Positions 1 to 64,000 of a stretch of DNA of 64,000 nucleotides are shown piece by piece (position 1 is the first letter of the stretch; the number at the start of each line of letters is the position of its first letter). The notes beneath the pieces were generated by a model. It searched no databases and was not told the DNA's origin. It was given only the letters and a program-made list of their open reading frames with translations. The position numbers were made by a program, and so were the translations under genes. The DNA is taken from the NCBI GenBank assembly GCA_964035545.1, contig OZ037767.1:22646628-22710627 (forward strand), written 5' to 3'. This DNA comes from Bugula neritina. Taxonomy: Eukaryota; Animalia; Bryozoa.

Positions 1-289
1 CTAATTGCTAAGAGTTTATTTACTGCGAATAACACACAGCATAAAATGAATAACACTACTAACACAAACTGTTACATAATAGAGAGCTAACAATACACAA
101 CTTTACACTAGCATTTCCAAGTCCTCTCTGCCGGCCACGCTGCCTAACGAGCTTCTACTACGTGTTTGCAGCTCCGCCTACTAGTTAATTGTCAGTCCTG
201 TTTCATTGGCCAATACGATCAGGTCATCCTGATGGCATGATGCTAGCTGCATCATGTAACTGCCCGGCGAGAAGCATCCTCTCGATACA
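1..289 (-). mobile_element. Possible LTR fragment cut by the window edge
   Basis: GC-richer island ending in ACA at 287-289 (TGT start on minus), with AATAAA on minus near 16-21. Layout resembles the LTRs at 40254 and 45266. No partner LTR or TSD visible. Confidence 0.3.
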
Positions 290-719
290 ACTAATGTACT
301 ACTAAAATCCACACAATAATATAATTAATAGACTATTAAAAACCCTTACAATATTACCATAAATTTAATGGTGCAAGTAAAATACTAATTTATTGTACGG
401 TATACTTTATTTCTAGTAAACTACAAGAAACATAAAATGCATAAGATACATTAATAGTGTGTATTTTATTTTCCGTACTGTGTAGTTACCTCTGAAAAGA
501 AAGCTACATACATATATGAACTATCTCGCAAAATATCAAGCAGCTGGAGAGCTGTTGAAATACTTCAACTCACTTAAAAATATTCATACTTCTAATTTCA
601 ATAGCACAAAAATTAATGCAGTGTCTTAAAAATTTCCCGCAGTAATGTGCAGATGCAAATAAGTTAAGCTGGAATAAAACAGTATTGTGAAATATGTTTA
701 AGTAGCGTTTTAAAACTGT

Positions 720-3700
720 TTACTGCACTGCACAGCGGTGACTTTTTGGCACTTTATCAGAGGACTTGAAGATATTTCGAAGAGCAAGTCGTTTGTTCAT
801 GGTGCTTCTAAATTCTGGAGTTTGTTTAACTTCACTTCCTTTAATCATTTCTGTTGTTTTTAGGAACACTCCATATATATCATCATTCTGTTCAGAATTC
901 TGTAAATTTTCAGCTAGTTTTGGTATAAATACCCCTCTGTAAGCGAAATGACCATTGATAGTAGCAGATAGCACAGCAAAATCTGGGCCAGGCAAATCAA
1001 AATGAGCAACTGCCCTATCTAATAACGGTTGCGGTGGCCTGGGATCTACAATAAAAACACTAGCATTACATATTATAAAGCTTGAATAAACAAAACATTT
1101 GAGTTTGTCACAAAATAGCATGACATTTAACCAAATAATTGTAAAACATAACTTGTAGTGCACAACTTAGTCTTAAAAGGATAATTTTGAGTATATGAAA
1201 TCATTTGAAATTTCTAAAGTATACTGTGCATGGTGAAATAAAAGCTATGTAGACATTTAAAGATAATTATTATATTATGCTCTTGTTGTGATAAACTATT
1301 AAAATAAAGAGTCATATTACAATACCATGTGAATTTTTTAAAGGTATTATTTAATTAAAGCAAACTTTAATTATATGAGATCATTTAAAAAGGATCATTT
1401 ACAAAGTAATATAAAATTGTACATAAGTAAAATTTCTACTAATAATGTAACTTAAAAAAACTAAATATCAAATAGAATATGTGTATTTGAAATTACTATA
1501 CTTACCAGCAGATGAGTGTGCAAGAAGTTGCCTTTCGTGCATTTGACATGCTTGAACAATTAGTATCTATAAAAAACAAGGTACCCTGTTATTGAATAGC
1601 CTATATAATATTTATTATACATAAAGTCAGGATCCTCGAAGCCCCTGTGGTGTAGCAGCTAGCACGCCCGTTAGCAAAAAAAGCCTGTGGTTCAAATCCC
1701 AATTGGGGCAAAGGTTTTACAGGCTATGTCAACCTTGTGTTGCGAAAGTACTCTTAGGGAGTTAAGTGGCGAGTGGAGCCTATAAACCGACAGAGTACAA
1801 GGGGGCCAGTGCAGTTCTAGAGAGACCTGGGTGGGATGTTGTTAGGAATTCCAAAGCTCCTGTGGTGCAATGTTTAGCACTTCTGCTCGCAAGCCAGAGG
1901 TCTGTGGTTTGAATCCCATTGGGGGCAAAAGTTTTACACATGAGTTATTTACAGAGAGCTCTGATCAAATCTTTTGTAAGGCTACATGTTGGTGTTTCAA
2001 AAATAATATACTTTTGTCAGCATGTATTTCGTTTTTGACAACTTTGTACTTTGATAAAGGTACCCACCCACCTTTGGTTTATCATCTAGCTTTGGATTCT
2101 TCATTTGCAAAAGGATATCATTTATAGATAACCTCATATCATCTTTTGCCAAAACGCATCCTTTGTCTCCATGGCCCATAAAAGCAAGAACGAAACCCGA
2201 AATATCATCTGGTCTTATGGCTTCTAATATTTCTTCAAATATTTGATCTCGTGTCAGATCTCGATGGATCCTTGGTCTTATTTGAAATTGATCGTTCATG
2301 GTTTTCTGAAAGGCTTCCTTCTCACTTTCGGCACCCTCGCGGTCTTCTGTGATGTATATGATTGATACGATTGGTGCTGTTGGAAAGTAGTAGTAACCTT
2401 TTTGATTCTTGGCCCAACTCAATAGGTCTTGGATCTTTTCAGATGACCAAGCAAGCTGATGTGGGGTTTTTTTGTATTTGTTCTTTAGCTCAATAGATCT
2501 GCTGCGAACTTCCTCATCGGATACACTGAGAATAGCTTTGACAAGGTCGTAATGGTTGAGTCTAGCAGCAATGTGGAGAATTGTGTCACCATTGTCATCT
2601 TGATCGAAAAGTTCGTTTTGATCATAATTTTCTGGAACATAAACCAATATAAAGATATGCAATTTAAGCAGATTTATCTAATCTGTAACACACATAACCA
2701 CCAAATATTGTGATAAAACTAAATATCTAAATTATAAGAATACGACAAACTCCCACAGAAACAGCCACTGAAATCTAGCGAAGTTACTGATGAATGTACA
2801 TTTAGTAAGTACCTTGACTAACTTGTGCTGCCAATTCATTCAACAAATCAAGGTACGCAGTATGATTTGAATGAATTTCCACAAGGTAGGCTAGCAGAGA
2901 AATTCTTTCACTAAGTGTATTACTGCCTTGTTTTAGATGATGAATGGCAAGCACCTCTACGCTTTTGCCTTTCTTGTCTGGTACTCCAAACAGCTCTAAT
3001 TTTTCTTTTTTTTCTAAGCCTTCCAGCATGGCATTAAATATAATCGTTCCATTGCTGCCGATTGGAGCTTGGATAACCGTGCAATGATCAGAGTCTTTGG
3101 AAGACAACAATCGCATTCGCTGGTCGCTGGACAAATCTTGAAGCAATTGAATAACAGAGCTCCATTCTAATGCTTGATCTGTGAGAGATTTTAAGCTGTG
3201 CAGTGGACTGTTACCTTTCCCATCTTTGATTTGGCAGACTTTAAATCTTTGCTCGATGTCAACACATTGTAATAACATTCCGCTCATTTCTACATCATGG
3301 CTATAGAATGCCTCATGCAACATGGTTTTCTTGTTGATATTGTTGGGCACTGTTAAAAGTTGGTTCTTGTGGTCTTGAGACAGCTTAGTGAGAATATGTC
3401 TGACAATGATCAAATTACCACTTTTAACATCACTCTGGCTTGGTGTGCTGCCATATGTATAACTCAAAGTTGATAACAGCTTTAGTAAAACTAGAGAAGA
3501 TCCTGCAGCATCCAACATGATGTTGAGTGATTGTGTATACCCCTTTTTGGCAGCCATGTGTAAAGGACTCTCTCTGTTCAGTTCATCTGGAGAAAGAAAT
3601 AGATCCATTAAATTGCATCTGTATTTTTCTCCTAGGACATTATTTACTTGTTGGAAAACATCAAATGCATTGATTGAAGCGGCAACATGAAATGCAGTGT

Positions 3701-5291
3701 ATCCGTGATGATTCTTTTTGAGTAACAACTTGGTAATATCTGTCCACAGTAGTTCTCTAGCAACAAAGGTCTGAAGGATGGAACTCATAGTGGAACTATG
3801 ACCATTTTTGACTATAATGTGCATCACAGTTTGGTGGCTGCTTTTCAAACAAATAATTCTTTGCATACTTGAAGCATCAACACTGTTTAAGAGATGCTTT
3901 ACACAGTCAATTTTAGCTTCATCTTCAACAGCCAGCTGGAGAACTGATTTGCTATTCTTGTCCAATTTGTTTATAGTTGACACCAGTTTATCTGGCTGAA
4001 TGGCTTTCAGTAATATGGCTAACGTAGCTGGATTGTTATTCTCTGTCGCTACGTGGAGAGCATTCTTCTGACTTGTGTTTGGTTGTAAAATCAGATTTGA
4101 TGGGTTTTCTGCTAATTGTAAAAGAAGGGAAACAAGCTCAGGATTTCCATTCGCAGCTGCTTTATGAACGATTGTCTCATCTGATGCAAGCTTTTCTGAT
4201 ACTAACAAATTCTTCTCTGATTCTTCTAAATTTCTGTTTAAAACTGTTAAAACTTCAAGCCACTGGAACTCTACGATCTTCTCTAAAAGAGTGCCATTAT
4301 CGTGGGCAGCCTGATTATTTATCCACAAAACCCTTTGAGATGAGTCAACCGTTTTAATGAAGGAACAAATTGTAGTTGGACAAACAACATCATTTTTATC
4401 TCTGCACAACTCATCAAATGATGCAGTAAAGTTCCTAGTTACTTTCTCAGCAAGCTGATTTGTTTTAAGGTGGCTGCTAGAGAGTATTGCTTCTACACAC
4501 TTGACTTGGTGTTCAGAAATAGCCAGTTCCAGCGCAGTCAGCTGATCAATATTTTTTAGCATCATTACCTCCAGCCATGTTGAATCTTCTAGCTTGTCTA
4601 GCATTGCAAGAATTTGTGCTATGATATCAGCTTGTCCATTTCTGGAACAAAGATGCAAGACATTTTCGCTACGACTTATTGATCTTTTTTCAACCCAATG
4701 TAAATTTTCCTGAGCTGTCAAAGTTGAAAGTTGGGGAAGGACTTTGCTTGTGATTAGTGAATTATATTGTACCTGGTTCACCATTTTGTGAATTGCAGAC
4801 TCCCCTGTATTATCCAGCGAATTGAGTAGAAGAAGAAGATCTGGTGGTTTGAGGTGTTTTAGCATGCACCAAACCACTGTATCTGAACAGCTTTCATCTA
4901 GACATTTGTTAATGACAGTTTGCCTGTGTTTAGAATGATCATTAGTGATAAGCAGCAATTTAAGTTTTTTACTATACTCCAGCCCTTCTAGCAAACAATT
5001 CACTGTTTCAATGCCACCATCATTGGCAGCTAAATGAAGAACTGTATTTCCAACAGCATCGACGGCTTCTAAACATGGCAACAACTTGTACGTTTTCAAA
5101 AAGTCAACAATAACAATTATGTGCTGGGAAAGGTTGTGGGAAGCTAACCAATGTATTAAATTTCTTCCTCCTTCTTCAGTTCGGTCTATCACAAGCCTTG
5201 GATTGGCTGATTCATTCAATAACTTTCTTAATTCCTCAGGTTTCTGAGAGCCAATGGTCTGGTGGCTTGACAAGTGTGTAAGGCAGGACAT
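720..5291 (-). CDS. Ankyrin-repeat caspase (~1141 aa): ~20 ANK repeats + caspase p20/p10 domain
   Basis: Coding exons 5291-2813, 2631-2072, 1566-1506, 1045-720; GT-AG introns in phases 1,0,1; total 3426 nt. ANK motifs GNTVLHLAA, GYTAFHVAA, RESPLHMAA, GDTILHIAA. Caspase motifs DREGAESE, FMGHG, KPK|ILIVQAC, DFAVLSATINGHFAYR, KQTPEFRSTMNKRL. Confidence 0.9.
1641..1940 (+). mobile_element. Two tandem tRNA-derived SINE heads in a caspase intron
   Basis: Related segments starting at 1641 and 1856, each with an A-box-like TGGTG(T/C)A and a B-box-like GGTT(C/T)(A/G)AATCC, followed by ggggcaaa(a/g)gttttaca. No intact cloverleaf evident. Confidence 0.55.
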
Positions 5292-6129
5292 TATAAGCTA
5301 AAATTATTAAAATAAAAACAATACAAACAGCAATTTATCAAGGTTATTATGGTAAGCTTGTTCGAGTATATTAATATATAATTATAAATCATCTATTGGT
5401 TACACATGTTGACTATTAATTCATATACAATTTAGGCAATATGTACATAGTGATATAATATTCTGCTGAACACAAATGTGATCATCACTGTGAAATACAT
5501 ATTTTTCAAATAAATAATTTACCATAGATTTGAAAATGATAATAGCTGTAAAATTGGCATAGCAGTGTAACCACTACACCAATTGCTGTTCTGGCATAGC
5601 TTACTATGTATACATTATAATGAATCACCACAAGTGTAAATAAGCTTTTACCATTACAACATTTCAGTGAGAGAACCTACTGCAGGCAATGCATTCAACA
5701 TGTAGATCACTTCGGTTGCACAATGCTTATATAATAATATGGTTTCACAGGGCAGCTCTTTGAAAACTGCTCTTTAAACCCTTTCAACCTTGTGACTAAG
5801 TGTGACAAGTGTTACACTAACTTTTGAAATACTTCTGTCTTATAAATATTATATGTAGTGTTGCTGTAAGTTTCTTAGTTGTATTGAACTAATAAATAAT
5901 TAGCATCAATTAAAGGATATAAAATGTGTGGCACTGGCTGGTATTACTAAGAAATGAAATTGTTGCATAGTAGACTACGAGTAACAGCTGTCACCTTCCA
6001 TCCTGTATTATAGTGCTATAGATGTATTCAAGTATTGTTTTATATTTGACATTTTGTATGCTATACCACTACAATATAATATACTACAGATATAGCATCC
6101 TACTTCCCTGCAACCTTAGTTAGGGCTTA

Positions 6130-6473
6130 GCCTAGAGCCACACGGTGCGCATTTTCGCATGCGAAAATTGAAATCACAAGTAGCAAAGGTGTCCACTGTA
6201 ACGTCAGTGATGCGTGATAAATAAAGCTTTCATTTTTAAATCGCACTCGCTTTCAATAAAACGCAATTTACTGGAATGTAGCACTAAAATAAAGAAATTG
6301 GGCTCGCTGAATAACTACCAGCCAATTAGGTGACGACGACAGAGACGATTCGCACTTGCGTTGAAAATGCTGATCGACAAGTGCGAATGTTTTCTCAACG
6401 CGCACAGTAGACAACTTTGCTACTTGTGATTTCAATTTTCGCATGCAAAAATACGCACCGTGTGGCCCTAGGC
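6130..6473. mobile_element. PIF/Harbinger-type MITE, family A copy 1
   Basis: ~70-bp TIRs (GCCTAG(G/A)GCCACACGGTGCG...), TTA on both sides, near-identical to three other copies in the window. Confidence 0.9.
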
Positions 6474-6606
6474 TTACTGGAGATGGTACATCATTAGCCC
6501 TAAAAGTATACTTCTACATATGATGTTTCGCAACAGGACTTCTAGCCTAAGGATTATAGCACTTCGCTCTTTAGCTATAAGATACTTATCACTTTCGTAC
6601 CCTTAC

Positions 6607-6738
6607 CTTTTATGTTGAGTGACGGAGCTCTGCGGCTACAAGAAGTAAGCAGTGAGAGAACCTTCTGTCTAAACGTGGCAGCTTTGGTACAGGATTCCAG
6701 ATCCCTTGTACACTAGAGTCCTTCGTAAGCAGACGTGA
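6607..6738 (-). other. Putative 5' UTR exon of the ankyrin-caspase gene
   Basis: Acceptor ttcttctcttcag and donor AAAG|gtaagg on minus. A further donor CTAG|gtgagt lies near 7350, and an acceptor ttttag lies 6 nt before the ATG at 5291. Confidence 0.4.
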
Positions 6739-8476
6739 CTGAAGAGAAGAATAATACCGGTAAGTGCGATACCAACTATCAACGCGTTATAGTTATACAC
6801 ATGTAGAATATTCTAATTGTATGCATACCCTGTGTTATATTAGGTACTTAGTAGTTGAAAACCCCCAGTACTCAATATAACAATAGGACTGTAGCCTACA
6901 CAAGATATGCAAAGTCAGCAAAAGTATGACTAAAAGACAACTCGGAGATACAGCCGCAAAGTAAAAGGGTCATGAAAGAACACGAAAATGAAGTGCCAAA
7001 GAGGCACCATTACCAAGTTATCTAACACCATTATTCTACAGCTTAAGCCCTAAGTAGTAGAAAAAACTTTTACATCAGTAGCATTTGCATTAAATCCTGT
7101 AGTTTTACTTCAACAAGTCATAACTTTATTGTGCCGAGACAGTGCGCAAGTGGATAAGTAAGACTCGAAACTGTGGGTTTATAGCATAGGCTGAGGCACA
7201 GCTAGCTAAAACATAACACCACTTTCTGTGAACAATATGTGAAAGAAATTCGATTTAGGTTAATGTGTAGAATAGTATTCTTGAATTTGTAGTCAACCCA
7301 CGAGTCCCAACTCAATTGAATGTTAGAAATGAGGTACTAATTAACTCACCTAGCCAGACTCTAGTTGCATGCAATGACCCAGTTGTATAATAGTAAACTA
7401 TCGACAACAACTTCCTTGTTGATTGTATAATAGGGACTCTTAGCTAGTTCGTTGTTAAAAACAACACGTCATAGGTCGGGTCAATCTACTAGTGATGTTA
7501 GACACAGCTCAAAACCTTAGCTTCCTCATGCCTTTACATTTCTACAATGTGTGGGCTGTTGTATGATCAACCGCAATTTGATTTGTTTACCCTAAAAGCA
7601 CAACTTTGTGATGGCACAATAGGCTATAGCAACCGTTGCATAGCATTGTGTTGAGAACAATTATTGATAAAAAAAGGCATATTATGTTGCTGATAATGCA
7701 AAAGCTCAAACTGATAGACCATTTGGTGCTCAGTAATAAGTTGGTAGACCTCCAAGTACTGCTGCCATAGTAGTTAATAGATTGTAGTTATTTTAGGCAT
7801 TCCTGCTAACCATTATGATCAAACCATAATCAAAGTTATAGTTCACCACTAAGGAGCTATGATGACTCTATGTTTGCATATAATTTATACACAAATAGCA
7901 TTTCAACAAATTGTTTCTTGTGCAAGTATGATTAAACTTCAACCATGACAAATAAAAATACAACAGATGAATACTCAACCAATTTTATTTGCATGTCTTG
8001 CCTGTTGAAGGTATTATTCACTGCATTCTAGACTCTAGATATTCTATTTGCCAACTTGTCATCTGAAAACTGTACAAATTGTATAATTTCCAGTAAAATT
8101 ATGCTTTGGTAAATCATCTCCAACATTAACTAATTAGCTTACAACAGTAGTTTACTTTAAAATAGTAGAGAAAACAAATTATTTGAAAAGAATTATTATT
8201 CACCAAAAAGGTTTTTAGCACTGCACACTATTCTCCATCACAGTATCATACATGTGTATAATATCGATACATTTTTGGACATTTCTTTAATTTTTTTATA
8301 CAACAAAATAAGATAGTAACATCATGCATGATAAATATCCATTACGCATAAAACTAGTAAAGCATTAGTTACACATCTTGCACACAGAAACAGCTAATGA
8401 TGTACACCACCCTCTCCCCTCTTCCAAAGGCAATAATAATAGAGTAGACGCTATCTTTTTGATACATGCAGGCCAA

Positions 8477-11400
8477 TCACAGCTCTTCTTTGGTGTTTGG
8501 AATAACTTTGAGCAATATTTTACCAACATTCAAGTTGGATTCCATAAGAGCATGGGCCTTGCCAATGTCCTCCAATTCAAAAGACCTGTCTATAACAGGT
8601 TTTAGTGCCTTCGAGTCAAAAGCAGGTAAAATGTTCGTCTCAAATGACTGGACCAGGTTAGCTTTGTACTGAAAACAAAACAGAGTTCATGTGAAACCAG
8701 CATTAATCTAGTGAAATATTCTCACAGTCTCAACACGCAGTATAGCTCGTGAAATAATATGACGGACTGGGGAAAGATGTAGCTTAGTTGAGAATTAAAT
8801 GGTAATTTGAAAACACATTACGCATATAAATGGTATATAATGTATATGTGTTATAATGTCACATAGAGTTCACATCTTATTAGCTATAATTAGTAGATAT
8901 ATGACTTCTATGTAAATCATGCATTTCCTTATTATTGTCATAGTCAGCATCTATATATAATGCTTGTCTAGGTATTGCTAAACAGTTAGTTAGTTGCTAG
9001 ATTCCAAAGTGTTATTATCATTTTATATTCATAGTAGTTGTACCAAATAAATCAACATGTAATACATTACAAGTCAGCACCATTCTGTCACACACCATCA
9101 CGCATACCATTATAACAATATGGCAACATTATATTATCAAGTAGTTTGAAGCCTTGTTGTCTAACAAGGAATACTTATTATCATTGCTGCTACAAAAATT
9201 TCAATCACAATTCTAGTTCTTCAACTCCAAATGTAATACAACTCAGTAAAGAACAATCCCAGAGTAATTGTCGAATTAATGTCCCTAAGGAGCAATCCGG
9301 TCAGGTGGTTAGAAATCTGGCCGAATATAGCAGATACATGCTGGTCATAGGTTTAAACCCCGGCATAACTATTGCTGAGCATCCCATCATATTTGCTATA
9401 ATACAACATATATGAAAATATGCTGCTTTTACCCTTTGTCAACGTAAAAACCCTCACCACCAGAAGTTCTCACAGAGGCGGCAATTTTCAGCTAACAAGA
9501 TTTTCCATCATAGTAAGTTTTGAGTATAATAAAGGCTGCAGCTCTACCACCATATCAGTTATTAGACTTGAGAGCATTGTATATGGTGCTCAGTAATAAA
9601 TGATAACTCGTAGGCAGTAACTGTACAGGGGAGGAGGGGGCTGTCAAAACCTCCAGGAAATGTATACGTATGAAATAGATGTATTACCTGCTTGTCCCGA
9701 GTCTTTAGTGTTGAAGGTAATATTGAAATTCTCTTGCTCAACAGTTTCCTCAATAGAGCTCCATCAACGTTAGCTCCACCTACAGGAAATGTGATGCATG
9801 CATATGGTGATAGTTGTATAAAGAAGTATAATGCATGCATATAATAGTTACATTACCACACCTACTTTGTGTGTGTGGGTGCGGTTGCATCTGATTACTA
9901 TAATTAAAAATAAACAAGAAACACTTTCTATTTGCTACTTCATTTATACAAACAAAGTTAACTGATATTCCAGATACCACTGTATCCACCTTTAGTCATT
10001 TGAACTCTGAAATATTAGTTTATTTTATTTATATAAACACAGCATTGTGTCTATTAGAAAGCCAAACATGATAATAGAAAAAAAAATGAAAATAACATAA
10101 TATAATAAAACATAGGAAGGCATACCCATAAGTCCGTAGAGCACCCACCGACCGTCTGTCTTCAGAACGTCTGTATTCTGCTGCCAATAACTTCCTCCCA
10201 CGCAGTCAATGACAAGGTCAACCCCCTCACCTATTGGTATAACTTGTATATATACCACTGTACTATACACCACTGTACTATACACCACTGTACTATACAC
10301 CACTGTACTATACACCACTGTACTATACACCCCTGTACTATAAACCACTGTACTATACACCCCTGTACTATACACCACTGTACTATACACCACTGTACTA
10401 TACACCACTGTACTATACACCACTGTACTATACACCACTGTACTATACACCACTGTACTATACACTGCATACTGTACTATACACTGCATACTGTACTCTA
10501 CACTGCATACTGTACTCTACACTAAACCACTGTACTCTACACTACATACTGTACTCTACACTGCATACTGTACTCTACACTAAACCACTGTACTCTACAC
10601 TACATACTGTATTCTATGATACTGTACTCTGCACTTTCAGTCGCAACTCTTTAACGAATCCCCAAAAAAGCTTCTTTTTGCATTGTAAAAAATATTATAA
10701 TAATGGAGTTATGCTACAAAATCAGTTGAACAGCCAGCATTTTGCTAAAAGTAGACAACTCTAAGAATTCAGTTAAGATGCACTTCAACTATCAGCTGCA
10801 CATAATTTAAGCGGCTGCTTCTCCATTTATTGCTGGAATGAGTAACAAAGTATATAAAACATTAAAACAAAGTCTCAGAGCATAACTTAATCAACAAGGT
10901 TTTTACAGCCTACCATTTCCAAGCAATACATAAACAGAGTACACAACTCCAAAGAGAAACTAAGCAAATACATAACATGCCAAGGTCTTACCATCTGTAG
11001 CCTCCATAACTTTGCTAACCCAACTGCCTTCCTTATAATTGAACCCATCTACTGCACCCAGTGACTTCACAAATGCTATCTTATCTGCTGACCCAGCAGT
11101 TATAAAAGGGACAGCATTAGCCAGCTGTACTAGCTGTACTGCAGCAGTACCTACTCCACTGGCTCCAGCATGTATCAATACTCTTTCACCGGCTTTTAGC
11201 TTCCCTAATAAATATATTCGCGTAAACAGTACTGTATAATACTAAAAGAATTCTTGGAGCACTTGGATAGCAAAAACAGTTGGGGGGAAAACATTGTATT
11301 TCAACTAGTACCACGCAGTATAGTATATAACAGGGAAAGTTTTGATATAAGCAATATACATTTTCAAAATAAAATTACTTTTAAGCTTGTGAGTTCAGAA

Positions 11401-14400
11401 TTGCAATTATTATAACATATTTATTATTAAAAAATGCCTAAAGGAACAAAGTCATGATGGGAATTTAAACAATTGAAGTTAAACAATGCTAATAATCAGA
11501 ACAAAATTCCAACAACAGTTAAAACAATTCTTGTGCTCAAAGTTACTTCAAAACCTGGAAGATAATGGAAGACTCGACTAACATGTCAGCAGACGGCTAC
11601 GAAGCTGAAGGAGAGGAGTTTTACCAGGCATCAAGTACAGTAGAGACTGCAGCCAATAGACATGAAGCTGAGAAGGTAGAAACAGCAGAAGGCAAACCTT
11701 CAACTGAGACTAGGGAAGTGATAGGAACTCTCTCGCTTACAACAGGGGAGCTGGATAAAGAGCTACTGGAAGATGGAGATCCCGAGTCAGAAGAAGATTA
11801 CGCAAGTATCTCTTCAGAGAATGAAGAAGAGCGTAATAAAGAAGTAGAGGAAGAGATAAAGTGTGATGCTGAAATTACGCAGAGTTCACAGAATGAAATA
11901 GTCATCGAGTCTGAAAAGACTGAGTCAGACTCGAAAGAGACGTGTCCAACAAGTCAAATTGAAATGGAACTAGATGATAGTCAAGGTGTGGCGCAGGTAG
12001 AGGTTGAAGACAGAAAGGATGGAAATGACGAGAAAATTACACAAAAACTCGAAACAGATTTTAGCAAATCGACAGAAAATTTAGAAATAGTTAAAGTAGA
12101 GTCTGAAACAACTCAGGTAGACACGCAGGTAGAAGTGCAAGCAGATGCGCAGGTAACTGTACATGGCACTCAGTCACTCGGCTCTACCAACCCAAAAGCT
12201 AAGAAAGAAGTTCCAGAGAACATTTCAACCCATGAAACTAGCAGCATATTGAATAACACTGAATTGTCAACTAAAACAAGTTCACAAACAAACACAAATG
12301 AAGAGCCAGCAACTTTACAGCTAGGTACCAGAAAAGAAGGTAGAGTTCAATTTGCCGAGCAATGTAAAGAGGAAGTAGCTGAAATAGTTGAAACACCTGA
12401 TGATAGCAGAGAGAGGTCAAGGCCAGAACGAGACTCAATCGAGGAAGAGGTCAGTATTTGAACTGAAGTTATTCAGTGTTTCTCCAATTTGGTAAAGTTT
12501 AGTAAGATGTGCTTTAAGGAATAATTAAACTCTTATTTTTATAACTTATTTGAAATTTTATATTTTATAACGTATATGATGATGCAGTAGCTTTATTAGA
12601 GTAGAAGAATGCTGGGTTGGGGGTTTGAATCTCATCAGGCCTATCAATGCCCTCAAACTATATGACTAACATGGTAAGAGGCAGGCCTTTAGCCAACCTG
12701 AAACTCTTGCCATCAGGTTACCACAGAGACTGAGGCTAAACAAACTTGATTTCATAGATAGGAATGTATATGCAGATGTTTTATGTAGAGAGAGTGGAAG
12801 CTGGTTGATACTGAGATGGACAGAGTGACCGAGAGGTTCAATCAGGGGGAGATAACAGCCAAAGAGCTTACCAAGACGATGAACAAAATCATTAACCAGG
12901 TTTGTTGAGTATGAAACTTTATAACAGATTACCATCAAACTTGCTTTAGCCGAACATTTTTCGCTGTTGGCACAGCATGGCCCACACACCAAGTGGCTCG
13001 TATTGGAAAATAACAATGGAAATTATTAGTAGCTTTTCTGTTAGCCTAGGGCCACACTGTGCGTATTTTCGCATGCGAAAATTGAAATCACAAGTAGCAA
13101 AGGTGTCCACTGTGCGCGTTGAGAAAACGTTCGCACTTGTCGCTCTGCATTTTCAACGCAAGTGCGAATCGTCTGTCGTCGTCACCTAATTGGCTGGTAG
13201 TTAAGCGAGCCCAATTTCGTTATTTTATTGCTAAATTCCAGTAAATTGCGTTTTATTGAAAGCGAGTGCGATTTAAAAATGAAAGCTTTATTTATCACGC
13301 ATCACTGACGCTACAGTGGACGCCTTTGCTACTTGTGGTTTCAATTTTCGCATGCGAAAATACGCGCCGTGTGGCCCTAGGCTTAGTTTGGTCATTCGGA
13401 ATGTCAAGATAATAACATTATGAATTAGTTAATTGTAGGTATGTTGAATATTTAATTTAATTTGATACAAATAACCGAGCAAGTTCCTTATACATTAAAT
13501 ATTAAATGGAACATAATACCTCATCCATAAATTACCAGACCTAAGCTATTTTATTTGATAAAAACTACAGGTGACTAAAACAAGTGACTTTTTAAACCTT
13601 AAGACCAAAGTATCTATTAAAAACCATAAAATACTAATGCTTAAACAACTTCTCCAAAACAATCGATTATTGTGTATTGAAAGAGAACAAACCTTTACTG
13701 TTATAGAAAACCAGTAGAGGTGGCATTGGTGACAAATGGCAAAAGGCAATGATGGCAAAAACAAAGAACACAGCAGCAAAATCGGCCACAAATCTGGAGA
13801 AAGGGAGAGGCAAGAGTGTCAACGCATTGGCCACCCTCCATGAGAAGACCAAGGCATCTAAATCACAAGCCGATGTGGAGAGAATGGAGAAACAAGATGG
13901 CGGAAGGGGCGTGTCTTTCAGCACTGCGCAGCTCCACCCTGATAACATAATCATAGTGGAGAAAACTACTACAAGGAGAGGCGAGAATGAAACGGGAGAG
14001 CAGGTGGCAGCAAGCCAACAGCCTAAAGGTCGGACAAGTGAGCATGAAGAGGTAGGTCATCCAAAGGTCAAACTAAATCCTCTTGGACTGTTTTATGCTT
14101 ACTTATCATGACACTACAGAGAAAGATCCGACTAATTTTAGGTACATTTCACCTCCACCAGTATTAATATGTGGAAAAGCAGATGATGTCACTAAAGAAA
14201 AATAAGAAATTTCTAACTATAAAGGCGTTTCTCCTTTTCTATTGGTTATGCAAAATAAAACGAAAATCTCATTAACATATATGTACCAGAAAAATCAATT
14301 TATGAAAATTGTACAATTAAAATAAAATATAAAGTTGAATTAGATAATTTAGATAATCCTAAACTGTAGGTAACTGACATGGTGAGAGGCAAAGTATCAG

Positions 14401-17247
14401 CGATGAGGTCATTGTTTGAATCAGGAAGCTCCTAACTTGGTGACTAACCCTAACTAGTAACTAGTTCAACTAAAAGTATGACTCATCGAGAAGCTAGCAG
14501 TAACTCATGCTTACCTACGAAGTGTAAGATCTGATAGGCTGTGAGCCACACTTCTGGAATACCCCCAGCCTCTAGAAGTGACATAGACTTAGGAACTTTC
14601 ATAGCATGCTGGCTGTCTACAGCCACGTACTCTGCATTACCACCTCCTGTAACAATAACTACGTCTTAGTCTGTATTCATTTATGTGCACTAATAAAATA
14701 ACTCACATCTAAAAGATTCAGTATTCAAATTATGGCAAGAACTGAGTCTATGTGTCATGGCTTTCAGTTTAATTTGAAATTTCCTAAATTGAGTTGAAAT
14801 TTACATTGATTTCCATTGAGTTATTGCAAGCAAGGCTTTAATACGCAAACAAGCTACTATCTTGACACATGGAGATGGTTCTAGTATCTGAATCATTGAG
14901 TGGTAATTGAGCAATCACAACCTTGCCATGCAATCAGTTACATATTAAAAGTGTATGTAGATTTCACTTTTTGTAGGCAATACTTCAAATACAGTCTACT
15001 ACAAAAATATTCCTTTGATTAGTTCAAATTTTAAATAATGTACAATTTTCAGAATTATTTCACTGCTAGAGGACCTATATAGTTTTTTATAACAAATATA
15101 GCCCATTAAAATTGAAGCTAACAAGTATAAATTTAAGGCAAGCAACTCAGGATTTAATTTATACTTCTATTTGCTTCAAAATACTTACTTGTTTTTATTA
15201 AATAAACAAAAATGGTCACTTGAATACAAAAAATTACTGGATAAACAGTTGCATGAATTTAATTGACATAACTATGACTTAGTTCTAGTAATATAGGAAA
15301 TGTAGGAGCTGTGGATATCTTACCAACATTTAAAAAGACATTTAGTATTACCAAAAAACATAGAAAAAAGATAATATTTACATAATAAAGTTCACCAATT
15401 GAAATATCGAAAAATTTATTTTTAAATGTGATACATTTTTCAATAAAATAAAAGTTGAAACATTAGGGTGAACTATTTGGGAACACTCAATGAAATAATT
15501 GAAGTTTTGTCATGGAAATTTGAAATGTTTACATTTCAAACTTCATACTAAAATTCTCAACTAGAAAGTCTGAAAATGATTAAATAGTACAATCTAAAAT
15601 CACATTATGAACAGCATGTGGAATGTCTAGAAAGAAGCAATGCTACTGCAGGGTTAGCATATACTAGTAAGCTACTATACCAGGTAGCAAAGCCATAACA
15701 TGGTCTCCTATGTTCCACGTCTTATTGCAAACCTCATGTATCTCCACTACTTTTCCAGCAGCTTCAAGGCCAAGGATTTCCGACTCTCCCTTTATGGGTG
15801 GATACAGACCTTTCCTCTGCACCAAGATAAAAACATACTTATATTGTCAGTATTGCTGACTTGTCTGTGCATGAAAAATAAAAAAATAAAGTTTGCTAAA
15901 AAAAAGTTCAAGTACAAAAGGCAGAGGAAAAGAAATTTGACAAAAATGTGTTCTAGCTTAAACAGAGCCTTAGATTGATGGCCTAAATTTAGAAAAATGC
16001 AAGAAGAACCATAATCTCATTAAACACATATAAGTTATAAGTTCATCAGATATAGCGCTTAATGCGAGACCAATTTCTCAAACTAAAACAAATAAGATGA
16101 CAAAAGTTTAAACATATAAAATGTTACTACTTTAAAATTCAGAAAACAGTCATACTAACTACTCCTGGAAAAGCTACTCACAATGATTAATGCTGACCCT
16201 AAGCTGATACACTGTAACAAATGAGCTCAAAAAATAAATATGCCAAAGAGATATTATGAAGTCATAGTACACTGGAAAGATAACACAAACTAGTAAACAA
16301 ATATATTGAAAAATTACCTGTAAAGTTTCAGCACGATTTATAGCTGAGGAATGAACCTTAATTAGTATTTCACCACTGCGTAGGGTTGGTCGAGGTACTT
16401 CCTTTATTTGCATTTGTTCAGGAAGGCAGCCACTTTCATACTGTACAGCTCTCATGGTAGCCATACCAGCTGCACTAGTCTACATGTATGTGTATACAGA
16501 ATAGGAGTTCCAACTCCACAAGAAGTCTTGAACAACAAGCAAATAGATATAGTGCTACCGATATGAGATATCAATGTGACCTACCACAGAAGTGGAGAAA
16601 ACAAATATTTAATAGAAAAATAAAAGTAAGTTGAAGGTTAGCAGTGTTTTAATTAGATAGAATTTTATTGGCCAAAGATAAGGAGTCCCGATTATAACAA
16701 AATAGTTATAGCTAGCTCTTCTGCTTTATAGTTTTATGTAATTTTCACAAATATTTGTTAAAGCCTAACCACGTGACTTGGATGAATGCAACAACATTTG
16801 CTCTTTCAAAATAGATCAACAAATACCCCAAGCAAGTTTATTGCTAATGTTTTGCATCAAAACCTTTAGGAAATTCATTCAAACCAATCAAATAAAACAT
16901 AATAAGCTGAAGTCATAAATTTCTACTTTTATGATCAGTCAATAGTTTGAAAAATTTGATAGGAAATCACAGTTAAATTGCATATAAAAAGTAAACTTTG
17001 AAACATATTATACAGAATTTGTGGAATTTGAATCTTTGCCAATTATAAATATGATGGTAAGAGCTTGCAGTAGAACTAAGCCAACAAACACACAATGCAA
17101 ACCCAAAATAGAGAGTTGATTTTCAAAGTTCTAGTTTTACAACTGGTGGGCACAGAAAGGGTGGTATTGAAGACTTACCATATGAACTAATGATGTTGAA
17201 GCTAAAGCCAAGGAAATTGACAGTCTAAACGTAGAAACTAAACGCAT
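8477..17247 (-). CDS. TP53I3: PIG3-like NADPH:quinone oxidoreductase (MDR/zeta-crystallin family) with putative N-terminal extension
   Basis: Exons 17247-17179 (putative leader), 16479-16318, 15816-15681, 14646-14515, 11204-10992, 10230-10126, 9779-9688, 8668-8477, all phase-compatible. Motifs [66 protein letters not shown]. Confidence 0.9.
10252..10630. repeat. Minisatellite: 15-bp unit TACACCACTGTACTA (~13 copies) grading into ~19-bp variants
   Basis: Directly visible; accounts for the spurious YSTVV, CIVQW and HCTIH ORFs. Confidence 0.95.
11565..14435 (+). CDS. Nested antisense gene, acidic and probably disordered protein (~468 aa), unknown function
   Basis: Exons 11565-12449, 12789-12899, 13707-14051, 14370-14435 join with GT-AG phase-0 introns and no stops. 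Lies wholly inside the PIG3 intron 11205-14514. Confidence 0.7.
13044..13382. mobile_element. PIF/Harbinger-type MITE, family A copy 2 (inverted relative to copy 1)
   Basis: Same TIRs; TTA on both sides. Confidence 0.9.
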
Positions 17248-18470
17248 AACGCATTGGAACTATGTGTAATGACCTACAAAGGCAGTAGCTCATTGAGCTG
17301 TTGGCATCACCTTATGCAGCTCACATTGATTGGCAAAAAAGCTACGTTTAAACACAAAAAATAACAATTAGACTAAACATTACGTGAATGTTTCAAATGA
17401 TAACTTAAAATGCAAGTATTTGGTAAAAATATATAAAGTGGTGGAATCATAACCAATTTACAATAACTATCTCTTTTCATTCATATTTGTTATTTGACAT
17501 TTAAATATTTTCGATTATAATCTAAGTCAATCTCCTGCTTAGCACTAGTAGTCATATTATAGTACGGCATAGTCATACCGATACTCATAGTAATAGTCAT
17601 AGTGCCCATAGACTTAGAGTTAGATCATCACCATGGTACGTTTACTATTACTAATACTGATATTACTAATATTGCCATAATAATTTATTAGTATTAGTTG
17701 CAACTCTCATTCTTTGCCTAGTATACTTAATACTTCTACTAAATGTAATGATACTTGATAGTGTTATTATAATTATTGCGATTAATATTCACATGTTCAA
17801 GATTCAACATTTTGTATCTCCAAGCTTTGGAACTGTTGTAGTTGCAACCCGCTCTTTGACAGCAAAGTTCTCAAATAGCTTTCAGAATAGGCAAATTTGA
17901 CTGTTTCTTAGACCAAAAAGTCTAAATGTAAAAACTAAAGCTTTCCAAAGATTACCACCTATCAGGATACAAAACATTGTTTGCCTCTAAGACTCTGGTT
18001 TAGAAAATTAAATCGGAGCCAAAGAAGAGCATAAACACGGAGTTCACAGCCTGCTGGTTTGAGATTTTTGTGGTCCAGAGATTGTACTGGGTTATAGGGA
18101 TCTTTTCCCGTCTGCGAATTTTTGATCCCTGCGGTTGTTTCTGGCTGTGAGTGGTTGGAGGTGTTGAGGGAGTGGGCTCACTTGATAGGCTATATTATTG
18201 TAATCATATTAACCAACTCAACAGTTTACTAAGTGATTGACTAACTCTGTCTGTCTTTGACTAGTAACACTATTTATTTATTTATTTACTTATTAATTCA
18301 TTTAATTGATCAACTCTTGTCTGTCTTTGTCTAGTAACACTATTTATTTATTCATCTATTTATTTACTTCCTAGTCCTTAAAGTTACTATTTACTAAAAA
18401 TTCTCTTTGAAAAAAAAAATAATAAAATTTAACGCTGTCTTTGGTCATTTTTGAAAATAAAAAACAAAGA

Positions 18471-19412
18471 ATGACGAAAACCAAAAGGTCAGAATCAACC
18501 TCAAGTACTAGCTCATCAACAGCTAAATGTACCCAGAGGCAGAGTGCTATACTTAATTCTACTCCGGGACCTACCGTGTCTCAGGCGATGTGTGAAAAAT
18601 GTACTAAAAAAATAGATGATGAAGATGAAGGCACCCTGTCAATTGAGTGTGAAACTTGTCTCAATTGGTTTCATTTAGACTGTACTGATCTTATGAAGCA
18701 AGACCTAAACACCATTACGAAAAAGGGTATTCATTGGTTTTGTGACCAATGTGAAGCTGTGGCATACCCAAATTTTATAACCAGACTTAAAGCCATTGAA
18801 TCCCACATTGAAAAAAGTTACGATCAAGTAATGGGTTCATTTCATAATCGCATGACTGCTGTGGAATCTCAACTAACTAGCTTATTTGAGAATCATGTTT
18901 CCAAAAGTGAGAAAACATTTGCTTCGGTGGTTGCAAAACTGGAAGATTCCACTACAACAATAAATAAGCAACTAAAGAACCAAGAAGTTCAAATTAAATC
19001 TATCAAAACAGAAATTTCTAGTGAAAGCAGAGCTAAAAATATCATAGTTTTTGGAATTTCCGAGGAACACGACACTACTTTAGATGAATCCATAGGTAAA
19101 CTCTCAGAAGTTTTAGATTCATGTAGTCTCAGATTTCACGCATCAAGAGATAATGCCACAAGATTAGGACAAAAAAAAGTTGACAAGATTAGACCCATGA
19201 GACTAACACTAGCTTCAGAAGTTCAAAAATGGGAATTTCTAAAACGCATCAACGCTCAGAAAATAGAAGGAGTCTTTGCTCGTCTTGACTTGAATAAAGA
19301 GGAACAAGAAAAGGATTTTCAACTGAGAAGCGAGCTGAGGGAATTGAGGCAGAAAAATCCAGAAAACAAGTACAAGATAACAAACGGGAAGATAATAAAA
19401 GTAAGACAGTAA
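18471..19412 (+). CDS. LINE ORF1 (PHD finger, coiled coil, CR1-type C-terminal domain)
   Basis: CEKC...CETC..WFH..C...WFCDQC PHD pattern; RAKNIIVFGISE and RPMRLTL motifs; frame intact. Confidence 0.85.
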   Translation: MTKTKRSESTSSTSSSTAKCTQRQSAILNSTPGPTVSQAMCEKCTKKIDDEDEGTLSIECETCLNWFHLDCTDLMKQDLNTITKKGIHWFCDQCEAVAYPNFITRLKAIESHIEKSYDQVMGSFHNRMTAVESQLTSLFENHVSKSEKTFASVVAKLEDSTTTINKQLKNQEVQIKSIKTEISSESRAKNIIVFGISEEHDTTLDESIGKLSEVLDSCSLRFHASRDNATRLGQKKVDKIRPMRLTLASEVQKWEFLKRINAQKIEGVFARLDLNKEEQEKDFQLRSELRELRQKNPENKYKITNGKIIKVRQ

Positions 19413-19426
19413 CACATGATAATCGG

Positions 19427-22161
19427 AGAATATTAACAGTAAATGCGAGATCAGTAAGGGGGAAAATATTGGAGATTCAAACCCTCTCCGTTGAATACGA
19501 TATCATTTGTATTACTGAAACACACCTAGATAATGCATTTTTGAATTCTCAATTGTTTTCTCCCAAAGACAAAGTAGTATATAGAAAAGATCGTGATTCG
19601 CACGGAGGTGGTGTATTGATTGCCATAAATGTAGAAATTCCCCATAAGCTAATCAGGTGTGAAACAGAAGCAGAAGCAATCACAGTATGTTTTAGACTGG
19701 ATAGCAAGGAATATTGCAATCTTACTTGCTACTATTGACCCCCTTCTTCACGTGACATGAACTCATTCTTTGAGTACATGAAAAATATTCACACTAAATA
19801 CTCAACAAGTAGAAAACTCAAAACCAGTGATTTTAACCTTCCAGGAATCAATTGGGAAGATACTGGTCTTTCAACTTGTTGGAGGACATACTATACTGAC
19901 TTTCGTAATTTTCTAAATGATAATAATTTGGAACAACTTGTTCATAAATCTACGCACATAGCAGGCAATATATTGGATCTCATCTGTACTGACTTGTCAT
20001 ATAAAGTTCAAAGCACAAATGTAATAACACCGGGTATTAGCGACCATTTCATGATAGAAACGGTCTTGACTGGTAAAGTTGAACGGAAAAAGAAACCATC
20101 TATCCCCCCAACCAAGCTATTTCACAAAATCGAACTCGGCGGGTTTACAACTGGTCTAGATGAGTTGCTTTATACTATTAAAAACAAAGTGATGTTGAAA
20201 TATGATATTAATGTTATATGGAATACATTTAAGACTGAATTACATAGACTTGTTGATTCATATGTCCCAACTAAACAACGTAAGCCTAGAAATCTACATG
20301 AGCCTCTCTGGTTTAATGATGAAGCCAGACGGGCATGTGAGAAACAGCGAAAGTTTTACAACCGCTTTCAAACGTCTGGTGATGCTGATCACTTGGCTAA
20401 ATATAAAGAATTACGTCGCCATAATAAAAAATTATATAAAAACCTAAAAGCATCTTTTCTGGTGAATCGTCTATACCAACCTCTTTCCAGTGGCTACACA
20501 AAACCGTTTTACAAATATGTTAAAGATCTAAAAGGGAATGATAATGAGATTACTTCCATAGAAAACAACGATGGTATCTTGACGTATGATAAAACTAAGA
20601 TATCTAACACTCTGAATGGTTTCTTCTACAGTGTATTTACCACTCCATCACCTCTACCAGAATTACCATCAGTCACTGAGAAAGATAATATAGTGGTAAC
20701 TAAAGAAGGAGTTGTGAACCTGCTGAGACAACTTGTACAAGGTAAAGCTCCTGGAGTAGATGGACTCACAAAGAACTATCTCACAGTAGACTTAGATCGA
20801 ACAGCAGAAATACTGGTGTGTATTTTCAATCATTCACTCAATACAGGAATAGTGCCAGATGACTGGAAGACTACAAATGTAACATCTGTGTTTAAACAGG
20901 GTAACCGCACTCTAGCTTCCAACTATCGTCCAGTATCACTAACGTGCATTTGCTGTAAAATTCTTGAACATGTAGTTCTGCATCATTTAAACACACAATT
21001 GGAAAATTTGATACATGAAAACCAACATGGTTTTCGCCGCAACTTTTCATGTGTTACTCAGCTTGCTACTGTCAACCATGATATATTAAGGCATATAGAT
21101 AAAGGACATTTTGTAGATGCAGTTGTGCTAGATTTTTCTAAAGCCTTTGATGTAATTGACCATCATATTCTTGTAAAGAAATTGATATTGTTAAAAATAA
21201 ATCCCTGCATTATTCGATGGGTTTCATCATTCTTAACTGGACGCTCACAACGAGTGGTCATTGACGGGGTATCTTCGGACTTAGCACCAGTGACTTCCGG
21301 GGTTCCACAAGGAAGTGTGCTGGGTCCAACATTATTCGTTTTGTTTATTAATGACATTGTAAACTGCGTTACACATAGTACAATCAGGCTTTTTGCTGAT
21401 GACACTCTTGTTTATCTACCCATTACTGATCCAAATGATCATCATAAACTACAGGGAGATCTTTCTAGACTTTATAGGTGGGCAAAAGAAAACAATATGA
21501 AGTTCAACTCAAAGAAAAGTAATGTCATCACTTTTGGTAAGAAAACAGAAAATATGGAAAATGTCTTCACTTATAAATTAGGAGAAGATCCCCTGAATAG
21601 AGTTGGAGTTGTAAAATACCTTGGAATATTGCTATCAGCAGATTTGAAATGAAATAAGCATGTCGAAAATATCATATCAAAGGCATACAGAGTACTAGGT
21701 TTAATCAAGCTCACACTAGGAAATGCCCCAGAAAATGTTAAAATTCTTGCGTATAAAACTCTTTGTAGACCTCTCCTAGAATATGCTGCTGAAGTATGGG
21801 ACCCATGCAATAAACATCTAATAACAAAATTAGAAGTTACCCAAAATAGGGCTGTATGGTTCATTAAAAATTTAAAGGGTAGAGAAGTATCGGTAACAGA
21901 TGCCAAAATTGACCTAGGACTAGAAACATTAAGAAAGCGCAGTCACAGAGAATTTCTTTGTTGTGTCGTATTGCTGCAAATAATGATTTATTTCCAACCT
22001 TAAATAACACACTTAAATCTATGAAATCCTCAACCCATAACATGAATACCCGTATTAACACTTTCAATGCTATAGCCTGCGATTCGAGCCTGTACCTGCA
22101 GGGTTTCCTGTTGCGCACTGTCCGGGAGCTCCGTACGGGAGAGATAGTAGCGGATTTCTGA
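19427..22161 (+). pseudogene. LINE ORF2 (APE-RT), disrupted
   Basis: In-frame TGA at 19736-19738 (YY*PP, expected YYRPP) and at 21650-21652 (LK*NKH, expected W); frameshift near 21950; GDFN altered to SDFN. Confidence 0.85.
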
Positions 22162-23110
22162 GCCTGGATAGATCCGAGGGTCCCACAATTACTCTCTTCG
22201 AGAGGTCTTGGGACTTAACCCAATCAAGATCAAGATCAAGTACTATTACTATTAGTAATAGAGTATTACTATTACATTAGTATTAGTATTACTATTACTA
22301 TTAGTATTACAGCATGAACATGAATACAATTTCTAATAGTAATACTAATAATACTAATAGTAATACGCATAAAAAAATTCCATACACCATATAACTATAA
22401 GTATACTTTGTTATATAATAATAATCATAGTACTATAATTATTATCCTTTATAATTATTATAACAATAGGAGTATAATTATAAAATTGATACTAAAAGTA
22501 AAAGTAAATCAATCAAACTAAAAGTAAAAGTAATTAACTAATTCATTAAATGATTAATGATTAAATCATTTAAATGGTAAACTTAAAATCAATAGAGTAC
22601 AGACAATGACTTTTGATATTCCTAAATTCACTTTTTCCATACACACAATATTTAATAATATATTTGTGATACATTTATTCAGATAATATTTGTATTTATA
22701 AAGGAATTTTACAATAAATAAGTTAAAGTATTAGTATAACTAGCAATTAAAATGCTAGTACTTTTTGAGTTTAGCGTGAAGGTTGCTAGAAACAGCACCA
22801 AGTTAGTAGCCATTGAGTGCAGTAGTTCGGGTCTCGAACATCGAACTCAATAATAATGGTCTATTCCAGCTCAGTGGTCTCGAATTTGGAGTTTGGACAA
22901 CGACGTATTTACAAATTTTACACCCAGTCACCCCTAAACTTGTGCTGTTTCTAGTGAAATTCCCTAGAATGAGCTTAGTGGTCTTGACATTAGTATTAAC
23001 CCATAAAAATAACTGCGTATGCGAACTTTCGATTATAATATGATTCTGTTGTTGAAATACTCTAAAGGTAGCAATTCTTTCCCTTTGAGAGCTAAGGTTA
23101 AAGTTTCAAG

Positions 23111-26100
23111 ATGGCCGCTTCCATAATGCCACACCTGAGAGTAATGTTAAATTCAAAGCGTTGTACCGCTATTAATTGTATGCCTGGATTGCTGCCCAAT
23201 ACTAAGCGGTTATGCTCGAGTTCTGTGAATGATGTTAAAGAATCTGGTAAAGCAACAAAGCTTTCTCATGGCCCTTCTCTTAAACATTTTCTTGATAAAC
23301 ATAGAAGGTTGGCGGGGAGTCACGGTCAGAATCAGAATCAGAATGACTATGAGAATGAATTTGAAAGTAATTCTAGTTTGAGTCAACAAGTGACCAAAAG
23401 TAAACATATGAACGCTGAACTTGAGCAATCAAGCGTGCATCCGTACATTGCAGAAAATGCTTACGGTGGTCATGGAAGAAAGGGTAAGAACTCAAAATGA
23501 CATCTACTTCTAGTAACATGATCAACATGTTACATGATTGTGATTTAGATTATATTTATGATTTATCATCAGGTGATTATAATTATTCGTTAAGTAATTA
23601 TATTGTAATTAACAGTTGACTAAGAAATTTTTCAATTAATATTTTATGTTGAACAATTGGTAGTAATTCTTGTTTTAGTAAAAAATAATATTGAACATCA
23701 AAATAGCTGTAGTCAAATTGAAATTAAATCTTGTAGGTCATAAGCTCTTGGGTTCTTTTTAATCATACTCCTATTCTTGTGATTACTTATCAATTATTGC
23801 TAATGTTATTACGGTCACCTAGTAGTATTACCTACTTTTAAATAGTTTTTCTCTGGTCACCATATTCTGGACAGCCTTGCCATTAGATTGAGTGAGCTTA
23901 GGCTTTTAGTTTTAGTTTTGTATGCCTAATGATAATTCAACTACTATTACGAAATCTAAAGCTCGTGGTCATTGCTATGCTTTCTGTAAAGCAATGGCTA
24001 GTAGTAATACTAAGCCTAGGGCCACACTGTGCGTATTTTCGCATGCGAAAATTAAAATCACGAGTAGCAAAGGTGTCCACTGTAGCGTCAGTGATGCGTG
24101 ATAAATAAAGCTTTCATTTTTAAATCGCACTGCTTTCAATAAAACGCAATTTACTGGAATATAGCACTAAATAAAGAAATTGGGCTCGCTGAATAGCTAC
24201 CAGCCAATTAGGTGACGACGACAGAGCCGATTCGCACTTGCGTTGAAAATGCAGAGCGACAAGTGCGAAGGTTTTCTCAACGCGCACAGTGGACACCTTT
24301 GCTACTTGTGATTTCAATTTTCGCATGCAAAAATACGCACCGTGTGGCCCTAGGCTTAGTCTAATAGTCATTTTAGTTTTACATAACTAAAAGTAAAATC
24401 ACAACTTTTGCAAGTCAAGTTGTCAAATATATATAAACGAATGCTTTAAATGTAGTTGCTATAATTTTTCTAATCATTTCCATTTTATTTCTACAAAGTA
24501 TGTATATAAATATCACATTCTGAAATATTGTAGTAAATTTTGGGCTATCTATAGTGTTAATAGCTGGTAGATAATCACTTTGAGTTTATGATGATGGCTA
24601 TGTAGTTGACTCACTATGACTAGTAGTTATTCATACGATATGGCGTGATTAGTAGCCAGACAATTATATGCCTTGATAAAGCTATCATTTGTAACCCTCT
24701 AGTAATCATGTAAATAGTTTCCCTGAAGGGGGGTAGAACAATGGCTAAATCTAATAGCTACACCGTCAAGTCTGGGGAATTTCCATCTTCAGATGCATCG
24801 ACTTGCCCCAGAGAATTCTAGAACTTCTGTTTGGATGAATACATGGATGGACAAGGATTGGCTGGCTGGTCCACGGTGTTACTCATAAGCTTAGGCCGGC
24901 CTGTAAATGGGCGTACCATAATATATAAGGAGGTGACTGGCGCCCAGAAAGTTGGAAAGTAGTTAAATACTGTGGCGTTCTTAGTCATTGTGTACTGTTA
25001 TTTTACTACTTGATCATTTACTTTTTGGGTTAATAATAAATGGAGTAGGTTTAACCTTCAAAATAGGCAAACCTACAATACATGTCTACTCACAGAATAC
25101 TCTTGTACCTTTCTTTTGAATAATAACCAGTAAATTAAGTAATAGCATTGGTTCTTCTCAATAACCCACAAAATGGAATTTATATACTCTGAAGTTCCAC
25201 AACAATATATGCTATGTAAGGTTCTACTCACTCGGCAGTCTGTGTTAGAGTCCCCTCATGCAGTCTACTTTTATTCTTCCAATAGCCAATATCTAAGCTG
25301 TACAAGCTGGTTGGAAATCCGAATGCTTGTAGGGCAGTTAGCCAATCACCTCAGATTAGCTTGTAGCTAATCTGATTATAAATACCATAAACTACATTAT
25401 ATTCCAATATAGGCCTATACAAGTGTTGAAAGTTTTAAACTCTCTTTCTGAAATCCATGTTAGGACTGCATCAATTCTTAATTAGCAAGTTTTAATTCCA
25501 GCTAGATTTTTTTTATTTATTTGTATATATTATATAATTTATTAAATTATATATTTAATCAGAATTTTATTTAATTTTGGTTTTGATAATTGTTCTCATG
25601 TATCAAGTTTCAGTCTTGCTTTTTTGGTATTTGTGGTATAATTAACTAGTTTCACAACATACCATATATGGTAAGTGATGACTCACCAGTTTGCTATGTT
25701 GTAGTATATTTTGAGACTTATGGATGCCAAATGAATGTGAATGACACAGAAATTGTTTGGTCTGTACTCAATGCACATGGGTTTGCCAAAACAAAGAACT
25801 TAAAAGAAGTAAGTGATTTCTACTCAAAAAACTTTTGTAGATAATTTAATTGACATTCAGTGCTGCAACACATACAATCAGTAACTAGGCAACCTTTAGT
25901 AGATAGCTTGATACTACTGTTAGAAACACTGAGTTTGTACCATAGCAAATAAAACTTAACAATAAGATTAGAATGTATCAAGCTGTTGGCTTGTCATGAG
26001 CCATGCTAACTCATGTGCCAGCAGACAGAATTTTGTTTATATTCAAATTCATATTGATAATAAGTAACCCATTATTTTATTTTACTAACAAAGCAAATCA

Positions 26101-29100
26101 TAAAATTAAAAATTCTTATGAGATTCAGAGAAAAACCAACTGCTTATTTTTGAATTAATAACGTTGATGACTTCTAGGCAGATGTAGTTCTGCTGATGAC
26201 GTGCTCAATAAGAGAAGGTGCTGAGAAGAAAATATGGAACAGAGTGGATGCTCTCCAAGCTCTAAAGCGTAGACAGAATCCTGTGAAAATTGGTATTCTT
26301 GGTATGTACATGTAATGTCAATAAAAATCCATTTTTTATTCTAGCTTTCCTACTTTGGCAATTTTTCACTCAAAAATTCTCACTGACTGTGGCGTACTAA
26401 TCAGTAGTTGTGTATTGTTTAGGTTCTCTGAAAGAAATTAACAAAATAATTTATACTGTTACAGTAATAAATGTTATATTATATATTTTATGTAATTGAT
26501 AATTGTAAATATTTCATTTGAAATTTTATGTTAATAAAGTTATAAAAACAGTTTAGGCATAATTGTATTGGTGTTGTAGGAGTTGCCTGTTCTGGCAATA
26601 AAACATTTTATCCTTAAAAGTTGCATCTAGTGAGTAGTGGATACATTGTGGTATTTATTTTATTGAATAAAAAATTTGAATAAGTTTTAAAATGACCTCA
26701 TGCTTCTGTACAAGCAGCAACTAAAGTTCACCAAACCCGTAGCAAAATTATTTTTGTTTTTCACTATCAATTTCATGAAAGAATCATCATGGGATTAAAT
26801 CAAAGTTTCTGCAGTAAAAATCTCATGCGAGTATTCATGTGGGTGTGTGCAGATGTCTAGAGTTTTCTGTCCACACGGTCAATACTTAAAGTAGTTGAAC
26901 ATCTGAATCACTCTTCTTTTCTGTAGGTTGTATGGCTGAAAGGTTGAAATCTCAAATACTGGAAGAGAAGAAATCAGTGGACTTGGTGTGTGGCCCTGAT
27001 GCATACAAAGATCTACCCAGACTTCTCTCAGTTACATATACTGGCCAAACCGCGGGTAGATAAATCAGTTTATTCTTCTTGGGTTATTGACTAGATCATA
27101 CTCTCTAATGTGCACTAACCTAAAGTACGGTTAAAGTTTCATTTGCCTCTGACTAAACTCTGTAATTAATCAAAGAAGTTCCAGGTTTTTACATGTAGTA
27201 GTTTTCTTCACAGTTATCATAACATCAACTTTTCTACCTTGTTTTAGTCAACGTCCTGCTCTCATTGGAAGAGACCTACGCTGACGTAATGCCCATCAGA
27301 TTGAGTGAGAGTTCACCGTCAGCATTTGTGTCTATCATGAGGGGCTGTGACAACATGTGTAGTTACTGCATCGTACCGTTCACTAGAGGTCGAGAGAGGA
27401 GCAGACCAATCACCTCTATTCTAGATGAAGTCAAGCAGCTTAGAGATCAGGTGACTATTTTATATCTGTCTGTTTGTCTCGCCAGTTTTCTGTCAGCATG
27501 TTTCTGTGTATTATACAAGTCTGGCGTTGAGCCATATACCAATTCTTCTGTGTTAGCACTTAGCAATCTCCCCAGCTAGACATTTGTTGTGTAAATCTAA
27601 GTTTGCATTATTGAAAGGTACTTTTAAGTGTGATATAATACGGTCCTTATAAATATAATATATTATGTGTTTACAGCATTAGTATAATATATTCTTATGA
27701 TATTTATGCACAGAGTCATTCTATAAGCAGTTCTGGGTTAGGGGGTGACTGAGTGCAATAGCTTGAGATTCCAAGTTCCAACTTAAACTCCAAACTGAAG
27801 AATCACAAACTACTGCACTCAGTCACCCCAAACTCAGAGCTTCTTATAGAACCATTCCTGTGCACATGTCATGTAATATCTACATGTTGTTGAAGGGAAT
27901 AAAAGAGGTCACACTGCTGGGTCAGAATGTCAACAGCTATAGAGACTTGTCAGAATACTCAAGTGCTGATAACTCCAGACCCAAGTCGCCCACTAATTTA
28001 GCTAAAGGTATGCAGTAGTTCAATATCATAGCTTCACTGTTGCATGTCACCTTTCTGTGACATCATCATCCCCTTTCTGTGACATCATCATCCCCTTTCT
28101 GTGACATCATCATCACCTTTCTGTGACATCATCATCACCTTTCTGTGACATCATCATTGCCTTTCTGTGACATCATCATCGCCTTTCTGTCATATCATAA
28201 TCACCGTACTGTGACATCGTCATCACCTTTCTGTCACATCATCATTGCCTTTTTGTGACATTATCACATTCTTGTGACAAATATTAAATACAAAAATAAA
28301 ATGAACAAAGCCAACCGAAAATCAGACCCAGTAACAGTTCAAGGACAAGCTCCACTGTTGTATTTCATGCTAAGTGAACACATCACCTGTAAAGTATATA
28401 TTAATAGACCTGCATACTCATATGCCTTCATGCCGCAGGTTTCAAGACGATTTACAAGACAAAGCTGGGTGGCCTGAGGTTTGCTGATCTGCTTCATCAT
28501 GTGTCAGCCTCATGTCCCGATATGAGAATTAGATTCACGTCTCCTCACCCTAAAGATTTCCCTGACGAGGTATGTTTGTCTATAAACAGTTCTTACATCG
28601 TTTGTATGATCGTTTGTGCTGGCAGCATATTATTCATAGTTAGAGTTGATTGGTCACTGATTGATCATGTGATCATTTTTTCCATGTCGCTACTTGACTA
28701 AATTATTTCACCAGCTATCAACTCTGCACTATTAAGGATTGTGAGGGTTTTAATGTGTAAAGTTTAGATGAATATTGTAGATCTATATACTTCATTTCAC
28801 TGGACACCTTGACTGATAGAATTGTTTTTTGTATTTAAATTTAATGAAATTTAAAAGTAATCATCAGACCTAATAAGTATACAATGTCTTAAATAGTTTT
28901 TATCAACTCTATTATTCTTCAAAGGCAGTTTTTCATCTTCCATCAACTTTGTCTTTTTAGTAAATGATATAAATTACAAACATTGAAAATCTAAGCTCTG
29001 TGACATTTAAAACTTTGATACCAGATGTAAGAGTGTTTCCATCATAATCATGTAGTGTCTGTGTACAGTAAAGTATTTGTGACACAGCCATCCCTTTATG

Positions 29101-31638
29101 AAAGTAGTTACGTTATGCACGTTTTTGCAGGTCTTACAGCTTATCAATGAGAGAGCTAACATATGTAAGCAGATTCACATACCAGCCCAGAGCGGCAGCA
29201 GTGCTGTCTTGGAGGCGATGAGGCGAGGCTACAGTAGGGAGGCCTATCTTGAGCTGATTCAGCACATTAAAGAGACAATACCGGGTGGGTGTGGTTATGT
29301 ACTATGTATATAGGATATATATTGATAATGTGTAGTATAGCTGCAGTGGAATATAATGCATTATATTATATACCATGTGTAAGTTTAGTATGAAATTCAG
29401 AATACTTGCTATGTGTAGTATGACTAGTATCTATTCTAAATTCCATATTGATGGCATATATTGTCTAAATTGTGTAGTGTGCATGAACATTCATTTTATC
29501 AAGTATTTTTAACTCAATAGCATGAATTATTAAGCATACATAGCATGTCACAGTTGTTGTATAATATTTTAACGTTAGTATGTCATTTATGGTAATGTTT
29601 GTTCAACTGTGTGTAGGTTATTTTATCGAGTGCCATAAACAATATGCTATGCATTTCGATGTCAATATAAATGTGTAGTAGACATGTACAATTGTTATAA
29701 TATACAGTGTTAAATGCCAGCTAAATTTTGTAATTCAATGTTTAACTTATATATAATATGATTCAAACATCGGTCAATAAGTTCAATGTGTACAGGTATG
29801 AAGCTTGCATCAACCAATGAACACGCTTGTTGCAGGTATAAAGTTATCTAGTGACTTTATCGCGGGTTTCTGTGGTGAAACGGAAGAAGATCATCTACAG
29901 ACACTCTCCATGTTGGATTTAGTTCGATATCACCGAGTGTTTTACTTCCCTTACAGTCTCCGAGAGGTAGAACTTGTACCTCAACTTCCTCTTTATGCAT
30001 CTGTCTTGAGTTACCTTTCTTGTTAAGTAATTAATGTTCATTGCTAGCTGTGTTTAGAGTTGTCATCTCAAATTTTAAGCTTTAGAGCCTCTTTTCATGA
30101 ACATGATTTAAGGAAGCCCTACATGGCGTTACTATGTAAGCTGAACAGACAACTGTTAGACTAAGTTTTGACGACTTTTTCCTTTGGGGAGCCCCACTGA
30201 TTAATAATTATAATGTTTTGTTTGCTCAATAGAAATAAAATAAAAAAGTGTAAGGATATGCTTCTGAATTATATAGAATTAGATATTCAATTGTCAGCAA
30301 TAGTTTTGTAAAAGGGTGAATGACTCCTAAATATAATTTTTTAAATAGTATTTACCAGACTTCTTATTAGTAGTTATTTATTCCCCTTCCCTACACACTT
30401 ATAGAGTGCAGTAAAGTGCACACAATATACATTTATCTGCATTCGCTCCACTAAGCTACTCCATTTTCTTGTTGTGACTATCTCAATTAAACATGTATAC
30501 CTCCAGTCACCTCTACTGTTGTGTGTCGCTATAGAAAACCCATGCTCATCGTCGCCTCAAGGATGACGTGCCCCATGACGTGAAGTTGAGGAGACATGAA
30601 GAGATCAGTGTGAAATGTAGAAGAATATTTGGAGAGCTCAATGCGGAAGCAGTTGGTGAAACTCAGCTTGTACTCATTGAATCCGTAAGTATTGGCAGTA
30701 TTAGCAGTGGGAGTTGATTGTCGAGTGTTTATCCTTGTTTCTTGTAGCAATAGTAGATTGTGGGTTGTTTCATACTTCTATTGCTTATTGATGTTTTATA
30801 ATCACACCAACTAGTTTGAGGGACATCCTATATGCCACCCTGTCCGATTTGGATTTTCACTTTGGCTCCTTTGTTCTAACCAGATGAATGTGATTCTTAC
30901 TCCTTGTTCTTTTCTTGTTTTAGGAAAGTAGAAGATCTCCTGACCAGTGGGCGGGACGAAACGACGGCAACACAAAAGTTGTATTCCACAAAACATCACT
31001 TCCTGTAGGCGGAGACTCAAGTTGTTCTGGTAACCCGTCTGTTGGGGATTATGTGGCAGTTCATGTGAGTGTTACCTGGTAATACCAATCTTTACTCTAT
31101 ACAATGCCATGGGGAAACTTTCTTCTTTTACATTGATTTATTTTTATAATAGTTATTTCTTGGAGTCTAATTGTATCGTATAATTTGAAAGATGCTGCTA
31201 ATGGTGCAGTTTGCTCTTGTACTCTTGGGTGCAATTATACAAGCTATGATGTCATACTTGCTGATATAAACTGGCTAAGTAGTTGTGTGCAAGGTTTCAT
31301 CAAGTAAGGCGGTAGGGGAGGGAAAGACAGGAGCTATCAATAAACTATATTTTTCCAATTGTCAGCAATGGGATGTAGCCAGTGCTTCAGCTTAGACCTC
31401 AATCACATAGTGTAGAGGGTGGAGCTGTGATATGTTAGCAATATATTATAAGGGACAGTGTGGCAATGCAATATCTATATAAGCTATTGATAACCCTCTA
31501 ACCATCTTATAGATAACAGAGTCTTCATCGCAGACTTTGAAGGGAGAGCCTCTGTTTATTACATCACTGCAGACGTTCACTGAAGACATGATTCATCACA
31601 ATAGGGATTCCCACAACACACAAGTTCTGAACAGATAA
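23111..31638 (+). CDS. CDK5RAP1: Mitochondrial tRNA methylthiotransferase (MiaB family, radical SAM + TRAM)
   Basis: 12 exons, approximately 23111-23483, 25705-25808, 26178-26301, 26928-27055, 27248-27450, 27896-28007, 28439-28569, 29131-29284, 29836-29966, 30535-30684, 30924-31064, 31513-31638. Motifs [69 protein letters not shown]; basic mitochondrial-type leader. Confidence 0.95.
24014..24355. mobile_element. PIF/Harbinger-type MITE, family A copy 3
   Basis: Same TIRs; flanks TAA (left) and TTA (right). Confidence 0.9.
24690..25077 (+). mobile_element. Possible solo LTR in CDK5RAP1 intron 1
   Basis: TGT...ACA ends, GC-richer U3-like part, TATATAAG near 24922, AATAAA near 25035. No matching TSD found. 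Confidence 0.3.
27696..27873. repeat. Degenerate inverted repeat (foldback/MITE remnant)
   Basis: tgcacag...ttctataag...ggggtgactgagtgca pairs with tgcactcagtcacccc...cttatagaa...ctgtgca. Confidence 0.7.
28045..28265. repeat. Minisatellite: 22-bp unit CCTTTCTGTGACATCATCATC(A/C), ~10 copies
   Basis: Directly visible in CDK5RAP1 intron 6. Confidence 0.95.
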
Positions 31639-32488
31639 TTCCCAGACTACTATCCAAACTAATATCCACTTTTGCTACTTGACTAAATTATATAGTTGGG
31701 CATCAATTAGCTGAACAGAACTTTTATACAAGATACAATTGAATAGCATGACTTTGTGCCACTCTATCTGTGTTTAATGGCTTTGATCTGGCCAGTTGTT
31801 TTAATGCAGTTAACCTTGTATTTCAACAAAATAAATTTTTGTATTTTTATTATTCATTAGTTTTGGGTTTTAACATTATATACTGAGTCTTAATATTGTT
31901 TTGATTGTCTCATGAACACTGAATTGTTATTTAAATAGTTGCTGTTATATTAAAACAATGAATATAAATGTTATCATAATTTATAATATTCAATCATTGA
32001 TAGGAGGCTTTGTACACTAGCTACAACACCAGCAATTAAATTATCTGACCAAGCAATTAAACCTACTGTTAAATCAAATTGTGGCGCCTTTTTCAAAAAA
32101 TCATGTGAATGGTTGGAAATCTTGTTCTTGGCATATACGTCATAACTAACTAAACCTCAACACTACTCAAGTGGTATTTTCAAGTTATAATATTACAGTG
32201 AGCTTTCCTTCATTTGCTAGCACCAGCTAGGGGGTTTTTGGTAGCAACTATAAAATGGTTGCACAATTTTTTTCTAGCATTGATTATTATGCACATGGTA
32301 ATGCCCAACTCTTGAAGTTTAAACAATCTTCTCACACAGCGCCAACAGACTGTTTATTATTAACTATCTGGTAAAAATTGAACTACTTCCACAACTTTGT
32401 TTATAAATTGCCAGTATGTGTTTGTTTAATTACCAGCATTATAACTTCTACATAAGTATATTTAAAGTTCTTTAACAACCTTGTATAA

Positions 32489-32763
32489 CCCCCTGTTCAC
32501 ACATTACCAACGTATAGTACGCCGTAACATAAAATAGCAGCCATTTTTACAAATGTCTGAGCTTCCTGTACGGTGCTACGGTACGTTAGGATCAAGCACT
32601 GCTTGATTCAAACAAGTTGCGGTGGGTTCCTATTGGACAGAAAAACTTTTGCTTCAGCTCATTGGATAAAATTGTCCAATGAGGTGTGTTATATCTTACC
32701 TAATAGCAGACTTTGTAAACTTCATCCCGGACACATTAAAGATGGCTGATATTTTACAGGGGG
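32489..32763. mobile_element. Harbinger-like MITE, family B
   Basis: TAA|CCCCCTGT ... ACAGGGGG|TAA; internal inverted match aaaatagcagccat / atggctgatatttt. Confidence 0.55.
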
Positions 32764-32907
32764 TAAAAGTCTTTGAGTCTAATATCTTGAGAATCTCATC
32801 TTCTCTACACTGAAATCTAAACTAAAAAAACTTTATATGCCTATATAATAAATATGCCTATATTATAAAAAATATTTATAATATGCCTATATAATATACA
32901 TACATTA

Positions 32908-33118
32908 GGGAGCAGCCTTCGTCTAGGGGTTAGAGTATTTGCCTAGTAAACATGAAGTCATGAGTTTGAGCCCCAACAAAGGCCATTGGTGATGTTAGGA
33001 AGAGCATTCAGTCATAATTGCTCCTGTGCCCCATCTGAATAAGTCCTTAGCCTGATTAAAAGACACCCTTCTATCAGGGGTTTTCTCACAGGGCCTGAGA
33101 CTATAAACTGGCGTGAGT
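32908..33118 (+). mobile_element. tRNA-derived SINE (211 bp) with perfect 20-bp TSD
   Basis: TATATAATATACATACATTA at 32888-32907 and 33119-33138; degenerate A/B boxes (gagtttgagccc). Confidence 0.8.
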
Positions 33119-35771
33119 TATATAATATACATACATTACTCATTCTATTATAACTAGCTAGTTTGGTACTAATTGTTATTGTAAAAGCTCAGCTTAAATG
33201 TAACTCCTCAAATCATATGCAAAACTTCACGGTGTCAGAATCATATTATGTATATAGATTTCATCATAGTTTAGCCATATGAAACTCAAATTGCACCACC
33301 CATTTGAAATCAGATATATGAGTTTCTGAACACCAATACCAAAAGTCAATCACCCCAAAATGATGTGACACAAGGAAATGTGAGGGTATTATACTGTTGA
33401 AACTGATTGCATGTTCACTGTTGCATATGGTTCAGTGTGGTTTATATACTTCAGTAGACTATCTCCCAGAGATATAAACAGTATGCACACACACATATAG
33501 AAATTGGCGCATGTTTATAAAGCATAGAGAAACTATCCCGACTTCTTAAACTGTAAATTTAGCTCATAATAAATGCTAATGACTGAAATATGATTTTTCG
33601 ATAACCTTGTTTTTACTAAATACTTGTAGTTAGCAATTATATCAAGTACATCACATAAATAAATGCACCTTTTCACAATAAGTACATCAGTAAATTTACT
33701 TCCAGATAGCTATGGAATTAATGTATATTTTAGTAAAGAGCCTGCAGCAATATGAACTGCTGTATTCAGTTACTCACACACCTGTTGCATATCTCTGGAA
33801 AATTGCCAAGTCAAGGCACTGATTACTAAGAAACTGAAGTTGATGCCAAGTAGCTGCATAGCACCAGCATCGTATTATAACTAATGCTATACTGAGAAGG
33901 TGGATCGAAATAAGCATTACTTTAGTAGAAAAGCTACTAGAATAAGCTAAGCTGTAACTCCACAGAAAGAAGTTTGTATTAAATAATAGCTTTCCTTCTC
34001 TATTAACAAACTACTTGGCGTCAATTTGGAAATTAGGCTTTGGGTATTACTTAAAATAGTCCTAGACAAAGTATCTACTTTATAAATGAGAGAATGCATG
34101 AAAAATAAAACCTGGAAACGGTCTTATAAAAATAGTTCATTAAGCCCCTAAATATTTCAAAACTCATACTATGCTTTGTTTCTTCTAAAGGAGATCTTTA
34201 GGACTATATGACTGTTGACCATATTATGAAGATGTGGTGTACACAAAGGATTGATGATGATGTAACAGCATGTGTATAATTCTAAATAGTCACCACTGAT
34301 ACAAGTCAACTAAACTAATTTCCTACTATATTCATGGGGCTTACCTTAATGTATGTTGTTTGATATGTTATGCCTTTGAGACTGGAGCAATGCATTGCCC
34401 ACAGCTACTTCACCTAGTGTAATATTTGTGAGTGGGGAGGGTGTGGCTAGACAAACAGGTTTCATTTAAAATATATGTCTAAATTAGTTTTAAAATTTAC
34501 TAGATGGGATTGCAATTTCTTTTTAAAATCTAAGATCAAAATCGCAATTGAAGACTCGAAGAAAATTAAAAGTTTGAGTAACTTAAAAAGTGATGATAAA
34601 AATTAAAACAGAGATGAATTGTAGATGTTTCAATATAGTCAGCTTCTCCTTCTCTCATATATATGTATGTATATACCTTTCAGTGAGTGAATGCTCTTTG
34701 TTATTAGCCTAATTTCAATATCGAGGGAGTCTTGTTTTAAGAGAATTTCAGCCAATTACTGATAGAATCTGTACAAGAAAAGTTAAATGACTGCTTATCA
34801 AAATTCCTAAAGTTAATAACTGATAATAAATGACCTCTCTCTTAAAGCTCTTTACAACTCATAGTGGGGTTTATATGATTTATCTATCATGTGACGCTAT
34901 CTATATTTGCACATACAAAGATACTTCACGTGCAAGAAATTATTCAGCTATTATAAAACCAGGCTATGCTTGACCTGTAAAATTACTATAGCCTCAGTTA
35001 AGTAGATCATTCAGTAGTTGTATCAGTGCTCCGTGCAGACGACCTCACAGTAACTGCAGTACTCTGTATATAAGGTAACTAACTAACAGTATTCATTGCA
35101 TGTTGCATTTCAGAGTACAGTGTTTAGGGTGAAGTTACTTAGTTTTTCGAGTACAGTTTAGTAAACTGTCACTATAATATAGTGTTGCGTATATAGTTGA
35201 ACGTGCATGTTGTGCGCATGCTCGTTTGCTCGTTCACTATCGTGCAAACGCTCTCGTGCGCCTGTGCGCCTGTGAGTGTGGATGTGGGTGTGTGTGTTGT
35301 AGCTTGTCCATGTCACTATTCCAGTATTTTATCATATTCTGTTTAGCTGTATTTAGTGTGAGTGTACAGAATTGTTTCGCAAGTTTTGTTATTCTGTTTA
35401 AGTATAGAAAGGATAAAATAATGATATAGTAATATTATATGAATTTCAAACTAACTAGTATATCCCTCGATTCCATGTACAAAGTAATAACACTATTTGT
35501 ATTCAGATAAAGTAAGTTCAACAAATTGTATGCTTTTAGAACTTATTTAAACTTTGAATACACTTTTGAATGGGAATTGCTTAGCTGTCAGAATATTATG
35601 TTGTATGGTAGCTTTATAATGAACAATCTTCATGAGCACACTCATGCACACACACTCTCACACATACACATAATTGTACACATATACATGCGCACATACA
35701 CACGTTATATATAAATACACCAAGTATCTTTTGTAGCACACCTAAACGAATAAATCCTAAAAGGAGACAAT

Positions 35772-37610
35772 ATGGAAGGCATAGAAATACAGGTGAATTT
35801 ATAGAAAAACTTGTTAACATTTAGAACTAAGACTACTCAACAAAGACCATTCATACTAAAATTAGAAAAATATTATATTCCATATTCATAAACCTTAGGT
35901 ATGGCCATTCAGTGAAAAGACAAGCAGATGGAAAGAGTTAGTTGATATTTGGTACCACTTCTGGCAGTATGAACCAATCAACTCGGCTATACTGAACATT
36001 CTAGAAGGGGATAACCGAGAGTTTATTGGCTATGTGTTCAGAGACATGCTGAGTTATGATTCAACTCCTTGTGTTGTAGCCTGGGATACTGTGAAAAACA
36101 AAGTAAAGGCTTTTGTCACCCATAATACAGTGCATTAAATGTGGGGGGGAATAACTGTTTGAGGAAATACAACTTACAAATTGTTAAGGCAACTTATTCA
36201 CATGTATCCAGTAAGCACAACAGGATTCTGATGGACTAAAAATGCTGACTAATTTTACAAGAGAACGTGCTGTAACAGTTTTGTTTACTTTTACACTCAT
36301 TGTTACATATCTGCCTTATATAAGAGCACGGCATATCACTATAATCTAATTATGTATAACAATAATAGTATTTAACAATTAGGATGAAGTAATTCCACTA
36401 TTTTTTAATTTTCTGATTTCCAGGCTGTTGGATTTGTCTTCCCTATGGTTCAGTATACCCCTGAAACATTACCAGCAGATTTGAAAGGTAAAGAGTTGTT
36501 GGACTTTGGAAAGTATCCCTTCAAGCCAGATGTGCAGCAGAAATTGAGAGATATCGGAAACTTCCTTGACAAAGTGTTCACAGAATCAAATCTATTCGCT
36601 CATTTAAGGTGTATTAATATTTCATTTCTATCTATAATCCATTTGGGTGAGATTTTGAGTAGTACAACTATAAGTGTTTTACTACAAACTACTAGAGTCT
36701 TTCTCTCCTGGTGCTGTTGTACACTTCGATCTGAATTTGTTTTAAAAGCCTATAACCATTTACTACCTTGAAATTTTTATATAGCTAGTCCTTATAACTG
36801 ATTCTGGCCTGCATAATGTTTTGGATACGATAAAAAATATCTACATGTAAGAAATTAAAAAAAGGTATCATTAAGTTACAGTTGAACTTTAAATCTTACA
36901 CTCATACACTAATTCTGTCCCACTAAATCAGAGAGCTAGTAAATCTATCTAACCCATTGTTATTTGATAAATTCAGTAGTTCTTGAATTTCGAAATGATA
37001 TAAAATGTGTTACTCAAGTGGTAAAAGGTTTGGTAGTAAATTTTGTAAGTCATGAAGCATATCAATTAAATTAGGTTCACTCATTATAAGGAAAACTTTG
37101 TCCCACATTGAGAGACAATGCTATTCAAAAAAAATGTTTTGGCAGTAAACCATTGACAGTTGTGGTGAACATTAAAAAAGAACTGCTACTGGTAACATTT
37201 GTAAATAATTCTTTTAATTTAACTGATTAAATATCCTAATTGTTGAAGCAATGTTTGGAAAAAATAAAACTCACTTTAAATTCTCTGTACTCAGCCATGT
37301 GCTATGTTACTGTTACAGTGTAGACAAGGTGTTTATGATCCACATAACCAGTGTCTTGAAAGAATACACTAGAAGGGGATTAGCCAATGAAATGACGAAG
37401 AAAGTCTTAGAAGTGGCCAAAGAAGCTGGATTTGAGTATGCAGTTTCAGAAAGTACAAGTTCATACACTCAACACAATAAGATTAAAAGATTTGGTTTTG
37501 AAAAAATATTTGAGATTGACTTTGAGAACAACTATGCCAACTATGACTCCATGCCTGCATTCATAAAAGAATCCCACAAAGCTGTAGCTGTGTTGACTAA
37601 GAGGTTGTAA
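35772..37610 (+). CDS. GNAT acetyltransferase, insect-type arylalkylamine N-acetyltransferase-like, paralogue A
   Basis: Exons 35772-35792, 35899-36102, 36424-36608, 37319-37610 in frame. FxxYEP(I/L) motif, motif A ITSVLKEYTRRGLA, STSSYTQ...RFGF, C-terminal H..VAVLTKRL. Confidence 0.8.
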
Positions 37611-40253
37611 AAGTGTGACACCAAGTAGCGTATTATATGCAGTTATAGTTTTAGATTTTCTTTATTGCTTATAAGCTCTATATATTAGAAAACTTCAAAT
37701 TAGCAGAATGTGTGAAGTGAAAAGCTATTTGCACTATCTACAAGGACAGTGAACTAAGCATTCACATCATTGTAATACCTACAGTTTGAAAGTTGTAGTC
37801 ACAAAACATACCATCTTGGTAGTCTACTTTAAATTTCATTTAAATAATGTTATTGGGAGCATTTTATTGTTTTGATTACAGACATATAACATGATATATG
37901 TTCTAATGCAGTATTATTAAGGGTATAGATGTGAACTGCTTATTGGTGACCTGTGACCTATGAGACCAATAGCTCCAACAAGTAGACTGTCAATACCAAT
38001 TTTACTCAATCTTATGAGTAAAGTATTGTAAACTTCTAAATGAATCCATAGGGATTAAAGTATTTGCTACATCTATACCGTGAAAATGCAAGACAAATAA
38101 TTTTACTAATGCATATTTAAAAGGTGTGTGAATTCTTATTACCTATATAAAGTTTTCATTCACTTAATGGAAATTTCTATCACTAAAATATATAATATTA
38201 TTAATGGTATAAAGCAGTGAAATAAATTACAGGGTTGTGGTGAAGGAGTTATATACTATACTAAGTCAAAATGGCTTGAAGTTCTTGAAACATGTCTCCA
38301 CTTGAACTTTATTTCGTATGACTGAAACTAAATTCTTATAAGACGTAGTCTTTGTTCAAATGTTACATTAACAAAGCAGCTTTTAGGTTTGCAACATTCT
38401 AAATACACATTATAAAGTTTTTTACCTATAATACATCCTCATATACATTACATGTCATATATTGGTAAAGATTCAGGGTTATTATAATTTAAGGTAACAT
38501 TACAAAAACTGCACTCTCTGGTAACAATACCATGTCATAATTGCAGTTTTGATACAATTTGCAAAGGGGATTTTCCTGTCAGATACAACTTTTTGAGTTT
38601 AGACCAATAGGTACTGTAAAAATTTTGAGAACTATAAAAAAATACAATATAGCTGATAATATAGAAATTGCCCAGAAGTTCAAGGAGTTAGTAGTTAATT
38701 GCATTGTAAAATAGCATATAGTTGTCAACTGTAATGACTGCTGATCACTGCACAAAACAATATGATACAAAATATTGGCAGAAGCCATTGTTGTCTATTC
38801 TCTAGATTTGGTGCTTGCAAAGTAGTTTTCTAATTCCATACGTGGAAGTGAAACAATGAATTAATTATATACGAGCCCTAACAAGCTATAGAGTTGTCTA
38901 CTAAAGCTTTAAACTAACGTGATCACAACTTCGCACTTAGTTTCTCTTTTTCGAGACAACTCCTTGTTATGATTACATCCGAGTCGGTCAAGGTTAAATG
39001 TTAAAAGGCTATGGCCCCCACCAGTTCAAGCGAGATCCATAGCAGCTCCAAGTCAAAGTGTAGCTCTTTTTAATCTTTTAAATCGTAAATAGATACTGAG
39101 ATATCGGCTAAAAGGTTAAGGTTCATAAATATGTTTTTGAATACCATTAAAAGCATTATCTCTCATAAAATATTTGATCAATATGAATAACTGCTTGTCA
39201 AATTATGATTTAACTCTAAAACTAAAAGTAAAGGCGAGTCGGTCCGAGTCCAAGTTGAAGTTTATAAATTCTAATTTAGAAATATTAGATTCAACAATTT
39301 AACTTAATTTTAATACTTATAATAATATTTAAGCTTTTAGGCTATCCTAGTACTACTAGCATTATTATTGATAACTATGTGCAATCTATCGTTAAGGTTA
39401 ACCTTAAGCTTAGCTTAGCATCTACTTCTACTTATACAGTTATAACTTATAGCTTTAGAATATAGATTTGGCAATTGCTGAACATCATAATCATGATGAT
39501 GAAATGATAATGATAAAGCTAATTATATTAATATTTCATGTTCGGCTAGTATAACTTCATAAATAATTATCTTGTTATAATCTACTTTTAAATCATTTTT
39601 TAAATGAGACTAATTTTTGCAGCATCATTATATTTATTGTGTTATATGTAAAAGTGTGAAGGGTTATTGTAGGTTTTTTTAGTCACCATGATGTAGCACG
39701 TTTTAACAGTAGTTTTATTTTTATTATCATTATACTACGCTATACTAGTACAACTAGAATTATGTTCAGCAAATAATATGTTCATCACAACTTAGGCAGT
39801 TATAGTTGTACTAATAATCTGTAATTATATTTGCCCTTTTAAGTACACTGCTGATATTTTTGCAGTATGTACGCTTTAGATTTTGTTCAGTTCACTCATA
39901 TATCTTTTTACTTTACTTACATTTCTTATATTTGTCGAATTATTGCTGTTTATACTTGCGATTAAGTTTTAAATAGGGTCTGAAATATAATGAAAGTAGA
40001 TAGCTAACATTAACAGTGTAATCATATAATTAGTTCAGTTAGGTTATGAATTTTATTCAGTACTTATTTAAGATTCTATTGATTATTCGATACAAAAATT
40101 CAAGTCATACCTGATTTGAATAGATTCAATAATAAGTTATAAGTTTACTGTAAGGTTTAGTGTTGCTTGATGCCATTAATAACTTGTTTTACAGTTTTTA
40201 ACCCATTAATGATGTCAAAAGTGATTCAATATCTAACTTGAAATTAGTAATAG

Positions 40254-40606
40254 TGTAGTAATTCGTGCAATTACTGTGCGTGAGTTATCTACTTGCGTAT
40301 AGTTAGTTGGTTATTCTGCTAGTAATTACTAGGGTAGCTGTCGAGTAATTATATTTATTATCCACAATAAAGCATAAAGTAAACATCACATCAAATTATC
40401 CTATACATCAGTCAACTGCTAATACATGTTTCTCCTTCAAGCCTCCGCTTACAACAACGTGATAAATTGTTAATAACCCGGGAAGTGTCACGTGAGTCGG
40501 AAGCATATCTTCCGGTGCTGCTAATTGGTTGCTACATAAGGGTCTTAGTATTCCCAGAATAGAGAGAGGGTGATTCCCGTATTTGTACTTTGCATGACTC
40601 ACTACA
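40254..40606 (-). repeat. 3' LTR (preceded on minus by G-rich PPT TGGGGGGCGG, ~40607-40616)
   Basis: Direct repeat of 45266-45618. Confidence 0.95.
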
Positions 40607-40903
40607 CCGCCCCCCCAACAGAAAGCCCTACTTTCTGATAACACAATACAAAAAAAACACATAAAGAAAAACTATACAATAATCCAAAAAGAAAAACATA
40701 CATAAGTAAACCCACAAAGAGGAAGAAGAGAAATAGTTGAGCACGACAACATTTATATACAGAAGTAAACAGGGTGATCGAACACACACATCTAGTCAGC
40801 TATAAAGAGAGAGGGTGCTTACCAGCACGCGGGCCAATGTCGGAGCACTCGTCACTTTCCAGACGAAATACAGCTCAACGAAAGGTGCCTACCCCAGGCA
40901 TAC

Positions 40904-41961
40904 TCATTGGGTGGACTCTGACTCTTGTAGCGAGCGTGCTCTGTGTCGAGCCTGTCGGGCACGTAGCCGCCTCTTCAGTCGCCCCACTGAGTCCTTCAAC
41001 TGGTATAGACCTGTCGTCGTATCCAGCAAGTCAGGGGCAAGTTGTGTGAACTCGGCTTGTAGTCTTACAAGCCGCTCTTCTACATTAGCCAGCTGGCTAG
41101 GCCTTGGCGGGGTTGTAGTAGTCTCTGTTAGAGGGGGTATTGTTGTTCCTTCTAATTCGGGGGTGTTGCTAGGGTTGACGGGGGTAGGAGACGGGCCCTG
41201 AACCATAGGGGACTTATGGCGGGCGGATAACAGCAGTACTTGGAACCCTGACGCTAGTGCGGCCAGGGTGATAGCCTTCCTGATGACTGGCTTGATGGCA
41301 TCCAGGTATTGGGGGAAACTGTCCTCATCAACAGTATGGTTCTCTCCGGCGAAGCAGCTCAGCTTATGGACTGTCACGGGATACGGGTATACGTCGTGGA
41401 ACCCGCATGGGCAGAAGTGGAGTAGAAAATGGGCGTCTACATGTAGACGCAGGGAGCGGTGTGACGGGCACTCCTCGAAGCAGACCTGGCAGGTTCGGTG
41501 GGGTCCGCTGGGTCCCCAGGCTTCCTCAATTCTCCTTTCCGTCGTGGGTGACACCCAGCGGTGTCGTCGACGAAGCACCACGGGTATGCCATTCTCCATT
41601 ACAGGTTCCTCTTCCATAGGCAGAGAGGTTGGCTGGTCCCGTGACCGGGAGGTGGTCACTCGAGTGTGATCTGAAAGAGTAGCAGTGTTAAAGATTATAC
41701 ACTGAGGTACCGTCGGCGTGTACAGCCTGACCGGTACGCTGTTCAGTTACACTCGTGAGATTCAGGCTAATGAATAGTTGATGGAGAACACACTCGCTAT
41801 GGCAGATTATTTAAAATCAAAGTCGACGTGTATTCCCACCACTGTTTATCATTATCGAATCTCCAGCTCGCTAGCTAATGTAGCTAAAGCTGACTGATGC
41901 AGTCTAGTTATCGTACCAAAAACATAATTAACTCACCCTTCGATCCAGAATAGTAAGACAT
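40904..41961 (-). CDS. Retroelement accessory ORF3 (~263 aa): C2H2 + C2HC zinc fingers, coiled coil, basic tail; spliced
   Basis: Mini-exon 41961-41937 (ATG...AAG G|gtgagt) joins in phase to acceptor ctctttcag|AT at 41670 and to the 251-codon ORF ending at 40904. Fingers C-x2-C-x12-H-x3-H and C-x-C-x12-H-x3-C. Confidence 0.7.
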
Positions 41962-42309
41962 TTTGGAATGAGAGCGGTAAATGATTACTGTTTAGTGGCA
42001 CGTCTACTCTTGACTGCATCAACGTAGGAAAAGACCGGACAGCGTGGTTGTGAAACGTGACTATGGCTTTTCACTTCCAGCGGATGAATCTCGTGTGAGA
42101 TTCCGACGAGGCAAAAGTTGAGATTTCCGTGGTGTTCACAACTCCCACGTCTCTTTGCCTGTTTTCCCATGCGAGGCCTCTCTAGACTTTCGTTACTGCC
42201 GCTTATACCGCGGTCACGTACACAGTCTCTGAGACACGCTGGAAGTTGCCTAGTGTGTGGTCCTGGAGGCGTCGTCACTGTGGGAGGCGGTGTGCTCACC
42301 CGTGGATTG

Positions 42310-44333
42310 TTATGTCTCACGGGTGGTTTTTCCAGCCTGTTTGTGACGGTTGTTCCTACGTTGGTATCTCCTTGCGGAGCCCCTCCCACGAGGGGTTTTT
42401 GCACTTCCGGACCCGTTTCCGGTTCCGGAAGTGGTGGTGATGGCAGGCTTGACGTTGGGGGCGGTGGGCGCACTTTCAAGGACGGAAGTGGCCTTTCTCG
42501 CCTCGCCAAGTCTTCCTGAGGTGTCATGGAGGTGTTTCCGGCCAGGACGACAGTCTCCGCTTGCCAAGAACCTTCTCGCACAATGCGTCTGCCGCCCCGC
42601 TTCACCAGGGAGACGGCTATGCTTGTTGGTCTGGCAGACTTTGCACCGTCTCACTCTGCGCCGGATATCCCGCTCCATGTTGGGCCAGTACCACCGGAGT
42701 TGTAGCTTGGTGACCACCCCTTGGACTCCTCCGTGAGTCTTCTCCTGGGTGTCTTGTATCAACTCCCGGCGGATGGCAACTGGGCAGACGACCCTCTTCC
42801 TGGCTGGCTGTCTGCTGTTGGCGGCCAAGGTCATGGTCAGCAGACCATCTGGCCCGACCCGCAGAGAGTTCCAACGTTGACAGTACAGCCGTAACTCGGC
42901 GCATCCCTGTCGCCGTTGTTTACTACTGGGTCGTCGCCCTTCCTGTTTCGCTCGGTACACGTCGGCTACCACCCCAGGAAGGCTTTCCTGGAGCTTCGGC
43001 AGCTCCCTAACGTTACCAGCCCATACAGGTTTGGCGCGGAGGCTCTGGACAGCCTCCGGGGGCGTGTCAGCCCTCTGTTGGAGTTGCTGAGCAGGGGCGG
43101 TCTTCGCCGCCCGTGGTACCTCACGACAGCCTGCTCTATTTAGGCGGGCGTCGTGGTCTGTGTGGCGGAACGCCTCACTGTACCCATGTGGCAACCTAGC
43201 CATAGCCTGGCGCTTTCCGTTGCCTGTGCAGCCACGCGTCCCTGGAGGATGGGAGGCGTGGGTTGGGACGGTCCTCCGCCCTTGAGACGGGCTCTGCTGA
43301 GGACCTTCCGTCGTAGCTCCCGACGACGCCCCAATGGCTTCCTCCTGGACAGGATGGAAGCGGCCCAGCATGGACCTGGGTGGTAGGTCTACTGTCTCTG
43401 AGGAGGGGTTGACACACTGCACTGAGATCTCTCCTTGTCCCGTAAGCCGGCTAAAGCTATGGGCAAGTTGGACTCTCGAGTGCGTACTTTCGACAACTCC
43501 CAACTTAGAGGTTTGGCCACCGTCTACCTTGCAGCGGACGGTAGCCCGGGAGTGGCCTGGTATAGTACAGCTCCGTACTACCTGCACTGCTCCCGCTAGA
43601 GGACGACCAAACTTATCGACACAAGCGAGCTCCCTGTCGCCCATGATCATCGCAGATTTACTGAAATCGATGCGACATCTGTGTCGTTGTAAGAATGGCA
43701 TCCCGAGGATAGCGTCCTCGTTGAGCTGCCCGACGATAAACGTCTCTTGGATGGCCTGGTTACGGACGTAACCAGTCAGCTCAATAATGCCGTAGAAGGG
43801 AATGCACGACCCGTCTGCCAGGGTGCCATGATCCCCCTCATACGGTGCCAACCCGTCCTTGACCTTAGCGCTGAGGGTGTCAAAGAATTGACGGCTAAGG
43901 AGGTTGGTGGTGCAGCCTGAGTCCAGGAGGAAGTTGGCAGGCTTGCCGGCTAGCTTTCCTGGCAGGAAGTAGCTACTTCCGTGTGGCTGCAGCTGTGTGC
44001 GCCGTGGTTGCACCTCCCTCGCTGTGGGTCGAGGGGTCCACGGTTGGCGACGACTATTGACCAGCTGCCGAGGTTGGGGCGGTATGCCTTGCGGCGCCTG
44101 TACCGTTTCCCTCGCAGGCTCTGAGATCAACCGTCTGCCGGCTCCGTGTTGGTGTTGGAGTGGCGTAGAGGACCCAGGCGGTGAGTGGCTTGAGCCTACT
44201 TGCCGCGGGGGTCGCCACTTCACAGCATCTCTGCGCGGCGCCCAGCGGGGCGGCAGACGCGCGGGCCTCCCTGGGTGATTTACAGACGGCCCGCAGGAGG
44301 TGGGAACATCTGCGGGCCGTGGTAGTTTAACCC
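42310..44333 (-). CDS. Truncated pol: aspartic protease + integrase zinc-binding remnant; RT, RNase H and integrase core absent
   Basis: FLLDSGCTTNLL and AILGMPFL (protease); THGG...WYWPNM...CKVCQ (integrase HHCC-like remnant); no YxDD motif seen. Open in the -1 frame relative to gag. Confidence 0.85.
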
Positions 44334-45230
44334 TTGTTGGAGTTGAGGGCAGTTCCTCTGGAAATGTCCTGGCCTTCCGCATCCCCAGCAGAAGTTGTGC
44401 CCCATGCCTGGTGATTGTACCTGCGGCCCGCAAGGCTCACGGGCGGTATCTACCTGGCTTGGGGAAGCTAATGTGGCGACCAGTTTATCTAGCATGTCAG
44501 TCATCTGTGCGACTTTTGATGCTAGTGACATCTGGTTCACATTAGCCACCGCGGAGGGTTCCGCGTTTGGTTCGGTATGAGCAGTAGTGTGCTCCGTGGT
44601 CACCTGGCGGGAGGCCACGCGGTTGCGGTGCATATGAGTCGCCATGAGGTAGGCTTCTCCCACCGCAAGTGCATCTTCGACCGTGGTGACTCCCCTCGCT
44701 TGGAATTGATGGTGGAGCCCCAAGTCGTTGATGGACTGCACGAAGGTATCATAAGTATACCTCTCACGGTGTACTGGAGGCAGATCGCGGAACGCGATCT
44801 GCGCTAGTGGGTACACCGTGGCAGCGTGCTCTTGTAGCGACGTGTGAGGATCACGCCGCAGCCTTTGTAGACGGGCCCGCGCATCTATGGGGGAGATGCC
44901 AAAGCGGGCCCGCAGAGAAGCAAAGATTCCGTCTATGTCAGGTCCCGCTCCGTACGGCTTAGCCTTGTCCGTCAGCGCCATCCTGAGCTTGAGCAACGCC
45001 ACCCTTGGCGGCCACTGTGCAATCTCCATCACATCTTGGAATTCTTGGATAAACTGCTCCACTGCTTCTTCGCCTGTGAAGGTGGGCGCCTTCAGCCGGT
45101 ATCTGTCTTCACCATGCTCTCTAGGAATTCTCACTTCTTCTTCTAACACCACTGGTTCCACAGGTATATCAACATTATCTCTCTCACCTTCATTCAGTGG
45201 AATGAGTAGCTCCGTGCCGTCTTCTGCCAT
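44280..45230 (-). CDS. Gag with CCHC zinc knuckle
   Basis: KAPTFTG capsid-like start; CWGCGRPGHFQRNC knuckle; first ATG at 45230, just after the PBS. Confidence 0.9.
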   Translation of the reverse strand: MAEDGTELLIPLNEGERDNVDIPVEPVVLEEEVRIPREHGEDRYRLKAPTFTGEEAVEQFIQEFQDVMEIAQWPPRVALLKLRMALTDKAKPYGAGPDIDGIFASLRARFGISPIDARARLQRLRRDPHTSLQEHAATVYPLAQIAFRDLPPVHRERYTYDTFVQSINDLGLHHQFQARGVTTVEDALAVGEAYLMATHMHRNRVASRQVTTEHTTAHTEPNAEPSAVANVNQMSLASKVAQMTDMLDKLVATLASPSQVDTAREPCGPQVQSPGMGHNFCWGCGRPGHFQRNCPQLQQGLNYHGPQMFPPPAGRL

Positions 45231-45246
45231 GACTGCTATACGCAAG

Positions 45247-45264
45247 ATCCCACTGCTGCCACCA
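45247..45264 (-). other. Primer-binding site, tRNA-Leu type
   Basis: TGGTGGCAGCAGTGGGAT, 1 nt after the 5' LTR, complementary to the ...AUCCCAC(C/U)GCUGCCACCA 3' end of animal tRNA-Leu. Confidence 0.8.
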
Positions 45265-45265
45265 C

Positions 45266-45618
45266 TGTAGTAATTCGTGCAATTACTGTGCGTGAGTTAT
45301 CTACTTGCGTATAGTTAGTTGGTTATTCTGCTAGTAATTACTAGGGTAGCTGTCGAGTAATTATATTTATTATCCACAATAAAGCATAAAGTAAACATCA
45401 CATCAAATTATCCTATACATCAGTCAACTGCTAATACATGTTTCTCCTTCAAGCCTCCGCTTACAACAACGTGATAAATTGTTAATAACCCGGGAAGTGT
45501 CACGTGAGTCGGAAGCATATCTTCCGGTGCTGCTAATTGGTTGCTACATAAGGGTCTTAGTATTCCCAGAATAGAGAGAGGGCGATTCCCGTATTTGTAC
45601 TTTGCATGACTCACTACA
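45266..45618 (-). repeat. 5' LTR
   Basis: Identical to 40254-40606 except gggCgattc versus gggTgattc. Confidence 0.95.
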
Positions 45619-45916
45619 ATAGTTTTATTTTTATGTGAATTTCCATATTCAAGCCAATGGTATACTCTAGTTGTTATTTTCACAGAGAAAGATCTTTGTA
45701 TATGTTTAGTGTAGATATTAGAAATGTTGTAATCAATTGTCAAACTGAAAAGGCTATAATTGAACGGCACTATTTGAAGGTTTTTATAATAGTTAGTTGA
45801 CTCACTCCTTTAATCATTAGTATTGTTTCTGTTGACTTAAATTAAATTTCTGTTGAAAATGTTTTATCTTTTCTTGTAGCTATAATTTTTGCAAATATTT
45901 TGTTTTAGATTTATCA

Positions 45917-47847
45917 ATGGAAAATATAGAAATTCAGGTAATTTCTTTAATCTCCACAGACTCTCTGCCAGAGATTTATAATTTTTACTTTTTTTGATAT
46001 TTCATATTTATTATCAGTCAACCTTCACGGAAAGTAATAGTTGAGTTTATCGGATCTACTTTAATATGTAACCTGTTTATATGTGCCAACCCTGTCAACT
46101 GCATCTGATAAGGAATCACATTTAAGATTTCTTGTTAATCTAAATAAATAAACTGCCTGACTTTATCGGCCTTTGTGACATATATTAGTCAAATTACCAG
46201 TCCCTCCCATTTTTATTATCAGGTTTGGACAGCGAATGAGAAACTAAGCAGATGGAAAGAGTTGGTTGACATTTGGCTGAACTTTCGGAGGTATGAACCC
46301 CTGAGCTCTGGTATCATGGACCTTGAAGATGCAGAGACAAGGGAATATGCAGGATATGCATTCAGAGACATGCTGAGTTATGATTCTACTCCCTGTGTTG
46401 TAGCCTGGGATACTGTAAATAACAAGGTATACAGTGTAAATTTATTAGTTCAATTACTCAAGTATAATGGGCTTAGTTTTTTTTAATAAAGTAAATGCAC
46501 TTTATAGGAACCTATGCTACATGAATTTTAGCTCATCTCTTATTGACCTTCTCTTTTTATGTTTTGTCTAATGGTATTAAAGGTAAACCTTAATCTTACA
46601 TTATAACTACTGGATTGTTGCACCGCAGACATTTCTCAACTGTACCATCTATCTATTAGTTATTCAAATATTTTTCATTTAATTTTTTGTAGTTTACCAA
46701 TTAATATACACACGGAATATATACAAGCAAGCTGTGATATAATAGAGCATGTAGATAAGTTGTATATAATATAAAGTGTGTCTCAAAGAATTAAAAACGC
46801 AAACAGACGGTTGACTATTGTAAATGAAGTCAGGTTCTGAAATTAACACAACATATTTGGTGTTAGCCTAGGGCCACACGGTGCGTATTTTCGCATGCGA
46901 AAATTGAAATCACAAGTAGCAAAGGTGTCCACTGTGCGCGTTGAGAAAACCTTCGCACTTGTCGCTCTGCATTTTCAACGCAAGTGCGAATCGTCTCTGT
47001 CGTCGTTACCTAATTGGCTGGTAGTTATTCAGCGAGCCCAATTTCTTTATTTTAGTGCTACATTCCAGTAAATTGCGTTTTATTGAAAGCGAGTGCGATT
47101 TAAAAATGAAAGCTTTATTTATCACGCATCACTGACTCTACAGTGGACACATTTGCTACCTGTGGTTTCAATTTTCGCATGCGAAAATACGCACCGTGTG
47201 GCCCTAGGCTTACAGGTTATTAGATAATATCTTTACTGTATATTAGGCAGCGGGATTTGTGTTCTCCATCGCTCAATACTCTCCTGAAGCGACTCCATTA
47301 GAGTTGCAAAGCCGATGTCTTCGTAGCTTCGATAAATATCCGTTTGGTGAAGGGGTTCTGAAAAAACTAAGTGGCGTTGCAACATTCTTGCATGAGCTGT
47401 TCAACAAAGCAGACGTATTCAACAAACTCAGGTGAATTACGTTGTGCATACGTACACACTGTAAATTACCCATTATATATATACTGTGTGCACACATGTT
47501 TTGCATTGCGTGTTTTACACTCTGTACTTAGCTATGTGCTATGTTACTGTTGCAGTGTAGACAAGGTGTTTATGATCCACGTAACCAGTGTCTTGCAAGA
47601 ATACACTAGAAAAGGATTAGCCAATGAAATGACAAAGAAAGTCTTAGAAGTGGCCAAAGAAGCTGGATTTGAGTATGCAGTTTCAGAAAGTACAAGTTCA
47701 TACACTCAACACAATAAGATTAAAAGATTTGGTTTTGAAAAATTATTTGAGATTGACTTTGAGAGTAATTATGCCAATTATGACATGATGCCGCAGTCAT
47801 TGAAGGAGACCCATAAATCTGCTGCCGTTTTGGTAAAGAGGCTGTAG
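45917..47847 (+). CDS. GNAT acetyltransferase, insect-type AANAT-like, paralogue B
   Basis: Exons 45917-45937, 46223-46426, 47247-47431, 47556-47847; same exon structure and phases as paralogue A. Confidence 0.8.
46866..47209. mobile_element. PIF/Harbinger-type MITE, family A copy 4 (in GNAT-B intron)
   Basis: Same TIRs; TTA on both sides; ends 37 nt before the exon at 47247. Confidence 0.9.
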
Positions 47848-48919
47848 ATTATGTCATACTGATAGTTCATGTCATAACTTTCTTTTTTTTTAAATATTAT
47901 CGACAAATCATTCCTCGTAATAAGCTTAGAAAATTTTCACCGTTAGTTGGAAAAATAGATTTACCTTCAAATATTATCCTTTGATCAACAGTCTGTGAAC
48001 TTAGAATTTACCTGCTAAATGTTTTACTGACATTTGTGCAGCAGCAGGTTTTTAAACTAAGTTACAATGATTAGCAGAAGGGCTGTCTCATCCATAGGCC
48101 AGGAAAATGTCTCGACAGTCAACATGATGTAGGATCCCCCCAACTAGTGCTTCATCATGGCCTTTGGTTTGTAGTAGTTTTGTCTTTCATATTAAATTTA
48201 TCATGTTTTCTCCTGTCTATAGGCCAATGAATACTTTCTACTATTGTAGTTCATCTAGTCAAATTTACTGTAGTAATGTTATTTATTTACACAGATGCAA
48301 TTTTTCTTTCTGTGCTGTATGTCTAGTCATATTACTATAGTTATTGCTATACTTGTATAATGTTGTTACTGCTAATTTAGACAAATTTATTTTTGCTATA
48401 AATATTTTTATTCATATCTTTTTTGTCTAACAAAAATACAATCGAACAAAATTGTGAATGATTATTGATTTTAACTTGTGCTATACAGTACTACACTTAT
48501 TTGTATAGTATCATCATAAATAAATAGCATTTTACATTATTCACATTATTCATATTCACATCTCCTACATTAGCACCACGTCCTTAGTAAAGTGTTTGAC
48601 ACAATGCTTCATTTTAATTCTACAAGTCAAGTTTTCCTGAGAGAAATAATGATGATTATAACAATAGAAATACAAAAATAGGAGACTAAAATATACTATT
48701 GCCGCTAGCAAATAGATAAACATGTACTAAACTTCAAAATGAATATTCTAGCATATAATTAACTTTTAGTTGTTTATAAAATTGCTATTTGTAATTATCA
48801 ACTTGTCACTGTATTTTTAATTTTGTTAAGGACATAACCTTTAGGTAACTTATTAGGCATAAAACAAATACAATGCTTGACTGTGAAATAAACAGTACAT
48901 TAACAGAAAACAGAAATAG

Positions 48920-51900
48920 TTACAGAATATCAGACTGAGACTGGGTTCTACCACGACTACTAGATGTCAGTTTGGACTCGGTGGTGTAGCTACTCCCCAC
49001 ACTGAATATCTCCCTGAGAAACACTGCAGGCTGGCTTCTCTGTCTTGTATGTTTAGCAGCAACTTTTCTTGGGAGAGTCAGTGAGTTAGCACTCATTTCT
49101 AATCTCTTTAAGTTACCTACAAACAGCAATGTATAAAACATTGTTTTTGTTAACTAATTTACTAAGGTTTATTTATACAGAGGAAAAATGAGATTTATAC
49201 TAATCAAATAAAGAAATTATAAAATGATCAAAGTTAGTTTGTCCCACCCAATACTCAAGCTGTACTCAGCTTCCTGTTAAACATAGACAGTATGAGAAGG
49301 CCTCTATGATGGCAAATCTATTGATCTAGCATTTTATGAAGAGGAAAAACACTATGGCTTAGAAATATTCCCAATAGGATATGGCTAACAATGCTTTAGA
49401 AATTTCTAGTCGGTAGCCTGAGATAACAAAATCCTAGCACACTCTAGAAATAGAATGCTGTCTCTTTTATTAGCATAATAATTATAATTGTTATTTCTAT
49501 TGTGTAGAGAATTTTTTTCCTTCTTGGATGTCAAACTTGAATTTCGAAATGTTTTGTACATTGCTTATCTCTCGACGAGCCTTTGATTGAAATATTCTAG
49601 CTAAACTGAAGTTTTAGATTGAAAAAACCTTCTAGACAAAACCACTATAAAAATCAACAATATTCCAAAGGTTATATAGATATAACTACTATAATTATAG
49701 TCGCAGTACGAACTGATATAGTAAGAAGTGTAGTACCTGACGACTGAGACTTGTTCAGATACTGCTGGCTACCAGATGCTACGGGAGTGACCTTTCCGTC
49801 ATAATAGACGCCTCGTGCTGTCATTAGTGGGCTGATCACTTGAGCTGCCAGTGTTTCTAGTTCATAGTACTGCTTATGACAAGGAGTGGATGCACTCTAT
49901 AAAATAAAGCTACCATGTATATGATGAAAGGGGGTGAGTGAATACATTATGCAATATGAACCAGTATAAAACAAGGGGTGGATAAACCCTGTACATCAAG
50001 TCTGGTTAGTTTGCACAGCATCAAGTGCTCTGTTTATAATAGAGGGTGCTACACTGTGCAAAGCTGTTATACTGCCTGTTATTAGCTTTCCATGATTCAA
50101 GTTAGCAGAATGAGCATATAGTGAGCAAACATTTTCATGCTTCACATAATAACTAGCTTAGTAAGCTATTACAAAAAACAAGGAAGGAAAACTTCATAAG
50201 TTAGAAGTTATATATAGCCTTGCTTTGTATCATTCACATTTGTCACTTTTTAAGCCATAAATGCAAGGGAATTCAAAACAACTTCCTACAGTAAAATCAA
50301 TGCTTGGGTATTGAACTTCATGACGTTCATGTGAAAGACAATGCACATCATGCAGCACTTGAAAGCTGGTGCATGATGGGAATTCAGCATCTAGCTGTTC
50401 ATATAACAATATACTGTTGATGACAGAGAAAAGATATGCAGCACTCACCAAAGTAACCAGGAACATTTGCTGTATTGCTGCTGTAATTCTGTCATCTAGT
50501 ATGTTGTTGTTGTTACTATAATTTGACCGTTCCCAAAGCTGTCGATGTTTGGATCTGGATATTAGAATTATGCTGCCTACAAATTAAACTGACACAATTA
50601 GACCACCCTTACTTTGCTGAAGTCAGCTAGTTGGTTTAAAGCTTTTAATTTTAGCAATAAGCTAGAATCATTATAAAAAATACTGTTTTCAAACAAAGAA
50701 ACAAGATGAAAAAATTGACAAGGGACTGCTACATGCACAACTGAATACAAAATAATAGCAAAGAAGACAACTACAAATTACAAGTAAAGCTATATGCATT
50801 AGAATTCTAATATTATCATCAATGTAGCTGTGGCTAGCTGTTGGCAACCAGTCTTAATTTCAAACAGCTAGAGCAAGAAACAAATTTTATTATAGTTTTT
50901 GAGAAATGAAAAATTTCACTATGTTTATTTTGTTAGAACTTTGACAATAATATTTATGGTTGTTAATCTAAACGAGAAGCTAAAATAAAGAATGTAGCTA
51001 AAGGGTGTTCGTCTTTAAACAAATATCCATGAAGAAAATAAATAAATGAAATAAAACTCTTGGAGAAGTTAAAAATATACTAAATATAAAACTGATAATA
51101 AATACAAAAACAACAACATTTTAGAAAGCCATGAAAAAAGAATGAATGCCAGACAATTACAAAGGGAACTTCCCTAATTTCAATCTGTTGAAGATATTGA
51201 ATGAAGCTGCAGGTTGGCAAGAATGATAGAATAGCATTGAAACAATTGACAGCAAACATACAAGACTCTACGATAGAATATAGGGGAAGTAACTTCAATG
51301 TAAACAAAGTACAAGTGGCTGAGATGAGGTGATGTAGTCATCGAGACTGAGAAGTTTTATATTGGAAGAAGTAGATAGATTTGCAGAAGCATTCAGAGGT
51401 ATAAGTAAGACATTCTGCTCAAATATTTAATGAAAACACCAAAGTTAGGAAGTTGGAAAGCAGAGAAGACAAATCTAAAGTAAGTATAAAGACTGTGTTG
51501 TAACATAGAATTAGTAGTTATGAGAGAGAAATGCGCAATATAAGATGTACAACACTAATTTTACCTGAAAGTGAAAGCCATTTCTTAAAATAAAAAACAG
51601 AGCATTGCTTTTAGATTAGGTCATTTGACATAAAAGTTGTTTAGTTAAAAATATACATTTATATGGGTTTGTGAGGATCAAGTTTTGGTTGCTGCGTGTT
51701 AAATTAGAGTATATTGTTTAAAATCTATTTAATGATTAGCATAATATAGATAACTTTATAGTGCATGTAATTGGTCTCAAGAATAGTAACTTTATTTAAT
51801 TACCTCGAATATTTGTTTTCAGCAACATCTCATCTCTAAATGCTATCAATGTTCTTTCTTCTATTGATAAATTCTTATACTGAATACAAGTTTAAAAATT

Positions 51901-54667
51901 TAACAATAATTAGAAAAAGTTTGTGTAACAGCAGAAGTAAGAGCAAACATGCAGTACTGTATTTAACAAGATATTAATATATAATATTATAGATAACTTA
52001 TTAATTATATGTAAATTTAGGATAATACCAATAGCAAAAACTATAAGTTATAGAAGTGAAACTTAAAGTAAAACAAGTTTGTCTTTGATTTTGAACCTTA
52101 TGTTAGATAATTAATGCAGTATCCCAATAAAATAAATGAGCAATTTTAAAGGGTTGATCAGAAACTAAGTAAAGTATAAAAATTATTCTCAGCTGTGGAA
52201 AACAATAAATTTACCTATATTTTCATGTCATGAACTTTCTTTTGATTGGGCAATAGTTTAATGTCGATTTTAAAAACTCAAGTAAGCCTATAATCTTTTA
52301 AATACGGTTATGAAAGGTTTTTGAAAGTTTGTTTAAGCAGTAAAATTATAAAAAGTTGATGTTTGAGAACCTCAATTGTTCAGCCTACGTGGTTGCAAGC
52401 ACAAAGTCTTAATAAATGTTTAAGTTGCGTTTGCACCTTCACAATTTTAAGTCAGAAGTACAATTTGGTTGAATGGAAATTTCACTGAGTTGAATTGCAT
52501 TGTAAAAGTCACTCATCAAATTTTTTTGAAGTGAAATTAACAAAAATTCGGTAATTTTTCCTGCAGAGGTATAAACGCTTTTTTATAGTGTGCTTCGCTT
52601 TTAGCTGGTGGGACTATTTCAAGTTATGCATGTTTTGGCCTTTATTTTTTTCTACTTTGAATACCTGTACCTCTAAATGCCCTTACCTCTAGATACTCTT
52701 ACCCATAAATACCTTTACCTCCGAACTTCCTTACCTCTGGTACTCCACAGAATATGACTTGTAAGGCAGGCAGCAGTTCTCTGTAAAAATTGTTCCAAAT
52801 ATCAGTTAATCCGACCAACAAGTTTTCTCCTTCATCCTCCTTGATGTCTTCCCTTATTATCCACATTCCTTTCTTGAGAATTCTTTCCTAGACGTTAAAA
52901 ACAGCAAATCCTAAAAATAGCAGTCGTAGATATTCTGTGTGCATAACTATAGTCTAGGCTCTAGTGTTTAGAGCATACTATTAGTAGGTTTATTGGTGTT
53001 AGAATTAAATCTCCTGCTTGATAAAATATCTAATAACAATGGCTTCACAGCCTGATATTCACAAAACGTTTGTCACAGCAAGTTTTAAAATGGTATTTCA
53101 AGTTCATAGCACAAAATGGACTTGCCATGTACAGCATAGCAATCGTTGAGTTTCTAGTTTGGTTTCTATGCTTCAGTTTCCAGCAAAAGAAATTTACAGA
53201 AATGAGGGCAAAACATTATTATTTCAGACCAATGAAATATCATAATGATAAAATCATTATTGTGAAAAATCAGAAAACTTGGCATAAAATTTTATGACAA
53301 AATTCAAACCTTTTTTAAATCTTTTATTCCAACCATCAAATCAGAACTATACCTTCTGATTGAGAAATTTGCTGTATGTTAGTAGAACTATATACAATGA
53401 CACCCACCATAACCAAATGATCTCTATAGGTTCATAACATATATGTACAATACAGAATGTTATAACTTGCAAGGGAGAAAACAAAGATACCTCATAAAAC
53501 GGCACAACAAACTCTCCAATATCCAACTTGATTAGTGATTTGACTTTTGAGTTGAGACTTATCAAACTTTCCTCAGGAGATTTGCCTTGGAACAAAGCAA
53601 TAATTCCTTTCTGCACACTAAAATTATTTACTATTTCTTTGACATAAGTACCACAGGCTATATAATGTCCTGACATCTCAGATACAATATAGTGTATTAT
53701 CTCGAGAATCGTTAAATACAGCACAAAACTTGGGGTCACTGATTGGAACGTTCGTATGCACATAATTGTCCTAACTCCAACCCCAAACTCTAGAGTCCCA
53801 AACACTACATTTAGTGACTCTAAACTTTGTGCTGCATCAAATGGTTTCCTAGTAACTCAGGTGTTGAGGACAAACAAATAGAAAGTTAAGCATGATGTCA
53901 TTAACAAACAAAAACAATCCACATGTGTTGAATTCCTTAAAGTTGACATAAATGTCATGAGGTTTTTAAATCAATTCTGATAGACACAAATGAATTAGAA
54001 ATCAAACTTTCAGCATTTGAAGTTAGTTTAAAAGAGTATTGAAACTTAATTAAAGTTGCTTGTATTATATAATAAAGACCACCAACTAAAATATTTTTAC
54101 CATTATTTTACATGGTATATGGTATGCTGGTGTGCACATACATGCAATATCCTGATATACATAACTCTACGTCACAGTTGGGTGTAGTAGCATTAAGAAA
54201 TGGCTCTAAATTTTGATAGGGCATGCAAAATAAAGGATACGATTTATATAATACATAATATTTATAGATTTTAAAATGTACATTTAGAATTATACACAGC
54301 AGTGAGCCAAACTACTATATTATTCTTATATACACTTGCATTATGTTGTACAGCAATTTAAAATATATACTAGTATAGTATAGTATTCTTTCAATCACCA
54401 ACTACAATTTCATTAAGAACTGCTGGAACACAATATAATAGCAGAGCTTACAGAGGTAGAACTAGCGTTGTAGACTCACACACTGAGTAGTTCATTGCCA
54501 TACAGCTTTGGTAGGTTAGACTTGTACTTAGCTGTTTCTTCAGGTTCCTGTACATAGCTGAACACGCCCTCTGCACCTGTAACATCCCCCAGGCCACCTG
54601 TAGAGACACCCAGGTCACCTGTGGAGCTGCCCCTTCTGTTAGCAAGCATCCCACCGGTGTGACTCAT
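48920..54667 (-). CDS. PRR5: Protor/PRR5-like mTORC2 subunit (HbrB domain); 5' end uncertain
   Basis: Exons 54667-54480, 53617-53491, 52887-52735, 51879-51804, 50576-50449, 49896-49737, 49116-48920, phase-compatible. KGIIALFQ, LNSKVKSLIK, ILKKGM..IRE.I, W..FY..LLP.LQ.IF, LIAFRD, AIQQMFLV and LETLAAQVISP match PRR5/PRR5L motifs. Confidence 0.85.
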
Positions 54668-56907
54668 TCCAGCATCCAGTAACTGAATGATACAGTTCAA
54701 AGGTGACACTTTAACTAAACCTTTAGTTGTATACTAAAAGACAATTTTCTTCAAATATATATACAGCGAACAAAGCATAGCTGATAATTTTTTTACTTGT
54801 TGGGAATATTCCTGAACTGTACAAAGTCTACACATGTGATATCAATAAGTATATTTCAACTTACTTTATAGTATATACTAAAAAAGTAAGTATGACTATA
54901 TAAAGAGGTTATACAGTACCTACTAGTAAATACAAGTAAGTACATACGTGTACACAAGTAGATTAAACTGTTACCTATACCAACGGTATGGTTTACCTAT
55001 CACACAGTTGCTAGTAATGTGCTTACTTGAAGGTATAGTTATCTTCTGTACTTGACAAGATATACAAATACGACAGAGATAACACATAGCTTTAAACCTT
55101 TAACCTTTAAAGAGCAACTTACAGGGCTGCTGTATTTACCCACCATTACAGATTGTAAATTGCCAAATTAAACTTCACAGCTAACTCCTGTAGAAAACAA
55201 AAGGTTGTATCGTAAAGGAAGTACAACTTTCATACAAAGCAAAGCTGTTTAGGAAAACACCATGAAGTCATTTAATTCTACATCAAATACACATTCTAAG
55301 GCAATTAGAGCTATTACACCCATACAGCCTTAATATTACCTGAAATCAAAGGTAATTTAGCAACATTGCAATACTGTACACTGTCAACAAGAGATGTTAG
55401 TTTTCTTCTGAACATGTCACCAATAACATATTTTTATAAGACTGTGAAATTATCTATACACACATCAGTGTTAGTTCAAATAATAAAGCCATGTTATTGT
55501 ACATAATAATATTAAGGTTTGATATAAGTTTAGGAGATAAGGAAATACAACTCCAACAATCTTCTTGGGTCAGTTGCTAGCTTAATAAATAATACAGCGC
55601 ATGTATACAAGTACAGTGCAGCTGTCATATCGTGCATACCTTATATCAAGCATTACACTTATTCTATATATAAAGAGATAAATATTAATATCTTTTGCTG
55701 CTGCAGAAAAAGGCAAATCATTAAAACTCTCCCTTATTATAAATGTATTTAGCACCAATGCTGCTATCTAAGAATGAATTTAACATTTTAATGTCACAAT
55801 TGAATTAATTATTGCATAAATTTAAAAAATATAATGCCTAATATTTGTAAACTGGTTGTTTAGTAAGCAAAAACAACTCTACAGTTTTGAAACTCATGAA
55901 ATGAGAAAAATATATAACTTTGTGAGTGTATTAATCGTAATGTTATTTTATAGCACATATGTACTATAAAAAAGAATACCATGATTGATGGATTCACAAA
56001 ATAAAAGCTTAAAGCATATGATTTATGTCAGCATGTGACATACTAAATAAAATATTGGCGTTGGTTTAAACTTAAGGCTAGGTTCATAAAGACAGGGACT
56101 GTTGAGAAGGCAGAGACTGTTAAAGAGAGATAGAAAATGTTGAGAGAGAGAATTAGATAATATGGAAAATAGTCTATGCATTGTAGCTTTAAATATTAAA
56201 AGAGACTTTGCAACAAATTAATTAGCACCTCCTAGCATTTATTTCCAAAGAGAAAAGAAAATTCAAAATATAATATAATATGGCATTACTAGTAGCTGGA
56301 GCATGAAAATAACTCTAAGGTTTTTACTAGCAACATTACTTCTATCTAGAATGGCTGTGAAGTGTAAGAATTAGTAATTTGAATGTAATAAGCTAAAGCG
56401 AAAAGCAACTCCAGGCAAACTGAACATAAACTTTCCAAGGAATGCAAAGAGAATAATACATAACAAATAGTTAAACCCAGGATAAGTAGACCACACAGAC
56501 AGATTCTACAATGTTTCATTTTGAGTTTAGGAACCTGCTATGTATAACTTAATAGTAACTAAATTATATATTTTTATGGAACGGTTATGTTTCCAGTACA
56601 AACTATAGATATTATGTTACATTATCTCTACATTATGAAAACCAGGCAAATAATATGCAACTATTTGGGAAAATAAAATACAGCTGGACTATATCAATAG
56701 TTGAATAAGGTGACAAATGAGAATAGAAAAACTGGACAGATCATTATTGCGTCAAATGCACATAATTATGAACTTGGTAATGGCTGCAAGGCATATAAGT
56801 TTACATGATTGCGGATAAAGCAGTTGCTATATCAGAAGACAGCTATTATATGATAGTTCAGTGATAGAGTAAGAGTGGATTGTCATGTAACTTCATTGCT
56901 GTCAAAT

Positions 56908-59900
56908 CTATCTAGTTATTACAGGAAGAACAACTTCTTTCCAGTGCTGCTCCCAAGTCACCTCTTGAAACGATTTGAGATTTTCTCTAAATCCGTTAAG
57001 TCGCTTCTGATTGGTTGGAAAGCCCTCCAGTAACTCCTACAACACAATATCATTATTTAACAACCAGCACTTGTTTAAATAGAACTATTTGACAGCTTTA
57101 TGACACACAAAGCAGTGGCCATAAATGACAGTGAGGGCAAGTGCTTTTCAAAGGCTGGTATACAAGAGTAGAGCTTCTCATTTTCAAATTTAGCCATATT
57201 AGTGACACTCTATTTTCCATTGCTACATATTCAGTATTGCAAGTATGTTTCTACAGTAGAAAAAAGCAACCATAGCGAATAATTCTTTTTACCAACAGAC
57301 AATATGTGAGTCCTTTTTTGTCCATGACACTGTTGAGTGCCACATGTGGGTCATTTTACTTAATTTAGTACACATTGGAAATATCCAGTTTTTAGTTATT
57401 TTTTACAATTTAGCTGCTAATGAACAGGGTTTTTGCCCAAAACTAGTAAGATATCAATAAATACACCTAAATAATCAAGGTTCTTCTTAATTTTGCTTGA
57501 TTTCCCATGATTTTCCTATTTATTTAGCTAATTTGAATTGCGGACTGTTACGAAAAAACCCTGTTCATTAGCAGCTAAATTGTAAAAAAATAACTAAAAA
57601 CTGGATATTTCCAATGTGTACTAAATTAAGTAAAATGACCCATGTGCTGTGTGACTAAAACATCCCAGTGTGGTGAAGAGATGCATAGTAACTGTGATAA
57701 TTATCATGAAGTTGTACAAAGAAGGTACTTAGCTAAATCCTTACCATTAATTGGTTAGCCAACTGTTTTTCATTATCAAAGACCAGCCCATTTTCATCAT
57801 GTTTTACCAGCTCAGATAAACTACAATTCACATATGTAATACTAAACAATATCTTAATATAGTAACACAATATTTGATTATTATGTAATTATAATCAGCT
57901 ACACAATACAGTGCATTATGTCATGCTAGGCCCATTATATAACAATATAATAATAATTATACAATATATATTCCTATACAAACTGAAAGCATACATATAA
58001 CCAGAGCTAAACATCTGAGAGTTGTCAACACCTAGTGATACATTTATATAATAGTAAATAGACGGCTGCTAACAAAGTTAATTTCAAGTAAAATGTTCCA
58101 ATTACATACAGTTTGTATAGTTGAGAATTGCAGAGTTGAACCAGAACATGGTGTCACAGCTTAATCACATGACCAGTGAGACCACACACAGAGCACCTAC
58201 CATTTGAAACCAATAGCACACACTGGCAGTCCTGTGCCAAACATGTCAACAACCTTCATGGGCAAGTCGAGACCACTGGATGAGTAATGCAGACACACAC
58301 CAATATCTGCAGACGCTACAAAGTACAGGGCAGTATCAACAGTTATAGGGCAGTGTCAACAGTTACAGGGCAGTGTCAACAGTTACAGGACAGTGTCAAC
58401 AGTTAGAGGACAACATCAACAGTTACAGGACAGCAGTACGGAGATTGGCTCTTGCAGCTCATAATTATATAGCACATAATGATTTTCAGCTGAAGCATTT
58501 TCTGTCAGAAAAGAATTGTCAAATTTCAAAGAAGATTTCTAACCTGTGCAACTTCCAACAACAAGTACATTTCTATACAAAGTAATTTAACGACTGTCAA
58601 GTAGACAGTTTTTTATTCCTAATAAATACACAAGCTTTTCCCAGCATGAAAAAAAGCTGTGTTGAAAACCCCAATACTTATTAGCATAACCCAGTCATGA
58701 CTGCATTTGACTGTATGAACAGTTGAATTTTAAAGACTTCTGAAAAAGCAAGCAACTATTTCCTACTACTAGATCCATGTAATGCAATATTGATAACTAG
58801 AACATTATCACATATAAAACTTGACTTAAACTACTACTAAGCCCTTTCAAAGTAATACACATGCTATAAAAGTATAGCATAATTATACCCTGTAAGCCAT
58901 GACCCTTATAACAATATTGTCTAGCAAATTTTTTTACAATGTTATGGTTTACTTAGCAATGTCATAGTATAACGGCTCCATCTATTAACAAGATAAAATT
59001 AGGCAATGAATATTTACTAATGAACCCCTTGTTCTAGCCTATTTACCTAACAGTTTCGGATAGTCTTCAGCCTCTAGCCAAGGGGTCACTACTCTCACTT
59101 TACTCCAGCATTTCTTTGATATAATTTCCATGTATCTTTCTTTCTGAGGTCCTTTACCAGTTATCAGGCATAGCAAAGGTGGCAAATCAGTGTTGTCTTT
59201 CGTATTTATATCATATACTAGAATATATGTGTCATAAGTAGTACTGCTGTACAGATAACATTGTGATATCATAACTAGTACAGCATGAATACACAAACAC
59301 ACATATTGATCATTCACACTAGCTAAACACCAAGTTCATGACTAATGGCTTACATTTTTCTATTCTATTTCTATTTTATTTCGCTTACACAAAACTTAAA
59401 TAATGCTTTCATCCACAAAACTCTCAGTTAAAAATGACATTTGAGATATAGAAACTTGCAGCCTGCATATTTTTCTTGTATGAAATTAAAAGCATATTTT
59501 AAAACGTGACTCATTTACAGACACTGCTACACAACATAAACGTACTCCAGAGCACAATCTAATAAATAGACTAATACTTGAAAACAATACCTTCTAATGC
59601 AGATAAGAGGATATTGAAATCTTCATCTTCCGTCCAGCTTGTACTACTGACTAGAATAGCTGGTCTGTTATCTAGAAGTTGTGTCCCCTCCTCAGTTGGT
59701 TTGGTACAGACAGTACTTTCTCTAGGGTAAGATCACATTGAAACATGACAAGGTTTTAGATTTAATCTGCATAACAGTAGTCAGTCACACTTCTATATTA
59801 GAGAACATGCAGGGCATATATAGTTTTGGATCCAGACAATGTCAAGGTCAAAGAAAGCCTAGGCAAACAAACTCAGTCGCCTCAAACAAAACTTTTAATT

Positions 59901-60718
59901 TTGTTTGAGACGATTTTTAATTTATATTCTGGTCCAAACATCTGATTATAAAATGGCTACAAAAGCAAGAATGTTTCTATATACACTCACGCCTCGACTC
60001 CTTTAAAATCTGGAATATTCTTAGACAACTTGAGATATAGCTTATGTTTCTCATCAACAGATAGAGATTTGAATTGGGGGGCAGCCTTGTCGTACAAAAC
60101 ATCTATACGGCTGAAGCAAAAAAGAAAATGGGTGCATAACAATACTATACAAAGTGTCAAAATTGTGAAAAAAATGCTGCAATAAATGCATTTAAATACA
60201 AAGAGTTTAGGTAGTTGAAATCCTTCTGTTATTGAAACTAGTTTAGCATTGATTGAATACACATAGTTGAAAAGCATATATACATATAAATAATTGAAAA
60301 ATTACATATCTGCTGAGACTAAATGTGACGTAATAAGAGAAGTGAGCTGTTAGCAGATCTAGGAACTGTTGTTAATGGTAAAACAAAGTTAGGTTAACAC
60401 AAATAGCAGCCTTAGAACCTACTTTATATTCCAATTAGAGCTAAGATCATCTCTCATAGCCTCAGTGACTGAGAAACCCCAAAATGCCAACTGACCAAAC
60501 CACTTTTCGTACCTTCAGAATAATAAATCAATATATATTTGAATAACTGTAGCTACAATTGCTGGTGAGAAACACCCAATAGCAGTGTTACAAACATTAC
60601 AATCATCACTTAAAGAATTTATAGCTAATACGCACTACATACAGGCACTAAGCTAGGACTACCCCTTAAATTATTTCAATTTACAAATACTTAAGGTGCA
60701 CATGTATATTAATCAACT

Positions 60719-60777
<59 letters not shown>

Positions 60778-62410
60778 ATAATATAATAAACAAGAAAAAA
60801 ATAAAAGACAAACCATTTTGAAAATCGGACCAATGGGTGATTAGATCTGGTAGCCAAGGCTAGGATGCTGTAACCATAGTTATGCCAGTCAACTAACAGC
60901 CGAGTACATCTGAATAAACAGAAGAGCCAGGCCACAGCCAAGGTTGGTATAGCTGGTGGGTTCTAGTAGTACAATACAACAGTCACTTTAGTAATACATA
61001 AACACTGCAAACTTGAATGATTTTTATAAGACAAGCTAGAAAAGGGTAATTTTTATTTCCATTCAAGTTATAAACCCATGTTTTATTATTATAATTCACA
61101 GTGAATAGTTTAAGAGAGCATTAAACTTGCACTATTGGCTAATTTCACTTTATAGGAAAAAACATCAAAATATAATCTAAACCGTTTAATCCATTATGTT
61201 TACATAATAAAGTGAGTAGGTAAAAGTTTTTAAAGGCATTAAAATATCTATTTCTTAGCAATTGATTTGAGAGAAGGAATACTGGCACATAGAACTTGCA
61301 GTATAACTTTGTGTTTAAAAAGTTATACTCTGTCTGCAGTTTGAGCTATATAAGTCACATAAATAAGTGTAGAGTAAAAATCAATATCTAACAGCTCGTC
61401 AGTAAAAAAATTTACCTGCAAGAGAAGGTGAGAAGACTTGCTTGTTTGACAAAGAGTCCATAAAAGACATACTGTCTGCCATAAAACCTTCACCCCATAG
61501 GCAGCTAGTCTGGGCATATCTGTAGAATATTAAGTAAACAGAATGCAACCTTTTAAATATCATAATGAGTATTTGAAAACAATAGTAGAAAATTGCATAA
61601 TTGCAATGCAAAAATATGCAAAATTAAATAAATCCTAATTTAACTTTCACGAAAATCTGCTACCATAGCACTCAATAAGTATTATACTTTATTTTTTAAA
61701 AACTTTTCAAACATGTTTTAAACTACAAGTTTAATGACGTTTATTTAGAACGTAGGTTATCAATCAAATGTATTGTTGCTCAATATAACCATTTCTATTA
61801 GGCTAGTACGTTAAAAGCTCTACAAACTACCTATATATTATTATTGCCAAAAGAATTAAATTATAAACTGACTAATAGTAACTTTACTAAAACATTCTAT
61901 GCATAAAAGTAAAACTAAAAGCAATATGGTTTCAATATCAATATGAATATTTATATTACAACTACATTACAAAAATTAAATTGATAGCTGTAAAAATAGC
62001 TGAAATTTTACTAATAATATTTATTAATGACAACAACTTTCAATAATCGTTAATGTTTAGTAGTAATGATACTCTATCAGTATTAGTGAATTTAGTAACT
62101 AACTCTAAGTAAGCCTACATTTATGAAATTCTGGGGTATCCATGACATAAAAGACATCGATGTTCTTGTTTGTTACAAAAGATCTATGTGGCGTTGTTCC
62201 AGCATACCCAACATGCTGAACTTTATATCCATTTTCAGCAAATGAAACAGCGTGGTTTCTCATTCTAGGGCTCCTGCCAATATCTCCTAAAACTAAAACT
62301 GTTACGCAGCCATCTCCACTCTTGCTACCATTGCGCAACGTCAACACTAACACAACACTGAGGCAAATTATTATGAAGCCCATCACAAAAAGAAGAATTT
62401 CTACCAACAT
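56908..62410 (-). CDS. ALG1: Chitobiosyldiphosphodolichol beta-mannosyltransferase
   Basis: 10 exons 62410-62119, 61519-61416, 60962-60814, 60512-60423, 60110-59991, 59721-59591, 59217-59047, 58315-58201, 57820-57745, 57036-56908. Motifs [69 protein letters not shown]; N-terminal TM segment. Confidence 0.95.
57348..57641. mobile_element. MITE with ~87-bp TIRs, GGG...CCC ends and 4-bp TSD ATGT (Sola2-like termini)
   Basis: gggtcattttacttaatttagtacacattgg...gaacagggttttt mirrored at ~57555-57641; ATGT at 57344-57347 and 57642-57645. Confidence 0.8.
58321..58435. repeat. Minisatellite: 20-bp unit AGTTACAGG(G/A)CAGTGTCAAC, ~5 copies
   Basis: Directly visible, next to the ALG1 exon 8 acceptor. 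Confidence 0.9.
60723..60774. repeat. (AT)n microsatellite
   Basis: Directly visible. Confidence 0.95.
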
Positions 62411-63973
62411 AATTTTGTTTTATAGGTCTTCAAAACAAAATGCAATAATTCAAGTTACTGTAAAGAGTAGAATTTCAATTATGACCAACAAAATTTTTAA
62501 CTTGAGTAAAATTTTGCCAAGTGAAGCTTGACGGAAACTGTCAACATGTGTGCGTACTGGAATCACGCAAACAGTACTTTCTATTGGCTGTTGAATGGTC
62601 CACTAATAAATCCACCGTTTTGACGACACGATAGCAACCAACAAAACATTTAATCATCTCATTGAACAATTTATTTACTTTATTTAAGAAACAAAAAGAA
62701 AATAGTGACCAGGGTACAAACTGTTTTATTTATGGACTCATTATGAAAGTTTTTTAGCAAATTGTATGACAACACGACATCAGTTGGTTGTTTTAATTTT
62801 TTGCCGTTAGATTTTAATTTACAAATATTCATACTGAAATAGTGAATCACACATTTTTATTTTCGATTTGCAATCAATTTAAATTTGTACGAACGCTGGT
62901 GACTATCACTATGATTAGTCTTTAGTAAAAGTAGGTTGCTTTAGTCAAAATTATAATTAAAATTAGAAATAATTTTGGTGTCAATATTAGGAATTATCAA
63001 TTTCTTAAACTAATCTCAATTTGATCAATAATTAGTATTACTGCGTCCTAATAGTAATAGTAGTACTTACAGTTATAGTTATAGTTATACTATTAGTATT
63101 GGTATTGGTATTAATAATTTAGATTATTTTTACTATTAACAATGCCAGCAGCATAATAGTAAGTATAATTTTAATTTAAACCTAGATAACGTTAGAAAAA
63201 AGGGTTTGACTTCCAATTACCTTATGAGTAATTGTAGTATAGTTATTAATGACTAATGAGTAGGACTAAGAGTTGTGTAGTAGGGCTGCAACCTTTTGCA
63301 ATGATGTGCCATTGTTTTAATATTGTGGTAAGAGTTTTCTTGTTTTACTTATGTTTATACTATGAGTTGATGTTAATAAATTTTACTATCTGGTTTTAGG
63401 TTCTGGTCAGGCTAGACCCCTAAACTCATAGAACTTATTTGTTGTTTAAACGTTTTTAGTGTTTCTTTCAATTGCTTTTAAAAAGTGATACATTTGAAAT
63501 GTTGCTACCTTCACTTGGAAAGTTTAAGATTAATGGTCTACTTTTTATATAACAGAGAAATATGATAATTGATAAGTAATTAGTTGTTATTGTAAAAATT
63601 TTAAAACACTAGTAACCAACTTGTACATTAATGCAATAAAAGCTCCACAGGGTTAGTTTTATATTAAGTTTCACTTATTTGCTCTATACTCTAAGCTTTA
63701 TTTTGTGTACATTTAATCAAAATATTTAAAAGATTGTGTGATTGTACTCATCATTTTACTTAGTGGTTAAAACATTGATATTCACCATAAACATATTGCT
63801 ATTAACAATGGCTGATTTTTACTAAGCCATGAAAATTAAACAGAACTTATTGCTCAAGAGCTATATTTGCGAATGTGTTGTTTTTGATCTTCTGCAAATC
63901 TGGTTTGTGTTGACTTCAATGATACTCACTATGAATTTTGTAGATCATTTGCAGCTCTACTTAGTTTCTAAAA

Positions 63974-64000
63974 ATGGCGGAGAATGTGAAAGTTGCTGTC
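63974..64000 (+). CDS. Start of a probable kinesin motor gene (truncated by window end)
   Basis: aaaATGG start context; MAENVKVAV matches the kinesin motor N-terminal (N/S)VKVAVR motif; splice acceptor tttgtag near 63943. Only 9 codons visible. Confidence 0.55.

Follow-up and report, generated by a model that had tools for sequence, protein, structure and literature searches.

A single-chain ankyrin-repeat caspase gene, with a predicted caspase-8-like protease, in the bryozoan Bugula neritina

The window—the whole 64,000-nt stretch of Bugula neritina DNA that was analysed—carries on its minus strand a gene that joins an array of ankyrin-type repeats to a caspase, an organization known as an 'ANK caspase'. 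Read directly from the sequence, the gene comprises four exons, and its introns begin with GT and end with AG throughout. The intron phases—1, 0 and 1—are mutually compatible, and so the exons join in a single frame of 1141 codons. The parts are as follows, with a slash at the exon boundary of each donor:

5291-2813, minus strand: exon 1, starting with ATG at 5291; 826 codons plus one base, encoding ankyrin-type helical repeats; donor AAG/GTACTT
2632..2812, minus strand: intron 1, 181 nt, GT..AG, phase 1
2631-2072, minus strand: exon 2, preceded by the acceptor TGTTCCAG; last ankyrin repeat, linker, and p20 part with the EDREG Arg and the FMGHG His, ending in KPK; donor AAG/GTGGGT
1567..2071, minus strand: intron 2, 505 nt, GT..AG, phase 0, with tRNA-derived SINE-like copies inside
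1566-1506, minus strand: exon 3, preceded by the acceptor TTTTATAG; a 61-nt mini-exon encoding ILIVQACQM, including the active-site Cys; donor CTG/GTAAGT
1046..1505, minus strand: intron 3, 460 nt, GT..AG, phase 1
1045-723, minus strand, with the stop codon at 722-720: exon 4; inter-subunit linker and p10 part, with the FAYRG Arg and a C-terminal KQ.P...ST..K.L motif

An in-frame TAG (5300-5298) lies directly upstream of the exon 1 ATG. The codon for the catalytic His (CAT, context FMGHG) occupies 2173-2171, and that for the catalytic Cys (TGT, context QACQM) occupies 1548-1546, on the 61-nt exon 3. An initial annotation of this DNA had proposed four exons spliced into one open reading frame of ~1141 aa, with these two codons as the catalytic pair. 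All of its coordinates and splice sites prove correct, as does its remark that the mechanical ORF list misses the small exon on which the Cys resides. One stretch of intron 2, 1856-1927, gives a borderline Rfam tRNA match (29.8 bits), which we take for the head of a SINE; ARAGORN, applied to the introns, reports no tRNA, and read depth spikes within the SINE-like part.

Transcript data bear out the splicing pattern. Intron-free contigs of RNA-type runs from three studies cross all of the junctions—2813/2631, 2072/1566 and ~1506/1045—that had been singled out for checking, and one of these contigs, 2514 nt in length, spans from within exon 1 to the 3' end. Among the junction-crossing runs, one has RNA-Seq on record. 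RNA-type contigs also cover 2813-5300. Intron 1 is absent from contigs of three runs (X9, X1 and X4) and retained in the DNA run X14; intron 2 is absent from contigs of X9 and X1; and intron 3 is represented by a contig joint at which 460 nt are skipped. Exon 3 is contained in spliced contigs. Over introns 1 and 3, read depth is zero in the RNA-type runs, and the DNA run X14 covers both. The initial annotation would have been undone by transcripts that stopped after the ankyrin exon; instead, single contigs cross every junction.

The transcript contigs do not come from the sequenced individual. They are ~94% identical to the window (~6% DNA divergence), and their source is therefore a sibling lineage. 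A paralogue within the same genome is ruled out as the source of this RNA, because in exon 2 even the nearest one reaches just 35% identity. Exon 2 occurs in its own genome only at this locus and in three paralogues of 35% identity or less, and since it has no other genomic copy, we dismiss a retrocopy, too.

Domain searches and structure modeling, performed exon by exon, place the ankyrin repeats almost entirely in exon 1. Pfam Ank_2 matches there at E 2e-29, further Ank models match as well, and Ank models alone are found; exon 2 adds one Pfam Ank match at aa 13-34. The initial annotation counted ~20 repeats, and how well this figure stands depends upon how repeats are recognized. From sequence, using Pfam and a self-built HMM, only ~10 are detectable in exon 1, plus the one in exon 2, the remainder being degenerate; the AlphaFold (AF2) model of exon 1, on the other hand, is all-helical (pLDDT 73.8) and displays ~19 consecutive units with a period of ~41 aa. 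The canonical ankyrin repeat is 33 aa in length, and the units of exon 1 exceed this because each includes a third helix. When the model is compared with known structures by Foldseek, the top matches are ankyrin-1, AnkB and NOMPC, with 24-repeat ankyrin solenoids in the lead. Thus the Ank_2 match, the HMM repeats, the AF2 units and the Foldseek matches all describe the repeated helix-turn-helix solenoid that characterizes ankyrin-repeat proteins. Exon 1 gives no C14 match and its model contains no beta-sheet, and hence there is no sign in it of a second, dead caspase-like module. Only ~40 aa separate the last ankyrin repeat from the start of p20, and Pfam finds neither a DED nor a CARD—the death-fold pro-domains—in exons 1 and 2.

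The protease is recognizable in pieces. Exon 4 matches profile positions 160-231 of Pfam PF00656 with 24.1 bits, where 21.4 is the cut-off. Exon 2, taken alone, gives no Pfam C14 match; the p20 exons of its paralogues score 42.9 and 25 bits. Compared with human caspase-8 p18, however, exon 2 matches with a phmmer E of 1.5e-5, and three features line up: the catalytic His, the Arg of S1 and the KPK, this last with the one that precedes QACQG in caspase-8. Those p20-profile matches that carry a name belong to caspase-8 or Dredd. Exons 2, 3 and 4 are colinear with an uninterrupted homologue, P0031, in which exon 3 lies opposite VLIIQSCQG. The AF2 model of this homologue—not of the window protein itself—has a pLDDT of 79, rising above 90 in the protease, and best matches the structures of caspase-8, -7 and -3 (E 1e-13, TM ~0.7).

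The residues that matter most are in place. The catalytic dyad is present: the FMGHG His aligns with that of caspase-8, and the Cys is supplied by QACQM. The S1 pocket for Asp is complete, comprising the EDREG Arg, the Gln of QAC and the FAYRG Arg. The p20 Arg, His and Gly are invariant among the four paralogues, and six relatives all keep the FAYRG Arg, which lines up with the SWR Arg of caspase-7. This last alignment required a profile of six sequences; exon 4 as a single sequence, searched against PDB sequences, gave no match. An Arg-Gln-Arg S1 pocket is what enables caspases to cleave after Asp. Thus the ankyrin array and a complete caspase, dyad intact and without CARD or DED, reside in one gene and, as the spliced contigs attest, in one transcript, just as the initial annotation maintained.

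In comparison with human caspase-8 and insect Dredd, the protein shares QACQ, the preceding KPK and the Arg/Gln/Arg of the S1 pocket. These are its best p20 sequence match, and caspase-8 is the best structural match, also, of the family's protease domain, as modeled on P0031. By sequence, then, the protease part can be called caspase-8-like. It differs from these enzymes in that they have DEDs where it has ~820 aa of ankyrin repeats, and overall identity to caspase-8 is low, with an E no better than 1e-5. Met stands in for the Gly of QACQG, and SWR has become AYR, the Trp of this p10 motif being replaced by Tyr. The pentapeptide QACxG is typical of caspases, but does not strictly define them. 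It is QACQM in the window gene, QACQV and QACNK in paralogues, and QSCQG and QSCLT in relatives. Because the Gly is lost and the Trp replaced, activity or specificity may depart from that of model caspases.

Caspases abound in this genome—at least 177 C14 exon matches can be found—and the subfamily to which this gene belongs is small. It comprises four loci, the window gene and paralogues C9, C8 and C2, all with the same layout. Searched against the genome, the p20 profile detects those four only at E <1e-40; the next match is at 4e-6. The four are mutually diverged, at 25-40% identity. Two of the paralogous loci (L020 and L021) have homologous mini-exons of 58-64 nt; in the C2 paralogue no Cys mini-exon was detected, and this may be a dead copy, or else its Cys exon may be masked by a (TG)n tract. 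We looked in the window for a tandem array of the gene and found none. Large ORFs also adjoin other strong C14 matches (L004, L005, L008 and L009); these ORFs are plain caspase p20 exons without ankyrin. A locus of the conventional kind, DED-DED-caspase, is kept in the genome at C5:221-227 kb.

The subfamily has a relative outside Bugula. Its p20 profile finds XP_067937378.1 of Watersipora subatra, also a cheilostome bryozoan, which RefSeq lists as an 'uncharacterized protein' and which likewise has ankyrin repeats and a full Peptidase_C14 domain on one chain. At 648 aa the Watersipora protein is shorter, it is nearest to the C2 paralogue, and its active site is QSC. A word-based protein search with its caspase region returned its own paralogue only. 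The same kind of search with exon 1 returned a single protein, which is 91% identical and comes from a Logan exon-ORF, but says little about spread because generic ankyrin words swamped the candidates.

Both parts of the gene are under purifying selection. Compared with a genomic contig of ~93% identity from another sample (the sibling lineage), with frames open in both, exon 1 has a dN/dS of 0.30, and exon 2 one of 0.13. The initial annotation had called for this comparison of the ankyrin and caspase parts. The ankyrin exon changes at about double the rate of its protease counterpart, but its ratio is a purifying one, and does not look like that of a receptor in an arms race.

ANK caspases have been described in parasitic platyhelminths, in Schistosoma first, and in the annelid Alitta virens (PMC11463336). 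The architecture is not new, therefore, and with these forerunners, and the relative in Watersipora, the novelty that the initial annotation implied falls away. The Bugula protein has the attributes by which the class is defined: N-terminal ankyrin repeats, on one polypeptide with the caspase, and no CARD or DED (PMC11463336). In published trees the protease of ANK caspases groups beside DED caspases of the caspase-8 type, and flatworms that have ANK caspases have lost DED caspases; ANK caspases were concluded to be essentially specific to parasitic flatworms, accompanying this loss (PMC11463336). Bryozoa were neither sampled nor mentioned in that study, the only comparative one to name ANK caspases (PMC11463336). 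With the flatworm and Alitta proteins, the Bugula protein shares ankyrin repeats that replace CARD or DED ahead of the caspase, as well as the affinity to caspase-8, and the common closeness of bryozoan and flatworm ANK caspases to DED caspases is at most suggestive of a place in the monophyletic clade that the flatworm ANK caspases form. It differs from the flatworm proteins in that it belongs to another phylum, and to a genome that keeps a DED-DED-caspase, whereas flatworms with ANK caspases are reported to have lost theirs. What is new is the presence in Bryozoa of a small, separate subfamily of caspase-8-like ANK caspases that lacks a dead caspase module and coexists with a DED caspase. 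An ANK caspase in a free-living bryozoan that also has a DED caspase means that this layout is more widespread than had been described, and depends neither on parasitism nor on the loss of DEDs.

What, then, does the protein do? Unless we misjudge it, this is probably an intact, expressed gene of the Bugula neritina complex for a cytosolic, single-chain ANK caspase, in which ~20 repeats stand in the place of DED or CARD ahead of a caspase-8-like protease. Judging by its residues, the encoded protein would be an active, Asp-specific caspase of the initiator type. The ankyrin solenoid might act as a protein-binding pro-domain that delivers the zymogen to some partner or to a platform, where two protease domains, brought close together, would become activated by induced proximity. 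The Asp-containing linker from exons 3-4 might then be auto-cleaved. Such an enzyme could provide a parallel input to cell death or immune signalling, next to the DED caspase of the same genome. At 1141 aa, from four exons and with no dead caspase module, it would make a convenient starting point for expressing and assaying such a protein.

It is possible, if rather unlikely, that the protein is sensor and effector in one chain, its solenoid binding a pathogen or danger ligand or else auto-inhibiting the caspase, which the ligand frees or oligomerises with no adaptor. The long solenoid joined directly to the protease via the short linker is consistent with this, as are the very large repertoire of C14 exons—expected for lineage-specific immune expansions—and the faster change of the ankyrin exon. 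That change gives no pointer to diversifying selection, however; the subfamily consists of four old members rather than a young polymorphic array; and the gene lies outside any tandem cluster in the window.

We give little credence to the idea that the caspase is a non-lethal one, tethered by its ankyrin array to membrane or cytoskeletal proteins for local, limited proteolysis. A protease targeted to a scaffold in this way might serve larval metamorphosis, or the cycles of polypide degeneration and regeneration of bryozoans. Exon 1 is structurally nearest to the membrane-binding solenoids of ankyrin-1/B and NOMPC/TRPA1, but ankyrin solenoids generically resemble one another in structure. The presence of transcripts in ordinary runs of three studies suggests constitutive expression (contigs give no levels), and this, like purifying selection on both parts, would suit such a role.

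More sweeping, and improbable on what we have, is the proposition that a single ancient lophotrochozoan paralogue of caspase-8, its DEDs swapped for the solenoid, gave rise to the ANK caspases of bryozoans and flatworms alike, and that the solenoid is an adaptor-free receptor, the clustering of which by ligand fires the protease. If this were true, animals would have a death or immune pathway without a death-fold platform, alongside the FADD/DED route.

Very doubtful, we think, is a regulatory pseudo-enzyme, a poor protease by virtue of its QACQM loop without Gly, that acts in the manner of cFLIP as partner or decoy of the DED caspase. The Gly is missing in the paralogues, too, the C2 paralogue is without a detectable Cys mini-exon, and the DED-DED-caspase locus that such a decoy might partner has been kept. 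Dead caspase-like partners usually lack the Cys or the His, however; here these and all three S1-pocket residues are intact, the Arg and His are invariant across paralogues, and dN/dS of the p20 part is low.

Scarcely credible is an artefact of annotation, in which the ankyrin ORF would belong to one gene and the caspase exons to its neighbour, or the whole would be a decaying pseudogene: the GenBank Bugula neritina proteome contains no full-length model within the length range searched, and the mechanical ORF list gives separate pieces, but single contigs cross all three junctions, the frames are open and under purifying selection in two lineages, and the layout is repeated in the paralogues and in Watersipora.

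The ankyrin-caspase gene occupies 720-5291 on the minus strand, and all four of its open pieces can be joined by way of canonical splice sites:

Exon 1, 5291-2813, minus strand: ATG at 5291; donor AAG/GTACTT
Exon 2, 2631-2072, minus strand: acceptor TGTTCCAG; donor AAG/GTGGGT
Exon 3, 1566-1506, minus strand: 61 nt; acceptor TTTTATAG; donor CTG/GTAAGT
Exon 4, 1045-723, minus strand: stop codon at 722-720

The introns interrupt the frame in phases 1, 0 and 1, the exons total 1141 codons, and an in-frame TAG (5300-5298) stands immediately 5' of the ATG. Splice sites, phases and codon sum all agree with the frame of ~1141 aa proposed in the initial annotation, whose observation of the gene is confirmed. 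The codons for the catalytic His (2173-2171, in FMGHG) and the catalytic Cys (1548-1546, in QACQM) are exactly where it put them, and the 61-nt exon that carries the Cys is indeed absent from the mechanical list of ORFs.

The four exons form one transcript. When Logan contigs from four public runs are aligned to window 700-5320, the three predicted junctions—2813/2631, 2072/1566 and 1506/1045—are all crossed, the third with small shifts that arise because letters fit both sides of the joint and exon 3 has diverged. A single 2514-nt contig from X9, a run recorded as RNA-Seq, comprises 4004-2813, 2631-2072, 1566-about 1509 and 1048-700; a 1511-nt contig from a second RNA-type run, X1, carries the identical three joints. 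X4, a third such run, displays joint 2813/2631 and the joint between exons 3 and 4. The 27 inserted letters in X1 and X4, translated in frame, prove to be the 61-nt exon with QAC retained. Introns 1 and 3 have zero depth in X9, X1 and X4, and the introns are covered in the DNA-type run X14. Towards the 5' end, the contigs reach 5300, which is 9 nt ahead of the ATG.

These spliced contigs match the window at 90-95% identity. An origin from a paralogue or retrocopy is ruled out, for the window's own genome contains no second copy so close; in exon 2 the nearest paralogue reaches 35% identity. The source of the RNA is therefore the orthologue in a sibling lineage. The divergence, ~6-10%, suggests that more than one member of the B. 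neritina species complex is represented, the window genome belonging to one and the public RNA and GenBank sequences to others.

Searches were made with single exons as queries (window:2814-5291:-, window:2072-2629:-, window:1507-1566:- and window:723-1043:-). Exon 4 exceeds the Pfam Peptidase_C14 cut-off (24.1 bits vs 21.4, profile positions 160-231); exon 2 alone has no Pfam match, and its p20 (large-subunit) stretch matches human caspase-8 p18 at E 1.5e-5, in an alignment that pairs the Arg of the S1 pocket (EDREG), the His of the catalytic dyad and the KPK at the exon's end. In caspase-8, KPK stands ahead of the QACQG strand; here, exon 3 contributes ILIVQACQM. Arg, His and Gly are unchanged in a four-paralogue alignment. 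The Arg of FAYRG in p10, the small subunit, is invariant in six relatives and aligns, in a profile search, with the Arg that the SWR motif contributes to the S1 pocket of caspase-7, and p10 retains a C-terminal KQ.P...ST..K.L motif. From these alignments of dyad and S1 pocket (Arg, the Gln of QAC, the p10 Arg), every residue needed for cutting after Asp is present. The gene departs from the canonical QACxG in having Met instead of Gly, and from SWR in having Tyr instead of Trp.

Support for the fold is indirect. The protein match P0031, an ANK-caspase ORF of 429 aa that runs without interruption in a metagenome contig, is colinear with exons 2, 3 and 4 (residues 108-270, 271-278 and 336-427). 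Its AF2 model has a pLDDT of 79 overall, >90 in the protease, and retrieves caspase-8, -7 and -3 as its first structural matches. The model supports a caspase fold for the family and bears only indirectly on the gene itself.

Exon 1 matches every Pfam ankyrin model (Ank_2 E 2e-29). The claim of ~20 repeats is borne out by structure prediction but only in part by sequence: an HMM built from the exon's own best repeats sees about 10 in exon 1 and 1 in exon 2, the remaining exon 1 repeats being degenerate. The AlphaFold2 model, which rests on a shallow four-row alignment (mean pLDDT 73.8, many blocks >85), is all-helical, with ~19 consecutive units, each a pair of ankyrin helices with one extra helix, and a period of ~41 aa. 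Foldseek ranks the ankyrin-1 and ankyrin-B solenoids, each of 24 repeats, highest among its matches, followed by NOMPC, latrotoxin and TRPA1. Neither Pfam searches of exons 1-2 nor the exon 1 model reveals a CARD, a DED or another caspase-like module.

The initial annotation had proposed comparing dN/dS between the two parts. Measured against L023, a contig of genomic DNA from a different sample (SRR4020080) with about 93% nt identity to the window, exon 1 has a dN/dS of 0.30 (dS 0.14) and exon 2 one of 0.13, in the ankyrin-linker and p20 parts alike. Among the differences listed for exon 4, 9 are non-synonymous and 5 synonymous, with the frame open and key residues intact. Judged by these ratios, both halves are constrained, the array more weakly.

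Such a protein would probably be an initiator-type, Asp-specific caspase, with the solenoid as a putative protein-binding pro-domain that gathers zymogens on a partner and so activates them by induced proximity. Auto-cleavage of the linker might occur at …SSAD/P…LLD/R…HFD/L…. The solenoid may sense a ligand directly, anchor the enzyme or inhibit it.

The architecture itself is already known. ‘ANK caspases’ were named in a 2024 paper that groups them next to DED caspases and reports them from parasitic flatworms and one annelid, with bryozoans unmentioned (PMC11463336); a phrase search of the literature found no further papers on it. The gene is therefore a further ANK caspase, in a phylum for which the searched literature describes none. 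An exhaustive p20 profile search returns 1060 proteins at E <= 1e-3. Most of the best are ORFs the size of one exon (about 200 aa) with KPK at the end; longer ANK + C14 matches include Watersipora subatra XP_067937378.1 and a gene model of the jellyfish Sanderia malayensis (P0062, EukProt), which combines ankyrin repeats with two caspase domains. Among matches lacking ANK, those that carry a name are caspase-8 or Dredd proteins. Daphnia sinensis KAI9564773.1 (P0106, ‘caspase 8’), also a match, has a protein kinase domain ahead of its caspase and, like the jellyfish model, is an unusual caspase fusion.

Within its own 216-Mb genome, the gene belongs, on sequence similarity, to a small, separate, caspase-8-like subfamily of four: exon 2, exon 4 and p20-profile searches find relatives on C9, C8 and C2 at 25-44% identity, and the next match beyond these has an E of 4e-6. 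All three have ankyrin repeats upstream of p20 (weakest in C8) and share with the gene an intron after a P-K dipeptide; those on C9 and C8 have a 58-64-nt mini-exon with QAC. In the C2 paralogue (G000:C2:10636000-10645999, 3968-5029), ankyrin repeats and p20 lie in one 564-aa exon, with a (TG)n tract at an exon end and a separate p10 exon; no Cys mini-exon was found between the two. It may be a dead copy, or an exon may have been overlooked. GenBank KAF6039209.1 [Bugula neritina], a p20 match 89% identical to this paralogue, is a model of its orthologue that ends directly after the catalytic His.

The caspase repertoire as a whole is unusually large for a genome of this size, with at least 177 C14 exon matches. 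Caspase p20/p10 matches cluster densely at C1:32.8-35.5 Mb, C6:2.5-6.3 and 12.7-15.6 Mb, and C7:5.0-7.7 Mb. DED caspases are reported to be missing from flatworms that have ANK caspases (PMC11463336), whereas this genome has a canonical DED-DED-caspase locus of caspase-8 type (G000:C5:221375-227044), in which two DED exons adjoin caspase exons, and a second DED gene, possibly FADD-like, at G000:C1:6357006-6357248. The bryozoan therefore retains a death-fold route alongside its ANK caspases.

The gene is solitary, with no tandem array in the 64-kb window, where it is accompanied by a zinc-type dehydrogenase gene and by retroelements. Repeats in it and in the rest of the window are:

1856-1927, plus strand: tRNA-derived SINE-like element in intron 2 (Rfam tRNA 29.8 bits, cut-off 29)
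Near 1690-1760: second, similar SINE-like copy, also in intron 2
6129-6474: MITE-like element about 0.9 kb upstream of the gene's ATG; TIRs of 71 nt, 93% complementary, 204 nt between
18441-21652, plus strand: PHD-finger ORF, then a 631-aa ORF with endonuclease and reverse-transcriptase domains
40900-45250, minus strand: GC-rich island (up to 58% GC vs about 35% around) with gag zinc-knuckle, aspartyl protease and integrase ORFs

Contig depth jumps >10-fold over the SINE-like element in both DNA-type and RNA-type runs, so it is highly repeated in the genome. The element at 18441-21652 looks like a non-LTR retrotransposon, and the ORFs at 40900-45250 identify that island as an LTR (Gypsy-type) element.

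Follow-up and report, generated by a model that had tools for sequence, protein, structure and literature searches.

Background

Little is known about how LTR retrotransposons export intron-containing RNA or escape from silencing. A locus of the bryozoan Bugula neritina poses this question in a concrete form: a 64,000-nt stretch of DNA (assembly GCA_964035545.1, contig OZ037767.1, positions 22,646,628 to 22,710,627; hereafter the window) carries a Gypsy element with an additional, intron-containing gene in its env position. The original prediction held that this gene encodes a zinc-finger/coiled-coil protein made from spliced RNA, acting as a nuclear regulator like the accessory proteins of complex retroviruses. 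We asked whether the gene is real and spliced, what kind of protein it encodes and which role for the element fits it best.

Results

The element and its neighbourhood

The gene lies within a non-autonomous Ty3/Gypsy LTR retrotransposon with TG..CA LTRs and a target-site duplication. Its parts are the following:

40254-45618 (-): LTR element, 5365 nt
45266..45618 (-): 5' LTR, 353 nt, TGTAGT...ACTACA, with AATAAA at 45371
40254..40606 (-): 3' LTR, 1 mismatch against the 5' LTR
40250..40253 (+): target-site duplication, 4-bp ATAG; second copy at 45619-45622
45247..45264 (-): primer-binding-site-like 18-mer starting with TGG, 1 base past the LTR
44280..45230 (-): gag with a CCHC knuckle (zf-CCHC E 4.4e-4)
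42310..44436 (-): pol-like frame of 708 codons with a protease and an integrase H2C2 domain
40607..40616 (-): polypurine-tract-like G-rich run before the 3' LTR

We take the primer-binding-site-like 18-mer to match tRNA-Leu. The LTR motifs TGAGTCA and CACGTG, at 45607-45613 and 45501-45506 (-) and again in the 3' LTR, are presumably matches to the AP-1 and E-box consensus, respectively.

RT, RNase H and the integrase core are missing from the pol-like frame, as judged by Pfam domains, and the H2C2 zinc domain of integrase is still present (PF17921, E 1.8e-12); the loss of all three enzymes, as originally proposed, thus holds for RT and RNase H and not entirely for integrase. In the window the protease precedes the integrase H2C2 domain, and the full PR-RT-RH-IN order is seen in P0238, which is 52% identical to the window over the protease region. 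Five of the 31 long Pol relatives (54-95% identical) share the RT-less run from the protease into the post-RNase-H region, and others are complete Gypsy Pols. Because these five relatives share it, the RT-less layout is an old family trait and not, as the original prediction implied, decay of this copy. Relative to P0228 and P0229 the pol-like frame shifts near 42,570. The RT-less family (P0228, P0229, P0230, P0232 and P0234) keeps its long open protease (+ integrase-H2C2) frame at 54-95% identity, so selection may act on this truncated product too.

Host introns and intergenic DNA are represented in the DNA run X2 at a depth of ~63-146 across most bins of the flanks, partly with no difference from the window, so the run derives from the genome of the same species or a very close one. 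It contains the empty site, as a joint of depth 92.9 that skips 5369 nt (the element and one duplication), hence the insertion is polymorphic. The depth is 11,868-28,044 over the element and ~12,000 over the accessory gene, ~125x that of unique flanks, a summed depth and not a copy number. With a polymorphic insertion and such depth, the element family is active now. Since the LTRs differ at only 1/353 positions, the open frame of the accessory gene in so young a copy, previously read as a sign of maintenance after the loss of RT, proves little, and we rejected it as evidence of selection.

The insertion is flanked by duplicated GNAT acetyltransferase genes (35897-37610 and 46221-47847 (+); 300 nt at 90% identity). 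A MITE-like element of ~350 nt with terminal inverted repeats of ~75 nt occurs in four copies (6126-6477, 13038-13387, 24009-24360 and 46861-47215). The stretch 38038-38371, of depth 7431 in X2 amid unique DNA, is probably a small high-copy repeat. Elsewhere in the window we take 18426-22003 (+) to be LINE-like, with a PHD-like ORF1 followed by endonuclease and RT-like frames broken by stops; presumably ankyrin-repeat ORFs occupy 720-5297 (-), one of 831 aa and another of 226 aa that continues into a caspase-like stretch.

Layout and splicing of the accessory gene

The gene and the signals around it are arranged as follows:

41937..41961 (-): coding mini-exon of 25 nt with ATG (MSYYSGSK and one base)
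41671..41936 (-): GT..AG intron of 266 nt, donor GTGAGT at 41936, end CTCTTTCAG (TTTCAG) at 41671
40904..41670 (-): exon 2, 767 nt, 255 codons and stop
41177..41614 (-): folded double-zinc-finger domain (C2H2 and C-x-C..H..C, with flanking helices)
40931..41101 (-): coiled coil, then Arg-rich tail
45182..45190 (-): splice donor AAG/GTGAGA (GT at 45187) that follows Gag codon 14, of phase 1 and in frame with exon 2
41937..42013 (-): candidate middle exon of 77 nt, bounded by the 42014 acceptor and the 41936 donor
41896..42020 (-): predicted long hairpin over the 42014 acceptor and the 41936 donor
41757..41863 (-): second predicted hairpin, within the intron

Joined, the mini-exon and exon 2 give 792 nt with a single stop at the end and a product of 263 aa, with the boundaries predicted originally; exon 2 has 255 codons and not the 251 then counted. 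The acceptor-like site reported upstream of the mini-exon is also there, ending at 42014. The in-phase gag donor at 45187, the predicted hairpin over the splice sites and the fusion of the same zinc domain to the Pol of an autonomous relative (see below) had been overlooked.

The gene is very likely made from spliced RNA, as indirect evidence from sequence indicates. The RNA run X1 contains 5% of the words and exon 2 lies outside its coverage, so it speaks neither for nor against splicing. In the DNA run X2, a joint between 41670 and 41937 skips exactly the 266 nt of the intron, with CT..AC ends, which makes the predicted splice joint more than a chance match. It was seen at likeness 80 and 90 and has a depth of 843, against ~11,900 over the intron bin and ~90-115 on unique flanks; it comes from 1 contig, whose short side of 29 nt is below the 31-nt bridging mark. 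The intron-less DNA form would most simply represent copies reverse-transcribed from spliced RNA.

Relatives point the same way, with the conservation of splice sites read from off-frame protein read-through and not from DNA. The exon-2 start is read through in 33 homologues, and 31/33 have [LF][SL][DG], as a pyrimidine-YAG acceptor would allow; the rest are P0012 and one mis-hit. P0003 starts at V-S, 265 nt upstream of exon 2, at the expected place of the donor. P0229 (65% Pol identity) ends in HVLLFRIEE where the window has NVLLFWIEG-stop, which would fit an ATG, exon length and donor identical to those of the window.

Two in-phase donors (gag 45187 and mini-exon 41936) could serve the one acceptor at 41671. 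In P0012, an N-terminal Gag-like 14-mer (11/14 identical to Gag of the window) leads directly into the beginning of exon 2; as P0012 is one protein known without its DNA, a deletion could also account for the join. The E-G-E-R encoded at the gag donor also occurs in 2/2 other Gag N-termini seen. None of the 8 X2 joints listed runs from the gag donor or to 42013. If the gag donor were spliced to the 42014 acceptor, a stop would lie 24 nt ahead of the mini-exon ATG, so this route would require re-initiation.

Conservation and distribution of the gene

The search for relatives found 124, of which the 120 listed are 51-94% identical to the query; 52 of those listed cover at least 80% of it, the rest being partial or broken, and a wider search added a further group at 25-38% identity. 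Conservation is region-specific: when 146 close relatives are compared with the query, the finger regions prove 70-75% identical, the coil 77% and the Arg tail 79%, against 26% for the linker. The eight Cys/His ligands are kept in 84-98% of those rows having a residue at the position; in a wide alignment of 55 rows four of them never vary and the remaining four are present in 50-54 rows. The distant relatives with long C-termini have a basic cluster in 20/24 and a heptad run in 13/24. Region-specific conservation across the 146 relatives led us to reject a one-off capture of host sequence, and the accessory gene is almost certainly real and under selection, as far as comparison of sequences can tell.

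The homologues include both element-linked relatives and annotated bryozoan genes. Among 30 proteins looked up, the only organisms named were the bryozoans Watersipora subatra and Bugula neritina, and RefSeq/GenBank proteins of both contain the domain. Beyond the copy in the window, a link to Gypsy is seen in P0012 (Gag leader), P0095 (in which a post-integrase region is joined to the gene) and P0242. The last is a full PR-RT-RH-IN-SH3 Pol of 1810 aa that carries in frame the domain at 1604-1704 (E 7e-24; hhalign probability 98.9) and, C-terminally, a coil; it is the only such fusion among the 31 long Pol relatives. In a tree of 44 domains from 42 chosen proteins, the family of the window forms one clade (100/98), named proteins are scattered among unnamed ones, and P0242 has a long branch of uncertain placement.

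P0143 and P0182 each carry the zinc domain twice in tandem; the former, a Watersipora RefSeq gene with isoforms, is a candidate domesticated gene. Within the window, a post-integrase frame at ~42060-42130 (-) weakly resembles accessory finger 2 (tblastn E 4.5e-4, 1/263 queries), which may reflect chance or a decayed duplicate.

Properties of the predicted protein

All the protein features named in the original prediction were found: two fingers, a Pro/Thr linker, a heptad run and an Arg-rich tail. Finger 1 is a canonical C2H2 finger (C-x2-C-x12-H-x3-H); finger 2 (C-x-C-x12-H-x3-C) follows a hydrophobic linker of 5 residues. The heptad run has L/I/V/M/F at 12/16 a/d positions. The basic patch RRRHR, also noted before, is present in the protein of the window and varies among its relatives. 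By sequence, the Arg-rich tail and the putative oligomerising coil are Rev/Rex-like; the four NES-like leucine-rich patterns all fall within the folded domain.

The 146-residue domain is predicted to fold with a pLDDT of 93 and a pTM of 0.85. Pfam has no family for the protein of the window; the zf-C2H2 profile at E 0.01 matches 6/55 family members, this protein not among them. The best hit of a PDB sequence search with it had E 0.48. A fold search with the full protein model returned generic coiled coils only, and with the domain model Foldseek gave no match at E 0.001 and VIA a best Z of 3.8, which is no proof of a new fold. ESM Atlas matches were unnamed clusters and generic C2H2 sets.

Predicted RNA structure at the splice sites

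The sense strand of 42025-41890 folds with z -5.42 (0/200 shuffles), and the opposite strand nearly as well (z -4.97). Across three folding contexts, the mean pairing is 1.00 for the 42014 acceptor, 0.93 for the 41936 donor and 0.43 for the 41671 acceptor. The hairpin within the intron has z -3.59 in sense and -1.83 in antisense. Of the scanned windows of the element, 23 fall below z -2, and one gag window is equally strong. Neither predicted hairpin had a match in Rfam. One arm of the first hairpin appears in read-through as LMQS in P0229, its partner as LHQS in P0003, a hint only that the hairpin may be conserved. Structure of this kind could explain why an intron with near-consensus splice sites is retained in most genomic copies.

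The structure within gag, 44721-44870 (-), with z -5.49 (0/200 shuffles), is a candidate packaging or dimerisation signal.

Discussion

The accessory gene occupies the env position, on the same strand as gag, and its product is conserved and non-Env, as its sequence indicates. What had been predicted thus stands as to a conserved, very likely spliced accessory gene, and its regulatory role stays a proposal. The reading that we tentatively prefer is a protein that acts in the nucleus on the splicing or export of RNA from its own element and would protect or export the unspliced form, resembling CERV of the nematode element Cer1 or Rev. It is preferred because the splice sites are strong and yet the RNA is mostly copied unspliced, because the predicted structure wraps the splice switch, because the Arg tail is the best-kept part of the protein, and because CERV, in the accessible part of its description, is an experimentally tested case with a matching layout (PMC10309623). 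Against it, patterns resembling an export signal lie only within the folded domain, which is unlike the domains described for CERV; the hairpin is nearly as good on the other strand, in an element with 23 scanned windows below z -2.

DNA binding is the commoner role of C2H2 fingers, and a zinc module with a linker, a basic patch and a coil is a common layout of transcription factors. Both facts favour a DNA-binding transactivator or anti-silencing factor, acting as a finger-domain dimer on the LTR or an internal promoter and raising transcription, and we consider such a factor nearly as likely as the RNA regulator. Arg/Lys residues of the finger-1 helix are conserved (R53 in 37/55, R54 in 32/55 and R56 in 39/55 rows), the finger pair, as the only part of the domain to do so, aligns weakly with DNA-binding C2H2 arrays (Kaiso: Z 3.7, rmsd 3.5, 59 aligned), and the N-termini are acidic in 18/25 distant relatives in which they are long. 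However, there is a single canonical finger and no tandem canonical C2H2 array with TGEKP-type linkers, the +6 position of the finger-1 helix is Val or Leu in 41/55 rows, and the protein of the window has no long acidic arm. The four copies of GAATCTC upstream of exon 2 (reached in 10/500 shuffles, for a region chosen afterwards) might be taken for binding sites, but they are the arms of the hairpins and so need no protein to explain them. CERV, moreover, is dispensable for transcription according to the accessible text (PMC10309623).

Other roles fit less well. P0242, whose Pol carries the domain and the coil in frame, is the one protein that suggests an integration-targeting or chromatin-tethering module, begun as a C-terminal extension of integrase and later split off as a spliced gene. 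We regard this as improbable: the other 30 of the 31 long Pol relatives have no such domain, the family of the window retains the domain without an integrase core, and ~300 low-complexity residues follow the integrase of P0242, so the domain there may belong to an adjacent gene that is in frame by accident. The presence of the domain in annotated bryozoan proteins could indicate a captured fragment of a host gene carried without a role for the element, for which we see very little probability in view of its region-specific conservation, a depth in X2 similar to that of the rest of the element, the link to Gypsy in three divergent records and the scatter of named proteins among unnamed ones in the tree; a distant host origin of the domain is possible, a functionless passenger unlikely. 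An Env-like protein or fusogen mediating transfer from cell to cell, to which the env position, the gag strand and the coiled coil might point, is scarcely credible. The protein has neither a signal peptide and transmembrane anchor nor a hydrophobic N-terminus, its best 19-residue hydropathy mean (1.55) falls inside the folded domain, and the eight conserved Cys/His fit zinc binding. We therefore rejected an Env identity, in agreement with the original prediction.

If the protein is a regulator of the element's RNA, early transcripts would have the gag donor joined directly to exon 2, giving a 14-residue Gag leader, or the ATG of the mini-exon would be used. The mini-exon hairpin would keep the splice sites mostly closed, so that the intron is retained in most packaged RNA. 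The protein would oligomerise through its coil, enter the nucleus and bind the RNA of the element, perhaps at the intronic hairpins, via the Arg tail or the fingers; binding would shift the output to full-length RNA for Gag synthesis and packaging. A broader version, more speculative and rather unlikely as a whole, is a bryozoan Gypsy circuit independent of retroviruses and Cer1, in which a hairpin gates the mini-exon switch and the zinc-finger product licenses full-length genomes, the module moves between a spliced gene, an integrase fusion and domesticated genes of the host, and RT-less families survive in part because they provide it. The parts open to test are two donors, one acceptor, a predicted splice-site hairpin and a confidently folded, unclassified zinc domain, a module found as a separate gene, as a Pol fusion and possibly as a host gene.

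HIV Rev and Tat, HTLV Rex and Tax, and foamy virus Tas are made from a short ATG exon that splicing joins to a 3' exon close to the LTR. The gene described here shares with those of complex retroviruses the probable splicing of an ATG mini-exon to a 3' exon, an Arg-rich segment and a predicted oligomerising helix; it differs in that no sequence or fold link was found, there is no clear export signal and the element has no env.

Spliced or additional non-Env ORFs of LTR elements are already known. Bdelloid LTR elements have family-specific non-Env ORF3s that are typically spliced and, according to the parts accessible, are of GDSL, DEDDy, TM or CC (coiled-coil) types, and the word zinc is absent from the main text of that paper (PMC5408684). 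The MDG1 group of Drosophila encodes sORF1, a small nuclear Gypsy-group accessory protein with no known function, which, as described in the accessible text, differs from the gene here in lying upstream of gag, being unspliced and having a predicted helix-turn-helix (bioRxiv 2025.03.14.642691). Additional ORFs of plant LTR elements, as far as the accessible portion of their description extends, are mostly antisense and carry other domains, in contrast to the sense-strand gene here (PMC7264820). The accessible parts of PMC13524379, PMC8220671 and PMC13326412 contain no such zinc-finger ORF. Our literature search turned up no account of this ORF family, though entries in Repbase, Dfam or GyDB, subscription journals or supplements could contain one, and found no paper on bryozoan Gypsy LTR retrotransposons. 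What appears to be new, as far as found and judged by sequence features, is the double-zinc-finger, coiled-coil type.

The closest functional counterpart is CERV of the C. elegans Ty3/Gypsy element Cer1, described in the accessible text as a nuclear protein of 517 aa, encoded by 5 exons and composed of H, M and G-protein-like domains, which is required for export of the genomic RNA (PMC10309623). The two genes share their position and an in-phase gag donor, the join being seen here in the relative P0012 only. Compared with the available description of CERV, the bryozoan protein is shorter, at 263 aa, and has a C2H2 and C2HC domain and a C-terminal coil; no G-protein-like match was listed in fold searches with the domain model. 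In the literature accessible to us CERV is the sole tested Gypsy-encoded case, and the accessory gene of Bugula neritina would be a second, apparently unrelated candidate from another phylum.
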